Shown here: positions 1 to 64,000 of the stretch, piece after piece
Layout: the number at the start of each line of letters is the position of its first letter
Numbering within the stretch: the stretch's first letter is position 1
DNA from: Chloroflexota bacterium
Lineage (GTDB): Bacteria > Chloroflexota > Dehalococcoidia > SM23-28-2 > RBG-16-64-32
Assembly: GCA_029262695.1 (NCBI GenBank)
Contig: JAJCYV010000022.1
Location: 49,787 to 113,786 of the forward strand
Reading direction: 5' to 3'
Length of the DNA: 64,000 bases
Notes under the pieces: model-generated
What the model saw: the letters and a program-made list of their open reading frames with translations, nothing else
Told to the model about the DNA's origin: nothing
Database searches by the model: none
Program-made: the position numbers and the translations under genes

Positions 1-100
1 CTCGCCCCCGCAGGCGGGCACGAGACTCGATTGGTCCCGGGCGCACGAGACCGGCGAGAGAGCCTCAGATAATGGCGCCCGTAGCTGGGGGCGACACGTC

Positions 101-1381
101 CTGGCGCTCGGCCTGAACTACAGGCGAGCGCCGATCCACCTCCGGGAGCGGCTCTCCTTTTCGGGCAGGGACCTGGACGATTCCCTGACGGAGCTCAAGC
201 GCCACGTCCCGGAGGGTGCCATCCTTTCGACCTGCCATCGTGTCGAGCTCTACGCCGCGACGAACGACACTGCTGAGGCAACCGAGGCGCTGGAGACGTT
301 CTGGAAGACTGCCAAACGAGTTCAACCTGAGGAGTTCAGGCCGTATGTCTACCGGCTTGCTGACCGGGAAGCTGTGCAGCACCTGCTGACGGTGTCCTGC
401 GCGCTGGACTCAGCGATCGTGGGCGAACCGCAGGTACTCGGGCAGGTGCGGGACGCCCTGCGGCGCGGCCTCGCGGCGAAGTCCATGGGCCGGGTGCTCT
501 CCACCCTGTTCAGACAGGCCGTGACGACCGGAAAACGGGCGCGAACGGAGACGGCGATCGGGCGCAACGCTGCCTCGGTCGGTTCGGCGGCGGTGGAGAT
601 GGCGCGGCGGCATTTCGGTGACCTCAGCTCGGCCCACGTTCTTCTGGTGGGCGCCGGCAAGATGGGCGAACTCGCGGCGAAGAGCCTCGTGGACCGTGGC
701 GCTTCTGAGATCGCGGTTGTTGGGCGCACAGTTGAGCGGGCCCAGCAGCTGGCGGTCCGCTGCGGCAGCACGGCGACGCTCACGCAGCTAGAGGACGGCC
801 TTCGCGGCTGCGACATCGTGATTTCGGGCACCAGCGCTCCCCACCCTGTCATAGTCAAGCAGATGGTGGAGCGGACGATGGAGACCCGCCGAGACCGGCC
901 GCTCCTCATCATCGACATCGCCATCCCCAGGGACGCGGAACCAGCGGTGGCCGACGTGCCCGGCGTGAGCCTCCTGAACATCGACGACCTTCAGGAAACT
1001 GTGGAAACCAACGTACAAGGGCGCCTGGCAGAGGCCGCCGACGTTGAGTACATCATCGAAGATGGGCTGGCGCAGTTCGACGAGTGGATGGACGTCCTCA
1101 GGGTCGTCCCAACCATTACCGCCCTTGTGCGGCGCGCGGACGAGATCCGGGACTCGGAGCTGGCGCGAATGTCCGGAGTCCTGGGACGTCTTCCGGAGCA
1201 GGACCGGCGGCGCATCGAGGCGCTTACACTTGCCATACAGAAGAAGCTTCTGCACCGGTCAATCATGGCCCTGCGGGCGAGCGCTGCCGGCGGCAATGGC
1301 GTAGAGTCGAGCCGTGTCATGTCAGACCTCTTCGGGCTGGCCCCTCCGGCCCGCGAGGTCCAAGGGGAGGAAGTGCGATGA
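101..1381 (+). CDS. hemA: Glutamyl-tRNA reductase (HemA). N-terminus unresolved: the frame is open back to the window edge with no in-frame ATG/GTG/TTG before 374.
   Basis: Translation from 101 reads LALGLNYRRAPIHLRERLSF...CHRVELY..., the canonical HemA N-terminal block. A GxGxxG NADPH site (LLVGAGKMGELAA) and the C-terminal dimerisation region follow. The track ORF 374..1381 is only the distal part of this frame. Confidence 0.8.
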   Translation: MALGLNYRRAPIHLRERLSFSGRDLDDSLTELKRHVPEGAILSTCHRVELYAATNDTAEATEALETFWKTAKRVQPEEFRPYVYRLADREAVQHLLTVSCALDSAIVGEPQVLGQVRDALRRGLAAKSMGRVLSTLFRQAVTTGKRARTETAIGRNAASVGSAAVEMARRHFGDLSSAHVLLVGAGKMGELAAKSLVDRGASEIAVVGRTVERAQQLAVRCGSTATLTQLEDGLRGCDIVISGTSAPHPVIVKQMVERTMETRRDRPLLIIDIAIPRDAEPAVADVPGVSLLNIDDLQETVETNVQGRLAEAADVEYIIEDGLAQFDEWMDVLRVVPTITALVRRADEIRDSELARMSGVLGRLPEQDRRRIEALTLAIQKKLLHRSIMALRASAAGGNGVESSRVMSDLFGLAPPAREVQGEEVR

Positions 1382-2634
1382 TCCCGGTATCCGCGCTATT
1401 GGACGGAAGCGTCCGCCCAGAGGACGCTCTGCGGCACCGGCGGTCCACCGCCAGGCTCCCTTCCCACCTCATTCACTACTCACAGGACAAGAAGCCCGTC
1501 GTTGTCTGGAACGGCACGCGGCGCTGCAACCTGCACTGCATGCACTGCTACGCTTCGGCCACCAACCGGGAGGACCCGGGCGAGCTGACCACAGACGAGG
1601 CCGTGCAGCTCATCGACGACATCGCAGCCTTCGGCTCACCGACGATGCTCTTCTCTGGTGGAGAGCCCCTGATGCGGGCAGACATCTTCGACCTGGCCGC
1701 CCACGCCTCTCGCCGCGGCCTCCGCTGCGTCCTCTCAACCAACGGCACGCTGATCACCGACAAAGTAGCGCGGCAGATTAGCGAGGCCGGGTTCGTCTAC
1801 GTCGGCATTAGCCTGGACGGTATGAGGGACGTGCACGACAAGGTACGCGGCAAGAAGGGCTCATTCGACGAAGCGCTGGCGGGGATCCGCCGCTGCCGGG
1901 ACATCGGCATGAAAGTAGGCGTCCGCTTCACGCTGCACGGCAAGAACGTGCAAGACCTGCCGGCAGTCCTCGATCTGCTGGAGGAAGAGAACATCCCCCG
2001 CTTCTGCATGTACCACCTCGCCTACGCGGGGCGCGGCGATCAGATTCGGCGCTTTGACCTGAGCCCGGCCGAGACGCGGGCCGCCATGGCATATCTGTTC
2101 CAGCGCGTCGAAGACTTCCACCGCCGCGGCATCGGCAAAGAGATACTGACAGTCGACAACCACGTCGACTCCGCCTACCTCTACCTGCGCATGCGCGAAG
2201 AGGACCCGGAGCGCGCGGATGAAGTCCTCCAGCTCCTCGGCTGGAACGGGGGCAACCAGTCAGGGATCGCTGTAACTTCAATCGACCCGGTGGGGAACGT
2301 GCACGCCGATCAGTTCTCGTGGAACTACAGCTTTGGCAACGTCCGGGAGCGGCCTTTCAGCGCTATCTGGCCCGACCGCTCCGATCCCAGGATGGCGGTC
2401 TTGAAGGACCGCAAGAGCCACCTCAAGGGACGCTGCAAGTCCTGCCGGTTCCTCGATATCTGCAACGGGAACCTGCGCGCCCGCGCCGAGAGCTACTTCG
2501 ACGACTTCCTCGCCCCGGATCCGGCCTGCTACCTCACAGATGAGGAGATCGGGATCAGCGCCGGCTCTCCACAGGCCCTTGAAGCAGCGGAATGGCCCGT
2601 ACCCGTCCAGCAGGCCGCGGAGGCAGTTTCGTGA
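1378..2634 (+). CDS. Radical SAM / SPASM-domain protein, AhbC/AhbD/NirJ-like (heme-related radical SAM), paralog 1
   Basis: ATGA overlap with the hemA stop. It has the CNLHCMHC CxxxCxxC radical-SAM motif about 55 aa in, then GGEPL and a C-terminal Cys-rich SPASM-like region (CKSCRFLDICNGNLRARA). The true start is ATG 1378, inside track ORF 1084..2634. Confidence 0.7.
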   Translation: MIPVSALLDGSVRPEDALRHRRSTARLPSHLIHYSQDKKPVVVWNGTRRCNLHCMHCYASATNREDPGELTTDEAVQLIDDIAAFGSPTMLFSGGEPLMRADIFDLAAHASRRGLRCVLSTNGTLITDKVARQISEAGFVYVGISLDGMRDVHDKVRGKKGSFDEALAGIRRCRDIGMKVGVRFTLHGKNVQDLPAVLDLLEEENIPRFCMYHLAYAGRGDQIRRFDLSPAETRAAMAYLFQRVEDFHRRGIGKEILTVDNHVDSAYLYLRMREEDPERADEVLQLLGWNGGNQSGIAVTSIDPVGNVHADQFSWNYSFGNVRERPFSAIWPDRSDPRMAVLKDRKSHLKGRCKSCRFLDICNGNLRARAESYFDDFLAPDPACYLTDEEIGISAGSPQALEAAEWPVPVQQAAEAVS

Positions 2635-3791
2635 ACGACCCGGGCCCGGCCACGCGCGAGACCGGCGCCACAGTGCGCCACGGGATGGACGCCCGCCTGG
2701 CGGAGTCCAACTTTGACCGGTCGCCCTTCGTCCTGGCATGGGAGATCACCCGCGCTTGCGCGCTGTCCTGCCTGCATTGCCGGGCCGAAGCCCAGCCGAA
2801 GCCCGACCCAGACCAGCTAACCAGCAAGGAGGCGCTGAGCCTGGTCGACGAGATCGCGGAGATGGGCAACCCCATCCTCGTGGTTACCGGCGGCGACCCG
2901 CTTATGCGCCGCGATGCCTTCGACATCCTTACTTATGCCGTCCAAAAGGGGCTGCGCACGTCCCTGACACCCAGCGCCACGGCACTGGTGACACCAGAGA
3001 ACCTGGCGCGGGTACGAGAGACCGGCGTCAGTCGCGTAGCGATCAGCCTTGACGGCCCCTCCGCCGAAGTCCACGACCGCTTCCGCGGCTTCCGTGGCTC
3101 CTTCGATCGGACGCGGCAGATCATGCGAGACGTGATCGAAGCTGGTCTCTCTCTTCAGATCAACACGACCGTTAGCCGCTACAACCTGCCTGTCCTGGAG
3201 CAGATGCCGGACATAGTCGCACAGGCGCAGGCCGTCCAGTGGAGCGTCTTCTTTCTCGTGCCCACGGGCCGGGGCAAGGAGAGCGACATGATTTCAGCAG
3301 AGGACCACGAGCGGCTCTTCAACTGGCTATACGACCTCTCCCGCAGCGCGCCGTTCGACGTCAAGAGCACCGCCGCGCCCGCCTACCGGCGGGTGGCAGT
3401 ACAGCGGGCCCAGAAGGAGCAGCACAACGGCGCCGATGGCCGGCCGATAGCTGGTGCAGGTTACCGTTTCCAGGACGGTCTGCACCGTCCCACGCTGGGT
3501 GTGAACGACGGCAACGGGTTCTGCTTCGTTTCCCACGTTGGCGAGGTCTGCCCGTCCGGCTTCCTCCCGCTATCAGCAGGCAACGTCCGCACCCAGGGCC
3601 TCGCCGACCTGTACCGAAACTCGAAGCTGTTCCGCGATCTGCGCGACCCCGCAGAGCTGAAGGGCAAGTGCGGCGTCTGCGACTTCCGTAGCGTGTGCGG
3701 CGGCAGCCGCGCCCGGGCCTGGGCGGTAAACGGCGACTACCTCGCGGAAGACCCCTCGTGCGTGTATTCGCCGGCTGAGGAGCCGGCGTGA
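2631..3791 (+). CDS. Radical SAM / SPASM-domain protein, AhbC/AhbD/NirJ-like, paralog 2. Alternative starts are ATG 2592 and ATG 2685.
   Basis: CALSCLHC radical-SAM motif, GGDPL, and a C-terminal CGVCDFRSVCGGSRARA SPASM-like block. Its architecture parallels the upstream gene. GTG 2631 overlaps the upstream stop as GTGA. Confidence 0.65.
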   Translation: MNDPGPATRETGATVRHGMDARLAESNFDRSPFVLAWEITRACALSCLHCRAEAQPKPDPDQLTSKEALSLVDEIAEMGNPILVVTGGDPLMRRDAFDILTYAVQKGLRTSLTPSATALVTPENLARVRETGVSRVAISLDGPSAEVHDRFRGFRGSFDRTRQIMRDVIEAGLSLQINTTVSRYNLPVLEQMPDIVAQAQAVQWSVFFLVPTGRGKESDMISAEDHERLFNWLYDLSRSAPFDVKSTAAPAYRRVAVQRAQKEQHNGADGRPIAGAGYRFQDGLHRPTLGVNDGNGFCFVSHVGEVCPSGFLPLSAGNVRTQGLADLYRNSKLFRDLRDPAELKGKCGVCDFRSVCGGSRARAWAVNGDYLAEDPSCVYSPAEEPA

Positions 3792-4054
3792 ACGCGGTGC
3801 GAACCGGCGATGAGGAAGTTAAGCGCAGGAGCGCCGGGAGGATCGTGCTAAGGATCGTAATGAGGGTTGTGATGCCCTCGTTGATGCTTGGCTTCGCGGC
3901 GTACACGGTGGCAAACGGTGGACTCCAGGGTCTGGTTGCCCTGCTCCCCATTCTGGCCGCGCACGTCGTTGGCTTCCTCGTGATCTTTCCGCTTTGGGTC
4001 CGCTTCCGGCGAAGGCGCGTCGCCACTTCCGCCGCGGTGCCTGATGGCAACTGA
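3788..4054 (+). CDS. Small hydrophobic membrane protein (hypothetical), translationally coupled on both sides
   Basis: GTG start overlapping the radical-SAM stop (GTGA). The 88 aa product has two hydrophobic helices. Its 3' end overlaps the start of the next gene. Confidence 0.3.
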   Translation: MNAVRTGDEEVKRRSAGRIVLRIVMRVVMPSLMLGFAAYTVANGGLQGLVALLPILAAHVVGFLVIFPLWVRFRRRRVATSAAVPDGN

Positions 4055-4682
4055 GGCCACCAACCGGCGATCTCTCCTGAGGCCCGTTGGCATCGGCCTT
4101 GCGGCCCTTTTCATGGGGCTGCTCCTATTGGCAGGCGCCTGGATGCTCTGGATCTTCGTACTTCGTCCCCCGCCCGACGGTTTCGCCCCCACCACCGGTG
4201 AGGCCTCCGGCATCGATGACCAGCAGACAAGCGTGCTTCAGTACACGATCGACGCCAGGAGTCGAGAGGACTGGGTGTACTTCAGCTTCGAGGAGGGGAT
4301 GGTCATATCCACCTCACAGGACGCGCTGGACTGGGACCTGGCGGTCCGCCGCAACGACCTGCTCACCAACGGCGGCGAAAGCAACCCGCTGGGCATGGGT
4401 GGGGCCGTCGATCTGGGCAAAGTCACTCTTGCTGAGGCTGTGGCGCCCAGCGACGGCTTTCTGACAGACGAGACCCACGAAGACCGCGGGCTTGAAAACC
4501 CGGACTTGCACAAGTGGTACAACTACAACTGGACTACGCACATCATAACGAGCAAGGACCACACCTACGCTCTCCGAACACCGTCGGGTGAAGTGGCGCT
4601 GCTGACCTTTGTCTCCTACTACTGCGATGACGGATCATCGGGCTGTGTAACGTTCCAGTACCGCGGGCCCGAAGAGCGCTGA
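4044..4682 (+). CDS. HmuY-like (heme-binding-family) protein with N-terminal membrane anchor
   Basis: N-terminal TM helix (IGLAALFMGLLLLAGAWMLWIFVL). Core DWDLAVRRND...NGG resembles the HmuY-family W-D-x-A-F-R-N / NGG signature, and a Cys-containing C-terminus (YYCDDGSSGCVTF) follows. Confidence 0.4.
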   Translation: MATEATNRRSLLRPVGIGLAALFMGLLLLAGAWMLWIFVLRPPPDGFAPTTGEASGIDDQQTSVLQYTIDARSREDWVYFSFEEGMVISTSQDALDWDLAVRRNDLLTNGGESNPLGMGGAVDLGKVTLAEAVAPSDGFLTDETHEDRGLENPDLHKWYNYNWTTHIITSKDHTYALRTPSGEVALLTFVSYYCDDGSSGCVTFQYRGPEER

Positions 4683-4751
4683 GCGCTCGCTTCAGGACTC
4701 CCTCTCCGTATCTAGACACACCCGAACACAGGGCCCCACGGTCGGTAGGCT

Positions 4752-6404
4752 CTAGCTTCGCTGATGCACGTAGAACGCCACGGCCTCTGGCGGCGGCGGG
4801 GCGTTCCGGAGGATCAGGTCCGCAGCCTTCTCGGCGATCATCATCACGGGAGCGTAGATGTTGGCGTTGGTCACGTAAGGCATCACTGAGGCGTCCACCA
4901 CCCGCAGGTTCTCCAGGCCATGAACCTTCATGCTCGCCGGGTCGACAACGGCCATGCCGTCAACACCCATCTTGCAGGTGCCTGAAGGATGCAGGGCCGA
5001 CTCGCCGTCTCTGGCTACCCAGTCCAGGATATCCGGGTCGCGATGCACTTCCGGACCGGGAGAAATCTCACCACCGCTGAACTCTGTGAATGCGGGTTGG
5101 TTCAGTATGCTCCTGGCGCAGCGGACGGCTTCAACCCACTCACGACGGTCCTCGTCTGTGGAGAGGTAGTTGAACCTGAGGCTCGGATGATCATTCACAT
5201 CGGTGCTTCTGATCTTCACCGAACCGCGTGCACTCGAGTACATCGGCCCGACGTGCAGCTGATAGCCATGCCCCGAAGTCGGAGCGGACCCATCGTATCG
5301 TATCGCGAGCGGCAGGAAGTGAAACATCACGTTGGGGTAGTCAACGTCCTCGTTGCCGCGCACGAACCCACCGGCCTCGAAGTGATTGGTCGCGGCAGGC
5401 CCCTTCCTGTTGAAGAGCCACTGGAATCCAATCCACGGCTTGTTCGACCACTTCAAGGCGGGGTACATCGAGACCGGTTTCGTGCACGCGTGCTGAACGT
5501 AGACCTCCAGATGGTCCTGCAGGTTTTCGCCCACACCTGGAAGGTCGTGCAGGACCTTGACTCCGAGGCGTTCCAGCTCAGCGGCGTTGCCAACGCCGGA
5601 AAGTTGCAGCAGTTGTGGCGAGTTAAATGCGCCACCGCAGCAGATCACTTCGCCCCCGCGAACCACCCGGGGTTTACCACTACCGTGGGTGTACTCGACG
5701 CCGACCGCCTTCTTGCCTTCGAAGAGAATCCTTGTAGCGACCGCCGCAGTCTTGACTGTGAGATTGCCCCGGCTCTTCACGGGGTGCAGATAAGCACGTG
5801 CGGCGCTCAGTCGGCGTCCCCTCTCGATGTTGCGATCGAAGCGAGCGAAGCCTTCCTGGCGATACCCGTTCACGTCGTCAGTAAGCGAGTAGCCGGCCTG
5901 CTGCACAGCCTCGAAGAACGCCTCGAACAGCGGCGTCTCCCCGGGCCCTCGCTCCAGGACCAGAGGCCCGGAGTCACCGCGATAGTCGTCGCCGCCCGCA
6001 GTACACGTCTCCATTCGCTTGAAGTACGGCAGGCAATGAGCGTAGTCCCAGTCGCCCATCCCCTCGTCGCGGCTCCACTTCTCGTAGTCCAGCGGATTGC
6101 CACGCTGGAAGATCATGCCGTTGATGCTGCTCGAACCGCCGAGCACCTTTCCCCGTGCGTGATAGATGCGCCGGTTGTTCATGAACGGCTCCGGCTCGGA
6201 CTCATAGCACCAATCGTAGAACCTGTTGCCGTTGGGATAGGTCAGTGCAGCAGGCATGTGAATGAAGATGTCCCAGAAGTAGTCCGGCCGGCCGGCTTCC
6301 AGAACCAGCACCTCTCGCGTGCGATCTTCACTCAGCCGGTTCGCCAGAACGCAGCCCGCCGACCCCCCGCCCACGATGATGTAGTCGTACGTCTTCTGCG
6401 CCAT
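4752..6404 (-). CDS. GMC-family FAD oxidoreductase (choline dehydrogenase-like)
   Basis: N-terminal [25 protein letters not shown] fingerprint, GMC signature [18 protein letters not shown], and a C-terminal GTCKMG active-site region. The real start is the MAQKTYDY Met at 6404 inside track ORF 4752..6509. Confidence 0.8.
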
Positions 6405-6710
6405 GTAGCCTACTGTACGGTCGGCCGGAGCGCATGGAAAGAAGTGCATCGCATCGCAACACGCACCCAGAACTGATTGTCTCCTGCCTGTGGGGTGCCA
6501 AAATGCCATCCGTATCTGGAAGTGTTAGGGCGTGAAGCCTCCTCCAAGAGCGAAGTTGACTTTGCGGCCCAGTTGAGTGAGCACGGGCGGAGTGCTTGTG
6601 CCGTCTCATGGGCGCGCCGTTCCCACGGGAGCAATTTGCCGTGCCGTTCGCTAGAATAGGGCACGGCCCCGGTCAGACCCACGCAAGACACCCCCGGAGA
6701 GAGGACTGAA

Positions 6711-7874
6711 GTGTTCGAAGCGATTCCCGAAGAGAAGATGATCCGCGAGTTCGTGCGGCAGGTCGCCAGACAGTACGACCGCAAGTACTGGCTGGCGAAA
6801 GCCCGTGAGGGTGCTTTCCCGGACGAGCTCTGGCAAGAGATGGCGGCCGGTGGATACCTGGGGATGATGATCCCGGAGGAGCACGGAGGCGGCGGGCTCG
6901 GCCTGCAGCAGATGGCGGTGCTCCTTGAGGAGATGGGCCATCACGGCATCCCGCTGCTCCTATTGGTGGTGGGCAACGTGATGGACGCCGGCCTCATCGC
7001 CAGGTACGGGAGCGAGGAGACGAAGGAACGCTACCTGCCGCCGCTTGCCCGCGGCGACCTGCGCTTCTGCTTCGCTCTGACGGAGCCGACGGCCGGCTCG
7101 AACAGCTTCCGGATCGAGACTTCGGCGAAGCTGGACGGCGACTCGTACGTGCTCAACGGCCAGAAGATGTTCATCACCGGCGTCGACGCCTCGGATCACC
7201 TGCTCGTCGTCGCCCGCACGACAGCGTTCGAAGAGGTGGAGGACAAGCGGGAGGGGCTCTCGCTGTTGATCGTGGACCGCCACGCGCCCGGCATCACGCT
7301 GCAGCCGCTGGAGATGGGCGTACTCCATCCGGAGACACAGTTCGCGGTCTATTTCGATGACGTCCGCGTGCCGCGTTCTGACCTCATCGGCGAGGAGGGA
7401 AGGGGCACCCGGTACCTGTTCGACGCCCTCAACCCGGAACGCATCACGGCCGCGGCGGTCGCGGTGGGGCTGGGCCGCCACGTGCTGGACAAGGCTGTGA
7501 ACTACGCCAAGGAGCGCGTCGTCTTCGACCAGCCGATCGGCACCCACCAGGGGCTGGCGCACCCGCTGGCGGAGGCGAAGACGCACCTCGAACTGGCGGC
7601 CGTGATGACTCGATACGCGGCGTATCTGGCTGACGAGGGCGACAAGCTGACGGCCGGCGAGTACGCCAACATGGCAAAGTTCGCCGCGGCCGACGCGGCC
7701 ACCGAGGCCTGCGACGTGGCGATCGAGGTACACGGAGGGAGCGGTTTCAGCACCGACGTTGACCTCCTCGAATTGTGGCCGTACATTCGGATGCTGCGCA
7801 CGGTGCCGGTCTCGCGCGAGATGATCCTGAACTACATCGGCGAGCACGTCCTCGGTCTGCCGCGCTCGTACTGA
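6711..7874 (+). CDS. Acyl-CoA dehydrogenase family protein
   Basis: GTG start after a GGAGAGAGGA RBS. ACAD middle-domain motifs (FCFALTEPTAGSN...) and a C-terminal helical domain (YIGEHVLGLPRSY-like tail). Confidence 0.75.
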   Translation: MFEAIPEEKMIREFVRQVARQYDRKYWLAKAREGAFPDELWQEMAAGGYLGMMIPEEHGGGGLGLQQMAVLLEEMGHHGIPLLLLVVGNVMDAGLIARYGSEETKERYLPPLARGDLRFCFALTEPTAGSNSFRIETSAKLDGDSYVLNGQKMFITGVDASDHLLVVARTTAFEEVEDKREGLSLLIVDRHAPGITLQPLEMGVLHPETQFAVYFDDVRVPRSDLIGEEGRGTRYLFDALNPERITAAAVAVGLGRHVLDKAVNYAKERVVFDQPIGTHQGLAHPLAEAKTHLELAAVMTRYAAYLADEGDKLTAGEYANMAKFAAADAATEACDVAIEVHGGSGFSTDVDLLELWPYIRMLRTVPVSREMILNYIGEHVLGLPRSY

Positions 7875-7924
7875 CGGGGCCGCAGCCACGATGGCACAAT
7901 CGGTTAATAGTGAGGAGAACAAGC

Positions 7925-9643
7925 ATGGGTGACGTCACCGGAGGAGAGCTGCTCGTAAGAAGCCTGCATGCCGAGGGTGTGCGCCACGTCTGGGCGATCC
8001 CCGACGGGACGTACATGATCTTCCTGGAGGCGCTTGAGCGGTTGGGACCGGAACTCGGCATGGAGCTTCTGGTCCCGGACCACGAGGCTGCTGCCGCGCA
8101 CGCAGCAGACGCCATGACGCGCGTGACGGGGAAGCCTGCCGTCGTCATGGCCTGCGCCGGGCCGGGTGCCGCCAACCTGATCTCCGGCGTCCTCTGCGCG
8201 CAGGATGAAGGCAGCCCGCTGATCGCGATAACGACGACGCGCCGCTCAGATATCGCCTACCCGCACCTCGGCGGCATGCAGGTGTTAGACCAGATGGCGT
8301 ACTTCAAGCCGGCGGTCAAGTGGAACACTCAGGTGAAGCAGTGGAAGCGAATACCGGACGGGGTTCGCCAGGCGTTTCGGGAGGCGATGACGGGGCGGCC
8401 TGGTCCCGTGCACATCGAGTTCCCCGAGGACGTACTCGCTCAGAAGGGCGACCTCGATAGCGTCTCGCTCTGGGTGCAGGAAGAGGGCTCCACCGCGCCC
8501 GCCCCGGCCGATCCCGACCTCGTCCGCCGCGCCGCGGAGATGCTCGTCGACGCTCGGTTGCCGCTGATCCACTGCGGCGGTGGCACGCAGCGCTCAGGTG
8601 CCGGCGCCGAGATCCGCGCGCTCGCGGAGTACCTCGGCTGCCCCGTCACGATGGGCGCCGGTTCGCGGGGCATCGTGCCGGATGGCCACGAGCTGACGCT
8701 ACAACCGACCTCGCCAGCTTCCGCCGTTGCGAAGAACATGGCCGACGTCGTCCTCGCGATCGGCACGAGGCTGGGCGAGCTCGACTTCTGGGGAAAGCCG
8801 CCGGTCTGGGCGGCGCCCGGGCAGCAGAAGCTGATCCAGTCTGACGTCGACCCCCGCAGCATTGGGCTCAGCCGCCCTGTCGACCTTGCCCTCGTGGGCG
8901 ACGCTAGGGCGGTTGCGGGACAGCTGCTGGGGGCCGTGCGCGAGCTGACGCCGAAGCGTGAGGCGCACGAGCAGATGTCCTCGATCCGGGCCGCCGAAGA
9001 GAGTTGGCGCGAACAGATGGACGCACGCATCGCCAACCTGGACCGCAGGCCGATGGTGTCGGGCCAGATCTTCGCCGTCACGAACGAATACTTCGCCGAT
9101 GACGCCATCGCCGCTCTCGACGGCGGCAACACCTGCGTCTGGGCCGCGCACTACCTCAAGGCGCGGGCGCCACGGTCCATGCTCTGGACATCCAACGCCG
9201 GGCACCTGGGAACGGGCCTTCCGTTCGCCGTCGGCGCGAAGATCGCGGCTCCCGACCGGACCGTCTTCTGCGTCACGGGCGACAGCGCCTTTCGCTTCAA
9301 CATGCAGGAGCTGGAGACGGCCGTTCGTTACGAGCTTCCGATCATCGTGATCGTCGCCGTCGATGGCGCGTACGGTATGGAGAAGAGCGCCCAGCGCCGC
9401 GTCTTCGGCCGCGAGGCGGACTGGTACGGCAGCAACCACGCGCCCGTACGCTACGACAAGGTCGCCGAGGCGATGGGCTGCCACGCCGAGTTCGTCGAGA
9501 GCGCTTCGGAGCTGTCCGCCGCGCTCGAACGAGCGACCGCAAGCGGACGGACCGCGGTGATCCACGCGGCCGTAGATCCTGTCGAGAACATTGACCCTCC
9601 GGGCCTCGCGCTCTGGTCGGCTGCGAGGGCCGGCGCCGCGTGA
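7925..9643 (+). CDS. Thiamine-pyrophosphate-dependent enzyme (acetolactate synthase / benzoylformate decarboxylase family)
   Basis: ATG 7925 follows TGAGGAGAAC. There are TPP N-terminal (GVRHVWAIPDG), central and C-terminal TPP-binding domains. The C-terminal GDSAF.FNMQELETA...N motif is the GDG-x24-N TPP/Mg site. The start is internal to track ORF 7775..9643. Confidence 0.75.
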   Translation: MGDVTGGELLVRSLHAEGVRHVWAIPDGTYMIFLEALERLGPELGMELLVPDHEAAAAHAADAMTRVTGKPAVVMACAGPGAANLISGVLCAQDEGSPLIAITTTRRSDIAYPHLGGMQVLDQMAYFKPAVKWNTQVKQWKRIPDGVRQAFREAMTGRPGPVHIEFPEDVLAQKGDLDSVSLWVQEEGSTAPAPADPDLVRRAAEMLVDARLPLIHCGGGTQRSGAGAEIRALAEYLGCPVTMGAGSRGIVPDGHELTLQPTSPASAVAKNMADVVLAIGTRLGELDFWGKPPVWAAPGQQKLIQSDVDPRSIGLSRPVDLALVGDARAVAGQLLGAVRELTPKREAHEQMSSIRAAEESWREQMDARIANLDRRPMVSGQIFAVTNEYFADDAIAALDGGNTCVWAAHYLKARAPRSMLWTSNAGHLGTGLPFAVGAKIAAPDRTVFCVTGDSAFRFNMQELETAVRYELPIIVIVAVDGAYGMEKSAQRRVFGREADWYGSNHAPVRYDKVAEAMGCHAEFVESASELSAALERATASGRTAVIHAAVDPVENIDPPGLALWSAARAGAA

Positions 9644-10419
9644 CGGACCTTAGCAGCAAAGCAGCGCTCGTCACCGGCGGTGGCTCAGGCATCGGCCGCG
9701 CGACTGCTCTTGCGCTCGCCGAAGCCGGCGCGGGCGTCGTCATCGCCGACATCGACGAAGCCGCCGGCCAGGAGACCGCCGGGCTGATCGATGCTGCGGG
9801 CGGACGCAGCGCGTTCGTGCGGACCGACGTCACGGAGTGGGACGACCTGGAGCGAGCGGTCTCCTTCACGGTGGAGACGTTCGGCGGGCTTCACGTCTTT
9901 CACAACAACGCCGGTATCAACACCGGCTGGCCGGACTTCCCGGAGGCCGCTCGCGCGCGCTGGGAGAAGGTCCTCGCCATCAACCTGTGGGCGGTGATAG
10001 CGGGGATACAGGCGGTCGTGCCAGCCATGAGAAGCAGCGGCGGCGGCGCCATCGTCAACATGGCCTCGCTCGCCGGGCTCGTCGCCTACGGCACGGACCC
10101 CATATACGCGGCGACCAAGCACGGCGTCGTCGGGCTCACGCGCGCGCTCGGCGGGCTGAAGGAGGAGGCGAACATCCGCGTGAACTGCCTCTGCCCGGGC
10201 TTCGTCGATACGGCGCTGCCCAGGCGACGGCTCGCTGACATGCCGCCGGATCAGCGCGCCCGCTGGGAAGGGGCGCTGGAGCGCATACCGATGATCGCTG
10301 CGTCTGAAGTGGCCGAGGGCGTAATGGAGCTGGTGGGCAACGAATCACTCGCCGGAGAAGTGATGGTTTTGCTGCAGGGCGGCGTGCGCAAGCTCGTGCC
10401 GGTGCCCGGCTTTACGTGA
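9640..10419 (+). CDS. Short-chain dehydrogenase/reductase (SDR)
   Basis: GTGA overlap with the upstream stop. TGGGSGIGRA Rossmann motif, NNAG, and a YAATK catalytic Y-x3-K. Confidence 0.85.
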   Translation: MTDLSSKAALVTGGGSGIGRATALALAEAGAGVVIADIDEAAGQETAGLIDAAGGRSAFVRTDVTEWDDLERAVSFTVETFGGLHVFHNNAGINTGWPDFPEAARARWEKVLAINLWAVIAGIQAVVPAMRSSGGGAIVNMASLAGLVAYGTDPIYAATKHGVVGLTRALGGLKEEANIRVNCLCPGFVDTALPRRRLADMPPDQRARWEGALERIPMIAASEVAEGVMELVGNESLAGEVMVLLQGGVRKLVPVPGFT

Positions 10420-10440
10420 GTTGAGATTGAGGAGGAAGTC

Positions 10441-11283
10441 GTGAAGGACCTGAAAGGCAAAGTGGCGGTCGTGACCGGCGGCGCCAGCGGGATCGGCCGG
10501 GCGATGGCTGACCGCTTCGCCGCCGAAGGGATGAAGGTCGTCCTGGCGGACATTGAGCCAGACGCCCTGGCGAGTGCCGAGAGCGAGATGAAGGCAGCCT
10601 CCGCCGAAGTCGCCTCCAGAGTGACGGACGTATCCAAAAGCGAGGATGTTGAGGAGCTGGCCCGTTTCACGGTCGACACGTTCGGCGGCGTACACGTCGT
10701 GTGCAACAACGCCGGCGTCGGCGGCGTCAGCTGGGAACAGACCGTCCAGGACTGGGAGTGGCTTCTCGGCGTCAACCTCTGGGGCGTCATCCACGGCATA
10801 CGCGCGTTCGTCCCGCGCATGATCGATCAGGATGAGGAGTCGCACATCGTCAATACCGCCTCGGGCGCCGGGCTACACACGCGGCCGTGGCTCGCGATGT
10901 ACTGCGCCAGCAAGCACGCGGTCGTGGCGCTGTCGGAGTCGCTTCACCACGAACTGGCGCTGATGGGGACAAAAACGAAGGTCTCGGTGCTATGTCCGGC
11001 GGTGGTCAACACCCGCATCGGCGAGTCGGAGCGAAACCGGCCGGCCGCCCTCGGCAACGAGGCGGAAGAAGGCAACCCGGCCCAGATGCAGGCGATGGAG
11101 CAGGCCTTCCGCGCGATGCTCGCCGGCGGCCTTGCGCCCGAAGCGGTGGCGGACGCCGTGCTCGACGCTATCCGCGGCGAGCGCTTCTACGTAATCACAC
11201 ACGAGGAGACGAAGGCGACTGTCCAAACGCGAATGGAGGACATTGTCGCGGGCCGCAATCCTACGCTCCAGCCGATCGTCTGA
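10441..11283 (+). CDS. Short-chain dehydrogenase/reductase (SDR)
   Basis: TGGASGIGRA, NNAG and YCASK (Y-x3-K) motifs. Confidence 0.85.
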   Translation: MKDLKGKVAVVTGGASGIGRAMADRFAAEGMKVVLADIEPDALASAESEMKAASAEVASRVTDVSKSEDVEELARFTVDTFGGVHVVCNNAGVGGVSWEQTVQDWEWLLGVNLWGVIHGIRAFVPRMIDQDEESHIVNTASGAGLHTRPWLAMYCASKHAVVALSESLHHELALMGTKTKVSVLCPAVVNTRIGESERNRPAALGNEAEEGNPAQMQAMEQAFRAMLAGGLAPEAVADAVLDAIRGERFYVITHEETKATVQTRMEDIVAGRNPTLQPIV

Positions 11284-11342
11284 GTAGCGGGGGGCAGCCT
11301 GAGCGAACCGCATCAATATTGAGCCCCTGCAGGCTGATCAGT

Positions 11343-11525
11343 TCAATGATCGCCGGGGGGCCGGCGCCCATTCCGCCTCTGCCGCAACTCAGCGACCACT
11401 TCGGGATGAAACCGCCATTGCTTGCCGATCTTGGCGGCCGGTATCTCCCCGTCCCGGGCGCGACGCCGAACGGTATCGGGATGGACTTCCAGGTACTCGG
11501 CTACTTCATCGATCGTCATCAACAT
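11343..11525 (-). CDS. Excisionase-family helix-turn-helix DNA-binding protein (HTH_17 / MerR-superfamily type), orphan
   Basis: The 60 aa product reads MTIDEVAEYLEVHPDTVRRRARDGEIPAAKIGKQWRF, the classic Xis-type HTH that ends in K-x-W-R-F. No integrase lies nearby. Confidence 0.7.
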   Translation of the reverse strand: MLMTIDEVAEYLEVHPDTVRRRARDGEIPAAKIGKQWRFHPEVVAELRQRRNGRRPPGDH

Positions 11526-11593
11526 CTGGGGCCTCCTCCGCCCTCACCAGGGCGATCACGGCTGAGAGTCAGCCGCGGGTCACGACAGAAGAA

Positions 11594-11621
11594 AGCCCCG
11601 GACGTGAAAACACCCGGGGCT
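11594..11621. terminator. Perfect 8-bp GC hairpin (AGCCCCGG-12 nt-CCGGGGCT) in the long intergenic region. It is terminator-like on the minus strand, where UUCUUCUGU follows it.
   Basis: Inverted repeat read directly from the sequence. Confidence 0.4.
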
Positions 11622-12069
11622 GATTGGATTCGAGGCGGCGCGCCGGAAAAAGTGACCGCAAACATGCGTCCTTCCCCTCCTTCGGTAGCCCGGCGGCCTT
11701 AGTCCCTTTCGGGCCCTTAGGTCCGTGGCTTTGCGTCCCGCCCTTTCAGACGGTTTGCCTTTATCGGGAGCGAAAGAGCATCGGCCTCTATCGCTCCGCG
11801 TTTGCTCCTGCTCGATGGCAGGCTGGCGACGGAGCCAGTCTACCATATTGCGATTATCCACAATGTGGAATGCCCCTGCCTAATCAAGGCTAACCCTAGC
11901 GGCTGGCACAGCAGTTGATGGAAAGGTTACAAAACTTGGCACTGGCGCTTAGAATGGGCACCAATCGGAAGGTCGGCGAAGCGGCCGCACCAAACCCGGC
12001 GACGCGTAGCGGTTGCGGTACAGCCTGTCTCAGTGCGGCCAGACGCCACGACGCAGTAAGAGAAATGCC

Positions 12070-15000
12070 ATGAACGAACAGGCTAGCAAACCCCCGGCCG
12101 GCGGTGGCCGGGTCTACCTGAAGCTGCTGGATCATCTTGCCGACAGCGCCTTCCTGGCGAATTCCAGCGGCAGACTCCTCTTCGCCAACGTGGCCACCTG
12201 CCAGAGTCTCGGCTATACGCGAGAGGAGCTTCGCTCGCTGTCCGTTCCAGACATCACCGACGACGGCGAGAGCAAGCTAAGGGAGGCGTTCACGGCTGTT
12301 GCGGCCGGTGAGCCGGTAACGGCTGAGGCCGTGCAGCGCCGGAAGGACGGCACGCCTGTCCCCGTAGAGCTGCGGCTTTCGCCGATTGAAATTGACGGTC
12401 GTCTGTGCCTGCTTGGGCTCGCCAGGGACATCACCAAGCGCAAGCAAGCCGAAGAGCAACTACGCCAGCACAGCGAACGCCTGGAGATACTGTTTGAGTA
12501 TGCGCCGGACGCCTACTATCTGAACGATCTCAACGGCAATTTCGTCGACGGGAATAGAGCTGCCGAAGAGCTGAGTGGATATAGCAGGGAAGAACTCATA
12601 GGGAAGAACTTCCTTGAGGTCGGCGTACTGCCTCAGGACCAGCTGCCGGTGGCAGCCGATCATTTGGCCAGCAGCAAACTTGGAGGGCACAGCGGCCCAC
12701 ACGAACTGATCTTGATCCGGAAGGACGGCACGCAGGTAAGCCTGGAGATAACCACGTACCCGACGACCATCGACGGGCGGCCCCTGGTCCTCGGCATCGC
12801 CCGCGATGTCACCGAGCGCAAGCTGGCGGAGGAAGAGCTGCGAAGGGCCCGCGATGAGCTGGAGTCGCGGGTGACGGAACGGACCGCCGACCTGGCAGCG
12901 GCCAATGAGCGGCTGCGAGAGGAGATCACCGAACGAGAGGAATCCCAGAAGGCGCTCCGGGAGAGCGAAGAGAAGCTCCGCACGCTGGCAGAGACGACGA
13001 CCGCGCTCATTTTCATCTTCCAGGGTCCACACCTGAAATACGCTAACCCGGCGGCGGAAGCCATCAGTGGATACTCCCGGAATGAATGGCAGTCGATGGA
13101 TCTCTGGGATCTCCTGCACCCGGATTTCCAGGACCTCGCGAGAGAGCGGCACGGGGCACGGCAACGGGGCGAAGACGTTCCGGCCCGGCACGAGGTCAAG
13201 ATGCTCACCAAGGACGGCGAGGAGCGGTGGCTGGATTACACCGCCGCGGGCGTTGAGCTTGAGGGAGAGGCCGCGATACTTGGAACGGCGTTCGATATCA
13301 CAGATAGAAAGCGAGCAGAGGAGGCGCTGCAACTATCAGAACAGAGACTGTCGGAGGCGCAGCGAATCGCCCGTGTTGGCAACTGGGACTGGGATATCGT
13401 CGCAGGCGAACTCTGGTGGTCCGACGAAGTCTACCGGATATTTGGCCTGAGCCGAGAGGAGTTCGGCGATACCTACGAGTCGTTCCTCGAATCCGTCCAC
13501 TCCGATGACCGTGACTTAGTACGCACCGCTGTCGACGCCGCCCTCTACGAGCGCAAGCCCTATAGCGTCGAACACCTCATCGTCCTCCCCAACGGCGATC
13601 AGAAGGCAGTGCATGAGCGAGCTGAGGTTACATTCGACGAAGATGGCCGGCCAGTCCGAATGGCCGGGACAGTGCTCGACATCACGGAGCGCAAGCGCGC
13701 GGAGGAGGCGCTGCGGGAGAGCGAGGAGAAGCTGCGATCGATTCTTGAGACGGTACCCGACATCGTAGCGACTGTGGCCGCCGACGGGACGCTGCTTTAC
13801 ACCAACCGCAGAGCGGCGGGGGGTGACGTGGACGAGATCATCGGGACGAGCGTCTTCGATCTGGTCGTGGACGAAGACCGGGACACAGTAAGGAAGGCAT
13901 TTCAACAGGCTGCAGAGACGGGCGAGAGAGCCAGCTACGAGGCCCGAGGGCGAGGCCCTGATGGTACGACTCCATGGTACGCGGTGCGCATCGCACCGCT
14001 GACGAGCGGCGGGGAGGTCGTCGCGGCCACTTTGGTCGCAACCGACATCACGGAGCGCAAGCAGGCCGAGGAGGCTCTGCAGGAGAGCGAGCGAAGGAAA
14101 GAGGCGCTGCTGGCTGCGATGCCAGACCTGATGTTCGTCATTGGCCGGGACGGAACATATCTCGACTACCATGCGCCTTCCTCCGATGAACTCTATGTGT
14201 CTCCCGATGAGTTTCTCGGCAAGACCGTCCGGGAGATCATGCCGAGAGAAGTCGCGGACCGCACTATGGAGAACATTGAGTTTGCTATCGAGAAGCGGAC
14301 GATACGCGCGTTCGAATACCAGCTCACGATTGGCGGTAAGACGTTGGACTTCGAGGCCCGCTACGTGCCCCACGGAGACGATCAGGCCCTTGCGATGGTC
14401 CGTAACATCACCGAGCGCAAGCAGGCGGAGGCCACCATCGAGCGCATGGCTTACCACGACGCGCTGACCGGGTTGCCCAACCGCGAACTGTTGAAGGACC
14501 GGCTTGACATCGCGCTCGCCCAGGCGCGTCGCGGCGGAAACATGGTCGCTGTCATGTACCTCGATCTCGACCGGTTCAAGAACGTCAACGACACGCTGGG
14601 ACATCCTGCGGGAGACAAGCTTCTGCACAGGATCGGTCGCCAACTATCGCGCCTGGTTCGAGATGGCGACACCGTCGCCAGAATCGGTGGTGATGAGTTC
14701 GTCATGCTGCTACCCACGATCGAGGATCCCGAAGACGCGGTCGGTGTGGCAGCCCGAACCCTCAAGCGCCTCAGCAGAAAGCGCACGCTGCTGGGACAGG
14801 AGATCGTCGTGACCGCCAGCATCGGCATTAGCCTGTATCCGCCAGACGGGGACAACGCGGAGGACCTGCTGTCGCACGCTGACACGGCCATGTACCGCGC
14901 CAAGGACCGTGGCAGGAACCAGTACCAGATCTACGATCCCGGCATGACCACCGACATTGAGAAACGGCTTGTCATGGAAGCCGAACTGAGGAGCGCGCTG

Positions 15001-15765
15001 GAGAACGACGAGATCGTGGCGTACTTCCAGCCCCAACTCGACGTTGCGACCGGGCGCCTGCTCGGGGCGGAGGCGCTCGCCCGCTGGCACCACCCCAGTC
15101 GCGGACTTGTGCTTCCCGGCGATTTCATCCAGGTAGCAGAAGAGACGGAGCTATCTCTGCTGCTTACCGAGCAGATGTTGAGATCAGCGGCGGCTCTGCA
15201 TGTTGAAATGAGAAACAAGGGCTTGCCTCCGATGCGGATGGCCGTCAACCTCGGACCCGCCGAACTTTACGAAAGCGCGCTGCCACAAGTTGTCGCAAGG
15301 ATTCTCGCCAAAGCCGGGATGGGGCCGGAGTATCTCCAGGTCGAGATAACTGAGCAGGGGGCGATGCGCGATCCCGATCTCGCGCTTCTTACACTGACTG
15401 ACCTGCGCTCACAGGGAGTGCAGATCGTTGTGGACGACTTCGGCACCGGCCACTCGTCCCTGAACTATCTTCGGCGCTTCCCCGCGAGTGTCGTGAAGGT
15501 GGACCGGTCCTTCATCCGCGACCTCGAAGACGACCCTGAGGATGCGGCGATCGTGTCGGCGATCATATCAATGGCGAAGAGCCTCAACCTGAGCGTCGTC
15601 GCCGAAGGAGTGGAGACGGAGGCGCAGCTCCAGTTTCTGAGAGAAAGGGGCTGCGACGAGTACCAGGGCTATCTGTTCAGCCCGGCCATTCCGGCACCTG
15701 AGTTCGAGGAGCTGCTGAAGACAAGCGCGACGGCTGCAAAGGCAAGCTCAAGAGGCGCTCCGTAG
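12070..15765 (+). CDS. Multi-PAS sensory diguanylate cyclase/phosphodiesterase (PAS x5-6, GGDEF, EAL)
   Basis: There are repeated PAS/PAC blocks, each followed by a conserved DITERK box, with coiled-coil linkers between them. A GGDEF active site (RIGGDEFVMLL) and an EAL domain (EALARWHHP...DDFGTGHSSL) follow. The start is ATG 12070, inside track ORF 12013..15765. Confidence 0.85.
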   Translation: MNEQASKPPAGGGRVYLKLLDHLADSAFLANSSGRLLFANVATCQSLGYTREELRSLSVPDITDDGESKLREAFTAVAAGEPVTAEAVQRRKDGTPVPVELRLSPIEIDGRLCLLGLARDITKRKQAEEQLRQHSERLEILFEYAPDAYYLNDLNGNFVDGNRAAEELSGYSREELIGKNFLEVGVLPQDQLPVAADHLASSKLGGHSGPHELILIRKDGTQVSLEITTYPTTIDGRPLVLGIARDVTERKLAEEELRRARDELESRVTERTADLAAANERLREEITEREESQKALRESEEKLRTLAETTTALIFIFQGPHLKYANPAAEAISGYSRNEWQSMDLWDLLHPDFQDLARERHGARQRGEDVPARHEVKMLTKDGEERWLDYTAAGVELEGEAAILGTAFDITDRKRAEEALQLSEQRLSEAQRIARVGNWDWDIVAGELWWSDEVYRIFGLSREEFGDTYESFLESVHSDDRDLVRTAVDAALYERKPYSVEHLIVLPNGDQKAVHERAEVTFDEDGRPVRMAGTVLDITERKRAEEALRESEEKLRSILETVPDIVATVAADGTLLYTNRRAAGGDVDEIIGTSVFDLVVDEDRDTVRKAFQQAAETGERASYEARGRGPDGTTPWYAVRIAPLTSGGEVVAATLVATDITERKQAEEALQESERRKEALLAAMPDLMFVIGRDGTYLDYHAPSSDELYVSPDEFLGKTVREIMPREVADRTMENIEFAIEKRTIRAFEYQLTIGGKTLDFEARYVPHGDDQALAMVRNITERKQAEATIERMAYHDALTGLPNRELLKDRLDIALAQARRGGNMVAVMYLDLDRFKNVNDTLGHPAGDKLLHRIGRQLSRLVRDGDTVARIGGDEFVMLLPTIEDPEDAVGVAARTLKRLSRKRTLLGQEIVVTASIGISLYPPDGDNAEDLLSHADTAMYRAKDRGRNQYQIYDPGMTTDIEKRLVMEAELRSALENDEIVAYFQPQLDVATGRLLGAEALARWHHPSRGLVLPGDFIQVAEETELSLLLTEQMLRSAAALHVEMRNKGLPPMRMAVNLGPAELYESALPQVVARILAKAGMGPEYLQVEITEQGAMRDPDLALLTLTDLRSQGVQIVVDDFGTGHSSLNYLRRFPASVVKVDRSFIRDLEDDPEDAAIVSAIISMAKSLNLSVVAEGVETEAQLQFLRERGCDEYQGYLFSPAIPAPEFEELLKTSATAAKASSRGAP

Positions 15766-15867
15766 CCACCCTGGCGGTCGAGCGGCAGGTGCGGGAGATC
15801 GACGTTCAGAGCCTCCTCGGGCACTCAACGGCGGCGATGCCGATGGTAACGACAAGATAACAAGCCC

Positions 15868-17280
15868 ATGACTCAGATCCGACGCACCAAGATCGTAGCA
15901 ACGCTGGGTCCTGCGAGCGAAAGTCCGAAGGTCATTCGGGCGTTGGTCGATGCGGGCGTCGACGCCGTGAGGCTCAACTTCTCATACGGGGACCTCGAGA
16001 CACACGGTCGCTTGATCGAGGCCGTCAGAGAAGCGGCCGTCGCGGCGGGCAGGGATCTCGCGATCCTTCAAGACTTGCAGGGCCCGAAGATCCGCGTTGG
16101 GGACCTTCGGGCCGGCTCTGTGCGGCTGCGTTCTGGCGCCCGGATCCGCCTGACGTCGAAGCCCATCCAGGGCACGGCAACACGCGTCTCAACAACTTAC
16201 GATCACCTCGCTCAGGACGTGAGTTCAGGCGACCGGATCCTGCTCGACGACGGAGCCATTGAGTTGATCGTGGACAAAGTGTCGCGCGGCGAGGTCATCT
16301 GCGCGGTGGTACGCGGAGGCACCTTGAAGTCTGGAAAAGGAATGAACCTCCCGGGGATTCCGATCCGAACATCTGCGTTTACGGCGAAGGACCGTGGCGA
16401 CCTGCGGTTCGGGCTGGAGCGCGGAATAGACTCCGTTGCACTGAGCTTCACAAGGTCGGCGAAGGACGTGGAACCGGTGAGAAGGGTCATGCGCGATGTC
16501 GGCCGAAGCGTGCCCGTGCTGGCGAAGATTGAGAAGCCGCAGGCGCTTCGAAACCTTGATCGAGTGCTGCGTGCGTTCGACGGCGTGATGGTCGCGCGCG
16601 GTGACCTGGGGGTCGAGATAGGCCCCGAGAAGGTGCCGGCCGCTCAGAAGCGAATCATCGATAGGGCCAACGCCCTCGGCAAGCCGGTCATCACGGCAAC
16701 GCAGATGCTGGAGTCGATGACGAAGAACGCCAGGCCGACCCGCGCGGAGGCTTCAGACGTTGCGAACGCCGTTCTGGACGGGACGGACGCTGTGATGCTC
16801 AGTGGTGAGACGGCGACCGGTCGCTATCCTGAGGAGTCGGTACGTGTAATGGATCTGATCGTGCGGGAGGCCGAATCACTGGCGATGCCTAACGCTCCCC
16901 ACACCTCGGGAAAGACGACGCGCGGTCACTCCATTTGCCACGCGGCGGTTGGACTCGCGAACGAGGTTGCCGCCGCTGCGATAGTGACGCTTACTCGATC
17001 TGGAAGATCCGCACGCATCCTCTCCGCGCTCCGTCCCGGCGTCCCCATCTTTGCGCTATGCGAGCGAGGCGGCGTAGCAAGAAGCCTCGCGCTGTTCCGC
17101 GGCGTCGTCCCCGTATCTGTGGACGAACTGGGGCGAGCGGAAGATGTGATCGCTCGGATTCGGGGTCAGCTCATGAAGCGACGCCTCGTCGCAGCAGGGG
17201 AGGACGTCGTCGTCGTTGGGTTGGGGCGAGAGGGCTCCGCTCGCCAGGCTAATTTCATCCGCCTCCTGCGCGTTCACTGA
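15868..17280 (+). CDS. pyk: Pyruvate kinase
   Basis: RRTKIVATLGPAS N-terminus, the MVARGDLGVEI active-site signature, and 470 aa length. Confidence 0.9.
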   Translation: MTQIRRTKIVATLGPASESPKVIRALVDAGVDAVRLNFSYGDLETHGRLIEAVREAAVAAGRDLAILQDLQGPKIRVGDLRAGSVRLRSGARIRLTSKPIQGTATRVSTTYDHLAQDVSSGDRILLDDGAIELIVDKVSRGEVICAVVRGGTLKSGKGMNLPGIPIRTSAFTAKDRGDLRFGLERGIDSVALSFTRSAKDVEPVRRVMRDVGRSVPVLAKIEKPQALRNLDRVLRAFDGVMVARGDLGVEIGPEKVPAAQKRIIDRANALGKPVITATQMLESMTKNARPTRAEASDVANAVLDGTDAVMLSGETATGRYPEESVRVMDLIVREAESLAMPNAPHTSGKTTRGHSICHAAVGLANEVAAAAIVTLTRSGRSARILSALRPGVPIFALCERGGVARSLALFRGVVPVSVDELGRAEDVIARIRGQLMKRRLVAAGEDVVVVGLGREGSARQANFIRLLRVH

Positions 17281-17524
17281 CGCTTAGCTGACGAGGCTCG
17301 CCGCCCATATATCAATCCGCGAGTACGGCGAGATCGATGCCCCCGGCTTCTACGCTCTGAACTATCCGCCAATGACGTCGCTGGGGTTCCTGATGCTTCA
17401 CCTGGTCTTCGGCGCAATCGTCGGAGCGCTGTACGGCACCTGGGCTGGATAGCGACAAGGGTGATATGCAGCTGCTTCCTCGATCACCGCGTCTGCTCAA
17501 CCCGCGCTCGTACGAGAAGAAAGG

Positions 17525-17556
17525 CATAGGGGGGATGTCCGGACATCCCCCCTATG
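17525..17556. terminator. Perfect 30-bp palindrome (ATAGGGGGGATGTCC/GGACATCCCCCCTAT) between the convergent pyk and DOMON-like genes. It is a probable bidirectional terminator.
   Basis: 15-bp arms with no loop mismatch. It sits 245 bp after the pyk stop and 13 bp after the minus-strand stop at 17569. Confidence 0.5.
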
Positions 17557-17568
17557 ATCGGAGTTCAG

Positions 17569-18612
17569 CTACGCAGAGCGGGCCCGGACTCGCAGGTACA
17601 GAGACCCGAGTCCAACCACGACAGCCGCGCCGCCAAGGGCAAGAACCAGCATCAGCGCGGTAGACACGCCGCCATCGTCGCCGGGTGCGCCGCCTGTGGT
17701 CGGGACGCTGCCCGGGCTGGCGGTGGGTCCGGGTGTGGCTGTGTCCTGGGCAGCGCCCGGCAGGCTGGTGACGATCCATCCTGAGTCCGCACTTGTGAGG
17801 TGGCCGGTGTCCGTCCAGCCGGTCAGGCCCTCGTCAGCATCCCAGTAAGCCAGGGCGATCTTTGCAGTGCCACCAGCTACGAACTGGGCGTCCTCAATGT
17901 CGCCCGTCTGCAGCGGACGCGACATCTCGAAGGTCCAGGTGCCAGCCTCGCCGATCGTGGCACTCGTGTGGCTCCAGGACCCAGCGAGACTGTTTTCGGC
18001 ACCGGAGGCACTCGCGGTCTTGCCGTCGTCTTCGCGGGTCTCCGGATCAGTGGCGTACTCGTCGTCCATGTTGCAGTCCGGGTAGTTGCCGCTCCCGGCG
18101 TCGCCGCCACCGGACATCGCACCGGCGGCGCAGTCCAGCTCCCAGTGCCAGATGTCCACCATCCCCAGACCGGCCTCGAAGTCGCTATCGCCGGAGCCCA
18201 TGTGGGGGCCGGCAGCCGCGTCGATGAGGAACTGCACGGCGAGAGCCGCCGACATTTTGTGGTCATTGGGAGGGACAACACCATCGAAGTCGTAGTCGTC
18301 CGGCACCTCAACCAACACGTAGATGTTGGTGTCATCGGTAGCGACCTTGAGGGTCACGTCCACCGGGTCAAGCGGGCCGGGTGCGTCCCAGTCAACGCCG
18401 GCGGGGATCTCGAACTGTTTCAGGTTGACCGTGAGGCCGGTGATGGCCGCCCAATCGGCGCTGTTGCCGTCCACGGTGATCGTGGCGTCGGCCGCGTCCA
18501 GGCTCAGGTCTGCCTGGGCGGTGCCGCTGCCGACCATCAGGACCAGCGCAAGGGCCGCGGCGATCACGGCTCCCAGGCCTGCGGACCGAAGCGTACTTGT
18601 CCAGCTACTCAT
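17569..18612 (-). CDS. Secreted DOMON/EB_dh-like (CBM9-like fold) protein, paralog 1. Sec signal peptide and C-terminal TM anchor.
   Basis: Signal peptide (...GSGTAQA/DLSL). An ITVDG-x3-DW start, PHMG, MVDIWHWELDC, PDCNMDDE and GHLTSADSGWI blocks are shared with the two paralogs. C-terminus has a Pro/Thr linker and a hydrophobic anchor. GAGGAGG RBS. Confidence 0.55.
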   Translation of the reverse strand: MSSWTSTLRSAGLGAVIAAALALVLMVGSGTAQADLSLDAADATITVDGNSADWAAITGLTVNLKQFEIPAGVDWDAPGPLDPVDVTLKVATDDTNIYVLVEVPDDYDFDGVVPPNDHKMSAALAVQFLIDAAAGPHMGSGDSDFEAGLGMVDIWHWELDCAAGAMSGGGDAGSGNYPDCNMDDEYATDPETREDDGKTASASGAENSLAGSWSHTSATIGEAGTWTFEMSRPLQTGDIEDAQFVAGGTAKIALAYWDADEGLTGWTDTGHLTSADSGWIVTSLPGAAQDTATPGPTASPGSVPTTGGAPGDDGGVSTALMLVLALGGAAVVVGLGSLYLRVRARSA

Positions 18613-18715
18613 TTTGATTACCTCCTCTTTCGTACTTTTTCATGACGCGGGCAATATTGTGTCGCGTTGCTTATACCCTCCTTCTCCATGGTGGGTCAAC
18701 ATTCGGGGGGAAACT

Positions 18716-19681
18716 CTACGGGAGCCTCACCTCTATCCAGCCGCTTTCGGCACTCTGCAGGTGCCCGGTGTCCGTCCAGCCCTCCAGCGTTTCGTCCGGA
18801 TCGAAGTAGGCAAGCGCCATCAGCGCGGTGCCGCCGCTTTCGAACTGGGCATCCTCAGCGTCACCTGTCTGCAGGGGCCTTGACATCTCGAAAATCCAGA
18901 CGCCGACTGCATCCGGGCCGTCCGCGCTCGCAGTATGCGTCCAGACGCCAACCAGGCTATTCTCTGCATCGGCGTTGGCGGTGTCACCACCTCCATCATC
19001 CTCACGGTCTTCTGGATCAAGCGCGAACTCGTCGTCCAGGTTGCAGTCGGGGTCGTCGCCACTCCCGGGATCGCCCCCACCGGATGCAAGTCCGGCAGCG
19101 CAGTCCAGCTCCCAGTGCCAGATGTCGACCATCCCCAGGCCCAGCTCCAGGTCCTCATCCTCGGCACCCATGTGAGGCCCGGCGGCCGCATCGATGAGGA
19201 ACATCACGGCGAGCGAAGGAGAGAGGTTATGGTCGGCCGGGTCGAAGTCGTAGTCGTCGGGCACCTCCACCAACGCATAGAGGTTCCCACCGTCAGTGGC
19301 CATCTTCAGCGTGACATCGATGTCGTCGAGAGGCCCGGGCTCATCCCAATCCACGCCGGACGGGATCTCTATCTGTTCCATCGGCACGGTGACGCCCTCG
19401 ATATCACTCCAATCCGAACTGTCCCCGTCCACGGTGATCGTCGCTGTCGCGGCGTCGAGCGTGATCTCGTCACCATCACCCGCGTCGGTCGGTGCGGCCG
19501 TGGGAGCATCCGTGGGATCATCCGTGGGGGCATCCGTTGGTGCCGCCGTGGGCTCCGCCGTCGGTGACGCTCCGTCATCGTCGTCGCCGCCGCAGGCCAC
19601 GGCCACAAGCGCCAGCACTGCGAGCGCCGCCAGCAGAACAATCACTGCCTTCGCTCCTCTGCGGGTTAGTAGATTCATCAT
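18716..19681 (-). CDS. Secreted DOMON/EB_dh-like protein, paralog 2. N-terminal signal peptide or possible lipoprotein, with an acidic PT-rich linker.
   Basis: Start MMNLLTRRGAKAVIVLLAALAVLALVAVAC-GGDDDDG after an AAAGGAGA RBS. The track ORF 18716..19912 is over-extended. It has the same conserved blocks as paralogs 1 and 3 (PHMG, MVDIWHWELDCAAG, PDCNLDDE, GHLQSAESGWIEV). Confidence 0.55.
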   Translation of the reverse strand: MMNLLTRRGAKAVIVLLAALAVLALVAVACGGDDDDGASPTAEPTAAPTDAPTDDPTDAPTAAPTDAGDGDEITLDAATATITVDGDSSDWSDIEGVTVPMEQIEIPSGVDWDEPGPLDDIDVTLKMATDGGNLYALVEVPDDYDFDPADHNLSPSLAVMFLIDAAAGPHMGAEDEDLELGLGMVDIWHWELDCAAGLASGGGDPGSGDDPDCNLDDEFALDPEDREDDGGGDTANADAENSLVGVWTHTASADGPDAVGVWIFEMSRPLQTGDAEDAQFESGGTALMALAYFDPDETLEGWTDTGHLQSAESGWIEVRLP

Positions 19682-19748
19682 CTCCGGTCTCCTTTCATTT
19701 CTCCGGCGTGTGTGGCTGGCATCGTCACTCCGTTCAACATCCCTGGGC

Positions 19749-20216
19749 TCAGTCGGAGCCCTCCTGCCCGATAGCCTCCAGGAACGCGAACAGTCGTTCG
19801 GCTTCTTCGTCACTAAGGGTCTCTTCAACAAATGCAGGCATCCCTTTCGGGCCCTTACGCACTTCCTGCAAGAACTCCGAGAGATTGAAGTCGGACGCAT
19901 CAATGTCTCCACCCACCGTCGCGCCCTGGCCCGTCAGGCCGTGGCAGCTCGCGCAGTTGTTTGCGAAGAACAGGATTCGCCCGTCGGTGAGGGGGTCGCC
20001 GGTCGTATGGTCCGGATCAGCGAGGGATAGGCCTTCGAATGATGCGGGCTCGCCAAGCGTGGCGAGTTCGGTCCGGTCGTAGCCCTCGGGTTCGAGGTTG
20101 TGGTGCGTATACGGGCTGCGGGCGATAATCACGCCGATGAGCGTGAACGCGAGGGCACTCATCACGATGGCGCCCATGATTGGGCCCGGCGGCACCGAGC
20201 GTCTAACGACACGCAT
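19749..20216 (-). CDS. Membrane-anchored mono-heme class I c-type cytochrome
   Basis: N-terminal TM helix, a single CASCH heme-binding site, and a downstream GMPAF Met-ligand region. The start codon overlaps the upstream stop. Confidence 0.75.
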   Translation of the reverse strand: MRVVRRSVPPGPIMGAIVMSALAFTLIGVIIARSPYTHHNLEPEGYDRTELATLGEPASFEGLSLADPDHTTGDPLTDGRILFFANNCASCHGLTGQGATVGGDIDASDFNLSEFLQEVRKGPKGMPAFVEETLSDEEAERLFAFLEAIGQEGSD

Positions 20217-21766
20217 CAGTCATCGTCCTCCAGGTGGCCTGGCTCCGAGAGCCTGTCGTCTCTGTCCAGCGAACCGCTCTCTGAGAGCCTGTCGTCCCTA
20301 TCCAGGATGCCGGCGCCAGAGAGCCTCGCTTCTTCGTCCAACCGGCCGGGGCCGCGGAAGTCAACCCTATCAGCCTCCTCGGGGACACCGGTCGCGCGCG
20401 CGATGGCGATGACGCGGACGGCGATAGTGATCAAGACCACCCACACAGTCGTTGCCACGGCGATGATGATCCAGACGCCAAGCCCCGGGATGTCGACTCC
20501 CGCCTCTGACCGGTATATCTGACCCCCTTCCGCAACCACCAGGGACTGCGAAGCGGCGACCGGCTCAGCCGCTTCCGGCAGCAGATACTCGATCACGAGG
20601 TCCTGATCGCCGGCGCGACGTGGCACGAAGTCCATCTCTGCCCGGCCGTCGTCGTCCGTAGTCGCGGCCGCCACCTCGACCATCCCGGTGACGCCCGCGA
20701 AGGTCACCTCACGGAGGATCCGCACTTGCACGCCGGCAACCGGTGACCCGTCCGTCGTGGACGTGAGCGTCACTAGGACGTCTGCCAGATCACCCACGCG
20801 TGGATCGGCCGATACGGTGATCTCTGCTTTCCCGTCAGAGTCACCGCCCGCGGGTGGCGCTATGGTGGGCGTGGGCGAGGTCGCGCCTCCCGGAGTGGGA
20901 GTCGCCGCCGGTGGCTGGGTGGCATCAGGGCCCGGTATCAGCACTTCGATCCAGCCCTCGCCGGCGCTGGTGAGATGTCCTGCGTCAGACCACCCGATGG
21001 CACTCTCGTCGGCGTCGAAGTAAGCGAGGGCGAGGAAGGCGGAGGTATTCTGTGCGAACTGGGCGTCCTCAGGATCGCCGGTCTGCAGCGGACGCGACAG
21101 CTCGAAGATCCAGGCGCCGTCGGCACCGGCACCACCGGCGCGGCCAGTGTGGTCCCAGGCGCCGGTCAGGCTGTTCTCAGCGTTCGGGTTCGCGTCGGGG
21201 CCGCCGCCATCGTCATCGCGTTCCTCAGGTTCGGTACTGAACTCGTCGTCCAGGTTGCAGTCGGGGTCATCGCCGCTGCCAGGGGCGCCTCCTCCGGCGC
21301 TTTCACCGGGGCCGCAGTCGAGTTCCCAGTGCCAGAGGTCAACCATGCCCAGGCTCTGCTCGAAGTCCTGGTCGCCTGAACCCATGTGCGGGCCCGCTGC
21401 CTGCTCGATCCGGAACATGGCGTTGGGCGAGCCCGAGAGTTTGCCGTCGTTGGGATCATAGTCGTAGTCGTCGAAGACTTTGATCAGAAAGTAGATGCGT
21501 TCGCTGTCCGCGGCGGCCTTTACCTCTGCTTGAACCGCGTCCAGGGAATCGTATTCCCAGTCGGAGCCCTGCGGTATCTCGAACTGGGCGAGCGTCAGCG
21601 TCAGACCGTCGATCCCGGCCCAGTCGGAGTCGTCCCCATCGACCGTAATGGTCGCGGCGGCCGCCGGGAGCGAGAGGTCGGCGCGAGCCGGGTCTGCTTC
21701 AGCGCCGAGTGACAGCACGACCGCGGCCAGAGCGACGGCCAGCAGGGAGATGCCCCAGGAGCGCAT
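20216..21766 (-). CDS. Secreted DOMON/EB_dh-like protein, paralog 3. It adds an Ig-like/CarboxypepD_reg-like domain, a TM helix and a repetitive acidic cytoplasmic tail.
   Basis: Signal peptide, the same PHMG / MVDLWHWELDC / PDCNLDDE / GHLTSAGEGWIEV blocks, a beta-sandwich-like segment (VRILREVTFAGVTGMVEVAAATTDDDGRAEM), a TM helix (VWIIIAVATTVWVVLITIAV), and a tail with repeated DRDDRLSE units. ATGA overlap with the NrfD stop. Confidence 0.55.
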   Translation of the reverse strand: MRSWGISLLAVALAAVVLSLGAEADPARADLSLPAAAATITVDGDDSDWAGIDGLTLTLAQFEIPQGSDWEYDSLDAVQAEVKAAADSERIYFLIKVFDDYDYDPNDGKLSGSPNAMFRIEQAAGPHMGSGDQDFEQSLGMVDLWHWELDCGPGESAGGGAPGSGDDPDCNLDDEFSTEPEERDDDGGGPDANPNAENSLTGAWDHTGRAGGAGADGAWIFELSRPLQTGDPEDAQFAQNTSAFLALAYFDADESAIGWSDAGHLTSAGEGWIEVLIPGPDATQPPAATPTPGGATSPTPTIAPPAGGDSDGKAEITVSADPRVGDLADVLVTLTSTTDGSPVAGVQVRILREVTFAGVTGMVEVAAATTDDDGRAEMDFVPRRAGDQDLVIEYLLPEAAEPVAASQSLVVAEGGQIYRSEAGVDIPGLGVWIIIAVATTVWVVLITIAVRVIAIARATGVPEEADRVDFRGPGRLDEEARLSGAGILDRDDRLSESGSLDRDDRLSEPGHLEDDD

Positions 21767-23127
21767 CAGTTCGCACCTCCGGCTGGCTCAGCAGCGGCGC
21801 CGGGCGGGGGCGCGGGAGCGGCAGACGCCAGAGATAGCTCGTAGTCCTCCTCAACCTCCCAGTGCGCCATGATGGGGAAGATCTTGACGAATATCGAGAT
21901 GAGTAACGCGAAGAGGGCGAACCCGGCCGCCATGATGGAGAACTCCACCCAGCTCGGACTGTAGCTGGAGGGTTCGTAGGGCATGAGCGGCACGCGCAGG
22001 CCGGTGACGACGATGAAGTAGCGCTCGACCCACATCCCGGCGTCAACGAAGACGGCCGCAACGAGAATGCCCCAGAAGTTCCGTGTCCACGGTAAAAGAA
22101 TGATGAGCCCCGGCAGGACAAGACCGCCGAGCATATAGAACCAGTAGAAACCGGCGTACTCCTCCCTGAACAGCTGGTTGAAGTGAAACTCCACGCCCTC
22201 TTCCAGCTTGTAGCCGGTCGTCAGGAACTCCGAGATATTGGCGTAGATCATGATCAGAGCGAAGGCTCCCATCATGTAGCCCAGGTAGATGAAGTGCTTC
22301 TCGTGGATGTACTCCTCCAGGTGGTAAATCTTGCGGAGGATCGCCATGACGATAATCAGCGTGGCGATGCCGGAGAAGATCGCCCCTGCCACGAAGAAGG
22401 CGCCGAAGATCGTGCTGTTCCACGGCTCTCGCAGCGTCATGCCGAAGATCCACGAGACGACGGTGTGGACGGAGACGGCGATCGGCAGGATCAGGAGCAT
22501 GGCCACGGTCATGGCGGAGCCCAGGTTCCGCTTCTGAGCGGCGTTGCCCACCCATCCGACTGCGAGGATGCTGTAGAGCCGGAGACGCCAGGCCGAAACG
22601 CGCCCGGCCAGCCTGTCACGGAGAAACGCCATGTCGGGGATCATCGGCAGGAACAGATAGGCGATGCTCCCCGTCAGGTAGGTCGTTACGGCCAGCACGT
22701 CCCAGACGATCGGTGACTGCCAGCGGCCGTAGAGGATGATGTTGAAGAGGCGATCCACCCGGCCCATGTCCACGATGACGAAGATGGCGCCGCACGAGAG
22801 CGCGACCACCGTAATGAATTCCGCCAGGCGGGTTATCGGCGTCCGCCAACGCGCTTGAGTTATGCGCAGTATGGCCGAAATCAACGTGCCGGCGTGACTG
22901 ATGCCGATGAAGAAGACGAACGTGGAGATGTAAAGGCCCCAGGAGATGCGATCGCGCATGTCGGTGACGATGAGGCCATCGTTGAGCTGCCCGTAGAAAG
23001 CGTATACACCCCAGCCGATCACCACCAGGAGAAAGGCGATCCACAGATAGTAGATTCGGCTGGTGTTGAGGAGCGGAGCCGTGATCGTGTGCTCCAGCCG
23101 CTGGCGCCAGGAGCTCATCTCCTCCAC
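21766..23127 (-). CDS. NrfD/PsrC-family polytopic membrane subunit (quinone-interacting)
   Basis: 453 aa with about 10 predicted TM helices and NrfD-like composition. It is translationally coupled to the FeS subunit upstream and the DOMON-like gene downstream. Confidence 0.6.
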   Translation of the reverse strand: MEEMSSWRQRLEHTITAPLLNTSRIYYLWIAFLLVVIGWGVYAFYGQLNDGLIVTDMRDRISWGLYISTFVFFIGISHAGTLISAILRITQARWRTPITRLAEFITVVALSCGAIFVIVDMGRVDRLFNIILYGRWQSPIVWDVLAVTTYLTGSIAYLFLPMIPDMAFLRDRLAGRVSAWRLRLYSILAVGWVGNAAQKRNLGSAMTVAMLLILPIAVSVHTVVSWIFGMTLREPWNSTIFGAFFVAGAIFSGIATLIIVMAILRKIYHLEEYIHEKHFIYLGYMMGAFALIMIYANISEFLTTGYKLEEGVEFHFNQLFREEYAGFYWFYMLGGLVLPGLIILLPWTRNFWGILVAAVFVDAGMWVERYFIVVTGLRVPLMPYEPSSYSPSWVEFSIMAAGFALFALLISIFVKIFPIMAHWEVEEDYELSLASAAPAPPPGAAAEPAGGAN

Positions 23128-24110
23128 GTCTTCGCCCCCTTAACCCGCTCGACCCACGGCCACTCGGTGGGCAAGCGCCCCTCGTCCGCTGTGTCGCGGC
23201 CGACGGCTTCCCCGTGGCCAGGGATGTAGTACACGCGTGGCTTCGTGCCCTTGTCTTCCTTCAGGCGGTAGGCCTGATTCTCGGAGAGGAACCGGGACGC
23301 GGCGACTATCTCCTTGCCGTTCGTGGCGACGTCGTCCTCAAGGTCTCCGTAGTAGATGGCGTCGTTGGGGCAGGCTTGAATGCAGAACGGCAGCGTCCCC
23401 GCACGGACCATGTCCGGGCAGAAGTCGCACTTCATGACAGTGCCCTTCTTTGCAGGCACCTGGTGCTCAGGCGAGTAGTCGGCGAGCAGCGCCTCCGGCG
23501 GGACCGGCGGGTCACCCCAGTTGAAGAAGCGTCGGTCGTAGGGGCAGGCCGCCATGCAGATCCGGCAACCGATGCAGCGGTCCTGGTCGATGAGCACCGT
23601 CCCCTCGGGCGTCGAGAACGTGGCCGCCACGGGGCAGACGTTGACGCACGGCGGGTTCTGGCACTGCTGGCACGGCGTGGGGATGAACTGAGTGCCGCCT
23701 CCCGGCAACTCGTGCTCAAAGATCTGAATCCACTCCATGGGCTCGGGCGCGAAGTGACCTTCGACGCAGGCGGTCGTGCACTGGGGCGGCGTGCCCTGGC
23801 TCTGGCAGCCGTCGCAGGAGCGGAGGTCGATGATCATCGTCCACTGCCGGATGCGGCCGCCGGGCCCCTTGGCAGGCTCTCCTTGCGATTCCACGACGCG
23901 TCCGGCGTCTGACGCCTTCTGCAGGACCGGGGGCAGGAGGATTAGGGGCGCAGCGCCTGCCGCGGCCATGCCGAAGAGTCTCAGCACGCCGCGCCGGCTT
24001 ACCTTCGGCGGCTGGGTCGGCTCCCCGGGCCTGTCGTCTCGGTCGCTTGCGCCTGAGCCGCCATCGTTCTTGCCCATCATCTTCTTCTCCACCTTTAGCT
24101 CACGCTTCAC
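23115..24110 (-). CDS. Tat-exported 4x[4Fe-4S] ferredoxin-type subunit (PsrB/NrfC/DmsB-like). Alternative starts lie at 24080 and 24077.
   Basis: Twin-arginine signal SRRGVLRLFGMAAAGAAP. Four Cys clusters (CDGC...C, CQQCQNPPCVNVCP, CIGCRICMAACP, CDFC...CIQACP). Confidence 0.75.
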   Translation of the reverse strand: MKRELKVEKKMMGKNDGGSGASDRDDRPGEPTQPPKVSRRGVLRLFGMAAAGAAPLILLPPVLQKASDAGRVVESQGEPAKGPGGRIRQWTMIIDLRSCDGCQSQGTPPQCTTACVEGHFAPEPMEWIQIFEHELPGGGTQFIPTPCQQCQNPPCVNVCPVAATFSTPEGTVLIDQDRCIGCRICMAACPYDRRFFNWGDPPVPPEALLADYSPEHQVPAKKGTVMKCDFCPDMVRAGTLPFCIQACPNDAIYYGDLEDDVATNGKEIVAASRFLSENQAYRLKEDKGTKPRVYYIPGHGEAVGRDTADEGRLPTEWPWVERVKGAKTWRR

Positions 24111-24303
24111 AAAGAAGCGCCTTTAGTCCGCTCTCACTATGCTCACCGGGCAGAACCTGGGGCATCGGTCGATCAGGCAGACCGGGAACCTCCGCTTTGC
24201 GCGGAATGCGTAGGCCAGAATGCGGAGGAAATTCCCCGCGCTGATTAGGCGGATCACGCGCCGGGCGGGACGAGGCCTGAGATACGTTTGAACCCGGCCT
24301 GAA

Positions 24304-24331
24304 GAAGGAGATTAGCTATAATGTCCACACA
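24304..24331 (+). promoter_or_regulatory. Divergent promoter region with a TATAAT box at 24317-24322, a GAAGAAGGAG RBS, and an 18-codon W-rich uORF beginning at ATG 24321
   Basis: TATAAT hexamer read directly from the sequence. The uORF encodes MSTQWQIRNRWWGQFASS and overlaps the response-regulator start. Two AATGCG direct repeats lie about 60 bp further upstream. Confidence 0.3.
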
Positions 24332-25030
24332 GTGGCAGATAAGAAACCGGTGGTGGGGACAATTCGCGTCATCATAGCGGAAGACCACGCCGTCGTGCGT
24401 GAAGGCACGCGCGAGCTCCTCGAACGAGAGAAGGACATCGAAGTCATCGGCGAGGCAGCTGACGGTGCCGAAGCCGTAGCGCTGGTCGATAAGCTCCGTC
24501 CGGACGTCGCCATCGTCGACATCTCTATGCCCGGCATGGGTGGCATAGAAGCGACGCAGAAGATTAAGGCGCTGCGCCCCTCGACAGCCGTGTTGATTCT
24601 CACCGCTTACGATGATGACCAGTACGTATTCGCGCTCCTTGGTGCCGGCGCCGCAGGGTACCTCCTTAAGGACGTGCCGTCTGCAGAGGTCGTGCGGGCC
24701 GTCAGGGCTGTGCATGCCGGGGAGCCGGTGCTCCATCCGGCCATAGCGAAGAAGGTCCTCGCCAAGATCGCGTCGGAAGCGACGAACGACGAGCCTCCCC
24801 CGCAGGCATCCAGGACGGTACTTACGGACCGCGAGCGCAACGTTCTGCGCCTGGCCGCCTGCGGAATGAGCAACGCCAGCATCGCAAGCCGGCTAAGCAT
24901 CAGCCTGCGTACTGTCCAATCACACCTGTCTCACACATTCGACAAGCTGGGGGTCGGTTCCAGAACCGAGGCCGTAATAGTCGGTCTTCGTCGCGGATTC
25001 CTCGAACTCGGTGATCTGGATGAAAGCTGA
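24332..25030 (+). CDS. NarL/LuxR-family response regulator
   Basis: REC domain (IRVIIAEDH...VAIVDISMPGMGG) plus a C-terminal LuxR HTH (RERNVLRLAACGMSNASIASRLSISLRTVQSH). GTG start. GTG 24350 is an alternative start. Confidence 0.85.
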   Translation: MADKKPVVGTIRVIIAEDHAVVREGTRELLEREKDIEVIGEAADGAEAVALVDKLRPDVAIVDISMPGMGGIEATQKIKALRPSTAVLILTAYDDDQYVFALLGAGAAGYLLKDVPSAEVVRAVRAVHAGEPVLHPAIAKKVLAKIASEATNDEPPPQASRTVLTDRERNVLRLAACGMSNASIASRLSISLRTVQSHLSHTFDKLGVGSRTEAVIVGLRRGFLELGDLDES

Positions 25031-26570
25031 AGCGAGGACAGCACCGGCAACCCGGCCGTCGCCGACAGCACGCGGTCTGTGGCTCCGGATTTCCAGACCC
25101 TTCCGCGCATTACCCCAGAGGATCCGAGAGCCGCGCTTCTGGCAGGTTCAGGCGCTGGTCGTGCTGGCCACCGCACCCCACTACATCATCGAGTCCAGCG
25201 AAGACTTTGCCAGGTTCGAGAGCTGGGGGCTTCACAGTCTGGCTATCAGCCTGTATATCCTTCCGCTCCTGTATGCGGCACTGAACTACAGATGGGAGGG
25301 GGCTCTTCTGACCGGCCTGTGGGCCGCCGCGCTCGTGTCTCCCAGCATCTGGTACTGGGACCGCGGCGAATCACACTATCTGACCGAGATAGGGCAGTTG
25401 TTGGTCACACTTCCAATCGGCCTGCTCGTAGCGTGGCGCGTCGACATTGAGGCAAGGCAACGGCGCCGGGCCGAACAGACCAGCGCCAGCTTGAGCCTAC
25501 TGAACCAGACTGGTGAGGCGCTCAGCCACACTCTGGAAGCAGAAGAACAGGTGCCTCTGGTCCTGCGCAAGCTGCTTTCGGATCTCCCCCTCGATTCCAC
25601 CTGGCTCTGCCTGGCGTCCGATTCCCAGGGCGAGCTGCGGGTCATTGCCGAACTCTCCGATGAAGGCGGCCGCGTGCCCGCGGGAATGCCGCAGGAGCGA
25701 CACGGGCGCATCGAAGACGCGCTGGCGACTCAGGTCGAGGAGGGATACGTAACGGTACCACTGCTCACGAAGGATGGGCTAGTCGGTTCTCTCGGAGCGG
25801 CCATGTCCGGTGGGGAAGACCCTACGGACGAACAGATTGAGGTGCTGACAACTGTCGCGCGGCAACTCTGCGCGGCCGTCGTCAACGCACGCCTTTACCG
25901 TGAAAGACAGGAGAGCCTGCAGTCCTACGTCAGGCACGTAACGGAGGCGCAGGAGGAAGAGCGTCTGCGCATCGCCCGGGAGCTTCACGACGAGACCGCC
26001 CAGGAGCTGATCCAACTCGTGCGCGGCCTGGAGCAGATCGACGATGGTTCCGACGACACGAGAGCGCAAGGCGTTGACGATCTAATCAAGGCAACACGAG
26101 AGACGATTCGATCGGTGCGGCGCTTCAGCCGTGACCTCAGGCCATCGGTGCTCGACGATCTCGGCCTGCTGGCCGCGATCGAGGTGATTGTGGAGGATAC
26201 CGATTCGAGACTTCCCGGGGGCGCCACGCTGCGCGTGAGTGGAAAGGCAGAGCGGGTAGCGGAGGCAGTTGAGCTGGCGTTGTTCCGCATCGCTCAGGAA
26301 TCCCTGAGAAACGTTGAGAAGCACGCCGGGGCGACGTCCGCAGCGGTCGCGCTCGACTTTGAGCCCGGCGCCATCAAACTTTCGATCTCCGATGATGGCG
26401 ATGGCTTCAACGTCTCGAACGTCTCCGATCTGGCCCGTGCTGGAAAGCTCGGACTGGTGGGCATGAAAGAGCGCTGTGAGCTGGTGGGTGGCTCGTTTGA
26501 CGTATATTCGAACCCTAAAAAGGGCACCCGCATCGTGGTCACAGTCGGCGGCAGCCAGCGAGACCTCTAG
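25011..26570 (+). CDS. Membrane sensor histidine kinase with GAF and HisKA_3/HATPase domains (NarX/DegS type)
   Basis: N-terminal TM helices, a GAF-like region, the H-box ELHDETAQELIQL (HisKA_3), and an HATPase (GLVGMKERCELVGG). It overlaps the response-regulator gene's 3' end. Confidence 0.8.
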   Translation: MIWMKAEARTAPATRPSPTARGLWLRISRPFRALPQRIREPRFWQVQALVVLATAPHYIIESSEDFARFESWGLHSLAISLYILPLLYAALNYRWEGALLTGLWAAALVSPSIWYWDRGESHYLTEIGQLLVTLPIGLLVAWRVDIEARQRRRAEQTSASLSLLNQTGEALSHTLEAEEQVPLVLRKLLSDLPLDSTWLCLASDSQGELRVIAELSDEGGRVPAGMPQERHGRIEDALATQVEEGYVTVPLLTKDGLVGSLGAAMSGGEDPTDEQIEVLTTVARQLCAAVVNARLYRERQESLQSYVRHVTEAQEEERLRIARELHDETAQELIQLVRGLEQIDDGSDDTRAQGVDDLIKATRETIRSVRRFSRDLRPSVLDDLGLLAAIEVIVEDTDSRLPGGATLRVSGKAERVAEAVELALFRIAQESLRNVEKHAGATSAAVALDFEPGAIKLSISDDGDGFNVSNVSDLARAGKLGLVGMKERCELVGGSFDVYSNPKKGTRIVVTVGGSQRDL

Positions 26571-26582
26571 GTTTACGAGGGG

Positions 26583-27317
26583 CTACCACACCCGGATGAC
26601 GTCGGACTCATGAAAGATGGGCCCGACATCGAGGCCGAGAGTGGGGCCAGCGTAAAGGGACGGCGGAACGCTGATGTCCGCCAGGTAAAGCTCTCCCACG
26701 GCTGCCCGCGCCTCAACCTCTCGCAGGCCTTCCTTGGGGAGAGCCAGCGTCATCGTCGCCGTCGCGCGAACGGCAGGCTCGTGGACTGTGCCTGTTGTCG
26801 TGTCGACGCCACTCGGTACGTCAAGCGATAACACAGGAGCCGTCTGTGAGTTGGCGGCGCGGATCAGTGACGCCGTAACGCCTGAAGGAGCACCTCTGAG
26901 GCTGTAGCCGATTAGCGCGTCGACGACGAGATTGCTGTCGGGCAACTCGCCCCCGTCCGCTGCGATGTCAGCCTCGATACCCATTCTCTCGAGTATTGAG
27001 TGCTGATGCCGCGCGACCTCGCCGAGCCGTTGCGAGTCAGCCGTCATCAGTACGCGGACGCCGGCTCCCCAGTTGTGCAACCGACGCGCGCATACGAGGC
27101 CGCCACCGCCGTTTCCTCCGCTTCCGGCGAGTACGAGCACGCGCTGACCGCGCGGATCTCCGCCGAGAAACCGGCTTCGCGCAACGTCCGCGAGGCAGCG
27201 ACCGGCGTTCTCCATCATCTGCAGGAGCGATATCCTGTAGTCCTCGATCATGGCGCGATCCACCTCGCGCATCTGCTGCGTGGAGAGGAACGGTGGTTGG
27301 CTCCGGGCGGGCGGCAT
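26583..27317 (-). CDS. NAD(P)H-hydrate epimerase (YjeF N-terminal domain, Nnr)
   Basis: LVLAGSGGNGGGG glycine-rich motif typical of YjeF_N. 244 aa. Confidence 0.7.
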   Translation of the reverse strand: MPPARSQPPFLSTQQMREVDRAMIEDYRISLLQMMENAGRCLADVARSRFLGGDPRGQRVLVLAGSGGNGGGGLVCARRLHNWGAGVRVLMTADSQRLGEVARHQHSILERMGIEADIAADGGELPDSNLVVDALIGYSLRGAPSGVTASLIRAANSQTAPVLSLDVPSGVDTTTGTVHEPAVRATATMTLALPKEGLREVEARAAVGELYLADISVPPSLYAGPTLGLDVGPIFHESDVIRVW

Positions 27318-27377
27318 GCTGTGAACTCCCTTACGTCGACGTCCGAAGTTGCAGGCCGGCCAGAGCCATGCGGACTG

Positions 27378-28067
27378 CTATCCCTGGCCGGCGATCTCCC
27401 TGAGGACGCGCAGGATCTCGGCGGGCTCCATGCGGTACGTGTAGTCCGCGTTTACGTAGCGGCTCCGAATGACGCCCTGCTGATCGACCACGAAGGTTGC
27501 CGGCACTGGAATCCGCCAGCCCGTCTCCGGGTTGGCGTCCGGGAACCCGCCGAACATCTGGTAGCCGGGCTGGAGGTATTCGGGGATCGTGAACGCGATC
27601 TTGTACGCCTCCATGACGGACCCGTCGAGGTCGAACAGAAGGGGAATCGTCGCCTTCTGCTTGTCCATGAGCTTGAGGGCGTTGTCACGCGTCTCCGGGC
27701 CGATGAGGAATACCTTCGCGCCCAGCGCCTGGATCTCTTCGTAGGCTTGCTGCAGGACCTGCAGCTCAAGGTTGCAGTACGGTCACCAATGGCCGCGGTA
27801 GAAGGAGAGGACGGCAGGGCCTTCTTCAAGGACCGCAGATAGCTTAACGGTCGTTCCATCCTTGGCGTCCGCCAATTCGAAATCGGGCGCGCGGTCGCCG
27901 ACATCGACGGCTTTGGCTATGACGGTCGACTCAAGTTCCGCGAACATCCGCTGGTTGAGTTCGACGAGCGCAGGAAAGCGCTGTGTCGCTGCCTCACGCA
28001 GTCCGGCGAGCTGCGACTCTAGATCGGGAACGTCTGCCATGGCAACTACCTCTCCTTGATCCCACAT
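27378..28067 (-). CDS. Peroxiredoxin-like (Prx-like2, AhpC/TSA fold) thiol-disulfide oxidoreductase. It is a candidate selenoprotein with an in-frame TGA (Sec) at 27783-27785 that gives a UxxC motif.
   Basis: Track ORFs 27783..28067 and 27378..27668 are in the same frame and separated only by this TGA. The 38 intervening codons contain no stop. The joined read is ...AVLSFYRGHW-[TGA]-PYCNLELQVL..., and the TGA falls exactly where the first Cys of the thioredoxin-fold W-C-P-x-C motif sits. A stem-loop with a GCAGGUCCUGC core lies about 17 nt downstream on the mRNA. Confidence 0.6.
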
Positions 28068-28135
28068 TCCGTCGTGCGCCCCGCACCCTCGATCACGTTA
28101 TCACAGGCTCGTGCCGTCCGGCCCAGCCCGGAACT

Positions 28136-29290
28136 CTACGGCACATACACATCCGCATCCGGGAAGGCCGCGATGTAAGCGAACCAGAACGTGTAACGGC
28201 CGGGCACCGGCTCCAGGACTGCCCCCTGCAGCGGGCCGGCGGCCGCCTGACCGCTGAGGTCCCAGGCCGAACCCGTCTGCTCGTCCCGGTATCGGCCGTC
28301 GTCGTACGAGAACGACAGCCGTTCGCCCTCCGCCATCGCGAGGTAGGCCGCCGCGGTGGGGCCGTCCGCAGTCGAGAAGACGACGATCTCCTCGCCACCG
28401 AGAGAGTCGTTGATGGCCACGTTGCCCAGCGCCCGCGGTGAGTAGGCCCGGCTGCTGCCACCGACCGTCACGCCGAGAACCTCATCGCCCGCCGCCAGCC
28501 GGCCATCGAGCGCCTCTGGAGACACAGGAAAGGCGAAGCGTTCTTCGTTGACACGGTCGCGATAGCCCTGGAATACGTCACGCTCGTACGACCGCGAGAA
28601 CCCGGTATCGCGACTCAAGACCAGCGTGCCCGGGTGCTCCCGCTCCCACTGCGCCCAGGTCGCCGTCGTCGAAGGGAGCGTCGTCAGACGTGAGCCCGTG
28701 AGCGAGCCGACGATCGCCTCTCCGGCCACCTGCCACCAGTAGGAGTTCGTCTGCCGGTCCAGCATCACCAGGTCAGATTCGTACAGCGCGCTGCTGTTCC
28801 CGAACGTTAGTTCCCGCCCGTCGAGCCGCCTGTCGTAGGCGACGGCACTGCGACAGAGCGGGCAGTAGGAGATGAGGACGGGAGTACCGTCCAGCTCATC
28901 GTTCACGATCTCGTGAAAGTTGAGGATCTTGACGGGGAACGCCCAGGCGCCCCCACGGGCGCCGACGTAACCGATCACCAGGTCGTCGTCCTCGAGCCAG
29001 TCACCGCCGGCGGCGTCCTCGTAGACCGGCGCGTCCAGCGGCGGAATCGCATCGACGAGGGAGAGCGCCAGATCCTCCCCGATCTCAGAGAGCGGCACTG
29101 AACCACCGTCAAATGTGTCGAAGTGCACCTCGTCGAGCGGGACGCTGTGCAGCGACAGGTCGACGCCGGCCACGGTGTCCCGGCCGCCCCCGGTAGGGCC
29201 GCTCGGGGCGCCATCACCACTGCCACCGCAGGCCAGCGCGGCCAGGGCGACCCCGACGGCAGCAACCGTGATCGACGTTCTGCTCCTCAT
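28136..29290 (-). CDS. Secreted/lipoprotein DUF3179-family protein
   Basis: Signal peptide with a LAALACGGSG lipobox-like site and a conserved ISYCPLCRSAVAYDRR block. Confidence 0.4.
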   Translation of the reverse strand: MRSRTSITVAAVGVALAALACGGSGDGAPSGPTGGGRDTVAGVDLSLHSVPLDEVHFDTFDGGSVPLSEIGEDLALSLVDAIPPLDAPVYEDAAGGDWLEDDDLVIGYVGARGGAWAFPVKILNFHEIVNDELDGTPVLISYCPLCRSAVAYDRRLDGRELTFGNSSALYESDLVMLDRQTNSYWWQVAGEAIVGSLTGSRLTTLPSTTATWAQWEREHPGTLVLSRDTGFSRSYERDVFQGYRDRVNEERFAFPVSPEALDGRLAAGDEVLGVTVGGSSRAYSPRALGNVAINDSLGGEEIVVFSTADGPTAAAYLAMAEGERLSFSYDDGRYRDEQTGSAWDLSGQAAAGPLQGAVLEPVPGRYTFWFAYIAAFPDADVYVP

Positions 29291-29318
29291 CTGCTCTTAT
29301 CTACGAACGCCACCAGCG

Positions 29319-30233
29319 TCAGGTTGTCGCCGGGTTTGTCACGAGCCCGCACGTCAGGTGGCCATCGTCATCGACGCACTCTTCCAGGAGCTGCACTCCC
29401 AACCGTTCGCCTTCATCGATCAGGTGGCCAACGTGACCAAAGGACGCCAGTGTATGTTCATGGTCAAGCTGGGGACGGATCACGGTAATCCGTGCCCGGC
29501 CCGAGAAGAGCTGGATATCGCGCTTCACTTGCTGCTGTAGCAGCAACTCCAACGATCGGTAGAGGACCTTGATGATGCTATCTGACTTGAACCCGTCCGG
29601 CGGCTGTGTCAGGTCGATCGCGAGAATGTCGGTGGCGCCGGCGTTCACGGCAGTCTCGAGGTCCATATTCGCCATGAGGCCGCCGTCTACGAGCAGCGCG
29701 CCGCCCGACTCTATGGGACAGAACAGACCGGGTATCGCGGATGATGCGAGTACGGCCCTGGACACCGGACCCTCCTCGAAGACGACCTTCTCTCCTCCGG
29801 TCATGTCGGTGGCAACGACGTGGAGCGGGATCTGCGCGGCCGCGAAATCATCGGCGACCAACGAATCATCGATGAGCTGCTTCAGGAGATCGGTCCGGAA
29901 GATGCAGTTGCGCCGCGTGATGAGGTTGACGGCCAGCCACAGCGGATTCTGCTCGAAGACGCGCGACGCCCGAAGGTCGCGCCAGACGGCTTCCAGTTCG
30001 GCGATGCCCGCCGGGTCTGGCTGGAAGGCGACGAACGCACCGTTGAGAGCGCCCACGCTTGTGCCGACAACCATGGAGGGCCTCAGTCCGGCCCGGAAGA
30101 GCGCCTTGAGAACGCCAACCTGAACGGCCCCCAGAATTCCACCGCCGCTGAGAACCAGCGCCGGTCGGACGTCGCTCGCCAATAGCTGCGGACGGTCATC
30201 GTTAATGACACCGGCCCTTGCTCCACCACCCAT
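29319..30233 (-). CDS. Patatin-like phospholipase
   Basis: Oxyanion GGGxxG (LVLSGGGILGAVQVG) and GTSVG nucleophile elbow (GxSxG), followed by a DGG Asp dyad region (LVDGGLMAN). Confidence 0.8.
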   Translation of the reverse strand: MGGGARAGVINDDRPQLLASDVRPALVLSGGGILGAVQVGVLKALFRAGLRPSMVVGTSVGALNGAFVAFQPDPAGIAELEAVWRDLRASRVFEQNPLWLAVNLITRRNCIFRTDLLKQLIDDSLVADDFAAAQIPLHVVATDMTGGEKVVFEEGPVSRAVLASSAIPGLFCPIESGGALLVDGGLMANMDLETAVNAGATDILAIDLTQPPDGFKSDSIIKVLYRSLELLLQQQVKRDIQLFSGRARITVIRPQLDHEHTLASFGHVGHLIDEGERLGVQLLEECVDDDGHLTCGLVTNPATT

Positions 30234-30251
30234 CCTTCATCCTCCTCCTGA

Positions 30252-30902
30252 TCAGGCGACCGCTTCGGCGAGCGCTTCCTCCATCTGCTCCAGCAAGATC
30301 AGCCCGTTGTGGACCTGTGTCACGACGCCGTCCGGACTGATGAAAACGCTGACAGGCATCCCGAGCCCGCGATACTCGTCGTACACGGAGTCATCCGGGT
30401 CGATTCCGTTGACGGGAAAGCTCACGCCGGTACCGCCGTCGGAGCGGGTCAGATCCTCCAGGAAGCCACGCGCCCGGCCGAGCGGTTCGGCCCGGTTGAC
30501 GGCGACGACGACCAGGTCGTCTGGATGGTCCGCTTGAAGCTGCTCGATATCCGGCAGTTCGGCCTTGCACGGCCCGCACCACGACGCCCAAAAGGTAACG
30601 TAGACGGCCTGTCCTCGAAGATCGCTCAGACGGTGGCGCGTCCCGTCAAAGTCCGATATCTCGAAGTCCGGAGCGAGCTTACCGGCCTGTGGGCCGACAT
30701 CGAACTGCTCGAAGCCCGGTACAGCAGCCGTGTTGAGGATCAGCGCATCTTCGATCCCCTCGCCGCCGCCCTGGCTGCCGAGCACGCCGACGAACGCAAG
30801 CGCGGCCAGAGCCGAACCGACAACTGCCGACAGGGCGACGAGCGTGGTCAGCCGCCTTCGCAGGTCCTGCACCCACGCCCTCTCGCTCAAACGTTCTGAC
30901 AT
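30252..30902 (-). CDS. TlpA/ResA-family membrane-anchored thiol-disulfide oxidoreductase
   Basis: N-terminal TM helix, and a thioredoxin-fold WCGPC active site within YVTFWASWCGPCKAELP. Confidence 0.8.
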   Translation of the reverse strand: MSERLSERAWVQDLRRRLTTLVALSAVVGSALAALAFVGVLGSQGGGEGIEDALILNTAAVPGFEQFDVGPQAGKLAPDFEISDFDGTRHRLSDLRGQAVYVTFWASWCGPCKAELPDIEQLQADHPDDLVVVAVNRAEPLGRARGFLEDLTRSDGGTGVSFPVNGIDPDDSVYDEYRGLGMPVSVFISPDGVVTQVHNGLILLEQMEEALAEAVA

Positions 30903-30903
30903 G

Positions 30904-31764
30904 CTATACCTCCGTCGATACGTCGCCCAGAAGGCCGAAGTTGAAGAGAGTGTTCAGGTTGATAAGGCTGTCCGTGAAGATGAGGACGCCCACCACGATG
31001 ATCAGGGCGCCGCTCGCGAAGTTGACGTACCCTATGTAGCGCTTGACGTAGTTGTATACGGGCTTGACGGTGCCGTAAGCGGCGCCCATGGCGAGAAACG
31101 GGACCGCCAGACCTGCCGCATAGGCGAAGAGGAGCACCCCGGCCTGGGCGACGGTGCCGCTGGACACAGCCAGCGCAAGAATAGCGCCGAGAGTTGGGCC
31201 GATACAGGGGCTCCAACCGGCAGAGAAGGTGGACCCCACGACGAAAGAGCGGGCGTACCCGATCTTGGCTCCAGAGCCGGCGTCCAGCCGGCGCTCTGCC
31301 TCAAGGAAGGGGATGGTGATTACGCCGGCGAGGTGGAGCCCGAGAATAACGAGTGTGCCGCCGGACACCTTGAAGATGATTTCCTGCTGGTCTCGCAAGA
31401 AGAACCCGATGATGCCCAGCGAGATGCCAAACAGAATGAACACGAGCGAGAAGCCGCTCGTGAAGCTAACCGCATGCAAGAAGGGCGACGGCCGAGCGAC
31501 GGCGGCGACGCTGTTTGATCCAGCCTGTCCGTGACCTGACGTCGCCATTGCCGAAGCCGTGACCAGAGTGCCGGCTCCAGCACCGGCCGCGTCCTGCACC
31601 GGCACCGAAGCGCCAGCTTTGGTCGATGGGCCTTCGAGCGACGCGCCGGTGAGATAGCCCAGGTAGGCAGGGATCAGGGGAAGGATGCAAGGGGAAGCGA
31701 TCGACAGAAGCCCGGCGAAGAAAGCAATGAAGATGCTTATGCCGCCGATCTCTGCGAAGCCCAT
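30904..31764 (-). CDS. ccdA: Cytochrome c-type biogenesis / disulfide-reductant transporter CcdA (DsbD family)
   Basis: Conserved ASPCILPLIPAYLGYLTG and GWSPCIGPTLGAIL Cys motifs in TM helices. The start is the MGFAEIGG Met at 31764 after an AGGAGGAGG RBS. Track ORF 30904..31854 is over-extended. It carries an unusually long Ala/Gly/Ser-rich loop. Confidence 0.75.
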   Translation of the reverse strand: MGFAEIGGISIFIAFFAGLLSIASPCILPLIPAYLGYLTGASLEGPSTKAGASVPVQDAAGAGAGTLVTASAMATSGHGQAGSNSVAAVARPSPFLHAVSFTSGFSLVFILFGISLGIIGFFLRDQQEIIFKVSGGTLVILGLHLAGVITIPFLEAERRLDAGSGAKIGYARSFVVGSTFSAGWSPCIGPTLGAILALAVSSGTVAQAGVLLFAYAAGLAVPFLAMGAAYGTVKPVYNYVKRYIGYVNFASGALIIVVGVLIFTDSLINLNTLFNFGLLGDVSTEV

Positions 31765-31950
31765 TCCCGTTCCTCCTCCTAACCTCAACCTGGCACCGGA
31801 CGACCCGCGCCCCACCTGTGCCTGCTGAGATCCATAATCGGTCGCGCGCATCAACGCCTCATAAACACGGCATTGGGGCCGCCTTAACGACGCTGCCCTG
31901 CGGTGCGAACGCCACTGAGGAGCGGCTATGATACAAAGCTGAGGGCCGAG

Positions 31951-32640
31951 ATGACGCGAGTATTGGTGATCGACGATGCGCAGGCAGACCGGAGGCTACT
32001 CCGCGACGCGCTCCAGGCGGACGGTTTCGAGGTGGAGGAGGCCGAGGACGGCCAGGAGGGGCTGCGCAAGCTGTTCGCCGACCATCCGGATGCGATCGTA
32101 CTGGACGTGCTAATGCCCGGCATGGACGGCTGGGCAGTGTGCGAGCGGATTCGAGAGTTCACCGACACTCCGGTCATCATGCTGACGTCGCTGGACCGCG
32201 AAGAGGAGATCGTCAAAGGGCTGGAGCTGGGAGCTGATGACTTCGTCTCGAAGCCGGTGTCGCCACGTCAGCTGATCGCCCGCGTCAAAGCGGTCCTGAG
32301 ACGGTCACACAGCCACACCGAAGAGCCGGAGGAGTTCCGGTACGACGACGGGGCTCTCATCGTCGACACGGCGCAGCACGAAGTACTGCTGAACGGCCAA
32401 CCCGTAGAGCTCTCGCCAACCGAGTTCAGGCTGCTGGTCGCCCTGGCCGCGGCGCCCGGACGAGTTCACGAATACACCTCGCTCCTGGGGAGCGTCTGGG
32501 GCGAGGAGTACGTCGACGACATCGACTTCCTGCGCGTCTATATCTGGCGGCTGAGGAAGAAGCTCGAGGAAGTCCCGAATGACCCCAGGCGGATCGTGAC
32601 GGAGCGCGGATTCGGCTATCGCTTCGTACGATCGTCTTAG
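31951..32640 (+). CDS. OmpR-family response regulator
   Basis: REC domain (RVLVIDDAQAD...LDVLMPGMDGW) plus a winged-helix output domain (GFGYRFV). ATG 31951 is internal to track ORF 31903..32640. Confidence 0.8.
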   Translation: MTRVLVIDDAQADRRLLRDALQADGFEVEEAEDGQEGLRKLFADHPDAIVLDVLMPGMDGWAVCERIREFTDTPVIMLTSLDREEEIVKGLELGADDFVSKPVSPRQLIARVKAVLRRSHSHTEEPEEFRYDDGALIVDTAQHEVLLNGQPVELSPTEFRLLVALAAAPGRVHEYTSLLGSVWGEEYVDDIDFLRVYIWRLRKKLEEVPNDPRRIVTERGFGYRFVRSS

Positions 32641-32783
32641 GGCATCATCTCCTGATCCCAACCTGGTTGTCCAAATCGTCTATGTCCTGTCTATTTCCAG
32701 CCGCCCGTCCGCGACCCTACGATAAACCTGGCGGCCGAAGAATGAACGCCACCGGGAGTAACCTTTCGAGGGGCAGGTCAACG

Positions 32784-33164
32784 ATGAGCGGCAGAGTACT
32801 GATAGTCGAGGACGATCGGGTAAGCCAGAAGATGGTCCGCGATGCGCTGCGGGCCGCCGGCTACGAGACTGACGAGGTCCACAGCGGCGAGCTGGCCCTG
32901 CAGAAGGTGGCCGAGGGCACGCCAGACCTCATAGTGATGGACATCCGGCTTCCAGGCATGGACGGACTCGAGACGACCAGACGGCTAAAGGCTGACCCGG
33001 AGACGGCGGCGATCCCGGTCGTTGCGGTTACGGCGCATGCGATGCCAGAGGACGAATCGATGATACGCGAAGCAGGATGCGACGCCTACATGCCGAAGCC
33101 GCTTCGCTTCTCCGCCCTGCTGGGCCTGGTGAGGGAGCTCCTCACCGGCAGCCTGCCCGCCTGA
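32784..33164 (+). CDS. Single-domain CheY-like receiver protein
   Basis: RVLIVEDDRVS...IVMDIRLPGMDGLE...AVTAH...KPL receiver motifs. The likely start is the MSGRVLIVEDD Met. Confidence 0.7.
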   Translation: MSGRVLIVEDDRVSQKMVRDALRAAGYETDEVHSGELALQKVAEGTPDLIVMDIRLPGMDGLETTRRLKADPETAAIPVVAVTAHAMPEDESMIREAGCDAYMPKPLRFSALLGLVRELLTGSLPA

Positions 33165-33198
33165 ACCAGCCACCGCCAGAACTCCGACCAGACGAGCG

Positions 33199-34998
33199 CT
33201 ATCGTGAGACCGGGATCGCCACGTGGAAGGCGCTGCCCTCGCCGGGCTCGCTTTCCAGCCAGACGCGGCCGCCGTGCAACTCGACGAAGCGCCTGCAAAT
33301 GGCCAGGCCCAACCCCGTCCCGTCGTGAGTACCCGGGACCTGCACGAACTCGTCGAACACTCTCTCGGAGTACTCCTCCGGAATGCCCGGTCCGTTGTCC
33401 TCAACGGAGAGGACGATTTCGTCACCAATCTGCCGGCCGGTGAAGACCACGGCGCCGCCCTCGGGCGTGAACTTGACCGCGTTGGACAGGAGGTTGTACA
33501 CGATCTGCTTCAGCTTCCGCTGGTCCGCCTCGACGATCACTTCGCCATCCGGCAACTGAACACGGAAATCGATCGACTTGCGGGCGGCGCGCTCGCGCAC
33601 GATCTTCGCGCTGCTCTCCATCAAGGAGCGTAGCGCGAAATGATCGGACTGCAGTTCCAGACGGCCCGCCTCGACTTTCGACAGGTCAAGCACGTCGTTG
33701 ATCAGGCTGAGCAGGTGCTCGCCGCTCTGGTTGATGTCGCCTACGTACTCGGCCTGCCTCTCGTTCAGCTCTCCCAGCACACCCTCGGCCAGCAGTTCCG
33801 AGCCACCGAGGACGGCGTTGAGGGGGGTGCGCAGCTCGTGAGAGAGGCTCGCGAGGAACTCGGTCTTGTGCCGGTTCGCCTGTTCGAGCTGGACGTTCAG
33901 TCGCCGCAGGGCGTCGGCGCTCTCCTCAGACTTCTGATGAAGGATCGTGTGCTCGACGACGACCGCCAGGTGGCAGGCGATCTCCTGTGCGGCGTGCAGG
34001 TCCTTGACGTTGAAGCTATCAGCCGGACGACTGCGAAAGTTGAGGCAGCCGATGACGCGCCCGCGGGACTCAAGCGGCACGCACATGAGCGACAGGTAGC
34101 CTGACTCCGCCGCCACTACCGCCTCGATAGGGTAAACGCCGTCTTCGAGCATGTTGCTGCGAATGATCGGCTGGCCTGAGCGGATGGCCTCTCCGAAGGG
34201 AGTATCGAACAGGCCTGTGCGGCTACGCTCCGTCTGGGGCGCATCCTCCCCCGAACCTGCGTACGTCTCGACATAGTCAGTGTCAGGCGGATGGACGCTG
34301 ATGTTCAGGCGGTCGAACTCAAGCAGCCGCCTCACCTGGCTTGCGATTCCGTCGATGGCCTCCGGCGTATTCATGCTGGAAACCGCCACCCGCATCAGCT
34401 CGTTGATGATCTGCGCCCGCTCCGTGAGGTCCGCCTGCCGGCTGAAGAGACGCGCACGTTCGATCGCAATGCCCAGCTGCTCGCCCAGAGCGGTGAACAG
34501 AGCCTTTTCGCTGGCGTCGAATGTGCAGTGCTCACGGGCGACGAGCCCGAGGACGCCAACCGAACGCCCGCGAACCACTAGCGGGATGCACACATGGGTC
34601 TTGATGCCCGCCTCGCGGAACGCCGGAAGCTCGCGGTCGTCCTGTCCGGAGTCCTGGACGATCATGAGCTGGCAGCGCTCAGCGGCGATGCCCGGAATGC
34701 CCTGCCCAACGCGCATTGGCTCTGCTTGCATCTGACTCCGCGCCGCCGCGGGAAGATTGTGCTGCGCCGCGACCCGCATAAGCCGCCCGTCCTCGTCAAC
34801 GAGAAGTGCCGCCCCCGCCTCCATGCCTGTGAGTGCGAGCATGCGCTTGAGCGCCACCTCAAGAAGCTCCGGCAGGTCCAGGGTCCGCGCCGCCTCAGCC
34901 GCGATGTCGTTGACCACGGGCAGAGGGTCAGCCCGCTGTTGTGCGGCTGTCTTCCCGGGGGAGGGATCTCCTCGGCGCTTCTCGGACAATCGACTCAT
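33199..34998 (-). CDS. Cytoplasmic GAF-GAF sensor histidine kinase
   Basis: Two GAF-like blocks, HisKA (SHELRTPLNAVLGGSELL), and HATPase_c (DNGPGIPEE...GTGLGLAI). Confidence 0.8.
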   Translation of the reverse strand: MSRLSEKRRGDPSPGKTAAQQRADPLPVVNDIAAEAARTLDLPELLEVALKRMLALTGMEAGAALLVDEDGRLMRVAAQHNLPAAARSQMQAEPMRVGQGIPGIAAERCQLMIVQDSGQDDRELPAFREAGIKTHVCIPLVVRGRSVGVLGLVAREHCTFDASEKALFTALGEQLGIAIERARLFSRQADLTERAQIINELMRVAVSSMNTPEAIDGIASQVRRLLEFDRLNISVHPPDTDYVETYAGSGEDAPQTERSRTGLFDTPFGEAIRSGQPIIRSNMLEDGVYPIEAVVAAESGYLSLMCVPLESRGRVIGCLNFRSRPADSFNVKDLHAAQEIACHLAVVVEHTILHQKSEESADALRRLNVQLEQANRHKTEFLASLSHELRTPLNAVLGGSELLAEGVLGELNERQAEYVGDINQSGEHLLSLINDVLDLSKVEAGRLELQSDHFALRSLMESSAKIVRERAARKSIDFRVQLPDGEVIVEADQRKLKQIVYNLLSNAVKFTPEGGAVVFTGRQIGDEIVLSVEDNGPGIPEEYSERVFDEFVQVPGTHDGTGLGLAICRRFVELHGGRVWLESEPGEGSAFHVAIPVSR

Positions 34999-35099
34999 CT
35001 ACCTGTCATACGACGGCGACACGATCGGGGGGCTCTGATGGTGGCCCCATGATATGCGCGCGGGAGACTCTGTCAACGAGGAAGCTCGCCGGCCTGACT

Positions 35100-35438
35100 C
35101 TATGCGGCGCTCTCCACCAGGGCCCCATCGAGCAACTGCAGAAGCTCGCTCTTCGGGCGGAAGCCGACGACTTCGTCGATCGCCTGACCATCCTTGAACA
35201 GGATCAGCGTCGGGATGCTTCGCACGCCGAGATGCATGACTGTATCGACGTTCCCGTCCACGTTGACCTTGACGACTCTGGCGCGCCCTTCGTACTCGCC
35301 GGCCAGCTCCTCGACGAGGGGAGCTACCATGCGGCAGGGCCCGCACCAGGGCGCCCAGAAGTCTACGAGCACCGGTACGTCAGACTCCAGGACGTCTGAC
35401 CCGAAGGTCGCGTCCGTCACTTCATCCGGGTTTACCAT
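35100..35438 (-). CDS. trxA: Thioredoxin
   Basis: [18 protein letters not shown] active site. The 112 aa start is the MVNPDEV Met after an AAGGAGA RBS. Track ORF 35100..35507 is over-extended. Confidence 0.85.
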
Positions 35439-35516
35439 GTTTGATCTCCTTTCGCACCGCTCTCTCATGAGGGCGGGATGGCTCGGCACATGTGGGGGCG
35501 TCAACAAGAATGCTGG

Positions 35517-35699
35517 CTAGGCTGCGAGCTGGACCTGGCCCTCGTCGAAGAGCATGGCGATCGCCTCTGGCTGAACGGTGCGGCTGCACTGGAGGCAGCG
35601 CCATTCCGGCTCGTACTCGCTGAAGTCGACGTAGGCGTCGCCGTTGCAGTGCTGGCACGCCCGGAAGCGGAACTGCCTGTTGTTCTGTGTTGTAGCCAT
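35517..35699 (-). CDS. Small Zn-ribbon protein (Cx2C-x17-Cx2C), hypothetical
   Basis: 60 aa with CQHC...CLQC pairs, lying next to trxA. Confidence 0.35.
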   Translation of the reverse strand: MATTQNNRQFRFRACQHCNGDAYVDFSEYEPEWRCLQCSRTVQPEAIAMLFDEGQVQLAA

Positions 35700-36151
35700 C
35701 TGGGCTGACCTCCTGCTCGCGTTGGTCCGTGTGATGGTTCACACTTTGGCGCTGCGGAATTAACGGGCCATTAACGAGCGATTACGTCCTCATTAAGGTG
35801 ACGGAAGGGCACGAGGCCAAGCGCCCACGCTCGCGTAGATGTTCTGAGGAGTTGCGCAGCGTGGGCTGGTTGATTCGTCGTCCAGGCGAATGCCGGACTC
35901 GCAGCTCTTTCAATGGCACGGAAAGCCCCCGTTTATGGCGCGTTAATCCGCTCCTGCGAGTCTGGGGGCATGAACAAGCACAGGCAGCCCAGCAAAGCCA
36001 AGGAAGGTCCGCGGCCCATCAGGCCGTCGACGCCCGGTAATGCGGGTCCTGACGGGTCTCCCGGGCTCCACGCAATCAGGAGGTGGTACGAACCGCAATC
36101 AGCAAACACAAATCCAAATCGATTCAAGAATCTAAATAGAGGAGGATTGTA

Positions 36152-36550
36152 GTGTCGTACCAACACAGGGTCGACCTAATACCATCCCCACCGATTCAGA
36201 CGCGGGTCTACCCGGTCCTGATCGCAGTGGGGTTTCTAATCGTCCTGGCGGCGCTGGTCATCGGAGTAGCGCTGGCAGCGACGGCATCCGACGTCTTTGA
36301 CAACACCAAGGCAGTCAGGGACGCAGCATTGCCCGGGTCTTCGCTACTGAGCGATCAGAGTGGCCTGGCGGCGGTCCCGCTCTGGGTTCAGCCGTTCACG
36401 TTCCTGGGCATCGGCTTCCTGATAGCGGGGATCTTCACCGTCTTCTGGGGCCTTCTGCGGTCACTGCGCGAGGCGCGAGGCGCGGCCATGCTGGAGGCCG
36501 TCCCGGCGCTGCTGCTGCAGCCGACGGGTGAGCCGAAGGGAGGAGAGTAG
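36152..36550 (+). CDS. Membrane protein, paralog A (single copy of a roughly 120-aa 2-TM module), uncharacterised family
   Basis: GTG start after an AGAGGAGGA RBS. Topology is TM1, a ~45 aa loop containing SDVFDNTKAVRDAA, then TM2 (WVQPFTFLGIGFLIAGIF) and an R-rich tail. It is homologous to each half of the next two genes. Confidence 0.5.
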   Translation: MSYQHRVDLIPSPPIQTRVYPVLIAVGFLIVLAALVIGVALAATASDVFDNTKAVRDAALPGSSLLSDQSGLAAVPLWVQPFTFLGIGFLIAGIFTVFWGLLRSLREARGAAMLEAVPALLLQPTGEPKGGE

Positions 36551-36552
36551 AC

Positions 36553-37290
36553 ATGGCTACTACTTCAGAGACGCTATTCGGTGGCCGCACAGTGCTGGCC
36601 AGGCCGGAAGCGACGACGATGCAGAAGGTGGCCCGCTACATGTGGGTGCCGATGCTGCTCATGGGGCTGATGGTCATCGCCGCGAGCGTGGTAATTGGCA
36701 TCACAAACGCCGCGGCCGCATCCGACTACTTCGGGCTGCCGCAGGCGGTCCGTGGGGCGGCTGACGCTCCCGCAAGCGTGATAGACGACCGGCAGTTCAT
36801 CGAGTCCACAAACGTGTGGCTGCCCGGGTTGCAGCTCCTCGGGATCGGACTGATCCTGTCGGCGATCACGTTCTCGCTGGCGAGCATCCTCGGCGTCTTC
36901 CGCGCCGGCGGCGTTCGCTTGCAGCAGGCGCTCGGCCGTGAGGCGCAGAGCCTGACCCCGCCGATCACAGCCCGGCTGTTCCCGATGCTGATGATGATGG
37001 GGCTCATGGTCCTGATCGTGAACCTCGTCATCGCGGCGATCATCGGCGGCCTCGCCTGGGACGTCTACGGCAACTCGATCGCGGAGATCAACGCCGCGCC
37101 CGAGGGTTCGGCCCTTCTGGACGACCTCGGGACGGTCAACACATACAAGACGTGGCTGGCGCCGCTCCCGTTCATCGGCATCGCGATGATCCTCGTCGGG
37201 ATATCGTTCGCCGTGCACACGATCCTGCAGGTAATCCGGTTCCAGGGCCAGCGCATCCGTGAGCTGGCTCAGGCTGGCGCGGGAAAGTAA
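36553..37290 (+). CDS. Membrane protein, paralog B (internal tandem duplication of the same 2-TM module)
   Basis: Both halves repeat the pattern TM, a SDYF/WDVYGN loop, WLPGLQLLGIGLIL / WLAPLPFIGIAMIL, and a ...RFQGQRIRELAQ tail. It starts 3 bp after paralog A. Confidence 0.5.
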   Translation: MATTSETLFGGRTVLARPEATTMQKVARYMWVPMLLMGLMVIAASVVIGITNAAAASDYFGLPQAVRGAADAPASVIDDRQFIESTNVWLPGLQLLGIGLILSAITFSLASILGVFRAGGVRLQQALGREAQSLTPPITARLFPMLMMMGLMVLIVNLVIAAIIGGLAWDVYGNSIAEINAAPEGSALLDDLGTVNTYKTWLAPLPFIGIAMILVGISFAVHTILQVIRFQGQRIRELAQAGAGK

Positions 37291-37302
37291 GGGAGGCGCA
37301 AG

Positions 37303-38031
37303 ATGACTCAAGCAATAGGTTCTCTACCCAAGACGATAGAGCTTCGCGCTCCCCGTATGACGAAGATGCAGGAGATGGCAAAGCTGATGTGGCTGCCGAT
37401 GTTCGCGATGGGCCTCATGGTGCTGATCGCGAGCCTGGTGATCGGCGGTGTCGAGTCGGTGCTGTCGGCCGACCTGTTCGACCTCGACAAGGCAGCGCGT
37501 GAAGGCGCGAACGCCAGCAGCTCGACCCTCGACAAGCAGCAGTTCATCGAGTCGACGAGGCTGTGGCTGCCGCGATTCCAGCTCCTGGGCATGGGGCTAC
37601 TCTTCGGCGGGATAACGTTCCTGTTGGCGACGATCCTCGGCAACCTGCGGCTGTACGGCGGGCTCGTCCAGGAGAAGTCCGGGCGCAAAGTGCTGGCGCT
37701 GACTCCACCGTGGTCGGCCCAGGTGTTCCCAATCGCCATGATGGCCGGCCTGATGGTGCTGATCGTGTCGCTGGTGATCAGCGTCATCGTCGCATTCACC
37801 GCCGGTGACGTGTACGGGAACCCGCTCTCGACCATCGGTGGAGCGGAGGCCGGGTCCGGGCTGCTGGACGACTTCCAGACGGTGAAGACGTTCGCAGCGT
37901 GGTTGCAGTCGTTCGCTTTCGCGGGGCTGGCGCTGGTGCTTTCGGGCATCGTGCTGGCGCTGTACACGATCGCGCAGGTTCTGCGGTTCCAGCACGAGCG
38001 CATCGCTCAGCTGGCGGAGGGCGCAGAGTAG
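37303..38031 (+). CDS. Membrane protein, paralog C (internal tandem duplication of the same 2-TM module)
   Basis: About 45-50% identical to paralog B along its whole length (LFDLDKAAREGA..., WLPRFQLLGMGLLFGGITF, RFQHERIAQLAEG). Confidence 0.5.
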   Translation: MTQAIGSLPKTIELRAPRMTKMQEMAKLMWLPMFAMGLMVLIASLVIGGVESVLSADLFDLDKAAREGANASSSTLDKQQFIESTRLWLPRFQLLGMGLLFGGITFLLATILGNLRLYGGLVQEKSGRKVLALTPPWSAQVFPIAMMAGLMVLIVSLVISVIVAFTAGDVYGNPLSTIGGAEAGSGLLDDFQTVKTFAAWLQSFAFAGLALVLSGIVLALYTIAQVLRFQHERIAQLAEGAE

Positions 38032-38055
38032 GAGCCCCTCTCTCGCTCTCACCCA

Positions 38056-38094
38056 GACGGCTGGCCCCTCCTAACGAAGGGGCCAGCCGTTTGC
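38056..38094 (+). terminator. Rho-independent terminator
   Basis: 12-bp perfect stem ACGGCTGGCCCC / GGGGCCAGCCGT with a 10-nt loop, followed by TTTGCT. It lies 25 bp after the paralog C stop. Confidence 0.7.
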
Positions 38095-38413
38095 TATGGA
38101 CATACGGATGCGATCGCGACGATGGCCGGCCCGCAGATCGCGAGCGCCGCGACGAATCGAGGCCGTATCCGCTCCGGAGGAGGGGGCAACGCCGATGCGC
38201 CCCGAGGGACGATCCTATATTGTGTAAAGGTCGGACGGATCGATGGCAGCTTCGGCCTCCGGGCGATAACGACGCGAGCTCCGTCGGCGGAAGGCGATTC
38301 GAAGACCTTGAGGACCGTCCCTGAAATCCGGGTGCAACGCCAGGCTCCGACCGTGCACACCACACCCGGCTCCGGACGTTCCCGTGGATCTGCAGAGAAC
38401 AAGAAAGAGGCCA

Positions 38414-39406
38414 ATGGTTTACCAGACTTCTAACCCCTGGACCCTTGAGGGCAAGCAGACGGCCATTCAGAAGGCCGTTAGCGAAATCTACGAGCAGTAC
38501 TTCGCCAAAGGTCCGAGATGGATCGCCAAGCATCTGCCCCAGAGACCGGAAATGCGAGAGCACGGCCCGGCGGTGAGCCCGGAGTCGCGGGAGATACTAC
38601 TCGGGAACTACGGCGTCGAGTCATTCATCGAAGACTACGCGGTGACTGCCATTCGAGCGTCCGGGGACAGCCGCAGCACGCGGCAGATATACACCCAGTG
38701 GGTCTTTGACGAAACACGCCATAGCCAGGCCCTGTGGTATTGCCTCGTTGATTCCGGGTTGTACTCTCAGCGGGAACTGGACGAGTACACGTACGAGTGC
38801 GGCCAGGACACGTGGACGTTCGAGAGGCAGACCGGTCACGAGGCAACGCCGGAGCGAGGCGCCGCGTACGCGATCGCGCAGGAGAGGCAGACGAAGAAGA
38901 ACTACCGGGACATGCAGCGGCGCCTATGGCAAGAATACGGGTCGCCAAAGGACGCAGCCGGGAGGGCCGTCTATCCGGCGATCGCGGGGGTCTGTCAAGC
39001 GCTGGCGACGGACGAAGGCTTTCACGAGGGCGTCTTCAGGAAGATCACAAAGGTGTACCTCAAGTTCTGGCCAGAGAAGGCCCTCCAGGCGATGTGGGAC
39101 GTCTACGAACGCTATCGCATGCCGATGCTGAAGCTCCCGAACGCTGAGGCGTTCGTGAACGCTGTGCTCTCCACCGGCATCGACTCCCCGAGGGCCGTTG
39201 TCCGTGATGTCCTCAGTCCGACGTATGCGGCGATGGGGCTGGAAAGCCGGGCAGCCCTCAAGCGCGCCGCCAGAGAGAGCTGGGACCTGCCCGAGGGGGC
39301 GGTGATCCAGGTGGGCGACGAGCTGTCTCCCGATGTATCCGAGGGAGCGATCCCCTACACGATGAGCCCCAACGGGTCGCTCGTGCCCGTGGCCCCGCCG
39401 GCCTAA
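38414..39406 (+). CDS. Di-iron acyl-ACP desaturase-like protein (ferritin-like, FA_desaturase_2 family)
   Basis: Two E...ExxH di-iron motifs (WVFDETRHSQ and LATDEGFHEGVF) parallel the plant/mycobacterial EENRHG / DEKRHE motifs. About 330 aa, like DesA1/DesA2. The start is ATG 38414 after an AAGAAAGAGG RBS. Track ORF 38384..39406 is 10 codons longer. Confidence 0.55.
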   Translation: MVYQTSNPWTLEGKQTAIQKAVSEIYEQYFAKGPRWIAKHLPQRPEMREHGPAVSPESREILLGNYGVESFIEDYAVTAIRASGDSRSTRQIYTQWVFDETRHSQALWYCLVDSGLYSQRELDEYTYECGQDTWTFERQTGHEATPERGAAYAIAQERQTKKNYRDMQRRLWQEYGSPKDAAGRAVYPAIAGVCQALATDEGFHEGVFRKITKVYLKFWPEKALQAMWDVYERYRMPMLKLPNAEAFVNAVLSTGIDSPRAVVRDVLSPTYAAMGLESRAALKRAARESWDLPEGAVIQVGDELSPDVSEGAIPYTMSPNGSLVPVAPPA

Positions 39407-39435
39407 CGCGCCCCGGCAGGAAGACTCCAACCTCT

Positions 39436-39482
39436 CACCCGGCGCATCTGCGCGGGCCCGGCCGGGGCCGTGCAGATGCGCC
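39436..39482 (+). terminator. Long GC hairpin (13-bp stem CCGGCGCATCTGC / GCAGATGCGCCGG) downstream of the desaturase-like gene. No T-tract follows.
   Basis: Inverted repeat read from the sequence. It is a possible terminator or processing structure. Confidence 0.35.
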
Positions 39483-39571
39483 GGCGAACGGCGCCACAAA
39501 TTGCGCCCGTGGGAACGCCGCGCCTACAATACGCTTCGCATCGACATCTCCCGTCGGACGAAGGACATCGA

Positions 39572-41203
39572 ATGGAACGCTGGCAAACGAACGTCGACCC
39601 CAACTCTGAGAGCTTCCGCGCGAACCGCGAGGCCATGAGCGCGCTGCTCCAGGAAGTCGAGGAGCAACTCGAGCTGGCCCGCGCCGGCGGTGGCGAGCGT
39701 CGCGTCGAGCGACTCCGGGCGCGGGGCAAGATGATGATCCGCGAACGGATCGAACTGCTCCTCGACCGCGACTCGCCGTTCCTCGAGATCAGCGCGCTGG
39801 CTGGCTGGGGTACCGACTTCGCCGTCGGGGGCGGGTTCGTAACGGGCATCGGCGTCGTGTCCGGCGTCGAGTGCATGATCGCCGGCAACGACCCGACCGT
39901 GCTCAGCGGCGCGATGACGCCGATCGTCGGCAAGAAGATCGACCGCTCGCTGGAGGTCTCCCGGCTCAATCGCCTGCCGTACATCCAGTTCGTGGAGTCC
40001 GCCGGCGCCGATTTGCGTCCGCGCGGGGGCGGCTCGCCCGAAGACGAGATGCGCCGCCAGCTCTTCCACTTCGCGGAGAGCGGCCGCTTCTTCCACGACA
40101 TCACGGAGCTATCGGCGATGCGGATCCCGACGATGTCGGTCGTCTTTGGCAGCTCAACGGCCGGCGGCGCCTACCAGCCCGGCATGTCCGATTACAACAT
40201 CTTCATCCGCGGACGGTCCAAGGTGTTCCTGGGCGGCCCGCCTCTGGTGAAGATGGCGACTGGCGAAGACTCCGACGACGAAGAGCTGGGCGGTGCAGAG
40301 ATGCACGCCAGGAAGTCCGGCCTGGCCGACTATCTCGCCGACGACGAAGCCGACGCGCTGCGTATGGCCCGCGGCGTGATAGCGCACCTGAACTGGCGCA
40401 AGCTGGGCCCGGGACCGACGATGCCGCCGGACGAACCGTTGTACGACCGCGAAGACCTCCTCGGCCTGCTGCCGGTCGACCTGCGCACGCCGATGGACAT
40501 CCGCGAGGTGATCGGACGCATCACCGACGGCTCACGCTTCGAGGAGTTCAAGCCGCTCTACGGCCCGACCCTCGTCACGGGCTGGGCTTCGATCCACGGG
40601 TTCCCCGTCGGCATCCTCGGGAACAACGGCGTGCTCTTCCTGGACGAATCACAGAAGGCGGCACAGTTCATCCAGCTCTGCAACCAGATCGACGTGCCGC
40701 TCATCTTCCTGCAGAACATCACAGGCTACATCGTCGGCAAGGTCTACGAGCAAGGCGGCATCGTCAAAGAAGGGTCGAAGATGCTCAACGCGGTCTCGAA
40801 CTCGAAAGTGCCGCACATCTCCGTCATCATCGGCGCCAGCTACGGCGCCGGGAACTACGGAATGAGCGGCCGCGCCTACGACACCCGCTTCATATTCACG
40901 TGGCCGACGGCCAAGATTTCGGTCATGGGGCCGAAGCAGCTCGCCGGCGTCATGTCGATCGTCAGGCGGGCGGCGGCCGCCAGGACGGGGGAAGAGTTCA
41001 ACGAGGCCCAGGACGCGATGATCACGGCTGCGGTCGAGGACTTCACGGAGAAGTCATCGCTCGCGCTTTACGCCACCGGGCGGGTCGTCGACGACGGCAT
41101 CATCGACCCGCGTGACACGCGGACGGTGCTCGGGATGACGCTCTCCGCCTGTCACAACAACGAAGTCAAAGGCGCCGAGGGATACGGCGTCTACAGGATG
41201 TAG
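39572..41203 (+). CDS. Acyl-CoA carboxylase carboxyltransferase (beta) subunit, methylcrotonyl/geranyl-CoA carboxylase type
   Basis: 543 aa. The N-terminal region (MMIRERIELLLD, SPFLEISALAG) and the two crotonase-like CT halves match MccB/AtuC-type beta subunits. ATG 39572 is internal to track ORF 39470..41203. Confidence 0.75.
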   Translation: MERWQTNVDPNSESFRANREAMSALLQEVEEQLELARAGGGERRVERLRARGKMMIRERIELLLDRDSPFLEISALAGWGTDFAVGGGFVTGIGVVSGVECMIAGNDPTVLSGAMTPIVGKKIDRSLEVSRLNRLPYIQFVESAGADLRPRGGGSPEDEMRRQLFHFAESGRFFHDITELSAMRIPTMSVVFGSSTAGGAYQPGMSDYNIFIRGRSKVFLGGPPLVKMATGEDSDDEELGGAEMHARKSGLADYLADDEADALRMARGVIAHLNWRKLGPGPTMPPDEPLYDREDLLGLLPVDLRTPMDIREVIGRITDGSRFEEFKPLYGPTLVTGWASIHGFPVGILGNNGVLFLDESQKAAQFIQLCNQIDVPLIFLQNITGYIVGKVYEQGGIVKEGSKMLNAVSNSKVPHISVIIGASYGAGNYGMSGRAYDTRFIFTWPTAKISVMGPKQLAGVMSIVRRAAAARTGEEFNEAQDAMITAAVEDFTEKSSLALYATGRVVDDGIIDPRDTRTVLGMTLSACHNNEVKGAEGYGVYRM

Positions 41204-41206
41204 CCG

Positions 41207-43192
41207 GTGCCACGAATCTCGAAGCTGCTGATCGCCAATCGCGGCGAGATTGCGCGCCGAATCATGCGCACGGCGCGCGAGATGGGCATCGCCACGGTCG
41301 CCGTGTACGCCGAGCCCGACGCCGACGCCCCCTTCGTCAGCGAAGCGGATGAGGCGGTATCGCTGCGGGGCACGACGAGCCAGGAGACCTACCTCGACAT
41401 CGAGAAAGTCATCGAAGCCGCCCGGCGCACCGGGACCGACGGCGTGCATCCCGGCTACGGATTCCTCGCCGAAAACGCGGACTTCGCACGCGCCGTAGTC
41501 GACGCCGGCCTGACCTGGGTCGGCCCGCGGGCAGAGGCCATCGCCACGATGGGCGACAAGCTCGCCGCCAAGAAGCTCATGACCGAAGCCGCCGTCCCAA
41601 CGCTGCCGGTGGTTGAAGTCGCCCGGAGTGTGACCAAGGCGGTCCGCAAGCGCGCAGCCCAGGTGGGCTACCCACTGCTGGTCAAGGCGGCCAGCGGCGG
41701 CGGCGGCAAAGGCATGCGCATCGTCGAGAACGATGCAGAACTCGCGGACGCGATCGCCGGCGCAAGGCGGGAGGCTGCCGGCGCGTTCGGGGACGACACC
41801 GTGTTCCTGGAGCGCTTCCTGGAGGGAGCCCGTCACATCGAGGTGCAAATCTTCGGTGACCGCCACGGGAACACCGTTCACTGCTTCGAAAGAGAGTGCT
41901 CGATCCAGCGCCGCCACCAGAAGATCATCGAGGAGGCGCCGTCGCCCGCGGTTGACGCCGAGCTTCGACTCCGCCTTGGCGAAGCCGCCGTTGAGGCCGC
42001 CAGGGCAGTCGGCTACGACGGCGCCGGAACTGTCGAGTTCATGCTGGACAAGGACGGCAACTTCTACTTCCTCGAGATGAACACGCGGCTCCAGGTGGAG
42101 CACCCGGTGACTGAGGAGATCACGGGCCTGGACCTGGTCCGCGAGCAGATCAGGGTCGCCGAGGGCGATCCGCTCTCCTTTTGCCAGGACGAGCTGCGGA
42201 TGGACGGTCACGCGATTGAGGCTCGTCTCTACGCCGAGGACCCGGCGAACGGTTTCCTGCCCGCCACGGGCCGCCTGATCGCCTGGATGCCCGACGCGGC
42301 GCGGCCGGCGCGCTTCGAGTCTGGCGTCGAAGCCGGCTCAGAGGTCTCGCCATACTTCGACCCGATGCTCGCCAAGGTCATCGTGCACGCGCGGGACCGC
42401 ACAGAGGCAGCGTCCCGGCTGGCGAACGTCCTTGAGCGGCTGCTGCTGCACGGCATCATCTCCAACCGGGACTTCCTCGTGAACGTACTGCGCCACGACG
42501 CCTTCGTCGCCGGCGATACGACCACGGACTTCATCGAGCGCCACGACCCGGCGCGCGAGCGTGACGTCGGCGAAGAGGAGCTGCGCGCAGCGGCGCTCGC
42601 GGCCGCGCTCGCCTCACAAGAGACGCGACGAGCGGAAGCGCGCGTCCTCGCAACGATCCCCTCCGGATGGCGGAACAACCCGGCCGCGATGCAGCAAGTC
42701 CGCTACAGGCACCGGGAGGAAGAGGTCCTGACCCGGTACCTCGCGAAGGGGGGCGGCCCCTTCGCCTACGACGTCGCCGGCCATACCGGCGAAGCGCGGA
42801 TACTGCGGTCGCAGGACGGCCGGATCGAACTGGAGATCGACGGCGTGCAGCGAACGCTCTCGGTCGTCAGCCGGGGCGCCGCCCACTGGGTGCAGGGCGC
42901 GGCCGGCGAAGTACAGCTGGCCGAACTGCCCCGCTTCCCGGAACGGGAGCGCGAACAAGCGGCGGGAGGCTACCTGGCGCCGATGCCGGGCCGGATCGTG
43001 TCGGTCAACGTCAAGGCGGGCCAGCAGGTGACCGCGGGCGAACTGCTCGTCATCGTCGAGGCGATGAAGATGGAGCACGCGATCACCTGCGCGGAGGGCG
43101 GCACCGTCAAGGAGGTGCGCGTCGCGGCCGAAGAGCAGGTCGAGGCCGGGCACGTGCTGCTGGTAGTCGACACGGGGAAGGACGAGTCATGA
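41207..43192 (+). CDS. Acyl-CoA carboxylase biotin carboxylase + BCCP (alpha) subunit
   Basis: Biotin carboxylase domains (ATP-grasp: GGGGKGMRIV, EMNTRLQVEHPVTE) and a C-terminal biotinyl domain with the EAMKME site. Confidence 0.85.
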   Translation: MPRISKLLIANRGEIARRIMRTAREMGIATVAVYAEPDADAPFVSEADEAVSLRGTTSQETYLDIEKVIEAARRTGTDGVHPGYGFLAENADFARAVVDAGLTWVGPRAEAIATMGDKLAAKKLMTEAAVPTLPVVEVARSVTKAVRKRAAQVGYPLLVKAASGGGGKGMRIVENDAELADAIAGARREAAGAFGDDTVFLERFLEGARHIEVQIFGDRHGNTVHCFERECSIQRRHQKIIEEAPSPAVDAELRLRLGEAAVEAARAVGYDGAGTVEFMLDKDGNFYFLEMNTRLQVEHPVTEEITGLDLVREQIRVAEGDPLSFCQDELRMDGHAIEARLYAEDPANGFLPATGRLIAWMPDAARPARFESGVEAGSEVSPYFDPMLAKVIVHARDRTEAASRLANVLERLLLHGIISNRDFLVNVLRHDAFVAGDTTTDFIERHDPARERDVGEEELRAAALAAALASQETRRAEARVLATIPSGWRNNPAAMQQVRYRHREEEVLTRYLAKGGGPFAYDVAGHTGEARILRSQDGRIELEIDGVQRTLSVVSRGAAHWVQGAAGEVQLAELPRFPEREREQAAGGYLAPMPGRIVSVNVKAGQQVTAGELLVIVEAMKMEHAITCAEGGTVKEVRVAAEEQVEAGHVLLVVDTGKDES

Positions 43193-43998
43193 GCGATGCG
43201 CTGGACGAGATCGTAAACGACCTGGAGGCCGAACAGGCGGCGCTCGCGAAGGTGCTCGAAGGCCTCTCTGAAGCCGATTGGGGTACACAGACCCCCGCCG
43301 AGCGCTGGTCGGTACACGACCAGGTGTCGCACCTCGCCTACTTCGACGAGGCGGCGACGCGCGCGATGCAGGACGGCGACGCCTTTTCGGCCGAAGTGCG
43401 AGAGATGATGAAGGACCCCGGCAATTTCGAAGCCACCACCCTGAAGCGCGGCCGGAGCAGCACAGTCGGCGATCTCTTCGACTGGTGGCGGTCGGCGAGC
43501 TGCGGCCTGATCGCGGCCGCGCGCGAAGTAGACCCCAACGTCCGCGTACCCTGGTACGGCCCCGCCATGAGCCCCGCGTCGTTCATTACCGCGCGCCTGA
43601 TGGAAACCTGGGCGCACGGCCTCGACATCGTCGACGCCGTCGGCGCGGAGCGGCCGGACACGGACCGGCTGCATCACGTGGCGTTCATCGGCGTGCGTGC
43701 GCGCCCGTACAGCTACTCGGTACGGGGAATGCAGGCGCCCAGCACACCCGTCCGCGTCGAACTTACGTCGCCCTCGGGAAAGACCTGGCTACTTGGCGAT
43801 CCGGACGCCAGCGACGTGGTACGCGGAACGGCGACGGACTTCTGCCGCGTGGCAACTCAACGCCGCCATGTCGCTGACACGGACCTTGAGATGCACGGCG
43901 AGGCGGCCGAAGAGTGGATCGGAATCGCGCAGACGTTCGCGGGACCGCCCGGTAGCGGCAGGCAGCCCGGAGAGTTCCCCAAAGAGAAGCAGTCATGA
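43189..43998 (+). CDS. DinB_2 / mycothiol-dependent maleylpyruvate-isomerase-N-terminal-domain family protein (TIGR03084-like)
   Basis: ATGA overlap with the upstream stop. N-terminal WSVHDQVSHLAYFDEAA metal-binding-helix pattern typical of the MDMPI_N/DinB_2 fold. 269 aa. The start is internal to track ORF 42667..43998. Confidence 0.4.
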   Translation: MSDALDEIVNDLEAEQAALAKVLEGLSEADWGTQTPAERWSVHDQVSHLAYFDEAATRAMQDGDAFSAEVREMMKDPGNFEATTLKRGRSSTVGDLFDWWRSASCGLIAAAREVDPNVRVPWYGPAMSPASFITARLMETWAHGLDIVDAVGAERPDTDRLHHVAFIGVRARPYSYSVRGMQAPSTPVRVELTSPSGKTWLLGDPDASDVVRGTATDFCRVATQRRHVADTDLEMHGEAAEEWIGIAQTFAGPPGSGRQPGEFPKEKQS

Positions 43999-44774
43999 GT
44001 GAGGAGTTCGTCCACCTTGAAGTCGCCGGCGGGGTCGCCACCATCACGCTCGACTCGCCATCGAACCGCAATGCGCTCTCACGCGCCCTGATGGGCGGTC
44101 TGGAAGCGAGCCTGGAAGCGGCTCTCAACGACGATGCGGCGCGGCTGATCGTCCTCACGCACACCGGGCCCGTCTTCTGCTCCGGCGCCGACCTGAAAGA
44201 GCTGCGCGGCGGCGGCCCGTCGGGAGGGCCCGCGGGCCCCGGTGGCCTCGTCACGATCCTCAAGACCATCTGGCGTTCGCCCAAGCCGGTGATCGCCCGC
44301 ATCGGCGGGCCAACGCGCGCCGGCGGCATCGGCCTGATCGCAGCCTGCGACATGGCCGTCGCCGTGGAGGACGCGACGTTCGCGTTCAGCGAAGTGCGCA
44401 TCGGCCTCATCCCGGCCATCATCTCGGTGGTTGTGCTGCCCAAGCTGGGCGTGACGAAAACGATGGAGCTCTTCCTCACCGGCGAGACGTTCGACGGAAC
44501 TGAGGCCGCGCGACTCGGGCTCCTCAACGCCGCCGTGCCCGCTGAGCAGCTCGACGAAACGGTGGACCGCTACGTGGCGAGCGTCCTGAAGGGCGCTCCC
44601 GGTGCGCTCTCGGGCTGCAAGCGGCTCGTCCGCGAAGTCCCCGGCATGACGCTGGACGATGCGTTCGCCCAGACGGCGGAGTGGACGGCGGAGTACTTCG
44701 GGTCTGAGGAAGCGATCGAGGGCATGACGGCCTTCGCGCAGAAGCGTCCGCCGCGCTGGGCCAAGGGCAAGTGA
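43995..44774 (+). CDS. Enoyl-CoA hydratase/isomerase (crotonase family)
   Basis: ATITLDSPSNRNAL..., FCSGADLKEL oxyanion region, and the acid-containing GETFDGTEAARLGLLNAAVP helix. Confidence 0.85.
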   Translation: MSEEFVHLEVAGGVATITLDSPSNRNALSRALMGGLEASLEAALNDDAARLIVLTHTGPVFCSGADLKELRGGGPSGGPAGPGGLVTILKTIWRSPKPVIARIGGPTRAGGIGLIAACDMAVAVEDATFAFSEVRIGLIPAIISVVVLPKLGVTKTMELFLTGETFDGTEAARLGLLNAAVPAEQLDETVDRYVASVLKGAPGALSGCKRLVREVPGMTLDDAFAQTAEWTAEYFGSEEAIEGMTAFAQKRPPRWAKGK

Positions 44775-46552
44775 TGGCGGACGCAGCGAAGCCCGTCCTG
44801 CGGGTCGCCAACTGCTCCGGCTTCTACGGGGACCGCCTTTCGGCCGCCCGCGAGATGGTCGAGGGCGGGCCGATCGACTTCCTGACCGGCGACTACCTTG
44901 CGGAGTTGACGCTGCTCATCCTCTGGAAGATGAAGCAGAAGGACGCCGACGGCGGCTACGCGCGGACGTTCCTGAAGCAGATGGAAGAGGTGCTGGGGAC
45001 CTGCCTCGACAGGGGCATCAAGATCGTCACCAACGCCGGCGGGCTCAACCCGGCGGCGCTCGCCGTGCGCATGCGCGCCCTCGCCGACGGTCTCGGACTG
45101 CAGGCGAACATCGCGCACATCGAAGGCGACGACATCCTGGCGAAGCTGCCGGACCTGCAGGCCGGCGGCGAAGAACTGGCCCACCTGGACAGCGGGCAGC
45201 TGCTCGCCGAATCGGGCATCCAGCCGATCGCCGCGAACGCCTACCTCGGCGCCTGGGGCATCGTCGAGGCGCTCAACACCGGCGCCGACGTCGTCATCTG
45301 CCCGCGTGTCACCGACGCGTCCGTCGTCGTCGGGCCGGCCGCCTGGCATTTCGGCTGGGGCAAGTCAGACTGGGACCGGCTCGCCTCTTCGGTCGTCGCG
45401 GGCCACATCCTGGAGTGCGGAGCGCAGGCCACCGGCGGCAACTACTCGTTCTTCCAGGAGGTACCGGGGCTGGAGCATCCCGGCTTCCCAATCGCCGAGA
45501 TGCACGACGACGGTTCGTTCGTCGTGACCAAGCACGAGGGGACAAGCGGCCTCGTCTCCACCGGCACCGTCACCGCCCAGCTGCTCTACGAGATCGGCAG
45601 CGAGCGCTACCTGAACCCGGACGTCGTGGCGCGCTTCGACACGATTCAGCTGGAGCAGGAAGGGCCCGACCGCGTCCGCGTTAGCGGTGTGCGCGGCGAG
45701 CCGGCGCCCGATTCAACGAAGGTCTGCATCAACTACCTCGGCGGCTTCCGCAATACGATGACCTTCGTCCTCACCGGCCTCGACATCGAGGGGAAGGCGA
45801 AGCTGGTGGAGGAGACGCTGTTCGCTGAGCTGGGCGGCAAGGAGCAGTTCGACGCAGTCGACGTGAAGCTCACCCGCTCCGACAAGGAAGACCCGAAGTC
45901 CAACGAGGAAGCCGGCGCCTACCTGCGGGTGACCGTCAAGGACAAGGACGCCCAGAAGGTGGGCCGCGCGTTTTCGGGGAAAGTCGTCGAGATGGCGCTC
46001 GCCAACTATCCGGGGTTCCACATGGCGTCCGGGCTCACTTCGGAGAACGCGTTCGGCGTCTACTGGCCGGCGCTCGTGAGCGCTGACGCCATCGACGAAG
46101 TGGTCGTGACGCACGACGGCTCGCGGATCCCCGTCCCGCCCGTGAAATCGGACGAAAGCGTGACGGTGGAGCCCGCCTCCGCACCCGCCGCCGGGCTGCC
46201 TGCGGGGCCGACCACCGGTGCGCCGCTGGGCGCCATCTTCGGCGCCCGTTCCGGAGACAAGGGCGGCAACGCCAACGTGGGCGTCTGGGCGCGAGACGAC
46301 GCGGCGTACGCCTGGCTCGCGGACTTCCTGACGGTGGAGCGGTTCAAGGAGCTGGTGAGCGAAGCGCGGGAGCTTGAGGTGCGGCGCTATGAGCTGCCGA
46401 ACCTGCGGGCGCTCAACTTCGTCGTCGTCGGCCTGCTCGGCGAAGGCGTCTCCTCCTCGACTCGGCCGGATCCGCAGGCCAAGAGCCTGGGCGAGTACCT
46501 GCGCGCGAAGGTCGTCGACCTGCCTCAGGCGCTACTCGGCGCCGCGTCCTGA
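44771..46552 (+). CDS. Acyclic-terpene-utilisation AtuA-family protein (DUF1446 + C-terminal domain)
   Basis: 593 aa. The N-terminus LRVANCSGFYGDRLSAAREMVEGGPIDFLTGDYLAELTL matches the DUF1446/AtuA pattern. It is coupled to the crotonase gene. Confidence 0.55.
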   Translation: MMADAAKPVLRVANCSGFYGDRLSAAREMVEGGPIDFLTGDYLAELTLLILWKMKQKDADGGYARTFLKQMEEVLGTCLDRGIKIVTNAGGLNPAALAVRMRALADGLGLQANIAHIEGDDILAKLPDLQAGGEELAHLDSGQLLAESGIQPIAANAYLGAWGIVEALNTGADVVICPRVTDASVVVGPAAWHFGWGKSDWDRLASSVVAGHILECGAQATGGNYSFFQEVPGLEHPGFPIAEMHDDGSFVVTKHEGTSGLVSTGTVTAQLLYEIGSERYLNPDVVARFDTIQLEQEGPDRVRVSGVRGEPAPDSTKVCINYLGGFRNTMTFVLTGLDIEGKAKLVEETLFAELGGKEQFDAVDVKLTRSDKEDPKSNEEAGAYLRVTVKDKDAQKVGRAFSGKVVEMALANYPGFHMASGLTSENAFGVYWPALVSADAIDEVVVTHDGSRIPVPPVKSDESVTVEPASAPAAGLPAGPTTGAPLGAIFGARSGDKGGNANVGVWARDDAAYAWLADFLTVERFKELVSEARELEVRRYELPNLRALNFVVVGLLGEGVSSSTRPDPQAKSLGEYLRAKVVDLPQALLGAAS

Positions 46553-46556
46553 TGCG

Positions 46557-48929
46557 CTAGGTGGCGATCTCGCGGACGACGGCCGGCAGATCCAGGCGCC
46601 GGACGAAGCGCACAGCCGGTATCTCGGCGAGGAGCAGCACGATCAGTGCGCCGGCAGCGGCGATGCCGTACGTCCGCCCGTAGATGACGACCGGCATGTC
46701 GAAGAGGTCGTTCTGATAGAACTGAGCAAAGTACTGTGCCAGGGCGTAGCCGATAGGCAACCCGGCGACGACGCCGATCACGCCCATCACAACGTTCTCG
46801 ATCGTCAGCATCGATGCCAGCCGGCCGATGCCGGTGCCAAACGTGCGCATCGTCGCCAGCTCCCGCTGTCGCTCCAGCGTGTTGATGGTGATCGTGTTGA
46901 AGATGATGGCAAATCCCAGGGCAACGCCGAAGATGAGCATGACGCCGGTAAATACGAGGAAGAGGCTGTTCAGCTCGTCGAGGTAGTCGCGAATGTCGCT
47001 CGTGAAATCGATGCTGCCGGCCCCATCCAACGCGTAAAGCTGTGACTCCAGCGCGGGCGTCGGATCCCCGGAGAACGACACGAGGAGCGCCGATCCGATC
47101 GGCTGGCCGCCGGTCAGCGCCTGGGCCGTATCCAGCCGCGCGAACACGACGTCGCCCAGCGGCTGCTGCGCGATGCCATCCACCGTGAGCGAGACGGCCT
47201 GTGCGCCGGGCACGACCGCCCGCACGTTCAGACTGTCGCCCTCTTCGACGCCGAGAAGGTTGGCGACGACCGTCGTGATGAGAAGGCCTCCGGCCGGCTC
47301 CAGGCGGTCGCCGCCTGGCGTGTAGACCCTGAGCAGATCGCCGTCGGCTTCCAGCCCCTGTAGCAGGGTCGCGTGCCGCCCGCCGTCAGTCGAAAGCTCA
47401 ACCGGCACCTCCAGGAGAGACTCCGCGTCGCGGACGCGTTCGATGCCGTCGGCCTCGTCGGCAAGCGATGTCGGGAAAGGCGCCACAAAGTTGACGCGCG
47501 CATCGTAGTTCTGGATCCGACCGAACTGCAGGTCGATGGCGCGATCGTAAGAGTCGAGGAAGGAGGCGGCAACGAGCACCAGCGAGACGCCGGCGGCCAT
47601 GCCGAAGGCGGTGTAGAACGTGCGGCTGGGTGCTCGCCAGATGTTGCGCAGGGGCAGCTTGACGACGCCTGGGAGACGCTTGAGCGGCGGTAGCAGCTTC
47701 TCGATCAGCATGTGACGGCCCGCCGGGGGCGCCGGAGGCCGCATAGCCTCAGCCGGCCGGACGCCGGCCGAAAGCCAGGCCGGGATGGCAGCGGCGATCA
47801 GAGACGCCGTCAGTCCGGCGGCAAAGCCTATGGCGAGAACGCCGAAGTTGGCCTGCGTCGAGATGAACGGCACCGTGAGGAAGCTCCCGTACGCCTGCGT
47901 CAGGAGCGTCGCGATCGCATAACCGAGGGCGACGCCGGCTGACGCCGCGACGATGCCGATGACCAGACCGTAACCCAGGTAGTGGCGGAGCACCTGGCCG
48001 CGCGAGTAGCCCATCGCCCGCATGACGCCGATCTGGCCGCGCTGGCTCTGGACCAGCCGGTTCAACAGCGTGTAGATCGCAAGCGAGGACACGACCAGGA
48101 AGAGGATGGGGAAGACCACCGCCAGGCTCTCGAAACCGTCGAGGTCGAGCTGCAGCAACTGGTTCGAGAGCTGGGTGTCGCGATCATGTACCGCGCCGAG
48201 GCCATACGGCTCCAGAAACGCGGACATCTCGAGAGAGATCGCCTGCGCGTCAACGCTGGGATCGAGGCGGAGTGACAGCGAGTTGATGCGTTCATCAAGG
48301 CCCAGCGCGGGTGCCAGCTCTTCATACGGTACGAACATGACACCGAAGCTGGACGGCGGCGTGAAGAGATCGCGCTCGCTGCGGGCGACGAAGAGGTACT
48401 CGGGGCTGACGGCGTGACCCACGACCGTCAGCTCGATCACCGCGCCGTCCGTCGACTGCAGCCGGACGGCATCGCCCACTGGTACGTCGTTGAAGTCGGC
48501 GAAACCCTGCTCCAGGAGCACCTGTCCCGGCCCCGTGAAGTAGTCGCCGCGCGTGACCTTGACGTCGTTGACGGCCGGGCGATCGTCTCCCGGCAAAGTG
48601 CTGAGACGGGCCTGGATCGGCCCTTCGCCAATGGCGGGGACGGTGACCGGAAGATCGACGACGAGGCGGCCATCAGCCGCTATGACACCTTCGACCGCGC
48701 GGGCGTCCGAAGCAACCGCCGCGGGCGCGTCCGCGACGTCGAACCAGAGGTCGCCCATGTCCAGCTCCTCGTAGGTCCTGTCGTACGAGGAGCGCAGGTT
48801 CACGAACGAGCCGTAGGAGCCGATGAAGATGGCGACACCGAGGGCGATGACGACGGCCACGGCAACGAACTGCCAGCGCGAGCGCCGGATGTCCCGGAAG
48901 ATCTTGAGTGTAGAGCGCGATATCCTCAC
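46557..48929 (-). CDS. ABC transporter permease with two FtsX domains (MacB/YtrF-like)
   Basis: 790 aa with two repeats, each one TM helix, a large extracytoplasmic domain, then three TM helices. FtsX-type motifs are present. Confidence 0.8.
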   Translation of the reverse strand: MRISRSTLKIFRDIRRSRWQFVAVAVVIALGVAIFIGSYGSFVNLRSSYDRTYEELDMGDLWFDVADAPAAVASDARAVEGVIAADGRLVVDLPVTVPAIGEGPIQARLSTLPGDDRPAVNDVKVTRGDYFTGPGQVLLEQGFADFNDVPVGDAVRLQSTDGAVIELTVVGHAVSPEYLFVARSERDLFTPPSSFGVMFVPYEELAPALGLDERINSLSLRLDPSVDAQAISLEMSAFLEPYGLGAVHDRDTQLSNQLLQLDLDGFESLAVVFPILFLVVSSLAIYTLLNRLVQSQRGQIGVMRAMGYSRGQVLRHYLGYGLVIGIVAASAGVALGYAIATLLTQAYGSFLTVPFISTQANFGVLAIGFAAGLTASLIAAAIPAWLSAGVRPAEAMRPPAPPAGRHMLIEKLLPPLKRLPGVVKLPLRNIWRAPSRTFYTAFGMAAGVSLVLVAASFLDSYDRAIDLQFGRIQNYDARVNFVAPFPTSLADEADGIERVRDAESLLEVPVELSTDGGRHATLLQGLEADGDLLRVYTPGGDRLEPAGGLLITTVVANLLGVEEGDSLNVRAVVPGAQAVSLTVDGIAQQPLGDVVFARLDTAQALTGGQPIGSALLVSFSGDPTPALESQLYALDGAGSIDFTSDIRDYLDELNSLFLVFTGVMLIFGVALGFAIIFNTITINTLERQRELATMRTFGTGIGRLASMLTIENVVMGVIGVVAGLPIGYALAQYFAQFYQNDLFDMPVVIYGRTYGIAAAGALIVLLLAEIPAVRFVRRLDLPAVVREIAT

Positions 48930-49678
48930 CAGTTGATCTCCTCGGGCTCGGCAGGCGTCTCGTTGACCGTGATGGAGGCGACGCGCCCGTCCCTGAGCCG
49001 GACGACCCGGTCGGCCATCTCGCCGATGACTGAGTTGTGAGTAACCAGGATGAACGTCTTGTCACGTTTCCGTCCCAGCTCGCGCATGACGCCGAGCACT
49101 TTCTTGCCCGTCTCTTCGTCGAGGTTCCCCGTCGGCTCGTCGCAGAGGACGAGCGGCGGATCGGTGACCAGCGCGCGCGCGACGGCGACGCGCTGCTGCT
49201 CGCCTCCGGAAAGCTCCGAGGGGAAGTGGTCCAGGCGGTCGCCCAGCCCGACCTCCTCCAGAACCGCCCGTGGCTCGCGGTGTTCCTTCAGGAGATCGGA
49301 GGCCAGCTCTACGTTCTCCACGGCGGTGAGCGTGGGGATGAGGTTAAAGAACTGGAAGACGAACCCCACTGAGCGGCGCCGGTACTCCGTCAGCTGACCA
49401 TCAGAGAAGCGCCCGATGTCGCTGCCGCCAACGACGATACGGCCTTCGCTCGGCGTGTCGATGCCGCCGAGCAGGTTGAGGAGGGTTGTCTTGCCTGAGC
49501 CGGAGGGGCCGAGGACGACGATAAACTCGCCGCGATAGACGTCCAGGCTTGCGCCGTCGAGCGCGCGAAGCTCCGTGGCTCCGGCGCCGTAGATCTTCGA
49601 GACTCCCTCAAGCCGCACCAGCACTTTCCTTCCAGCGGCAAGCGCCGGGCCCTCGGGAGATGCGGCGAGATCGGTCAT
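48926..49678 (-). CDS. ABC transporter ATP-binding protein (MacB/LolD-type)
   Basis: Walker A GPSGSGKTTLLNLLGG, the LSGGEQQRVAVARAL signature, and Walker B LVLCDEPTGNLD. Confidence 0.9.
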   Translation of the reverse strand: MTDLAASPEGPALAAGRKVLVRLEGVSKIYGAGATELRALDGASLDVYRGEFIVVLGPSGSGKTTLLNLLGGIDTPSEGRIVVGGSDIGRFSDGQLTEYRRRSVGFVFQFFNLIPTLTAVENVELASDLLKEHREPRAVLEEVGLGDRLDHFPSELSGGEQQRVAVARALVTDPPLVLCDEPTGNLDEETGKKVLGVMRELGRKRDKTFILVTHNSVIGEMADRVVRLRDGRVASITVNETPAEPEEINW

Positions 49679-50289
49679 GATGGCACTCCTTCGTTGCGTG
49701 TTGCGATGAGGCCGGCAAGCACAGCGGACACGCCGTGTCTCCAGACCGCGGCGATGTCAACGCCCTCCGGGTCCATCGCCTTCATGACGAACAACCCCTC
49801 GAACATCCCCATCAGGGCGGTCGCCACACCGTCCGGTTCTATCTCACCGATGAGGCCCTGGCGCTGAGCGTCGGACAAAAGCGCCGAGATGTGGCCGCGG
49901 GAAGCAGCGTAGAGGTTGGCGACGCGGCCTCGCATCTGCTCGTCGCGCGCCGCGTGAGACAGCATCTCCACAGCACCGCGGCTTAGCGGCAGGAGGTCCC
50001 CCGCGGACGCGAAGGCGGCCTCAGCGTCTCGCGAGAGCGCCTCCAGGGGGTCGGACTCGCGGCTGATCGCCTCCCATCGCTGAAGCAGTTGCGCCGACCA
50101 GACCTCGAAGAGTCCGATAAGGATATCGCGCTTGCCCGCAAAGTGGTGATAGATGGCGCCCTTGGAGAGGCCGGTATGGGCCGCGATGTCGTCGATGGAC
50201 GTCTCGTGGTAGCCGTGCTCCGCGAAGCAGACCATAGCGGCAGCCAGGACCTGGGCGCGGCGGGTTTCTGCGGAAGCGTGTTTGGCCAT
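49675..50289 (-). CDS. TetR-family transcriptional regulator
   Basis: N-terminal HTH FAEHGYHETSIDDIAAHTGLSKGAIYHHFAGK. Confidence 0.85.
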   Translation of the reverse strand: MAKHASAETRRAQVLAAAMVCFAEHGYHETSIDDIAAHTGLSKGAIYHHFAGKRDILIGLFEVWSAQLLQRWEAISRESDPLEALSRDAEAAFASAGDLLPLSRGAVEMLSHAARDEQMRGRVANLYAASRGHISALLSDAQRQGLIGEIEPDGVATALMGMFEGLFVMKAMDPEGVDIAAVWRHGVSAVLAGLIATRNEGVPS

Positions 50290-50295
50290 CGAACT

Positions 50296-50354
50296 GTAGT
50301 AAAACCGACTGACAAGTCTTTTTTACTACAACGCACTTCCGACTGTCAAGTCGG
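50296..50354. promoter_or_regulatory. Two operator-like palindromes directly upstream of the TetR start: GTAGTAAAA-N14-TTTTACTAC (50296-50329) and CCGACTGTCAAGTCGG (50339-50354)
   Basis: Perfect inverted repeats read from the sequence. The first begins 7 bp from the TetR start codon. Confidence 0.5.
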
Positions 50355-50370
50355 TTTACAGTGAAGCGCC

Positions 50371-52041
50371 TCAGTCCTTCGCCGGCGCGACCCCGCGACT
50401 TGCCTCCCACGGGTCCCAGTCCGGCCCCCCGCCGGTCAGCTTCGACGGGTCGCCGTAGACGCGCCCCTCCCTCACCTCCCGGGCGAGGTTGCGGCCAAGG
50501 ATCTCGCTCGCGCAGCCAACGCCGCCGCTCATGACGCCGCCGATGCCGTGAGCGTAGACCGTACTGGCGCCGGCCAGGTACAGGCCCTCGATCTCGGTCT
50601 TCGGCGGCGGGCGCGAAGGCCCGAACTGGTCGGTGGCGATCTCAAGGCCGTATGAAGTGCCGCCGGTCGAGAAGGTGAAGTGCTCCTGGCTGATCGGAGT
50701 CGCCGCCTCCTTCCAGACGATGTGCTCCTTCAGCCCCGGGATAACCTGCTCCGCTCCGTCGATCAGAGCGTCGGTGAGGCGCTGCTTCACGGCCTGATAC
50801 TTCTCGTTCTTGTGGTATTTCTCACCCGCCGCCGGCCCCTTCTCGAGGCCCCACATCTCGTAGCCGGCGGGCACGAGCGTCATGATCTCGATGCTCGAAC
50901 ATCCCTTCGGCGCGATCGCTTCGGTTTCCGGGTCCTTGACGGAAGCGGCCGTGATGAGCACGAGCAGCTCGTCGGGAATGCGGCCTTCGTAGCAGTCCTG
51001 GTACAAGCCTTCGATGTCGTAAGTGCTGTAGACCCAGAAGTTCGTGTTCGGGATCTTGTCGCGCAGGTCCATGTCCAGCCCGAGATAGACGCAGAAGAGA
51101 GGCAGCGCCATCCGGTATTTCTTGACGCTGGCGATCGTCTGCGCGCTGAAGTGCTCCTCGCCAATCATCTCGAGGAACGTGCGCTTGAGGTCGGCGTTCG
51201 ACACGACAATGGGCGCCTCAATGGCCTCGCCCTTCTGAGTGACGACTCCCGTCACGCGCCCGTCCTCGACTACGATGCGCTCGACGCCCGCGCGGGTGCG
51301 GACCTCGCCGCCGTGCGAGCGGATCACGTCAACGAGGTGGGCGGGCAGCACCTGTCCGCCGCCCTTCGGATAGTAGCCACCGTCCTTCAGGTAGTGGTCG
51401 ATCAGAACCGCGTGCATGAGGATCGGCGCGCGCGAGGGTGGTGCGGCGTAGTCACCGGACTCGGCGGCGAGGATTGCGCGCGCCTTCTGCCCCAGGTGGC
51501 AGTCGTCGAACAGCTCGGCCAGCGACCGCATCCCCCACTTCATGAACGTCGGCGCCTCCTCCATCATCCGCGGCACGTCCTCCGGCGCGACCGGCATCTG
51601 CACCTTGCCGAACTCAGCGGCAACGCCCTGCAGCACGTCGAGACAGCGGTGAATCCCCGTTTCGTCGTCAGGAAGGGCCTCGACCAGGCGCTCCCGATAG
51701 CGGTCCCACCCCTTCGGCACCTTGAACGTGAGGCCGGGGAACATCAGCGTGTCGAAGCCGTCGGGATCCATCTCCAGGAACTCGATCTTGCCTTCCAGCC
51801 CGACGCCGCGCAGGATCGTCGGTATTCCACCATCGGGTCCGCAGTCGCCGAGGTAGTGGACGCCGACGTCGAACTCGAACTTCTGCTGGCGGCGGAACAC
51901 GTGAGCATTGCCACCGGCCACGTAGTGCTTCTCAAGGACGAGCGTCCGCAGGCCGTTGGTCGCCAGGTACGCGGCGGTCGTCAGTCCGCCCATCCCAGAG
52001 CCGACGACGATCGCGTCCCAGTCTCTTTCTGTAGTTGTCAC
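50371..52041 (-). CDS. FAD/NAD(P)-dependent oxidoreductase, phytoene-desaturase (CrtI)-like
   Basis: N-terminal WDAIVVGSGMGGLTTAAYLATNGLRTLVLEKHYVAGG dinucleotide-binding motif. 556 aa with an amine-oxidase-like fold. Confidence 0.7.
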   Translation of the reverse strand: MTTTERDWDAIVVGSGMGGLTTAAYLATNGLRTLVLEKHYVAGGNAHVFRRQQKFEFDVGVHYLGDCGPDGGIPTILRGVGLEGKIEFLEMDPDGFDTLMFPGLTFKVPKGWDRYRERLVEALPDDETGIHRCLDVLQGVAAEFGKVQMPVAPEDVPRMMEEAPTFMKWGMRSLAELFDDCHLGQKARAILAAESGDYAAPPSRAPILMHAVLIDHYLKDGGYYPKGGGQVLPAHLVDVIRSHGGEVRTRAGVERIVVEDGRVTGVVTQKGEAIEAPIVVSNADLKRTFLEMIGEEHFSAQTIASVKKYRMALPLFCVYLGLDMDLRDKIPNTNFWVYSTYDIEGLYQDCYEGRIPDELLVLITAASVKDPETEAIAPKGCSSIEIMTLVPAGYEMWGLEKGPAAGEKYHKNEKYQAVKQRLTDALIDGAEQVIPGLKEHIVWKEAATPISQEHFTFSTGGTSYGLEIATDQFGPSRPPPKTEIEGLYLAGASTVYAHGIGGVMSGGVGCASEILGRNLAREVREGRVYGDPSKLTGGGPDWDPWEASRGVAPAKD

Positions 52042-52212
52042 GATTCCTCCAGACTAGTCTGGTCAGCCGTGGTTCGCATTATCGAGGTCGCCACGTCCGA
52101 TACGATACACCGAATTGTTGAGTCCATCTGTTAGCTGCCGAAGATTGCGCGCTGATTCTGGCTCCCGCCGCCCTTCGCCGTCTTGCCGGTGGCGTACGTG
52201 TGGGGTCCGCGG

Positions 52213-52752
52213 CTAGTCTTCCCTGGCCAGGATGCCGACGGCTCCCAGGAGGCCCAGCCCCGATAAGCCTAGCGGAGCAAGCGGTGGGACTCCCCCCTCA
52301 TCCTCGTCTTCGTCCTCATCACCGTCACCCTCATCTTCGTCTTCGTCTTCGTCCTCGTCTTCGTCCTTGTCTTCGTCCTTGTCTTCGTCCTCGTCTTCGT
52401 CCTCGTCCAGAACCGAGACGTTCTCAACGGAGAGGGGCGCTTCGCTGGCGTCCGCCTCGCCTCCGGCGTGCAGAAACACTCCAACGGGCCCGGATATTGA
52501 GAGCAGAAGGAGTCCGATCGCCAGCGTTCTGAGCATGGTCCGGGAACGCACCACCAGACCGGCCAGGCACAGGGCCGCGCCAATCCCGGCGGCGATGACC
52601 CCGATCACCTGTGTCCCTTCGCTATGATCCGTCGAAAGCAGCTCGGCGAAGGTGACAGCGAAACCGCCGGCGGCGACAACCAGCACCAGCTCTGGCAAGT
52701 GCGAACGGATGAGGGACTGGCTGCGCTCGACCGCATCTGGTTTCGTGGCCAT
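52213..52752 (-). CDS. Membrane protein with a ~35-residue poly-Asp/Glu tract (hypothetical)
   Basis: Several hydrophobic helices, then DEDEDEDEDKDEDKDEDEDEDEDEDEGDGDEDEDEDEG and a C-terminal hydrophobic segment. Confidence 0.4.
   Translation of the reverse strand: MATKPDAVERSQSLIRSHLPELVLVVAAGGFAVTFAELLSTDHSEGTQVIGVIAAGIGAALCLAGLVVRSRTMLRTLAIGLLLLSISGPVGVFLHAGGEADASEAPLSVENVSVLDEDEDEDEDKDEDKDEDEDEDEDEDEGDGDEDEDEDEGGVPPLAPLGLSGLGLLGAVGILARED
52299..52410. repeat. Tandem GTCTTC/GTCCTC hexanucleotide repeats encoding the poly-acidic tract
   Basis: ...gtcttcgtcctcgtcttcgtccttgtcttcgtccttgtcttcgtcctc... read directly from the sequence. Confidence 0.7.
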
Positions 52753-52781
52753 ATCGGACTTCCCCTCTCAGCGACCGGCGC

Positions 52782-53903
52782 TCAGCGCTTGAGGACCATC
52801 ACGTTGACGCCGCCGATGCCCGCGTTGTGGAGCAACGCCGTCTTCGCGTCGGGCACCTGCCGCTGGCCGGCGTCGCCGCGCAGTTGCAGCGCGAGTTCCG
52901 TGATCATCGCCCCGCCGGTCGCGCCGATCGGGTGGCCGCGGGAGAGCAGGCCGCCGTCCGTGTTGATGGGAATCCGGCCACCGATCTCCGTGTTCCCCTC
53001 CCAGATGAACGGGCCGCCCTCGCCTTCGGGGCAGAAGCCCAGCTCCTCGGCCAGGAAGACTTCGCCGGGGCTGAACGCATCGTGGATCTGGCAGACGTCG
53101 ACGTCCTCCGGGCCCAGGCCGCCGGCCTCGTAGGCCTTCTGCGCGAGGACGGCGTTTGGCCCCTCCGCCTGCTCGGCCTCACCCCTGTGATACTCGGGCG
53201 TGCCGCCGACCCACGTGTCGAGGAAGACCGGCGCGTTCGTGTGCTTACGCGCCACCGCTTCCGAGGCGAGGATGACGGCGGACGCACCGTCGGTCGTCGG
53301 CGAGCACTCATAGAGGGTGATCGGGTCGGCGATCATGCGCGACGTGAGCACGTCCTCCAGGCTGATCGCCTTCTGGTACTGCGCGTTCGGGTTCAGGGCG
53401 CCGTTGCGGTGCGCCTTCTCGGAGACTTTCGCGAAGTGCTCGTGCTTCGTCCCATGGAGGTGCATGTGCCTCTGCGCCCACATGGCGTAGATCGCCGGCA
53501 TCAGGTTGATGCCCATCGCATCGTTGTAGCCGAACTCCTTGCCGCCAACGCCCGACAGGAGGCCCCGCTCCATCTTCTCCACTCCGATCACCATCACGAC
53601 GTCATAGAGACCGTTCGCGATCGCGTCCGCGCTGAGCATCGCGGCGCGGGAGGAGCTGGCACAGGCGAGCTCGATGTTGGTGACGGGGATGCCGGTCATA
53701 CCCAGCTGCCCGAACGTGCGAAGCCCGGCGCCCACGCCCTGGTTGACGTGCGCGCAGAAGCCCGCCTGGACGTCCTTGTACTCGACGCCTGCGTCCTTGA
53801 GCGCCGCCAATCCGGCAACGCGCGCCATCTCGCCGATGCTCTTGTCGGGGTGCCGGCCGAACGGGTGTAGGCCAACTCCGAGAACAACTACGCGACTGCT
53901 CAC
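52782..53903 (-). CDS. Thiolase-like lipid-transfer protein (SCP-x type thiolase)
   Basis: Active-site Cys context NIELACASSSRAAMLSADAIA near the N-terminus and a C-terminal GHPIGATGGAM block. 373 aa. Confidence 0.75.
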   Translation of the reverse strand: MSSRVVVLGVGLHPFGRHPDKSIGEMARVAGLAALKDAGVEYKDVQAGFCAHVNQGVGAGLRTFGQLGMTGIPVTNIELACASSSRAAMLSADAIANGLYDVVMVIGVEKMERGLLSGVGGKEFGYNDAMGINLMPAIYAMWAQRHMHLHGTKHEHFAKVSEKAHRNGALNPNAQYQKAISLEDVLTSRMIADPITLYECSPTTDGASAVILASEAVARKHTNAPVFLDTWVGGTPEYHRGEAEQAEGPNAVLAQKAYEAGGLGPEDVDVCQIHDAFSPGEVFLAEELGFCPEGEGGPFIWEGNTEIGGRIPINTDGGLLSRGHPIGATGGAMITELALQLRGDAGQRQVPDAKTALLHNAGIGGVNVMVLKR

Positions 53904-54343
53904 GCGGCACCTCCCTTTAGCGGCCTGAACTTGAACGCCATGACGTCGTTGCCTTCCGCATCGGACATCGCCTTCTCGATTACGATCTCCAGCTCCATGC
54001 CGATCTGCACGCTCTCCGGGTCGACGTCATCGAGGACGGTCGGGATGATGACTCCTTCCGGCAGCTGGACCTGAGCGATGACGTACGGCGCCTTGACGAA
54101 CGCGCCGGGCAACGCCATGCGGGCTATCGTGAACGTATGGAGCGCGCCGCAGCGGCTCAGGGCGACGCGGTCGAGCCCTTCGTGGTAGCAGCTGAGGCAG
54201 ACCGTCCGCGGCGGGTAGAACGTGTCGCCGCAGTCCGGGCAGCGGCACCCTTCCAGCGCCTCCTCTCCCTCACCGAGGCGCAGGGACGCGCCCTTGATGG
54301 CAACGCGTTGAGCCGGCTTCTCGACAGATGACTCAGTACTCAC
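53900..54343 (-). CDS. DUF35 OB-fold/Zn-ribbon protein (partner of SCP-x thiolases)
   Basis: CRCPDCGDTFYPPRTVCLSC Zn-ribbon followed by an OB-fold. It overlaps the thiolase gene by 4 bp. Confidence 0.75.
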   Translation of the reverse strand: MSTESSVEKPAQRVAIKGASLRLGEGEEALEGCRCPDCGDTFYPPRTVCLSCYHEGLDRVALSRCGALHTFTIARMALPGAFVKAPYVIAQVQLPEGVIIPTVLDDVDPESVQIGMELEIVIEKAMSDAEGNDVMAFKFRPLKGGAA

Positions 54344-54358
54344 GATGCTTCCTTCCGG

Positions 54359-55213
54359 CTAGCCTGCCTTGTTTCCTGTGGCGGCATCGATAGTAATCCA
54401 TTCGCCGCGGCCGGTACTGAAGCCGCCCGGGTCGATCTCAGCACGGATCGCGTTCAGCTCCTCTTCTGAGGGCACTCGCATCGATTCCAGCTTATCGGCG
54501 ACCAGCGGCTCGAACCCCATCTTCTCCAGCACTTCCTCCTTGGTCGTCCACGGCGCCAGAGCGATCAGGCGCATCTGCCGGCTGTCTTCGTCGAAATCGA
54601 ACGTGGCCTCGGCCGTAACTACGCGCCAGGGCCCCGTACCTGACGGCATCCCGGCGCGCTCGCGCGCTCCCGGCGTGCCATCGAGGTAGCCCGGCGACGA
54701 GACGAAGTCCACCTTCTCAACGAACTTGCGCTTCTGGAGCTTCGTCATGATAATCGTCCGCCAGCACTGGGAGGCGATCTCGGTGGCGCCGCCCGGGCCG
54801 CCGAAGCGGCGCTCCGGCTGATCGAACGTGCCACCGATGTGCGTGGAGTTGAAGTTGCCGAAGCGGTCGATCTGGAGCGCGGCCAGAAGGCCGTAGTCCA
54901 TGAACCCGAGCGCGGCGTGCGCGTCGACGACGTTCATACCGGTCCACTGGACGGCCCGGTAGTGCGAGCGGCTGGCGCCGAGCATCATTCGCGGCAGCGG
55001 AAAGGAGGGGTCCGGGGACACGGCGCCCTCCTCGACGACGTAGCCGACGCCGGGTGTGTGAAGGCGCTTCGCGAGGAGAAGCGCCATCAAGGGCGCGCCC
55101 GCCATCTGCACGAAGTAGAGCTTGTCCTCCTCGATGATGTGCGCGATGTGGCAGATCGTCGCCTCGATGTCGGTGAGGCTGAGAGTGGCCCGGTCCGCCT
55201 CGGATTCAGTCAT
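54359..55213 (-). CDS. CoA-transferase subunit B (3-oxoacid / glutaconate CoA-transferase family)
   Basis: 284 aa from the MTESEADRA Met at 55213. Track ORF 54359..55453 is over-extended. It has the glutamate-containing region typical of B subunits. Confidence 0.7.
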   Translation of the reverse strand: MTESEADRATLSLTDIEATICHIAHIIEEDKLYFVQMAGAPLMALLLAKRLHTPGVGYVVEEGAVSPDPSFPLPRMMLGASRSHYRAVQWTGMNVVDAHAALGFMDYGLLAALQIDRFGNFNSTHIGGTFDQPERRFGGPGGATEIASQCWRTIIMTKLQKRKFVEKVDFVSSPGYLDGTPGARERAGMPSGTGPWRVVTAEATFDFDEDSRQMRLIALAPWTTKEEVLEKMGFEPLVADKLESMRVPSEEELNAIRAEIDPGGFSTGRGEWITIDAATGNKAG

Positions 55214-56189
55214 AGTAACCCTCCGTGACCGTCTCCCCTTCGCGGAGTTGCGCCAGCTTCTGCTCTCCCAGCCGCTCGTCCAGCAGCTCCTGGTGGGAGG
55301 CGAGGCTGTGCACCCAGTGATCCAGGTATTCGTCGGTCTTGCCCTGGGCCTGCGCGGCGGCGAACGTAAGCCAGTGCTCGATATCAGCGCCGTAGAGGCC
55401 GGGTGTGCTGCCGGGATAGGAGCCGAACGGAGCTTCGACGACCGCATCGACAAGGTAGTACGGGATCGTCGTTCGCTGCGGCTGCTTGCGTATCTCTTCG
55501 TTGTCGATGATCTCTTCCGTTGAGATGATCACTTTCTTAGACGCCATCGCCATCTCGGCGGGCGCGACGCCGGCCCCGAAGACGCGGGCGTTACCGTGGA
55601 CGTCCGCCTGGTGCACGTGGATCAACGCTACGTCCGGGTTGAGCGCCGGGACGACGCAGAGAGGCATGCCCGTGTAGGGGTCCTCCGTGAGGCGCGCGCC
55701 GGACTGCTCGAACGTGTCGGTGCCGCCCATGTAGCGCATCGGCAGGTAGGGCACACCCAGGGAGCCGGCGAGCAGCCGGTAGGCGAGCGCGCCGTTCGTC
55801 CACTCGATCAGCTTCACGCTGCCGTCCTTCACGGCCTTGTTGAGGAGGGCCCCGGACTCCATCCAGCCAACGTCCACCTTGCTGACGCAACCGCCCGCAA
55901 TGAGAAGGCTGACATCGGTCCAGGTGAACTTCGCCGCCACCCAGAGGTCCTTCTTGTGCTGGCGGATGATCTCGCGGTAGAGCGAAGTCGGGCCCCTGAC
56001 TGCGATGTTCTGGTCGTACGCAAGGTAGTCACCGTCGCTTACGAAGCGCGACACCGCCTCCTTCTCACTGACGACCTTGTTGACGGGCCTGCGGTCCTTG
56101 TTCTGGCGGACGTACTCCCGGAAGCCATCCGGGTCCGGCGGCAGGAAGTCGCCCTTTCCGGCGGCGGTGACCTGCAGTGTCTGCGTCAT
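55206..56189 (-). CDS. CoA-transferase subunit A
   Basis: 327 aa with family I CoA-transferase A-subunit organisation (VSDGDYLAYDQNIAVRGP...). It lies immediately upstream of subunit B. Confidence 0.65.
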   Translation of the reverse strand: MTQTLQVTAAGKGDFLPPDPDGFREYVRQNKDRRPVNKVVSEKEAVSRFVSDGDYLAYDQNIAVRGPTSLYREIIRQHKKDLWVAAKFTWTDVSLLIAGGCVSKVDVGWMESGALLNKAVKDGSVKLIEWTNGALAYRLLAGSLGVPYLPMRYMGGTDTFEQSGARLTEDPYTGMPLCVVPALNPDVALIHVHQADVHGNARVFGAGVAPAEMAMASKKVIISTEEIIDNEEIRKQPQRTTIPYYLVDAVVEAPFGSYPGSTPGLYGADIEHWLTFAAAQAQGKTDEYLDHWVHSLASHQELLDERLGEQKLAQLREGETVTEGYYD

Positions 56190-57025
56190 TCGGAGCCACC
56201 GTCCTCGTCGGCGGCAGGGGGCGCGGGGAAGGCGATGATGGTGCTGTTCAGCCCGAGCGCCTTCTCCAGGTACTTCAACTCAGCGTCGCGCCAGGCCAAC
56301 GGTGCCGGCTCCTGGATGAACCCATCTCGTTTCAGGTCTTCGTCGACGGCGACGTCCTGCTTGAAGGGCTTGCCGTACTCCCCCTCGTGGAAGAGCGAGT
56401 CGAACGGCGCCTTCACGGTCTGGCCGCCGGCCTCCCAGGACTCGGCAGGATAGCCAACGGCCATGAGACACATGGGGATCGCGGTCTCCGGAAGCTTCAG
56501 CAACGACGCGACTTGTTCGAGGCGCGGGCTGCTCATCAGGCAGACGCCGAGCCCCTCGTCGTAGGCCATGAGGAGCGCCTGGCAGACAGCGTTGCCAACG
56601 TCCATGAACGCCAGCGGTGCCACGGCCATCTGCTGCCAGGTGGCGCCGAAGACGGGCCGCAGCATCCGCTCGATGTCGCCCTTGGTCTGCTCGGCGTCGG
56701 TGCCGATGCGCCGGGTGTCGGCCAGGTTGTTGAGGTCCTGAATCCACTTCTCGATCTCATACGCATCAGTGTCGTGGTACCAGAGGATAAAGCAGGGCGC
56801 CGTCTGCATCTGCTGGTAGCCAAGAGGGGGCGTAATCGCCTTGATCAGCGCCTCCGACGCCTCCTCTTTCCAGATGACGATGCCACGCGTGTTGTTCACG
56901 TTGCCCACGCAGGACGAACGGCGCGCCGCCTCCAGCATCTTCTGCACTTTCGCCCTCTCTACCGGACGGAACGGCAGAAAGAAACGGATCGTGCGTCTTC
57001 GGCCAAGTACCTGCTTGAATTCCAT
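56186..57025 (-). CDS. Nitroreductase-family protein
   Basis: N-terminal RRTIRFF FMN-binding motif. 279 aa. Confidence 0.6.
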   Translation of the reverse strand: MEFKQVLGRRRTIRFFLPFRPVERAKVQKMLEAARRSSCVGNVNNTRGIVIWKEEASEALIKAITPPLGYQQMQTAPCFILWYHDTDAYEIEKWIQDLNNLADTRRIGTDAEQTKGDIERMLRPVFGATWQQMAVAPLAFMDVGNAVCQALLMAYDEGLGVCLMSSPRLEQVASLLKLPETAIPMCLMAVGYPAESWEAGGQTVKAPFDSLFHEGEYGKPFKQDVAVDEDLKRDGFIQEPAPLAWRDAELKYLEKALGLNSTIIAFPAPPAADEDGGSE

Positions 57026-57034
57026 GGCTTTCTC

Positions 57035-58267
57035 CTAGCTACTGCGGTCAATGATTCGTCTGGCGCCGTTTAGCGACAGCATGTCGTTCGTGCCGTCCTC
57101 GATCAGCGCGGCGCGTGCGTCACGGAACAGTTTCTCGATTAGCATCCCCTTCGCCAGACCGTAGCCACCGTGCAACTGCAGGGCGTCGCTGGCGACCTCG
57201 AAAGCGGACTGCGTGCAGAAGACCTTCGAGGCGATAGAGTACTCGGGAGCGGGCGGGATTGTGCTTGTGTTGTAGACGAGCGCGGCGCGGGAGAGCCCGC
57301 GAGCAGCCTCGACCTTAATGAACATGTCCATGAGCTTGAGCTGAACGGCCTGGTGCTCGCAGATCGCCTTGCCGCCCTGAACGCGCTCGCGGGCGTAAGA
57401 CAGGCCCTCCTCGAAAGCCGCCCTCGCCAGCCCGGTGAACGTCGCGCCCATGCCTGCGTTGGCGCCCGCAATGATGAAATCCATAATCATCACGTATCCC
57501 TGCGGCACGACGAGTATGTTGGCCGAGGGGATGCACACATCGTCGAAGAAGACTTCGCCCTGGTTGAGCGCGCGCTGGCCCAGCTTGTCCAGCGGCTTTC
57601 CCTTGGTCACGCCGGGCAGATCGAGCGGAACGAAGGCGATGGCGCTGCCCGCCATGCCCTTGCTTCGGTCGACGCCCATATGCACCATGGCGTGCGTAGC
57701 GATCGTGCCGTTGGACACCCAGGACGACTTCTGGCCGCGGATTACCCACTCGTCGCCCTGCTTTTCGGCGAAGACGTCGAATCCTGGGCCTGGCTCGTCG
57801 CCGTTGCCCAGGAATCCTACGTCGGAGCCGTGCTGAGGCTCGGTAATGGCCCAACAGCCGATGAACCGCCCCTCTGTATCCTCGATGAACGGGCGAACGA
57901 AGTTCTCCACGAGCTCCGGGTTGCCGCTACGCGCGGCGAAGCCATACGGCATGGAGGCGGCGCCCATCGAAATCGCGAGGTCGCCGGCCCCCCAGCCCAT
58001 CTCCTCGCTGATGAAGTGCCCGGCCAGGGGAGACAATGCGATGCCGCCGAACTCCTCGGGCATCCCCCGCAGGTGGTAGCCCAGCTCACGGTAGCGCCGG
58101 AACACCTCCCACAGGGGTGAACCGTCGGCTATCACCTCTTCCGGCGTGAGCTGATCAAGCTCGGCCGCCGCCGGCCGCATGATGTCGGCAGCGAAGCGAT
58201 GGACCTGATCCTTAATCGATGAGTCTTCCTCGCTCAGGGTCTTGTTGAGCTCCAGATACGCAGTCAT
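57035..58267 (-). CDS. Acyl-CoA dehydrogenase family protein
   Basis: 410 aa from the MTAYLELNKTLSEE Met at 58267 after a GAGGAG RBS. Track ORF 57035..58465 is over-extended. ACAD domains are present. Confidence 0.75.
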   Translation of the reverse strand: MTAYLELNKTLSEEDSSIKDQVHRFAADIMRPAAAELDQLTPEEVIADGSPLWEVFRRYRELGYHLRGMPEEFGGIALSPLAGHFISEEMGWGAGDLAISMGAASMPYGFAARSGNPELVENFVRPFIEDTEGRFIGCWAITEPQHGSDVGFLGNGDEPGPGFDVFAEKQGDEWVIRGQKSSWVSNGTIATHAMVHMGVDRSKGMAGSAIAFVPLDLPGVTKGKPLDKLGQRALNQGEVFFDDVCIPSANILVVPQGYVMIMDFIIAGANAGMGATFTGLARAAFEEGLSYARERVQGGKAICEHQAVQLKLMDMFIKVEAARGLSRAALVYNTSTIPPAPEYSIASKVFCTQSAFEVASDALQLHGGYGLAKGMLIEKLFRDARAALIEDGTNDMLSLNGARRIIDRSS

Positions 58268-58468
58268 AGGGCGCTCCTCATTACTCGGCCCGCCTTCGTT
58301 CCAGATTCTCTGCCGCGGCAGCATCGAATCCCAATCAGGCATTCGCCAGTAGTGCTTGTGCGGCTTTCCCCCACGAAAGTCGGGGGAAATCACGCCTTGC
58401 CGCCCGACTGACGTGCCGCGAGATGTGGCCAAGAATAGAGTCGATATCCAATTCCCCGGAGGCATACC

Positions 58469-61267
58469 ATGAGCGTAAGTGAGACAACCGGTTCAGACCT
58501 AAGCGCCCAGAGCGCCAACGAAACATCGGAACGCTATCGTAGTCGCTGGCGGTGGGACAAGACGTTCTGGGCCACACACTGCGTCGACTGCTACCCGGGC
58601 AACTGCCCGTACAAGGTCTTCGTCCGCGACGGCAAGGTGATCGCCGAGGAGCAGGCCGCGACGTTCCCCATCATCGACGCCAACGTCCCGGACATGAACC
58701 CGATGGGCTGTCAGAAGGGCGCTGCCTGGAGCCAGATGCTCGAATCGCCTGAACGGGTACTGCACCCGCTCAAGCGCGCGGGCGAGCGCGGCGAGGCGAA
58801 CTGGGAGCAGGTGACGTGGGACAAGGCGCTCACAGAGATCGCCGACCACATGCTCGACGCCATCGAAGAGAACGGTCCGGAGACGATCATCCGGGAAGGC
58901 ACGCCGGGCGAGGGCGGGTTGCTAACGGGGTTCCCGTTCGGCCGCCTGATAGAGATGATTGGCGGGCTAACACCCGATGTGAACGGCGTCATCAACGACT
59001 TCTCGACCGGCATCTACCTCACATACGGGAAGTTCGACCCTGCGAGCAGCATCGACGACTTCTTCTATTCGGACTTCATCATGTACACGCACATGAACCC
59101 CGTGTACACGCAGATACCGGCCTACCACTTCACGGCGGAGGCCAGGTACAAGGGCGCGGAAGTCGTCCTCGTCTCTCCCGACGTTAGCCCCTCACACACG
59201 CACGCTGACTACCACGTGCCAATCAAGCCGGGAACCGATGCGGCACTGGCGCTGGGCATGGCGCAGGTCATCATTGAGGAAGGCCTGTACGAAGCGCCGT
59301 TCGTCAAGGAGCAGACCGATCTGCCGCTGCTCATCCGGCTGGACACACGTGCGTTCCTGCGCGAAAGCGAGATCCGTGAGGGCGGCCGCGACGACCAGTT
59401 CTACGTCTGGGACGGCGTCTCGGACTCGCTGGCGGAAGCGCCGCTATCGACGCTCGACCTCGGGGAGATCGATCCCGTCCTTACGGGGGCGTATACGGTC
59501 GAGCTCGCGGACGGGCAACGCGTTGAGGTGCTGCCGGTCTTCGAGATGCTCAAGGACCGGCTCAAGGACTACACGCCGGAGAAGGCGCAGGCCATGTGCG
59601 ACGTCCACCCCGACACTACGCGCATGCTCGCCCGCAAGATCGCCTCGAAGCGCGGCACTATCTTCTGCGGGGGCACGTCTTTCAAGTACTTCCACTCAGA
59701 CCTGATGGTGCGGGCATATCTCCTGGTGTTGGGCCTCACCGGGAACTGGGGCCGTAAGGGCACAGGCCCCGGTGAGTGGTCCGTCGCCGGATTCGACGGG
59801 CCGTTCATCTACGGGGCGAAGGAGAAGGGCGGCCTGGAGGAGACGCGCCGCATCCTGGAGATGCGTGACGCGGCGGTCAAGATGTTCAAGGACCAGGACC
59901 CGACCCGCACCGAAGAGATGGCCCACATCGAGATGCTGCGGGCGATGGTGCCCCAGATTCCGATGGTCCCACCAGCGTTCTTCTGGTACTACCACTGCGG
60001 CTACAAGGACAACTGGAACCGCAAGGAGTGGAGCGAACCGACGATGCAGCGCGACTTCGACGAGTACTTCAACGAGTCGCTGGAGCGTGGTTGGTGGTCC
60101 GGCCGCCCCGGGCCTGACCTCACGCCCCGCGTGTACTTCGAGGTGGGCGGCAACGTCATGCGCAGGACAAGGGGCGGCCAGAACCAGCTGCTCAACAGCC
60201 TCTGGGCGAACCTGAAGTGCGCCGTCACCGTCGACTGGCGGATGAACACGACCGGTCTGCTTTCCGACTACTTCCTGCCGGTCGCTCAGCACTACGAGAA
60301 GGTCGCGTTCATGTTCCCCACGCCACAACTCATGAACCTGACGTTCTCCGACAAGGCGGTTGAGCCGCCCCCGGACGTCAAGGACGAGGTTGAGATCGGC
60401 GTCCTTCTCGCCGAGAAGATCCAGGAGAGGGCCAAGGCGCGGGGCATCGTCGAGTACGGCGACACGCAGGGCACCGAGCGGAAGCTGGACGACCTCGTCG
60501 ACCGCTACACGAAGGGTGGCGTGTTTCGCGATGGTGAGGCGATCGCCGAGGAGTGGATCGTGGACAGCGCCGAGTCGGGGAACTTCGACAAGGGCTTCAA
60601 CCTCGAGAAACTCAGGGAGAGAGGCTATCAGCGCTTCAAGAGCTGGGGCATGGGCGCGATGTCATACAGCCAGGCGGCCGACATCGAAGAGAACGAGACA
60701 CACACAGCCTTCCGCCACCACGTCGAAAACCAGCTGCCGTATCCGACTCTCACGAGGCGCGCCCAGTTCTACATCGACCACGAATGGTTCCTGGAGGCAG
60801 GGGAGGAGCTGCCCTGTCACAAGGACAACCCACCGCAGGGAGGCGACTACCCGTTCGTGATGACCAGCGGCCACAACCGCTGGAGCGTCCACTCAATGAA
60901 CATCGTGAACCGCGTTCTTCAGGAAACACACCGGGGCAAGCCCAATATAGTGATGAACACGGAAGATGCCGCGCGACTGGGGATTGAGGACGACGAGGAA
61001 GTCGAGATCTCGAACGACATGGGCGTCTTCATCAGCCCGGTGAAGCTCTCGCCCGGAGTAATGCCGGGACAGATCGTGTCCTACAACGGCTGGGAACCGT
61101 ATCAGTACAAGACGTGGAAGGGCGCCTCCGATGTCGAGACGGGCATGGTGAAGTGGCTCCACTTCGCCGGCGGCAGCAGCAGCGGTCATCTGCGATACTG
61201 GCCGATGCAGTGGCAGCCGGTGCCATTCGACCGTGGCATGCGCGTCAACATCTCGAAGCTGGACTGA
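58469..61267 (+). CDS. Cytoplasmic molybdopterin (Mo/W-bisPGD) oxidoreductase, DMSO-reductase superfamily
   Basis: N-terminal FeS domain HCVDCYPGNCPYKVFVRDGKVI...NPMGCQKG (Cys ligands plus the C-x-KG fourth ligand). 932 aa. It has no twin-arginine signal. Confidence 0.65.
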   Translation: MSVSETTGSDLSAQSANETSERYRSRWRWDKTFWATHCVDCYPGNCPYKVFVRDGKVIAEEQAATFPIIDANVPDMNPMGCQKGAAWSQMLESPERVLHPLKRAGERGEANWEQVTWDKALTEIADHMLDAIEENGPETIIREGTPGEGGLLTGFPFGRLIEMIGGLTPDVNGVINDFSTGIYLTYGKFDPASSIDDFFYSDFIMYTHMNPVYTQIPAYHFTAEARYKGAEVVLVSPDVSPSHTHADYHVPIKPGTDAALALGMAQVIIEEGLYEAPFVKEQTDLPLLIRLDTRAFLRESEIREGGRDDQFYVWDGVSDSLAEAPLSTLDLGEIDPVLTGAYTVELADGQRVEVLPVFEMLKDRLKDYTPEKAQAMCDVHPDTTRMLARKIASKRGTIFCGGTSFKYFHSDLMVRAYLLVLGLTGNWGRKGTGPGEWSVAGFDGPFIYGAKEKGGLEETRRILEMRDAAVKMFKDQDPTRTEEMAHIEMLRAMVPQIPMVPPAFFWYYHCGYKDNWNRKEWSEPTMQRDFDEYFNESLERGWWSGRPGPDLTPRVYFEVGGNVMRRTRGGQNQLLNSLWANLKCAVTVDWRMNTTGLLSDYFLPVAQHYEKVAFMFPTPQLMNLTFSDKAVEPPPDVKDEVEIGVLLAEKIQERAKARGIVEYGDTQGTERKLDDLVDRYTKGGVFRDGEAIAEEWIVDSAESGNFDKGFNLEKLRERGYQRFKSWGMGAMSYSQAADIEENETHTAFRHHVENQLPYPTLTRRAQFYIDHEWFLEAGEELPCHKDNPPQGGDYPFVMTSGHNRWSVHSMNIVNRVLQETHRGKPNIVMNTEDAARLGIEDDEEVEISNDMGVFISPVKLSPGVMPGQIVSYNGWEPYQYKTWKGASDVETGMVKWLHFAGGSSSGHLRYWPMQWQPVPFDRGMRVNISKLD

Positions 61268-61344
61268 CCCAGGCCGGCGGAGAGCGTTGCGCCGTCGATC
61301 CGCAAGCATGAGAGCACCGGCCCAGAGCTAGGTGGGGGCGAATC

Positions 61345-62487
61345 ATGATCGGATATACGGACGCGCAGGAAGCGATACGGCGCACGGTCCGCGAGTTCGC
61401 GGGCAAGGAAGTGCGCCCCGGAGCAGCCGAGCGCGACGAAACCGGGACGTTCGACTACGACCTGTACCGCCGCCTGTGCGAACTGGGGCTGGCCGGGATG
61501 CCGTTCCAGGAGGAGTTCGGCGGGGCGGACGCCGACTCGCAGACGTTCTGCCTGGCCATCGAAGAAGTGAGCCGGGCGGACATGTCTCTTGGCCTGACTC
61601 TGTGGGTCGGCATCCAGGGCGCAATTTCGATGACTCACGGCAGCGACGATCAGATATCGGCCTGGCGCGAGCCCTACATCGCCGCCACGATCGCCGGCGA
61701 TGTCGTGAGCGCCGGGGCGATCACAGAGCCCGACGCCGGCTCAGACACGGCGGCGATCAAGACGCGGGCCGAGCAGGCCGGCAACGAGTGGGTCGTCAAC
61801 GGCAACAAGATCTTCATCAGCAACGCGGGCCTGGAGAACTGCGCCTTCGCCATGGTGCTCTGCCGGACGGACGAAGGCTTCGGCATCGTCATCGTGCCGA
61901 CGGGGACACCCGGCTTCACGATGAGCCCGCCGCTCCGCAAGATGGGGCTGCGTTCCTCCGACACGAGGGAGCTTTCGTTCGACGATTGCCGGGTGCCGGA
62001 GCTTAACGTCCTCGGTGGAGCCTCGTTGGGCCGCCAGGCCATCGTCGGTGGAGGGTTCCACATCACGCGGCTCTACCTGGCCTCCCAGGCCGTCGGTGTG
62101 GCCGCGGAGTGTCTCGACCAGTCGCTGGCGCACGCCAGGAGCAGGGTGGCGTTCAAGCGCCCGATCACGCGCTTCCAATACGTACAGGGGATGCTCGTCG
62201 ACATGGCGCTGGAGATCGAGGCCGCGCGGCTGCTTCGCGACAAGGCCTGCGCCCTGCACGACGCAAAGCTGCCATACGCGAAGGAGGCGGCGATGGCCAA
62301 GCTTTTCTGCACGGAGATGGGCAAGCGCGCCGCAGACCACGCGGTGCAGATCTTCGGCGGCATGGGCTACATGGACGAGACCCCCGTCTCCCGCTACTAC
62401 CGGGACATCAGAGCGGCCACGATCGCCGAGGGCACGAGCGAGGTTCAGAAGTACATCATCGCGCGGGAGCTTGGCTGCTTCAGCTAA
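61345..62487 (+). CDS. Acyl-CoA dehydrogenase
   Basis: 380 aa ACAD, ending in ...YRDIRAATIAEGTSEVQKYIIAREL. Confidence 0.85.
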   Translation: MIGYTDAQEAIRRTVREFAGKEVRPGAAERDETGTFDYDLYRRLCELGLAGMPFQEEFGGADADSQTFCLAIEEVSRADMSLGLTLWVGIQGAISMTHGSDDQISAWREPYIAATIAGDVVSAGAITEPDAGSDTAAIKTRAEQAGNEWVVNGNKIFISNAGLENCAFAMVLCRTDEGFGIVIVPTGTPGFTMSPPLRKMGLRSSDTRELSFDDCRVPELNVLGGASLGRQAIVGGGFHITRLYLASQAVGVAAECLDQSLAHARSRVAFKRPITRFQYVQGMLVDMALEIEAARLLRDKACALHDAKLPYAKEAAMAKLFCTEMGKRAADHAVQIFGGMGYMDETPVSRYYRDIRAATIAEGTSEVQKYIIARELGCFS

Positions 62488-62539
62488 CCGATACGACCGG
62501 CCTGGGCCACGCCCGGGCACCAGTTGAGGAGGAGAAAAC

Positions 62540-63421
62540 GTGAAGGAATTCAAGGACAAGACCGCCGTTGTCACCGGCGCGGCCAGTGGCATTGGACGAG
62601 CGCTGGCGGAGAAGTTCGCCTCGGAAGGGATGAAGGTCGTCCTCGCCGATATCGAAGAAGAAGCGCTGGCGAAGGCGGAACGAGAGATGAAGGCAGGCGG
62701 CGCCACCGTGCTCGCCGTGCGGACGGACGTCTCGAAGGGCGCCGACGTGGAGGCGCTGGCGGACAAGGCGTTCGAGACCTTCGGTGGAGTGCACGTCTTG
62801 TGCAACAACGCCGGCGTCGCGCCCGTGATGGGCGCGACCTGGGAGCTGACGGAGGCAGACTGGCAGTGGGTGCTGGGCGTGAACCTGTGGGGCGTCCTTC
62901 ACGGCATCCGTGCCTTCGTGCCGCGCATGATCGCGCAGGATAGCGACGGGCACATCGTCAACGTCTCGTCCGCCGCCGGCCTGGTCTCATTGCCATGGGG
63001 ATCTACGTACACCGTGGCGAAGCACGGCGTCGTCACGCTGTCCGAATCGCTGTACGGGGAACTCGCTCTCGTGGACTCGAAGGTGAAGGCATCTGTGCTC
63101 TGCCCCATCTGGGTGAGCACACGACTCATGGACGCAGAAAGGAACCGGCCGGCCGGCCTGCAGAACCAGGGTGAGACGAAGGCGCGGCCGCAGGCAGTCA
63201 TGATGGACCAGGTCGTCCGAGCGCTCGTGGCAGGCGGCACGGACGCGAGCGTGATCGCGGACATGGTCGTAGACGCGATCCGGGAGGAGCGATTGTACGT
63301 GCTGCCGCATCCGGAGGCGAAGGAGGGGGTGCGCACCCGGATGGAGAACATTCTCAACGAACGCAACCCCTCAACGGATCTGGCGATGCAGCCGACCGGG
63401 GAAACGGTCGAGAGTTCGTGA
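62540..63421 (+). CDS. Short-chain dehydrogenase/reductase (SDR)
   Basis: TGAASGIGRA, NNAG and YTVAKHG (Y-x3-K) motifs. It is paralogous to the SDR at 10441. Confidence 0.85.
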   Translation: MKEFKDKTAVVTGAASGIGRALAEKFASEGMKVVLADIEEEALAKAEREMKAGGATVLAVRTDVSKGADVEALADKAFETFGGVHVLCNNAGVAPVMGATWELTEADWQWVLGVNLWGVLHGIRAFVPRMIAQDSDGHIVNVSSAAGLVSLPWGSTYTVAKHGVVTLSESLYGELALVDSKVKASVLCPIWVSTRLMDAERNRPAGLQNQGETKARPQAVMMDQVVRALVAGGTDASVIADMVVDAIREERLYVLPHPEAKEGVRTRMENILNERNPSTDLAMQPTGETVESS

Positions 63422-63431
63422 GCGCTGGCTG

Positions 63432-64000
63432 ATGGCTGAGAGGCCGGCAAAGCCCGCGCTCGTCTCCGATCCCGCGCTGGCGGACGCCCGCTGGTTCACG
63501 GAGGTGCTTCAGCACGCCGGCGCGCTGGGTGACGCGGTCGTGACCGCGGTCGAGCGGAGGCGAGTCGGAACCGGGCAGGTCGCTCAAAGCGTCGCGTTCT
63601 CGCTTACATACGATGGGCCTGCGTTTGATGCTCCAGCGACCGTCGTCGGCAAGTTTCCTTCACCGGAGCCCCAGAGCCGTGCGGCCGGGATGTCCTTCCG
63701 CTTGTACGAACGCGAGGTCCGCTTCTACGAGACCATCGCCAAGACCGTTGATATCCGCGTCCCTGCCTGCTACTTCGCCGACATAAACGTCGGAACTGGT
63801 GACTTCGTGCTGCTGATGGAGGACCTTCGTCCCGCCGTTCAGGGCGATCAGGTCGCCGGGTGCAGCGTTGATCAGGCGTTGCTGGCGATGCGCGAACTCG
63901 CGGCGCTGCACGCTCCTCGCTGGGGCGATCCCGCTCTGGCGGAGATCGAGTGGCTGGGCCAGTCCGGCGACGCGCAGGGCGTCGACATGATCCAGATGGC
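63432..64000 (+). CDS. Phosphotransferase-family protein (APH/ecdysteroid-kinase-like), 3'-truncated by the window edge
   Basis: ATG 63432 follows the SDR stop. The N-lobe pattern is a beta-strand run, then ...YEREVRFY..., then VPACYFAD and GDFVLLMEDL. The ORF runs off the end of the window. Confidence 0.55.
   Translation, partial: MAERPAKPALVSDPALADARWFTEVLQHAGALGDAVVTAVERRRVGTGQVAQSVAFSLTYDGPAFDAPATVVGKFPSPEPQSRAAGMSFRLYEREVRFYETIAKTVDIRVPACYFADINVGTGDFVLLMEDLRPAVQGDQVAGCSVDQALLAMRELAALHAPRWGDPALAEIEWLGQSGDAQGVDMIQM

Follow-up and report, generated by a model that had tools for sequence, protein, structure and literature searches.

The analysed window, a 64,000-nucleotide stretch of a Chloroflexota contig, begins with five same-strand genes that overlap one another at their start and stop codons:

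2..1381, + strand: hemA, glutamyl-tRNA reductase (TIGR01035; GlutR_N, Shikimate_DH and GlutR_dimer domains)
1378..2634, + strand: RS1, AhbC-type radical-SAM enzyme (TIGR04546 and TIGR04054 scores, motifs, ATGA overlap)
2631..3791, + strand: RS2, AhbD-like radical-SAM enzyme of family TIGR04053 (TIGR04053 score, motifs, cluster context)
3788..4054, + strand: TM88, an 88-aa protein with two predicted transmembrane helices (hydropathy, conserved position)
4044..4682, + strand: HmuY-fold protein, 212 aa (PF14064, phmmer, AlphaFold2/Foldseek)

Re-reading the sequence reproduced the gene set and couplings of the initial annotation. The ATG of RS1 at 1378 overlaps the hemA stop codon TGA at 1379-1381 (ATGA), the GTG of RS2 at 2631 overlaps the RS1 stop (GTGA), the GTG of TM88 at 3788 overlaps the RS2 stop (GTGA), and TM88 (3788-4054), the small coupled membrane protein of that annotation, shares 11 nt with the downstream HmuY-like reading frame (ATG at 4044). 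A search for consensus promoters and terminators inside the five-gene operon found none. The identical five-gene order recurs in independent assemblies (loci L163 and L092/L164 of our comparison, and in part L091), with hemA as the first gene of the operon in L163, so that the arrangement is not due to chance. The proposed paralogy of the two radical-SAM proteins is also borne out (31% identity over the full length, E 3e-48), as are their motifs and Cys-rich C-termini: RS1 combines CNLHCMHC (CX3CX2C) with a C-terminal CKSCRFLDIC...C (CX2CX5CX21C), and RS2 combines CALSCLHC with CGVCDFRSVC-X20-C (CX2CX5CX20C).

The assignment of the first gene as hemA holds (TIGR01035, 414.8 bits vs a cut-off of 209.55), its product matching three Pfam domains, GlutR_N, the NAD(P)-binding Shikimate_DH and GlutR_dimer. 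Position 101, at which the range given in the initial annotation opens, is where the homology to HemA begins and is not a start codon. The frame is open back to base 2 of the window and holds no ATG, GTG or TTG upstream of 101, and related HemA proteins carry a conserved N-terminal extension of 50-80 aa including a conserved SENGG..WGRH stretch; hemA therefore extends past the left edge of the window and lacks its 5' end here.

The profile scores of RS1 agree with the AhbC reading given in the initial annotation. RS1 reached 557.7 bits with the AhbC model TIGR04546 and 514 bits with the NirJ1 model TIGR04054 (both under the curated cut-off of 650), 416 bits with the NirJ model (cut-off 515) and at most 136 bits with models of peptide maturases, which had been named as a possible best match and are not one. 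RS1 orthologues from Chloroflexota and Bathyarchaeia whose ahb clusters are complete score like RS1 itself (523-599 bits), the only AhbC control above the cut-off being a Desulfatitalea protein with 768 bits. A true NirJ used as a control (L075) showed the reverse pattern, with 632 bits for NirJ vs 381 for AhbC. Judged by these family scores and by some 40 N-terminal residues that are missing from the NirJ model, RS1 is closer to AhbC than to NirJ. A role of the two proteins in haem d1 formation (NirJ-type) or as SPASM peptide maturases is extremely improbable: both do fall in the SPASM/Twitch radical-SAM group, and RS1 shares 45-50% identity with gammaproteobacterial NirJ, but the scores above point to AhbC, and neither nirS/F/N nor precursor-peptide genes were found nearby. 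The predicted reaction of RS1 is the formation of Fe-coproporphyrin III (coprohaem) from 12,18-didecarboxysirohaem.

For RS2 the earlier AhbD reading stood in part. The protein is AhbD-like, and it lies outside the AhbD equivalog, scoring 381.8 bits with TIGR04545 against a cut-off of 500; its best assignment is TIGR04053 (474.3 bits, cut-off 395, model positions 2-366 of 366), a sister family of AhbD with no named function. With the ATG at 2592 as an alternative start, RS2 would be 399 aa long; in the relatives, gene callers took the equivalent upstream start. The two motifs found in all AhbDs, CX3CX2C and a C-terminal CX2CX5CX20-38C (PMC10452713), are both present. RS2 lacks the full SPASM set, its sole addition being CX8C, and thus differs from the AhbD of methanogens and sulfate reducers with their eight-Cys SPASM motif (PMC10452713); AhbDs of non-methanogenic archaea likewise lack the full set. 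TIGR04053-type proteins (454-476 bits) occur in loci L017, L021, L026, L027 and L071, all with AhbAB, and in the Chloroflexota clusters that hold AhbAB and AhbC the TIGR04053 protein is the sole AhbD-like gene. Because of this gene context in other Chloroflexota, we infer that RS2 would act as an oxygen-independent coprohaem decarboxylase (haem b synthase).

The adjacency of RS1 and RS2 is kept in most of 80 loci (Chloroflexota, Desulfobacterales, Bathyarchaeia, Selenomonadales). The operon of L087, on the other hand, is without RS2. AhbA and AhbB (NF040708/NF040707, above cut-off) are encoded beside RS1/RS2 orthologues in 39 of 83 related loci, 12 of these from Chloroflexota, and hemB, hemL, cobA-hemD and sirC also cluster with the orthologues there. 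Since orthologues of both proteins lie in complete Chloroflexota ahb clusters, and given the family scores, the Ahb reading of RS1 and RS2 is well supported. The sirohaem decarboxylase genes ahbA/B, to which the initial annotation pointed as a check, are thus present beside orthologues in relatives; on the other hand, a search of the 64-kb window and of 232 kb of closest-clade loci found neither these nor sirohaem genes, hemB or hemL, so that the completeness of the pathway, and with it the earlier suggestion of an Ahb route rather than HemN/HemH, is unproven.

This negative result would fit a clade without sirohaem decarboxylase, in which RS2 serves as the oxygen-independent coprohaem decarboxylase of the coproporphyrin pathway and RS1 acts on another tetrapyrrole. 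Coproporphyrin-pathway bacteria also employ AhbD-type enzymes by themselves (PMC13564367, PMC7242693), many Gram-positive bacteria possess AhbD but no other Ahb enzyme (PMC13564367), and Chloroflexota, where sirohaem-route genes have already been noted, mix enzymes of all three haem pathways (PMC10991733). RS2 resembles these lone enzymes in being AhbD-like, outside the classical equivalog and from a Gram-positive-type (monoderm-related) phylum (PMC13564367). However, RS2 differs from them by its translational coupling to an AhbC-type gene, for which no role is known in the coproporphyrin pathway or in the absence of didecarboxysirohaem, and RS1 is 55-62% identical to AhbC orthologues adjoining AhbAB, with family scores that give no sign of divergence. 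We regard this alternative as quite unlikely and retain the sirohaem-dependent reading of the two enzymes.

The last two genes of the operon are of a different kind. TM88 has predicted helices at residues 19-37 and 44-62 (hydropathy), with one conserved His in helix 2, and gave zero matches in Pfam and NCBIfam. Its 51 homologues, those with names being from Dehalococcoidia, lie directly upstream of the HmuY-like gene in every locus where they could be located, except for a truncated remnant in L002. The HmuY-like call for the final gene is upheld by Pfam (PF14064, 62.5 bits vs a gathering cut-off of 27), by a phmmer match to Porphyromonas gingivalis HmuY (PDB 3H8T, E 5.7e-14), in which DWDLAVRRND...NGG aligns with NWDMALHRYD...CGESG, and by structure prediction. 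An AlphaFold2 model of moderate confidence (pLDDT 67.8, with residues 143-168, the loop holding the candidate ligands, below 50) retrieved with Foldseek only HmuY-family structures among its top 10 matches (probability 1.00, TM-score 0.47-0.61). The protein is predicted to consist of an N-terminal anchor (approximately residues 10-40), which has no lipobox, and an extracytoplasmic beta-sandwich domain; the anchor and two invariant cysteines, C194 and C201, fit such a location. The axial haem ligands of P. gingivalis HmuY are His134 and His166, with Met in some homologues. H156 of our protein aligns with His134, although 3 of 24 relatives have N or R instead, and the most conserved block of these proteins, NPxLHKWYxYNWTTHIxTSKxH, contains the residue so aligned. 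The second ligand, P. gingivalis His166, falls in an unaligned loop and has no counterpart; the invariant H166 of the present family and H173, found in at least 90% of the sequences, lie elsewhere.

The genomic neighbourhood of this family directs attention to a second operon in the window, 13 kb from the hemA operon and itself without a HmuY gene, together with the divergent regulatory genes next to it:

17569..24110, - strand: Tat-exported NrfC-like FeS protein, NrfD, EB_dh protein (516 aa), monohaem cytochrome c, EB_dh protein (398 aa) and EB_dh protein (347 aa) (Pfam, signal peptides)
24332..26570, + strand: LuxR-type response regulator and HisKA_3 histidine kinase (Pfam; divergent from the EB_dh operon)

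Among 40 informative loci, 33 have the HmuY-like gene at the end of such an FeS-NrfD-cytochrome c-EB_dh operon, right after the last EB_dh gene; this gene is thus not primarily a neighbour of haem biosynthesis genes. The two-component pair is conserved with the EB_dh operon, which it flanks in L085, L093, L113, L120, L126, L129 and L131. L093 holds a complete EB_dh operon followed by TM88-HmuY, and in L087 a hemA-ahbC-TM-HmuY operon abuts the kinase/regulator pair, which stands directly between it and the FeS gene. Only in the lineage studied here, one narrow clade, have TM88 and HmuY moved behind ahbD, a relocation that may have been a neutral event. EB_dh is a haem-b-binding family, and the EB_dh operon of the window is the probable functional partner of the HmuY-like protein. 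Its EB_dh proteins carry Sec-type or lipoprotein signals without twin arginines, as well as membrane anchors, which means that, if they do bind haem b, it would have to be supplied outside the cytoplasm.

Three roles of the HmuY-like protein were weighed against this context. Capture of external haem for uptake together with TM88, as in Bacteroidota, would be in keeping with the family membership (Pfam, 3H8T, fold) and with the many predicted haem auxotrophs in Chloroflexota (bioRxiv 10.1101/2021.01.11.426183). However, no TonB-dependent receptor (hmuR), haem ABC transporter or hmuSTUV was found near the gene in about 80 loci, its neighbours are respiratory-type or haem synthesis genes, and the protein is anchored in the membrane rather than released, which makes scavenging unlikely. 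A second possibility, somewhat better placed though still doubtful, is that the protein is a redox-active haem-b or structural subunit of the FeS-NrfD-cytochrome c-EB_dh complex, and that its linkage to ahbD serves only co-expression with the haem supply. The terminal position in the EB_dh operon and a membrane anchor like that of the cytochrome c and EB_dh subunits speak for such a subunit, in which the invariant H166 and near-invariant H173 could hold haem permanently. On the other hand, all characterised HmuY proteins are reported to be reversible haem binders (hemophores), not electron carriers (PMC12106395), and the gene can leave the operon and nevertheless be retained (the window, L087, L088-L090), a behaviour that suits an assembly factor better than a stoichiometric subunit. 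The third role, extracytoplasmic haem binding or hand-over of haem b, is the one we infer.

Overall, we favour, with a probability of roughly 60%, a single operon made of two modules, in which the HmuY-like protein would bind haem b on the outer face of the membrane and either donate it to the EB_dh proteins or work with them. The first module, hemA-ahbC-ahbD, would cover the committed entry step into tetrapyrrole synthesis and, on the sirohaem-dependent (Ahb) route, the final two steps to haem b. RS1 would take two acetate side chains off 12,18-didecarboxysirohaem to yield coprohaem, and RS2, acting as an AhbD of the TIGR04053 type, would turn two propionates into vinyls by decarboxylation and so yield haem b. 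Each would use radical-SAM chemistry and a single auxiliary [4Fe-4S] cluster at its C-terminus; the AhbAB sirohaem decarboxylase and the enzymes of the earlier steps would have to be encoded elsewhere. The second module, TM88 and the HmuY-like gene, would originally have stood last, at the 3' end, in an operon encoding an electron-transfer complex that is bound to the membrane and faces outward, composed of a Tat-exported FeS protein, NrfD, an anchored cytochrome c and Sec-exported EB_dh-type proteins. The pair would then have been relocated behind ahbD in this lineage and become translationally coupled, the HmuY-like protein most likely binding haem b on the outer face of the membrane and passing it to, or working with, the EB_dh proteins. 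Of this picture, the identities of the genes, their overlaps, the folds and the conserved order are observed; the catalytic activities, the binding of haem and its hand-over are predictions.

In its first part the operon resembles the Ahb clusters of Desulfovibrio vulgaris and Methanosarcina barkeri (AhbA/B, AhbC, AhbD): adjacent, hemA-linked AhbC-type and AhbD-like genes, the same CX3CX2C and C-terminal CX2CX5CX20-21C motifs in both products, and Chloroflexota orthologues beside AhbAB, sirC, cobA-hemD, hemB and hemL. In contrast to those clusters, ahbA/B are not nearby in this clade and the operon runs on into two non-enzymatic membrane proteins. The HmuY-like protein shares PF14064, the all-beta fold, the DWD..R.D..N.G.S pattern and the His134-aligned histidine with HmuY of P. 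gingivalis and its Bacteroidota homologues (Tfo, PinO, BfrB, BVU_2192), but comes from another phylum, has a membrane anchor in place of the lipoprotein signal and two added invariant cysteines, lacks an aligned His166 ligand, and is partnered by EB_dh, cytochrome c, NrfD or haem synthesis genes instead of hmuR/hmuSTUV and other uptake genes. The partner operon, with its three EB_dh-domain proteins, recalls ethylbenzene dehydrogenase gamma subunits and NxrC-type haem-b proteins, and one of the three is weakly similar in sequence to Kuenenia NxrC (7B04_C). Unlike those systems it has no molybdopterin catalytic subunit, and its EB_dh proteins bear their own Sec or lipoprotein signals and anchors, whereas in the known systems export occurs with a Tat partner.

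The Ahb part adds an unremarkable further example to an established pathway: another Chloroflexota lineage that has sirohaem-route genes, together with context evidence for the unnamed TIGR04053 family as haem synthase in Chloroflexota ahb clusters. What is new is the TM88-HmuY tail. So far, to our knowledge, the only known HmuY proteins have been hemophores with which Bacteroidota scavenge haem; in Chloroflexota, gene order now links a large branch of the family to secreted EB_dh proteins and, in one clade, to a haem synthase. How haem b is delivered non-covalently to proteins exported unfolded via Sec is poorly understood, and the TM88-HmuY pair may be regarded as a concrete candidate for this supply. 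In a bolder and decidedly tentative extension, Chloroflexota HmuY-fold proteins, with TM88 in this clade, might be dedicated to the delivery of haem b outside the cytoplasmic membrane, loading Sec-exported EB_dh-type b-cytochromes and wired here to the haem synthase gene. If true, the HmuY-fold system would be the b-haem counterpart of cytochrome c maturation.

The window carries a five-gene operon with high third-position G+C, made up of hemA, two radical-SAM genes (RS1 and RS2), a gene for an 88-aa membrane protein (TM88) and a gene for a 212-aa HmuY-like protein. Adjacent genes overlap at 4/4 junctions, and a convergent GMC oxidoreductase gene closes the unit:

2-4682, plus strand: five-gene operon
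1378-1381, plus strand: hemA/RS1 junction, ATGA overlap
2631-2634, plus strand: RS1/RS2 junction, GTGA overlap
3788-3791, plus strand: RS2/TM88 junction, GTGA overlap
4044-4054, plus strand: TM88/HmuY-like junction, 11-nt overlap
4752-6509, minus strand: GMC oxidoreductase gene

A promoter and terminator scan of positions 1-6700 revealed no consensus element inside the operon, nor did Rfam an RNA element. The product of the first gene exceeds the TIGR01035 cut-off for HemA (415 vs 210 bits). The initial annotation had read this operon exactly, its motifs included (CNLHCMHC, CALSCLHC and DWDLAVRRND...NGG), but the position it gave for hemA, 101, is the start of the HemA homology, and the gene itself runs off the window edge. 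The frame is open to base 2 with no ATG, GTG or TTG codon before the HemA-homologous start near 101, and relatives encode an N-terminal extension of 50-80 residues with a conserved SENGG..WGRH stretch, so the gene is truncated. The same five-gene operon occurs in the related loci L163, where hemA is the first gene, and L092/L164.

RS1 (418 aa) scores 558 bits with the AhbC profile, 514 with NirJ1 (the old name of AhbC), 416 with NirJ and at most 136 with peptide-maturase models, in agreement with the AhbC/AhbD-like character originally proposed for the two radical-SAM proteins. The AhbC score falls below the family cut-off of 650 bits, for which RS1 orthologues from complete ahb clusters and a true gammaproteobacterial NirJ served as controls. 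For such orthologues (L058 from Dehalococcoidia, L022 from Chloroflexia and L045 from Bathyarchaeia) the AhbC score is 523-599 bits, the only control above the cut-off being a Desulfatitalea protein (768 bits), and the true NirJ gives the reverse pattern (NirJ 632, AhbC 381 bits). These scores indicate that the cut-off is simply narrow and that RS1, as judged by its profile matches, is AhbC-type. RS1 and RS2 share 31% identity along their entire length; reading them as NirJ (haem d1) enzymes or as peptide maturases conflicts with the family scores and the gene context and was rejected. The PDB holds no solved AhbC, AhbD or NirJ structure, the best matches being SkfB, PqqE and BlsE.

RS2 (386 aa, or 399 aa from an ATG at 2592) is AhbD-like but lies outside the AhbD model: the protein passes the cut-off of TIGR04053 (474 vs 395 bits) and stays under that of AhbD (382 vs 500). 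It carries CX3CX2C and CX2CX5CX20C, two motifs universal in AhbDs, and is devoid of the full SPASM set, in which it resembles the AhbDs of non-methanogenic archaea (PMC10452713). A fused AhbAB is encoded beside the RS1-RS2 pair in 12 Chloroflexota loci, and in all five of those that were scored (L017, L021, L026, L027 and L071, each combining fused AhbAB, AhbC and a TIGR04053 protein) the TIGR04053 member (454-472 bits) is the sole AhbD-like gene. This context supports a role as haem synthase for TIGR04053, an NCBIfam family without a named function that no paper in our literature search mentions.

The nearest protein matches belong to uncultured Chloroflexota, for the most part Dehalococcoidia, and the best match in the genome collection is 78% identical. 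An RS2 homologue adjoins RS1 or lies within a few kb of it in most of 80 genome loci, spanning Chloroflexota, Desulfobacterales, Bathyarchaeia and Selenomonadales. When all neighbouring ORFs of the related loci were clustered into families, an AhbA/AhbB family that passed both equivalogs appeared in 39 loci, encoded either by two genes (~160 aa each) or by a single fusion (~330 aa); the clusters there also include porphobilinogen synthase, GSA aminomutase, CobA-HemD and SirC. Within the clade nearest to the window (RS1 67-92% identical), neither the pair nor the five-gene operon is accompanied by ahbAB. As tblastn queries, AhbAB, HemB, HemL, CobA-HemD and SirC gave no match, either in the window or across 232 kb of loci of this clade, and when the other called genes of the window were scanned with Pfam, no haem biosynthesis gene emerged. 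The proposal that the organism uses the Ahb (sirohaem-dependent) route is partly supported: it is backed by the AhbC-type and AhbD-like genes and by the clusters of relatives, but not by any ahbA/B in the window or in the 232 kb. According to reviews, AhbD also acts alone in coproporphyrin-pathway bacteria (PMC7242693, PMC13564367), and Chloroflexota combine enzymes of all three haem pathways (PMC10991733). For this genome we favour the Ahb route over the other readings, short of proof. The Ahb part of the operon adds another case of a known pathway, which had been noted in this phylum before. In one close relative (L087, 2182-4311; RS1 91% identical) the AhbD-like gene is cleanly absent from a hemA-ahbC-TM-HmuY array.

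Several other features of the window were recorded. A c-di-GMP-I riboswitch (RF01051, 82 bits; 11681-11769, minus strand) lies upstream of a 60-aa ORF (11343-11525, minus strand) resembling an excisionase/MerR-type helix-turn-helix protein; it is divergent from a PAS-GGDEF-EAL gene (1250 aa; 12013-15765). At 30252-31854 (minus strand) a thioredoxin-like/Redoxin protein adjoins a DsbD/CcdA-type membrane protein, a kind of pair used in cytochrome c maturation, with a DUF3179 protein nearby (28136-29290). Three successive ORFs at 36152-38031 (132, 245 and 242 aa) have a strong coding signal and no Pfam match.

The last gene of the operon bore out its description as HmuY-like. Its product matches Pfam HmuY and, directly, Porphyromonas gingivalis HmuY (E 5.7e-14), and its AlphaFold2 model (pLDDT 67.8), for which 24 relatives were used, matches HmuY-family structures only. 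A membrane anchor lies at the N-terminus of the protein, two Cys and His166 are invariant, His173 is near-invariant, and His156 aligns with the haem ligand His134 of HmuY; the most conserved block holds these residues and is at the same time the loop modelled with the least confidence. A Tat signal (NRRSLL) was rejected, as relatives do not conserve its twin arginine. TM88, with two helices predicted, belongs to no family and has only 51 homologues; this number, and the mere ~100 nt that separate the EB_dh and HmuY genes in most EB_dh-HmuY loci, led us to reject it as a general HmuY partner.

The genomic home of the HmuY-like gene was assessed in 72 loci from metagenomes plus several long contigs, counting the 40 loci with at least 700 nt upstream. 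The gene directly upstream encodes an EB_dh-domain protein in 33/40, AhbC or AhbD in 3/40 and other products in 4/40. The full arrangement consists of a divergent HisKA_3 kinase and LuxR-type regulator followed by a Tat-signal FeS protein, NrfD, cytochrome c, EB_dh and HmuY. The window has its own EB_dh operon, which ends without a HmuY gene:

17569-24110, minus strand: EB_dh operon
24332-26570, divergent from it: LuxR-type two-component regulator pair

Two loci bridge the arrangements. In L093 (HmuY 74% identical) a full EB_dh operon is followed by TM88-HmuY, and in L087 the hemA-ahbC-TM-HmuY array abuts the kinase/regulator pair and the FeS gene. From these loci we conclude that TM88-HmuY is a unit which, in one clade, left its place behind the EB_dh genes and came to close the haem operon. 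A truncated TM88 remnant (L002, 12438-12581; 29 residues, 83% identical) after an RS1-RS2 pair with no HmuY gene suggests past loss of the unit. In L088-L090 a stand-alone HmuY-like gene adjoins genes like those at 38384-46552 of the window, which resemble acyclic-terpene/leucine catabolism (Atu/Liu; carboxyltransferase, biotin carboxylase with BT domain, enoyl-CoA hydratase and AtuA). Our literature search found no paper tying HmuY to Chloroflexota biology or describing an EB_dh-NrfD operon of this type, and the tail formed by the HmuY-like gene, like its strong association with EB_dh operons, appears undescribed.

EB_dh is a haem-b-binding domain family. The operon encodes three EB_dh proteins, an NrfC-like Tat-signal FeS protein, NrfD and an anchored monohaem cytochrome c, and no molybdopterin subunit; one EB_dh copy is weakly similar to NxrC. 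The operon, conserved in Chloroflexota, has the appearance of an outward-facing module for quinol-linked electron transfer. The EB_dh proteins have Sec or lipoprotein signals, no twin arginines and C-terminal membrane anchors. They would be exported unfolded via Sec and loaded with haem b outside the cytoplasm, where haem must be supplied to any haem-b protein exported in this state. Haem scavenging by the HmuY-like protein could be considered, but no uptake genes accompany its gene in any locus; alternatively, it may be a permanent redox or structural subunit, or its place behind ahbD may reflect a neutral rearrangement. The outer-side anchor and the gene-order ties both to EB_dh proteins and to a haem synthase make the HmuY-like protein a plausible haem-b carrier or loader, which would pass haem b to the EB_dh proteins on the outer side of the membrane.

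Follow-up and report, generated by a model that had tools for sequence, protein, structure and literature searches.

Organisation of the locus

The 64,000-nt stretch of DNA analysed here (the window), from an uncultured Chloroflexota bacterium, carries an operon of six genes on the minus strand, preceded by a control region and two divergently transcribed regulatory genes and closed by an intrinsic terminator (Table 1). In order of transcription the operon encodes a Tat-exported iron-sulfur (FeS) protein, an NrfD-family membrane subunit, a protein with an ethylbenzene dehydrogenase-type (EB_dh) domain (paralog 3), a cytochrome c, and two further EB_dh proteins (paralogs 2 and 1). The six open reading frames were as reported in a preliminary description of this DNA, coordinates included, and HMM searches of Pfam and NCBIfam agreed with its domain assignments for all six proteins. 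Overlaps of 1-13 bp had been described between the genes; these exist at three junctions only (13, 1 and 1 nt), whereas gaps of 67 nt and 103 nt separate cytochrome c from paralog 2 and paralog 2 from paralog 1, respectively. The paralog 2 frame spans 18716-19912, with its real start at the ATG at 19681, ahead of which lies an AGGAG ribosome-binding site. The whole paralog 3 frame occupies 20216-21766 of the minus strand. Signals and membrane anchors read from the sequences place every redox domain outside the membrane.

Table 1 Features of the operon and of related genes in the window
Feature	Position	Strand	Evidence and remarks
Membrane-anchored HmuY-like protein	4044-4682	+	PF14064, 62.5 bits
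Intrinsic terminator hairpin	17525-17556	-	14-bp stem and T-rich tail; closes the operon; strong
EB_dh paralog 1, 347 aa	17569-18612	-	PF09459, 56.3 bits
EB_dh paralog 2, 321 aa	18716-19681	-	PF09459, 57.3 bits; PT repeat
Membrane-anchored mono-haem class I cytochrome c, 155 aa	19749-20216	-	PF13442, 50 bits
Subunit X portion of the 516-aa paralog 3 frame	20216-20926	-	Match to free-standing proteins
EB_dh paralog 3 (Sec signal and EB_dh domain)	20927-21766	-	N-terminal half of the 516-aa fusion; PF09459, 48.9 bits
ActC-like NrfD-family membrane subunit, 453 aa	21766-23127	-	PF03916, 108 bits
Tat-exported four-cluster iron-sulfur protein, 331 aa	23115-24110	-	SRRGVLRLFG signal; Fer4_11
Divergent control region between operon and regulator genes	24111-24331	.	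Motif TACGCATTCCGCGC at 24199-24212
NarL/GerE-type response regulator	24332-25030	+	Response_reg and GerE
Histidine kinase	25011-26570	+	HisKA_3 and HATPase
Orphan EbdA-like type II alpha (molybdopterin subunit)	58469-61267		TIGR03479, 865 bits; 34 kb from the operon

The EB_dh proteins

All three paralogs pass the gathering threshold of the EB_dh model PF09459 (33.3 bits), and CBM9_1, the alternative named in the preliminary description, gives weak matches (E 0.0015-0.036) below its own threshold of 23.4 bits in each. The type II gamma subunit model TIGR03477 scored two of the proteins at 16.2 and 28.4 bits against a cut-off of 169.85 and did not match paralog 2. NxrC was the sole PDB sequence match. 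Paralog 2 begins with a lipoprotein signal (LVAVA-C), from which a Pro/Thr-rich linker leads to its EB_dh domain. Paralog 1 has a Sec signal and an EB_dh domain that is joined by a Pro/Gly/Thr linker to a transmembrane anchor at the C-terminus. The domains are very acidic, with a pI of about 4.05 and 46-61 Asp and Glu per about 250 residues, and belong to a small, distinct family (68 representatives at E <= 1e-30).

The motifs ITVDG-x3-DW, GPHMG, MVD[IL]WHWELDC and PDCN[LM]DDE are unvarying in the three copies and in 42 homologs. Of the His/Met/Cys blocks earlier described as strictly conserved, the wider family keeps only Met138 and His271, which are found even in divergent representatives, and His137 of PHMG varies there. 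The Met138 position is occupied by Met in 42 of 42 sequences. An hhalign alignment (probability 96.5%) to the haem b gamma subunits of the type II DMSO reductase family (EbdC, NxrC, SerC, DdhC) placed Met138 of PHM138G on the axial Met (sMG) of the canonical proteins (NxrC Met155, EbdC Met108). The axial Lys (NxrC Lys305, EbdC Lys201) is missing; its position is taken by Thr273, Thr or Gln in the family, and the invariant His271 lies two residues ahead of it. The two ligand positions of canonical gamma subunits change together, Met being paired with Lys and Leu with Arg. From this alignment we propose that the EB_dh domains may bind haem b with Met138 and His271 as the axial pair. Met/His ligation is known from the cytochrome domain of cellobiose dehydrogenase. 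The paralogs further differ from type II gamma subunits in an extra disulfide-bearing acidic insert, and in being free-standing, membrane-tethered proteins without co-encoded alpha (Mo), beta (FeS) and delta (chaperone) subunits.

The iron-sulfur protein and the membrane subunit

The FeS protein carries a twin-arginine motif and 16 Cys in four motifs of four, from which four [4Fe-4S] clusters are predicted. It matched Fer4_11 in Pfam (69 bits), its top NCBIfam match was DsrO (168 bits, under the cut-off of 200), and its best PDB matches were PsrB (2vpw_B, 8e-28), ArrB and the C-terminal half of ActB, the last confined to ActB residues ~796-994. A type II beta subunit was ruled out, as TIGR03478 gave 65 bits against a cut-off of 481.

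The top four PDB matches of the membrane subunit were all ActC (6f0k_C, 6lod_C, 6btm_C and 8k9e_C), the first with an E value of 3.5e-58 over residues 29-426 and 34% identity over ~400 residues. A weak fifth match was ActF (6f0k_F, 5.5e-4). At E <= 0.01 the PDB matches comprised subunits of alternative complex III (ACIII) only, PsrC not being among them, and the DsrP model scored 137.6 bits against an equivalog cut-off of 350. By these comparisons the membrane subunit is a homolog of ActC, which the preliminary description had not recognised. Of the ActC quinol-site residues given in PMC8076601, Ser164 and Asp169 correspond to Ser138 and Asp143, His139 is replaced by Asp120 and Asp253 by Ile227. 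Three of the four positions are compatible with a quinol site, and the subunit is presumed to oxidise menaquinol there.

It had been assumed that FeS/NrfD pairs serve a molybdopterin subunit. This premise was too broad, since NrfCD, DsrOP, Qrc and ACIII function without an active Mo site (PMC8076601), and Mo-free NrfD/FeS modules in general are already well known. Because the membrane subunit is an ActC homolog, the absence of Mo is in itself unsurprising.

ACIII (ActABCDEF) is a quinol:cytochrome c/auracyanin oxidoreductase. It shares with the operon the ActC homolog, an FeS protein similar to the C-terminal four-cluster half of ActB, a small single-pass subunit and a membrane part without redox cofactor. 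A mono-haem cytochrome c is present in both, that of the operon matching QcrC and CcoP domains in the PDB. Unlike ACIII, the operon lacks the penta-haem ActA and the second NrfD-like ActF, its CxxCH motif and its NrfD gene each being single; the FeS protein is a stand-alone Tat substrate without the N-terminal, Mo-like ActB1 domain; and one to four EB_dh domains replace the periplasmic multi-haem part. In the Mo-free modules NrfCD, DsrOP (in DsrMKJOP), HmcBC and QrcCD, an NrfD-type subunit and a four-cluster FeS protein that bears a Tat signal itself transfer electrons between quinone and periplasmic cytochromes c. DsrO and DsrP are the best NCBIfam matches of the present pair, yet below cut-off, and DsrMKJ, NrfAB or another multi-haem partner is replaced in the operon by a domain of the haem b type.

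The cytochrome c and subunit X

The cytochrome c has an N-terminal transmembrane anchor, a single CASCH motif and a Met ligand in GMPAF. Its best PDB matches were to the second haem domain of actinobacterial QcrC; QcrC and CcoP domains were matched and ActE was not. Residues ~310-465 of paralog 3 match free-standing proteins of ~190 aa that are encoded between NrfD and cytochrome c in at least 11 loci. By this match, paralog 3 is an EB_dh domain fused to a conserved, cofactor-less single-pass subunit, here named X. X consists of a linker, an Ig-like domain, an IPGLGVW motif and a transmembrane helix followed by an acidic tail on the cytoplasmic side, with no conserved Cys, His or Met.

Conservation in other genomes

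All compared loci derive from metagenome-assembled genomes (MAGs) of uncultured organisms. The order FeS-NrfD-X-cytochrome c-EB_dh, with a divergent kinase and regulator pair, was found again in about 22 MAG loci from Chloroflexota and Actinomycetota, and an HmuY-like gene often follows EB_dh. In Acidimicrobiia, EB_dh accompanies a Rieske/cytochrome b/cytochrome c operon in place of FeS/NrfD, and no exported FeS protein is present; the constant partner of EB_dh is therefore a quinol:cytochrome c oxidoreductase and not a beta subunit. Five proteins (P0101, P0103, P0113, P0115 and P0119) fuse cytochrome c to EB_dh. These fusions and the Rieske/cytochrome b loci strengthen the earlier proposal of a quinol-linked conduit to extracytoplasmic haem b domains, and overall the interpretation given in the preliminary description is partly supported. 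Full-text literature searches returned no description of this architecture, which the preliminary description had not recognised as a known system, and the conserved operon is apparently undescribed.

Regulatory genes and the HmuY-like protein

The response regulator adjoins the cluster in about 24 related loci, and the neighbouring histidine kinase is likewise conserved beside it. The motif of the control region has no other exact match anywhere in the window, and L005, L013 and L014 have the same motif (TACGYATTNNNCGC) between the corresponding genes. Inspection by eye showed some four transmembrane helices at the N-terminus of the kinase, together with a GAF-like segment.

HmuY-family proteins of Bacteroidota bind haem. 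The HmuY-like gene lies directly after EB_dh in 10 loci. In the window its ortholog is unlinked to the operon and follows hemA, ahbC-like and ahbD-like genes of haem b synthesis, and the product is 64% identical to those of the cluster-adjacent genes in L117, L120 and L006.

Proposed function and alternatives

We lean, with little more than even confidence, towards a Mo-free respiratory module, controlled by a two-component system, that would sit on the outside of the cytoplasmic membrane in monoderm Chloroflexota and Actinomycetota. The ActC-like subunit would oxidise menaquinol and pass electrons through the four [4Fe-4S] clusters of the FeS protein to the membrane-anchored cytochrome c, and from there to haem b in the EB_dh domains. 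One EB_dh domain would be fixed to the complex by its fusion to X. The other two, on flexible Pro/Thr-rich tethers with a lipid anchor and a C-terminal helix, respectively, would act as carriers or as a short 'wire', and we infer a partner outside the membrane to which electrons would flow. The HmuY-like protein is probably concerned with the supply or handling of haem b outside the cell. Flow could also be reversed, from an external donor to quinone. Against this reading, the conserved cluster encodes neither an acceptor nor a donor, which makes any role assigned to the end of the chain a guess.

It is unlikely that the cluster instead supplies a molybdoenzyme with its anchor and electron-transfer subunits. 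In this reading the EB_dh proteins would be gamma subunits, and the alpha subunit would be encoded elsewhere, for instance by the orphan alpha gene of the window, and would be co-exported with the FeS protein by means of the latter's Tat signal. FeS, NrfD and alpha together would form a normal Psr/Dms-type architecture, in line with the PsrB match of the FeS protein. The orphan alpha has no beta or gamma gene nearby and is most closely related to alphas that likewise stand alone. Type II alpha genes are found beside the cluster in three further lineages: L013/L117 (in the order RR-HK-MarR-alpha), L061/L062 and L006, where alpha is part of a full alpha/beta/delta/gamma operon. However, the L006 enzyme has its own anchored gamma subunit, and tandem alpha arrays in these metagenomes make chance adjacency plausible. 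Among 80 alpha-centred loci the cluster was present in one lineage only. The orphan alphas lack a Tat signal (that of the window has no signal peptide), whereas the redox proteins of the cluster are all exported, and the acyl-CoA dehydrogenase genes that accompany alpha in the window and in L117 suggest a cytoplasmic role. The failure of the FeS protein as a type II beta and the Acidimicrobiia loci, which pair EB_dh with a bc complex, also speak against such an enzyme. The preliminary description had reported no catalytic Mo subunit and had considered that homologous loci might always include one. No such subunit was found inside the operon, nor at a distance of up to 10 kb in 29 of the 32 related genome loci, but with the orphan alpha of the window and the alphas of the three lineages named the earlier statement is not entirely secure.

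A role of the EB_dh and HmuY-like proteins in surface haem or iron acquisition, with EB_dh as the binder of external haem or the reductase of Fe(III) and the quinol module as the source of reducing power for release or uptake, is quite improbable, although several observations point to it. These are the haem binding of the HmuY family together with its position after EB_dh, a lone EB_dh and HmuY pair in L022, an Nramp transporter four genes downstream in L120, the acidity of the EB_dh domains, and the eukaryotic DOMON haem b proteins, plant CYBDOM among them, which PMC10784552 describes as apoplastic ferric reductases. Against it, the cluster has no conserved transporter, haem oxygenase or iron regulator, the Nramp link comes from one locus, the HmuY-like gene of the window lies among genes of haem synthesis and not of uptake, and an energy-conserving ActC-type module would be heavy machinery for a nutrient-uptake flux. 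We consider it very improbable that the paralogs are haem-free CBM9-type beta-sandwiches that bind cell-wall or environmental polysaccharide in a structural or coincidental redox neighbourhood. The weak CBM9 matches and the missing axial Lys point that way, but the Pfam cut-offs separate EB_dh from CBM9, the axial Met is conserved with an invariant His in the Lys loop, cytochrome c is fused to EB_dh in five proteins, and synteny is strict with two unrelated types of quinol:cytochrome c module.

Groundwater, soil, sediment and the ocean harbour large populations of Dehalococcoidia, Limnocylindria and Acidimicrobiia. To our knowledge almost none of them has been cultured, and the ends of their respiratory chains are largely guesswork. 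If the Mo-free respiratory module exists as proposed, the cluster would encode a regulated branch of respiration beyond the reach of standard annotation, its pieces carrying the NCBI labels 'NrfD/PsrC family molybdoenzyme membrane anchor' and 'ethylbenzene dehydrogenase-related protein'. The haem b gamma-subunit fold would then have a life of its own apart from molybdoenzymes, and the ACIII core would be reducible to ActC and a four-cluster protein. It would also provide a bacterial counterpart of the eukaryotic design of a membrane donor and a DOMON haem b. In the cellobiose dehydrogenase cytochrome domain and plant CYBDOM proteins, as is proposed here, an extracellular beta-sandwich haem b domain takes electrons from a second redox module and hands them to an external acceptor. 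Met/His ligation of haem b and the path from quinol through cytochrome c to haem b are offered as hypotheses.

Multiple EB_dh copies are not needed in a simple carrier, and their number counts against the module as set out above, as do the missing axial Lys and the type II alpha genes of the window and of the three other lineages. More tentatively, and with considerable doubt, monoderm Chloroflexota and Actinomycetota may possess a class of electron carriers at the cell surface that has so far escaped recognition, made up of free-standing EB_dh/DOMON haem b domains that are multiplied by duplication or tandem repeats and held on Pro/Thr-rich tethers. In the role that multi-haem cytochromes c have elsewhere, these domains would connect the menaquinone pool, by way of an ACIII-derived or bc-type module, with acceptors or donors outside the cell, for example Fe, Mn, humics or partner enzymes. 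Some relatives contain two to four EB_dh repeats within one protein.

Operon structure and gene calls

ORF calling returned six open reading frames on the minus strand between positions 17569 and 24110, in exact agreement with the gene list of the preliminary description: an exported FeS protein, an NrfD-family membrane protein, EB_dh paralog 3, a cytochrome c, and EB_dh paralogs 2 and 1. The overlaps that had been described between the genes hold for the first three junctions (13, 1 and 1 nt), but the last two are gaps, one of 67 nt before paralog 2, because this gene starts at the ATG at 19681 (preceded by an AGGAG site), and one of 103 nt upstream of paralog 1. The transcription unit closes immediately 3' of paralog 1 at a hairpin whose 14-bp stem is followed by a T-rich tail. 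When the proteins of the window were looked up by exact sequence, no identical record was returned.

Coordinates of features in the window and in related metagenome or genome loci (L numbers)
Sequence	Feature	Position	Strand	Details
Window	FeS protein	23115-24110	-	331 aa; twin-arginine signal SRRGVLRLFG; Fer4_11 match
Window	NrfD-family membrane protein	21766-23127	-	453 aa; PF03916, 108 bits
Window	Cytochrome c	19749-20216	-	155 aa; N-terminal membrane anchor, single CASCH, class I domain
Window	Orphan type II DMSO-reductase alpha, EbdA-like	58469-61267	+	932 aa; TIGR03479, 865 bits
Window	Candidate haem operon	374-4682	+	glutamyl-tRNA reductase gene/fragment, AhbC/NirJ1-like, AhbD-like, HmuY-like
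Window	HmuY-like ortholog	4044-4682	+	64% identity to cluster-adjacent genes; membrane-anchored
Window	CcdA-type (DsbD_TM) and ResA-like redoxin genes	30252-31854	-	6 kb from operon
Window	c-di-GMP-I riboswitch aptamer	11681-11769	-	82 bits (gathering score 35)
Window	Multi-PAS GGDEF-EAL protein	12013-15765	+	1250 aa
L006	Exported type II DMSO-reductase operon	4313-11834	-	convergent to EB_dh cluster; alpha 1158 aa
L020	Protein with four tandem EB_dh domains	8078-11485	+	1136 aa
L001	Identical EB_dh domain pair	10211-10510 / 10952-11251		Acidimicrobiia
L004	Identical EB_dh domain pair	10204-10503 / 10954-11253		Acidimicrobiia
L120	Nramp divalent-metal transporter	15943-17286	+	four genes 3' of HmuY-like

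The membrane module resembles alternative complex III

PDB matches of the NrfD-type subunit at E <= 0.01 were to subunits of alternative complex III (ACIII) only, and PsrC was absent among them. The best four are ActC from four organisms, led by Rhodothermus 6f0k_C (E 3.5e-58, 34% identity, residues 29-426); ActF follows in fifth place with a weak match (E 5.5e-4). On these sequence matches, the subunit is neither a generic PsrC nor a generic NrfD. When the ActC quinol-site residues given in passages of Calisto and Pereira (PMC8076601) were mapped onto it, Ser164 and Asp169 were both retained, the position of His139 was occupied by Asp, as in DsrP and QrcD, and that of Asp253 by Ile.

The FeS protein, whose 16 cysteines are arranged as four ferredoxin-type motifs, had PsrB, ArrB and the four-cluster C-terminal half of ActB as its nearest PDB matches, and the cytochrome c was similar to the second haem domain of actinobacterial QcrC. 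DsrO and DsrP took the top NCBIfam ranks for the FeS/NrfD pair, both under the cut-off. The module is thus a stripped ACIII-type core, consisting of ActC, a stand-alone four-cluster protein and a mono-haem cytochrome c; of the other ACIII parts, the operon encodes neither ActA nor ActF, and no Mo-like ActB1 domain. The absence of a molybdenum subunit, previously singled out as remarkable, loses its force because NrfCD, DsrOP, Qrc and ACIII are well-known examples of FeS/NrfD pairs that do without an active molybdenum site (PMC8076601). Genes for CcdA-type and ResA-like proteins, which are cytochrome c maturation accessories, are also present in the window.

EB_dh paralogs and proposed haem ligation

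All three paralogs matched the EB_dh fold at 49-57 bits against a Pfam threshold of 33.3, as predicted from the sequence, and the motifs first quoted for them showed no variation in the alignment of the three. Identity between paralogs is 53-66% in protein and ~72-75% in DNA. An AlphaFold2 model of paralog 1, obtained with a 42-sequence alignment, had a pLDDT of 75 and a pTM of 0.70; the soluble EB_dh domain of this paralog spans residues ~35-286. The only PDB sequence match was NxrC (E 3.9e-9), in which haem b is ligated by Met155 and Lys305, 'as in EBDH' (PMC8387239).

Among canonical gamma subunits from metagenome loci the ligand positions covary, xMG occurring with G[ILM]K and Leu with Arg. 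Met138 of the PHMG motif aligned with the canonical axial Met in a profile-profile comparison (hhalign, 96.5% probability) and Thr273 with the canonical axial Lys; the invariant His271 lies two residues upstream of Thr273 in the same loop. Because Met138 and His271 are kept across divergent family representatives and His137 varies, Met/His ligation of the EB_dh haem by Met138 and His271 is proposed. His137, also in the PHMG motif, is G, Q, D, A, R or F in divergent relatives and was ruled out as a ligand. Reading the His/Met motifs as a copper site was rejected as well, since Met is not enriched in the domains and the two conserved residues occupy haem-ligand positions.

The paralog family is small and distinct: of 1.84 billion representatives clustered at 50% identity, 301 match at E <= 1e-3, and 68 still do so at E <= 1e-30. 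Its hosts are exclusively uncultured members of two phyla, Chloroflexota (with the labels Dehalococcoidia, Limnocylindria or Anaerolineae) and Actinomycetota (Acidimicrobiia); the samples came from groundwater, soil, sediment, hydrothermal and marine settings.

Canonical gamma-like ORFs adjoin alpha and beta genes in six Chloroflexota-type arrays (L064, L076, L084, L095, L108 and L114). Since these ORFs apparently lack signal peptides and, judged by their haem-ligand residues, divide into a Met+Lys and a Leu+Arg class, the arrays are suggested to encode cytoplasmic type II enzymes, some with a haem-free gamma subunit.

Conserved neighbourhood and proposed electron path

FeS and NrfD genes adjoin EB_dh in about 22 of the 38 related loci examined, usually with a HisKA_3 kinase and a GerE-type regulator adjacent or divergent. 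Most loci encode, between NrfD and cytochrome c, a ~190-aa protein, termed X, with a signal peptide, an Ig-like domain, an IPGxNxW motif and one transmembrane helix; the X sequences compared have no conserved Cys, His or Met that could serve as a cofactor ligand. Paralog 3 of the window is an EB_dh–X fusion, since its C-terminal 200 residues correspond to X. Cytochrome c–EB_dh fusions occur in five database proteins, and there are two EB_dh domains per protein in Acidimicrobiia and four in one Chloroflexota protein.

In five Acidimicrobiia loci, a GltD-like flavoprotein and a cytochrome b/Rieske/cytochrome c operon are found instead of FeS/NrfD. What stays constant beside EB_dh is thus a quinol:cytochrome c oxidoreductase of either type, contacted through cytochrome c. 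Such a neighbourhood is what would be expected if haem c and the EB_dh cofactor exchanged electrons, and not if EB_dh docked on a beta subunit.

An HmuY-like gene directly follows EB_dh in 10 loci, and all-against-all ORF clustering of 36 loci returned HmuY alone as a recurrent neighbour beyond the known cluster parts, with no recurrent oxidase, reductase or transporter. The window's ortholog lies 13 kb from the operon, at the end of what is likely a haem operon. Because it directly follows hemA and two radical-SAM genes of AhbC and AhbD type, the HmuY-like protein is probably tied to haem b handling.

A path from menaquinol through the FeS protein and cytochrome c to EB_dh haem b is given somewhat better than even chances as the whole explanation. 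The ActC-like subunit would oxidise menaquinol, and electrons would then move through the exported FeS protein by way of its four clusters, on to the anchored cytochrome c and from there to haem b in the EB_dh domains. The domain of paralog 3 would be held on the complex via X, a second tethered by a lipid anchor and a ~40-residue Pro/Thr-rich linker, and the third by a C-terminal helix and a Pro/Gly/Thr linker. With two domains on flexible tethers, a role as swinging carriers or as a short wire across the monoderm cell wall would suit them. Alternatively, the electron chain could run in reverse.

Full-text literature searches found no account of the cluster, in keeping with the earlier view that its architecture is undescribed, and no EB_dh partner appears in the list of NrfD-containing complexes in the abstract of the 2021 NrfD review or in the passages of it consulted. 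The cluster is not categorically new, because all its parts belong to known families and NrfD/FeS modules that work without Mo are already established. Its novelty lies in how they are combined: an ACIII-derived or bc-type quinol module is coupled to gamma-subunit-like domains that are free-standing, multiplied and tethered to the membrane, with a regulator pair of its own and an HmuY-like accessory protein, and the arrangement is conserved over two phyla.

The four EB_dh domains encoded in L020 share 72-76% DNA identity, and their gene has FeS, NrfD, X and cytochrome c–EB_dh fusion genes upstream of it. In L001 and L004, from two independent assemblies, the two EB_dh domains of a protein are 100% identical in DNA, with a repeat period of 741-750 nt, and the proteins differ between the organisms; concerted evolution, a very recent duplication or an effect of the assembly would account for this.

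Alternative explanations

Carbohydrate binding by the paralogs is highly improbable; a check against CBM9, the family raised earlier as a possible objection, gave scores under the Pfam threshold. Service of the EB_dh proteins in haem or iron acquisition is regarded as quite unlikely.

That the cluster serves a molybdoenzyme whose alpha subunit is unlinked is rather unlikely, although the window itself contains an orphan type II alpha (778 bits on the EbdA model) with the FS0 motif and no Tat signal. Acyl-CoA dehydrogenase and SDR genes lie on either side of this gene, and no beta, gamma or delta gene was seen in its window neighbourhood; its closest metagenome relatives are lone alphas too, and more distant ones sit in tandem arrays with type II beta and weak gamma subunits. 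A 67%-identical alpha adjoins the cluster's kinase gene in one lineage (L013 and L117, 99.9% identical in DNA, in the order response regulator–histidine kinase–MarR–alpha–acyl-CoA dehydrogenase), a 55%-identical alpha is convergent to EB_dh in L061/L062, and L006 carries a complete type II operon just past HmuY, which comprises an alpha with a Tat signal plus beta, delta and anchored gamma subunits. Against this, no export signal is present on the orphan alphas, family model scores do not place the FeS protein among type II betas, alpha is absent within 10 kb in 29 of 32 genome loci, and only 1 of 80 alpha-centred loci has the cluster. Since alphas are abundant in these metagenomes, the observed adjacency is roughly what might arise by chance. 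The bc-type loci, moreover, lack the exported FeS protein altogether.

In the L006 operon, the gamma is anchored in the membrane at its C terminus and has Met and Lys as ligands, the delta is a chaperone, and one further gene encodes a polytopic membrane protein of 335 aa. L022 (±10 kb around 9800-10714), on a contig labelled Gammaproteobacteria, has an EB_dh and HmuY-like pair without FeS, NrfD, cytochrome c or regulators. The Nramp transporter gene was seen in L120 only. Coverage of the L117 organism is about 30-35x in the samples ERZ13693046, ERZ13693047 and ERZ13693099.

Regulation

An operator-like motif, TACGYATTNNNCGC, occurs in the control region of four loci, including that of the window's operon. 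A wider regulon was rejected: within the window the motif matches exactly only in the control region of the operon itself, and sites with one mismatch were intragenic and chance-level in number. Read by eye, the kinase sequence apparently has four transmembrane helices set close together and lacks a large external domain, which suggests that a membrane or redox signal may be sensed. The riboswitch aptamer lies just upstream of, and divergent from, the gene for the GGDEF-EAL protein.

Follow-up and report, generated by a model that had tools for sequence, protein, structure and literature searches.

Three differently tethered EB_dh-family domains encoded with a quinone-linked electron transfer module in an uncultured Chloroflexota bacterium

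Gene Organization of the Locus

The window analyzed here, a 64-kb stretch of Chloroflexota DNA taken as a whole, carries a minus-strand operon that encodes three paralogs of the EB_dh/DOMON superfamily, called P3, P2, and P1, at positions 17569–21766 (open reading frames checked at these coordinates). The three were first recognized as DOMON-like paralogs, and this assignment is confirmed by Pfam, where all of them exceed the EB_dh (PF09459) threshold of 33.3 bits (56.3, 57.3, and 48.9 bits for the three paralogs). From 5′ to 3′ the operon consists of an NrfC-like FeS protein, an NrfD-like protein, P3, a monohaem cytochrome c, P2, P1, and a single terminator. Its junctions are overlapping or short: the NrfC-like and NrfD-like genes overlap, the NrfD-like stop overlaps the P3 start, and the cytochrome c start overlaps the P3 stop. 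Between P2 and P1 the minus strand shows no terminator-like site. P2 begins at the ATG at 19681, which has a GGAG ahead of it, and not at the first GTG of the open reading frame, at 19912. A regulator and kinase pair is transcribed divergently from the operon, and a NarL-type regulator with a HisKA_3 kinase also sits beside the module in 22–23 related loci. The features of the locus are as follows.

23115..24110, minus: NrfC/DsrO-like four-cluster FeS subunit with Tat signal SRRGVLRLFG (Fer4_11, E 4e-19; Tat motif read from the sequence)
21766..23127, minus: NrfD/DsrP-like polytopic membrane subunit of a quinone-interacting family (PF03916, E 7e-31; multiple hydrophobic helices)
20216..21766, minus: P3 gene, 516 aa (Pfam EB_dh, AlphaFold2 model, match to free-standing X)
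21680–21766, minus: P3 signal peptide
20933–21679, minus: P3 EB_dh core
20834–20932, minus: P3 Pro/Thr linker
20531–20833, minus: P3 Ig-like domain of subunit X
20390–20482, minus: P3 transmembrane (TM) helix
20216–20389, minus: P3 acidic repeat tail
19749..20216, minus: monohaem cytochrome c (CASCH) with an N-terminal TM anchor at aa 13–31 (Cytochrome_CBB3, E 3e-13)
18716..19681, minus: P2 gene, 321 aa (Pfam EB_dh, motif reading)
19592–19681, minus: P2 lipoprotein signal, ending at Cys30
19469–19591, minus: P2 acidic Pro/Thr tether, 41 aa
18716–19468, minus: P2 EB_dh core
17569..18612, minus: P1 gene, 347 aa (Pfam EB_dh, motif reading)
18511–18612, minus: P1 Sec signal
17758–18510, minus: P1 EB_dh core (aa 35–285)
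17707–17757, minus: P1 linker
17689–17706, minus: P1 VPTTGG motif
17593–17658, minus: P1 TM helix, separated by a spacer from VPTTGG and followed by the RVRARSA tail
17525..17556, minus: intrinsic terminator at the operon end, 14-bp stem and T-rich tail
24332–25030, plus: NarL-type response regulator, divergently transcribed (Pfam)
25011–26570, plus: HisKA_3 histidine kinase, divergently transcribed (Pfam)
4044..4682, plus: membrane-anchored HmuY-like protein, 13 kb from the operon (PF14064, E 7e-17)

The EB_dh Cores and a Candidate Haem Site

The initial annotation put the cores at 50–60% identity, which is too low: pairwise alignment gives 71% for P1 and P2 and 60% for each of them with P3. 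The cores have the beta-sandwich fold of EbdC and NxrC, and haem-b gamma subunits are their best matches in both fold and sequence. They are also extremely acidic, with net charges of about −39 to −57 by D+E versus K+R counts. A Met in a PHMG motif is invariant in all 236 domains compared and aligns with Met155 of NxrC, a haem ligand in nitrite oxidoreductase (NXR) (PMC8387239). This Met, three His, two Cys, and one Arg are each found in at least 234 of the 236 domains, all three copies in the window included. The Lys that acts as a ligand in EbdC and NxrC is not kept here, and around NxrC Lys305 no Lys is conserved; about three residues from that position lies a near-invariant His in a GH motif (235/236). 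It is presumed that this His replaces Lys as the second axial ligand, which would result in Met/His ligation. The cores probably bind haem b, as judged from one aligned ligand.

Two further ideas about the cores were considered and dropped. Redox tuning by type-specific substitutions was sought, and six of 250 core positions discriminate the P1, P2, and P3 types, none of them a candidate haem ligand. The possibility that the paralogs serve as gamma subunits of a nearby molybdoenzyme was rejected, given that the sole molybdopterin gene in the window is 37 kb off, beside acyl-CoA dehydrogenase genes. The operon itself lacks a molybdopterin alpha subunit. Against the model for the type II DMSO-reductase gamma subunit (TIGR03477, cut-off 169.85 bits), P1 reached 28.4 bits and P3 16.2 bits, and P2 gave no match.

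Three Types of Anchor

Topology was read from hydropathy, motif rules, conservation, and a structure model. All three cores are placed in the same extracytoplasmic compartment, facing outside, and each is held there, as originally described, by a different type of anchor: a lipoprotein signal in P2, a C-terminal tail in P1, and a fusion with a TM helix in P3.

The P2 signal has an n-region with RR/K and an h-region and ends in LVAVAC|GG. This possible lipobox, already pointed out from the sequence, fits the permissive Gram-positive pattern and fails the strict L-[AS]-[GA]-C pattern because of the Ala at −3; the Cys after the h-region is kept in 117 homologue clusters. The long acidic Pro/Thr linker is exactly as first quoted, 41 residues long, and scores 29.2 bits against the Pfam PT repeat model (cut-off 26.2). 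P2 thus reads as a lipoprotein on an acidic Pro/Thr tether. Of 169 homologue clusters, 117 are lipoprotein-type, about 25 P1-type, and 7 P3-type, and the P2 type is the commonest form as well as the ancestral one.

In P1, a signal peptide ending in AQA is followed by the core, a 17-aa Pro/Thr linker, VPTTGG, a 10-aa spacer, a 22-aa hydrophobic helix, and RVRARSA. The signal, linker, and TM helix had been noted before, but the anchor is more than a TM helix, with a conserved tail made of VPTTGG, the helix, and RVRAR. Among 25 P1-type tails, VPxTGG is kept in 22, at 7–17 residues ahead of the helix, and every tail ends with 2–6 Arg/Lys residues; the first residue of the motif is Val, not Leu, and three tails have Ala for Thr. 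The P1 anchor is a conserved tail in three parts, similar to a sorting signal. The layout is that of the LPXTG class, with TIGR01167 and all other curated sorting-signal models at or below noise. The curated NCBIfam models gave nothing significant on ten C-terminal tails, and P1 is not classed here as a sortase substrate. A TLxTC motif scan for sortase found nothing in the window and a single incidental match in the flanks of related loci. P1-type genes were never found alone; in all five distinct loci with visible context they come after a P2- or P3-type gene. P1-type copies are accessory genes added at the end of the operon.

The order originally proposed for P3 (signal, core, Ig-like beta-sandwich, TM helix, cytoplasmic tail) agrees with an AlphaFold2 model of mean pLDDT 76. 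The model has a signal helix at residues 2–20, the EB_dh sandwich at 31–277, a disordered linker at 288–308, a seven-strand beta-sandwich at 312–412, a TM helix at 429–459, and a disordered tail at 463–513. In 25 related loci, free-standing genes, here called X, match residues ~310–480 with E 1e-37 to 7e-5. X is a single-pass Ig-like subunit, and P3 is an EB_dh copy fused onto it, so that the C-terminal half of P3 corresponds to a separately conserved subunit. This EB_dh–X fusion accounts for the seven P3-type clusters, and its acidic repeat tail is conserved across metagenomic lineages.

The different anchors had been read as fitting a relay positioned at different depths of the cell envelope. 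Part of this proposal stands, in that the anchor types are distinct paralog lineages that recur in other metagenomic lineages, as indicated by the census and a rough tree. The cores share a compartment and differ in anchor, a combination that leaves the idea unrefuted. The tethers, however, are of similar length (41 aa in P2; 17+6+10 aa to the TM helix in P1; 33 aa, the Ig domain, and 16 aa in P3), so depth is not encoded in them unless P1 does in fact end up in the wall, and most loci hold a single copy.

A Conserved Quinone-Linked Module

The first two genes of the operon place an NrfD-family subunit and a Tat-exported four-cluster ferredoxin side by side, as in NrfCD-type quinone-interacting modules. 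For the NrfC-like protein the best NCBIfam match is DsrO (168 bits, below the cut-off of 200), with the type II DMSO-reductase beta subunit and EbdB among its weaker matches. The NrfD-like protein matches DsrP at 137.6 bits, below the cut-off of 350. Across the NCBIfam search of the operon proteins the QrcC and QrcD models stayed far below cut-off, and the operon has no DsrMKJ, QrcAB, or ActA/ActF. No redox partner or terminal acceptor could be identified within it.

Comparison of ~55 related loci indicates how widely this arrangement is shared. Linkage of NrfC, NrfD, (X), cytochrome c, and EB_dh was found in ~30 of 45 genome loci, and the ancestral module consists of NrfC, NrfD, X, cytochrome c, and a single lipoprotein of the EB_dh family. 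Fusions join several of these components, with X–cytochrome c in 5 loci, cytochrome c–EB_dh in 4 clusters, and a cupredoxin fused to EB_dh in one protein (P0160). The module is absent from a review of NrfD complexes (PMC8076601) and was not found in full-text searches on such components. It is a conserved but uncharacterised module for quinone-linked electron transfer that normally has one lipid-anchored copy, and the operon in the window elaborates it.

The number of EB_dh copies ranges from one to four among the relatives, most of which have one lipoprotein copy. Orthologous loci combine P2 with P1, P3 with P1, or P3 with P2 and P1, and there is a four-copy version. The question of whether orthologous loci also carry three differently anchored copies has a divided answer: one locus (L050) keeps these three types, identically ordered, and adds a fourth copy that ends in a dockerin-like tail, while others have two copies and most have one. 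The dockerin-like label is based solely on a DxDxNGxxxxxD-type motif seen by eye, with no Pfam match. As a separate observation, the 370-kb contig that includes the window bears another P1-type copy besides P1, an extra paralog (P0065).

The HmuY-like protein encoded 13 kb from the operon may have an accessory role in haem handling. In 11 related loci its orthologues (E down to 1e-116) are encoded immediately 3′ of an EB_dh gene. A fusion of HmuY with tandem EB_dh domains occurs in one protein (P0143), and PF14064 appears in the precomputed Pfam list for another (P0144).

Proposed Function and Alternatives

On balance, the operon probably provides three outward-facing copies of one haem-b carrier domain, differently tethered and serving a single quinone-linked membrane complex, and this explanation is better supported than a depth relay. 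In such a system NrfD would supply the quinol/quinone site, and NrfC, homologous to the beta subunit that delivers electrons to the gamma haem in ethylbenzene dehydrogenase (EBDH) and NXR, would act as a Tat-exported FeS chain. X is a single-pass Ig-like subunit and the cytochrome c a membrane-anchored, monohaem component. Electrons would pass between the quinone pool and extracytoplasmic partners by way of FeS clusters and of haems c and b; both the partners and the direction of this flow are inferred. The host is probably monoderm, where a soluble carrier would be lost, and the carrier would thus be tethered on a flexible Pro/Thr leash. P2 is the ancestral lipid-tethered copy, and P3 a duplicate fused to the N-terminus of X and thereby leashed to the complex itself. 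P1 is a duplicate that gained VPxTGG, a TM helix, and a basic tail, held by its helix or passed to the wall if sortase-like cleavage occurs. Our preference is for three copies that act in parallel rather than in series, and the sequence fits both.

A series arrangement, the depth relay, would carry electrons outward from P3 at the complex through P2 in the membrane plane to P1 in or on the wall after sortase-like processing, with the dockerin-tailed copy of relatives further out. The conservation of the anchor types as paralog lineages speaks for it, together with the constant company of a membrane-proximal copy in the operons of P1-type genes, the four differently attached copies in L050, and the LPXTG-class layout of the P1 tail. 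A multihaem relay across the Gram-positive wall has reportedly been proposed in Thermincola. The relay is nevertheless rather unlikely. The similar tether lengths, the failure of curated models to recognize the P1 tail, and the lack of a sortase match in the window and flanks beyond the one incidental hit argue against it, as do the single lipoprotein copy in most genomes and cores almost devoid of type-specific substitutions that could hint at graded potentials; some relatives of the host's class are also said to lack peptidoglycan. A bolder version is a haem-b conduit that spans the monoderm envelope without multihaem cytochromes. Electrons supplied by quinol, or taken up from an outside donor (Fe(II), for example), would move stepwise between identical DOMON-type haem domains on successive tiers: P3 leashed to the complex, P2 tethered by lipid, P1 linked to the wall through a VPxTGG sorting signal, and, in relatives, the dockerin-like copy. 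The scheme also takes in the acidic cores and the HmuY-like neighbor as a haem loader. This we regard as speculative and improbable.

Redundancy or dosage offers a simpler account, in which each additional copy is a lineage-specific duplicate without a role of its own and its anchor a by-product of where it landed, for example by fusion to the neighboring X. The variation from one to four copies, with any combination seemingly tolerated, and the near equivalence of the cores are in keeping with it, and loci with P3 and P1 but no P2-type copy suggest that P3 can replace P2. It is made quite improbable by the persistence of the P1- and P3-type lineages across many divergent metagenomic lineages with conserved tails (VPxTGG and the P3 acidic repeat), and by the presence of all the invariant core residues in every copy; together, these features point to purifying selection on both core and anchor. 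The least probable account, one to which we give very little credence, makes the domains non-redox modules for surface haem capture or glycan binding. The superfold does include CBM9 sugar binders, and HmuY-like haem-binding proteins are frequent neighbors and fusion partners. Against this stand the haem-b gamma subunits as closest matches, the invariant haem-aligned Met, the position of the genes within an FeS/NrfD/cytochrome c operon, and the fusions of the domain to cytochrome c or cupredoxin in relatives.

Relation to Known Systems

The closest characterized relatives of the cores are EbdC of ethylbenzene dehydrogenase (2IVF) and NxrC of the Kuenenia nitrite oxidoreductase (7B04). They share the Pfam family, the aligned Met haem ligand, and the pairing with a homologous four-cluster FeS beta-type subunit, here the NrfC-like protein. 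They also differ: identity is only 15–21%, TIGR03477 scores fall far below cut-off, and the Lys ligand is not kept. EbdC and NxrC are tightly bound soluble subunits, whereas the domains here occur in three copies per operon, are tethered by lipid, helix, or fusion, and have an NrfD membrane subunit as partner in place of an adjacent molybdopterin alpha subunit.

The module also resembles alternative complex III (ActBC+ActE), Qrc, DsrMKJOP, and the clusters of Methanoperedenaceae in having a cofactor-free NrfD-like subunit, a periplasmic FeS subunit, and outer-face haem proteins. ActE is a membrane-anchored monohaem cytochrome c, like that of the operon. What sets the module apart from NrfCD-type systems is an output haem protein of the b-type DOMON/EB_dh kind rather than a multihaem cytochrome c, and the extra subunit X. 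The subunit set of the operon is not among the NrfD-like complexes listed in the review that covers them (PMC8076601), and NrfD/FeS/multihaem clusters have been described in the Methanoperedenaceae (PMC7327174).

Soluble periplasmic electron carriers cannot be retained in monoderm bacteria, and the link from the quinone pool to the outside is poorly known in uncultured Chloroflexota and Acidimicrobiia. The locus suggests a compact, conserved module in which a tethered haem-b DOMON domain joins NrfD, NrfC, cytochrome c, and an Ig-like subunit. With only 313 clusters at 50% identity among 1.84 billion, the EB_dh subfamily is small, so the impact is specialist rather than general. Loci with three or four copies, attached by lipid, by a helix or sorting signal, by fusion, or by a dockerin-like tail, amount to a natural experiment in the positioning of redox carriers, and the tether types offer clear constructs for asking if the tether matters in respiration or extracellular electron transfer.

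A precedent for differently anchored carriers comes from the monoderm Bacillus subtilis, where the paralogous extracytoplasmic carriers c550 (TM-anchored) and c551 (a lipoprotein) take the place of a soluble carrier. They differ from the present proteins in being c-type, in their unrelated fold, in not being encoded in one operon with a reductase, and in having two anchor types rather than three. Fungal cellobiose dehydrogenase (1D7C, 4QI3) has a cytochrome domain that is related only distantly in structure; it is eukaryotic and secreted, is fused to a flavoenzyme, and has no membrane complex. In the fox cluster of the Sulfolobales, a model of FoxC resembles the gamma subunit of 2IVF (PMC10654088). 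FoxC is alike in being an extracellular EbdC-like protein tied to a membrane electron-transfer cluster. The partner complexes of the archaeal surface haem-b proteins differ, being of the haem-copper oxidase or Rieske/cytochrome b type. Among these proteins is CbsA, which also has the EbdC fold.

The operon and its three EB_dh paralogs

The three EB_dh/DOMON haem-b domain paralogs (P1, P2 and P3) occupy positions 17569–21766, an interval that is part of a six-gene minus-strand operon. In order of transcription, the genes are as follows.

23115–24110, minus strand: gene 1, ferredoxin-type FeS protein with a twin-arginine signal (NrfC-like)
21766–23127, minus strand: gene 2, NrfD-family polytopic membrane protein
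20216–21766, minus strand: gene 3, P3
19749–20216, minus strand: gene 4, monohaem cytochrome c with an N-terminal anchor helix
18716–19681, minus strand: gene 5, P2
17569–18612, minus strand: gene 6, P1

Overlaps of 1–13 bases join genes 1–4, while the gaps before P2 and P1 are 67 and 103 bases, each gene having its own GGAG or AGGAGG site. A terminator with a 14-bp stem lies directly 3′ of P1, and the operon scan found no minus-strand terminator upstream of P1. The divergent upstream neighbors encode a NarL-type response regulator and a HisKA_3 kinase. No molybdenum subunit adjoins the operon.

All three paralogs pass the Pfam EB_dh threshold, and the initial annotation's observation that each is anchored differently is confirmed with some corrections. 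Core identities are 71% (P1/P2), 60% (P1/P3) and 60% (P2/P3), slightly above the 50–60% given there. P1 has a classical Sec signal ending in AQA, followed by the core, a 17-residue Pro/Thr linker, and a tail made up of VPTTGG, ten residues, a 22-residue hydrophobic helix and RVRARSA. P2 starts with the ATG at 19681, and its signal ends in LVAVAC, followed by GG. This possible lipobox satisfies the permissive Gram-positive pattern, but an Ala at position −3 makes it fail the strict one. A Cys following the hydrophobic region is retained in 117 homolog clusters. The acidic Pro/Thr linker that follows is 41 residues long and identical to the one originally quoted, and the core then forms the C-terminal end of the protein.

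The cores (17758–18510, 18716–19468 and 20933–21679; residues 35–285 of P1, 72–321 of P2 and 30–278 of P3) are extremely acidic, with 46–61 Asp plus Glu against 4–8 Lys plus Arg per ~250 residues and a calculated pI of ~4. A saline habitat, the binding of cations or a basic docking partner might explain this acidity.

A conserved module with subunit X

A pattern scan limited to one genome per species recovered 45 related loci. Chloroflexota and Acidimicrobiia account for most of them, and a few come from Thermoplasmatota and other groups. NrfC-like and NrfD-like genes are linked to EB_dh in ~30 of the 45, and the usual gene order is NrfC, NrfD, a ~190-residue gene X, cytochrome c and EB_dh. 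The X product has a signal peptide and an Ig-like sandwich, along with a conserved LYRSxAGVxIPGLN segment and a single TM helix. Its homology to P3 residues ~310–480 (E 1e-37 to 7e-5, 25 loci) indicates that P3 is an EB_dh copy fused to the N terminus of a core subunit of the complex, with its anchor inherited from X. Nearly all module-linked loci have a single EB_dh gene, in the lipoprotein form with a Pro/Thr tether, so P2 represents the ancestral state.

In the main Chloroflexota group (L001, L002, L004–L007, L009, L011, L012, L018, L023, L044 and L048), unfused X has two co-occurring His residues, one beside the predicted mature N terminus and the other in G.H.[IVL]R.[ED]Y. All seven EB_dh–X fusions have other residues at both positions (compare the X part of P3, 20531–20833), and ~8 distant X proteins lack the two His. 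The pair may make up a metal or haem site whose place the fused EB_dh domain takes. The cytoplasmic tail of P3 (residues 460–516; 20216–20389, minus strand) is strongly acidic with LD(R/K)D(D/E)RLSExG repeats, which are kept in the homologs P0122–P0125 and in L050 and missing from unfused X.

Gene fusions tie together every extracytoplasmic part of the module. Five loci have X fused to cytochrome c, four protein clusters have cytochrome c fused to EB_dh, and seven have EB_dh fused to X; one further cluster joins EB_dh to a cupredoxin-like domain that, at 21.0 bits, falls just below the 21.2 cut-off. The fusions of EB_dh to the cupredoxin-like domain or to the operon's cytochrome c are found in P0160, P0154, P0156, P0159 and P0161 and in loci L015, L019 and L020. 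At least 16 clusters place a tandem pair of EB_dh cores behind one lipobox.

Distribution of anchor types

A census of 169 homolog clusters, with the tails read separately, gave the architectures below.

Anchor types among EB_dh homolog clusters
Lipoprotein: 117 clusters, 17 of these with tandem cores
P1 type (Sec signal plus C-terminal motif, helix and basic tail): ~25 clusters
P3 type (EB_dh–X fusion): 7 clusters
Cys-flanked dockerin-like tail: 4 clusters
Cytochrome c fusion: 4 clusters

In a rough neighbor-joining tree, the P3 type forms one clade, and the P1 type falls in neighboring clades separate from the main lipoprotein clade. V-P-x-T-G-G is present in 22 of the 25 P1-type tails, 7–17 residues ahead of the helix, and the final twelve residues always include 2–6 Arg/Lys. 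None of the curated sorting-signal models recognizes the P1 tail, and no sortase was seen in the 64-kb window or in the flanks examined in relatives. A second P1-type paralog (P0065, 348 aa, VQTTGG tail) is found outside the window on the same 370,419-bp NCBI contig, which brings the genome to four or more EB_dh genes, perhaps with a further module.

The types are combined differently among loci.

EB_dh copies in individual related loci
L048: unfused X, then P2-type and P1-type
L046, L047, L052: P3-type and P1-type, without a lipoprotein
L051: X, P1-type and lipoprotein, without cytochrome c
L053: dockerin-like copy upstream; X, cytochrome c and, downstream, a truncated gene
L050: P3-type (interrupted by an assembly gap), then P2-type and P1-type, ordered as in the window, with a dockerin-like copy upstream of NrfC

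L050 (1298–9047, GCA_012974925.1) thus has four EB_dh copies with four attachments: a dockerin-like tail, an X fusion, a lipoprotein and a VPKTGG tail. The L053 copy upstream of NrfC has two dockerin-like repeats; a Pfam search did not recognize the tails in L050 or L053 as dockerin. Three differently anchored copies therefore recur in close relatives such as L050, but most loci have fewer, and the arrangement is not general. Wherever a P1-type gene occurred among the loci examined, its operon also had a membrane-proximal copy.

Archaeal relatives in Thermoplasmatota (L039 9752–10951, L040 1514–2884 and L045 7562–8788) have the same EB_dh core but attach it differently at the C terminus. In L039 and L040, a stretch of collagen-like GPxG repeats leads to a hydrophobic helix and a basic tail; in L045 the helix and basic tail are present and the repeats are missing.

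The probable haem site

The invariant PHMG Met of the family profile aligns with Met155 of the known gamma subunit NxrC, where the axial haem ligands in NXR are Met155 and Lys305 (PMC8387239). The PHMG Met, three His, two Cys and one Arg are kept in at least 234 of the 236 domains collected from proteins and loci, including all three window copies, and the two Cys probably form a disulfide. The Lys ligand of NxrC is not conserved in the family; near that position there is a His that is almost invariant, from which we infer Met/His ligation. The window's EB_dh domain is a Pfam EB_dh member outside the characterized gamma-subunit subfamily: scores against the curated type-II DMSO-reductase gamma model (TIGR03477) are 28 and 16 bits, and the cut-off is 170. 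At 50% identity, the EB_dh subfamily amounts to 313 clusters (E up to 0.001), a small number.

Proposed working of the module

The NrfC-like protein has weak NCBIfam matches to the EBDH and NXR beta subunits, and as judged from sequence, NrfC-like proteins are homologous to the beta subunits that feed the gamma haem in these enzymes. NrfD-like proteins are quinone-interacting subunits in many respiratory complexes, with no cofactors of their own (PMC8076601). In the simplest reading, electrons would move in either direction along a quinone-linked path made up of the FeS chain and, at the outer face, haem c and haem b, and the EB_dh domain would be a leashed carrier to external partners. The window lineage would then have three carriers, one leashed to the complex, one to lipid and the third by a C-terminal helix or perhaps to the wall.

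The initial annotation saw the anchors as fitting a relay positioned at different depths of the cell envelope, an interpretation that is partly supported. Each anchor lineage is retained, which along with the accessory status of P1 is compatible with a relay. We favor parallel or partner-specific use because the tethers of P1, P2 and P3 are similar in reach, one EB_dh copy suffices in most genomes, P3 apparently can replace P2 in several loci, and six of 250 core positions alone separate the types. A serial relay through P1, P2 and P3 seems unlikely on this balance and would gain weight if P1 were truly wall-linked.

Differently anchored paralogous carriers are found in monoderms, for example, Bacillus c550 and c551. 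The EB_dh domain also has a fold match to the DOMON haem domain of cellobiose dehydrogenase, which is carried on a flexible linker. The membrane part of the operon would work similarly to NrfCD-type quinol:carrier modules; it fails the equivalog tests for DsrOP and QrcCD and lacks the other subunits of those complexes. The novelty lies in how the parts are combined: NrfCD, X and cytochrome c form a module whose output is a haem-b DOMON domain, present in three or four copies with distinct attachments. Within the literature searched, no description of this module was found in the NrfD review (PMC8076601) or in full-text searches. Its value is as an uncharacterized respiratory module with a natural series of tether variants, not as a demonstrated relay.

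Other genes in the window

A membrane-anchored HmuY-like protein (PF14064; 4044–4682, plus strand) is encoded 13 kb from the operon. Counterparts are encoded at L001 10945–11601, L046 13684–14319 and L052 9127–9840. In 11 related loci, an ortholog directly follows the EB_dh gene; P0143 has HmuY fused to tandem EB_dh domains, and P0144 has HmuY in its precomputed Pfam domains. The protein is a candidate factor for loading haem b extracellularly. Immediately upstream, two successive radical-SAM genes (1084–3791, plus strand), the first with a SPASM domain, could encode haem or cofactor maturation enzymes.

At 30252–31854 (minus strand), a CcdA/DsbD_TM membrane protein adjoins a thioredoxin-like (ResA-type) protein; the pair is the thiol-reduction arm of cytochrome c maturation, consistent with the c-type cytochrome in the operon. 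A molybdopterin oxidoreductase of 932 aa that lacks an evident Tat signal (58469–61267, plus strand) lies beside acyl-CoA dehydrogenase genes, has no FeS or EB_dh partner alongside, and is probably unrelated to the EB_dh operon. Three successive small membrane-protein ORFs of 132, 245 and 242 aa (36152–38031, plus strand) have no Pfam match, and the second and third look paralogous by eye.
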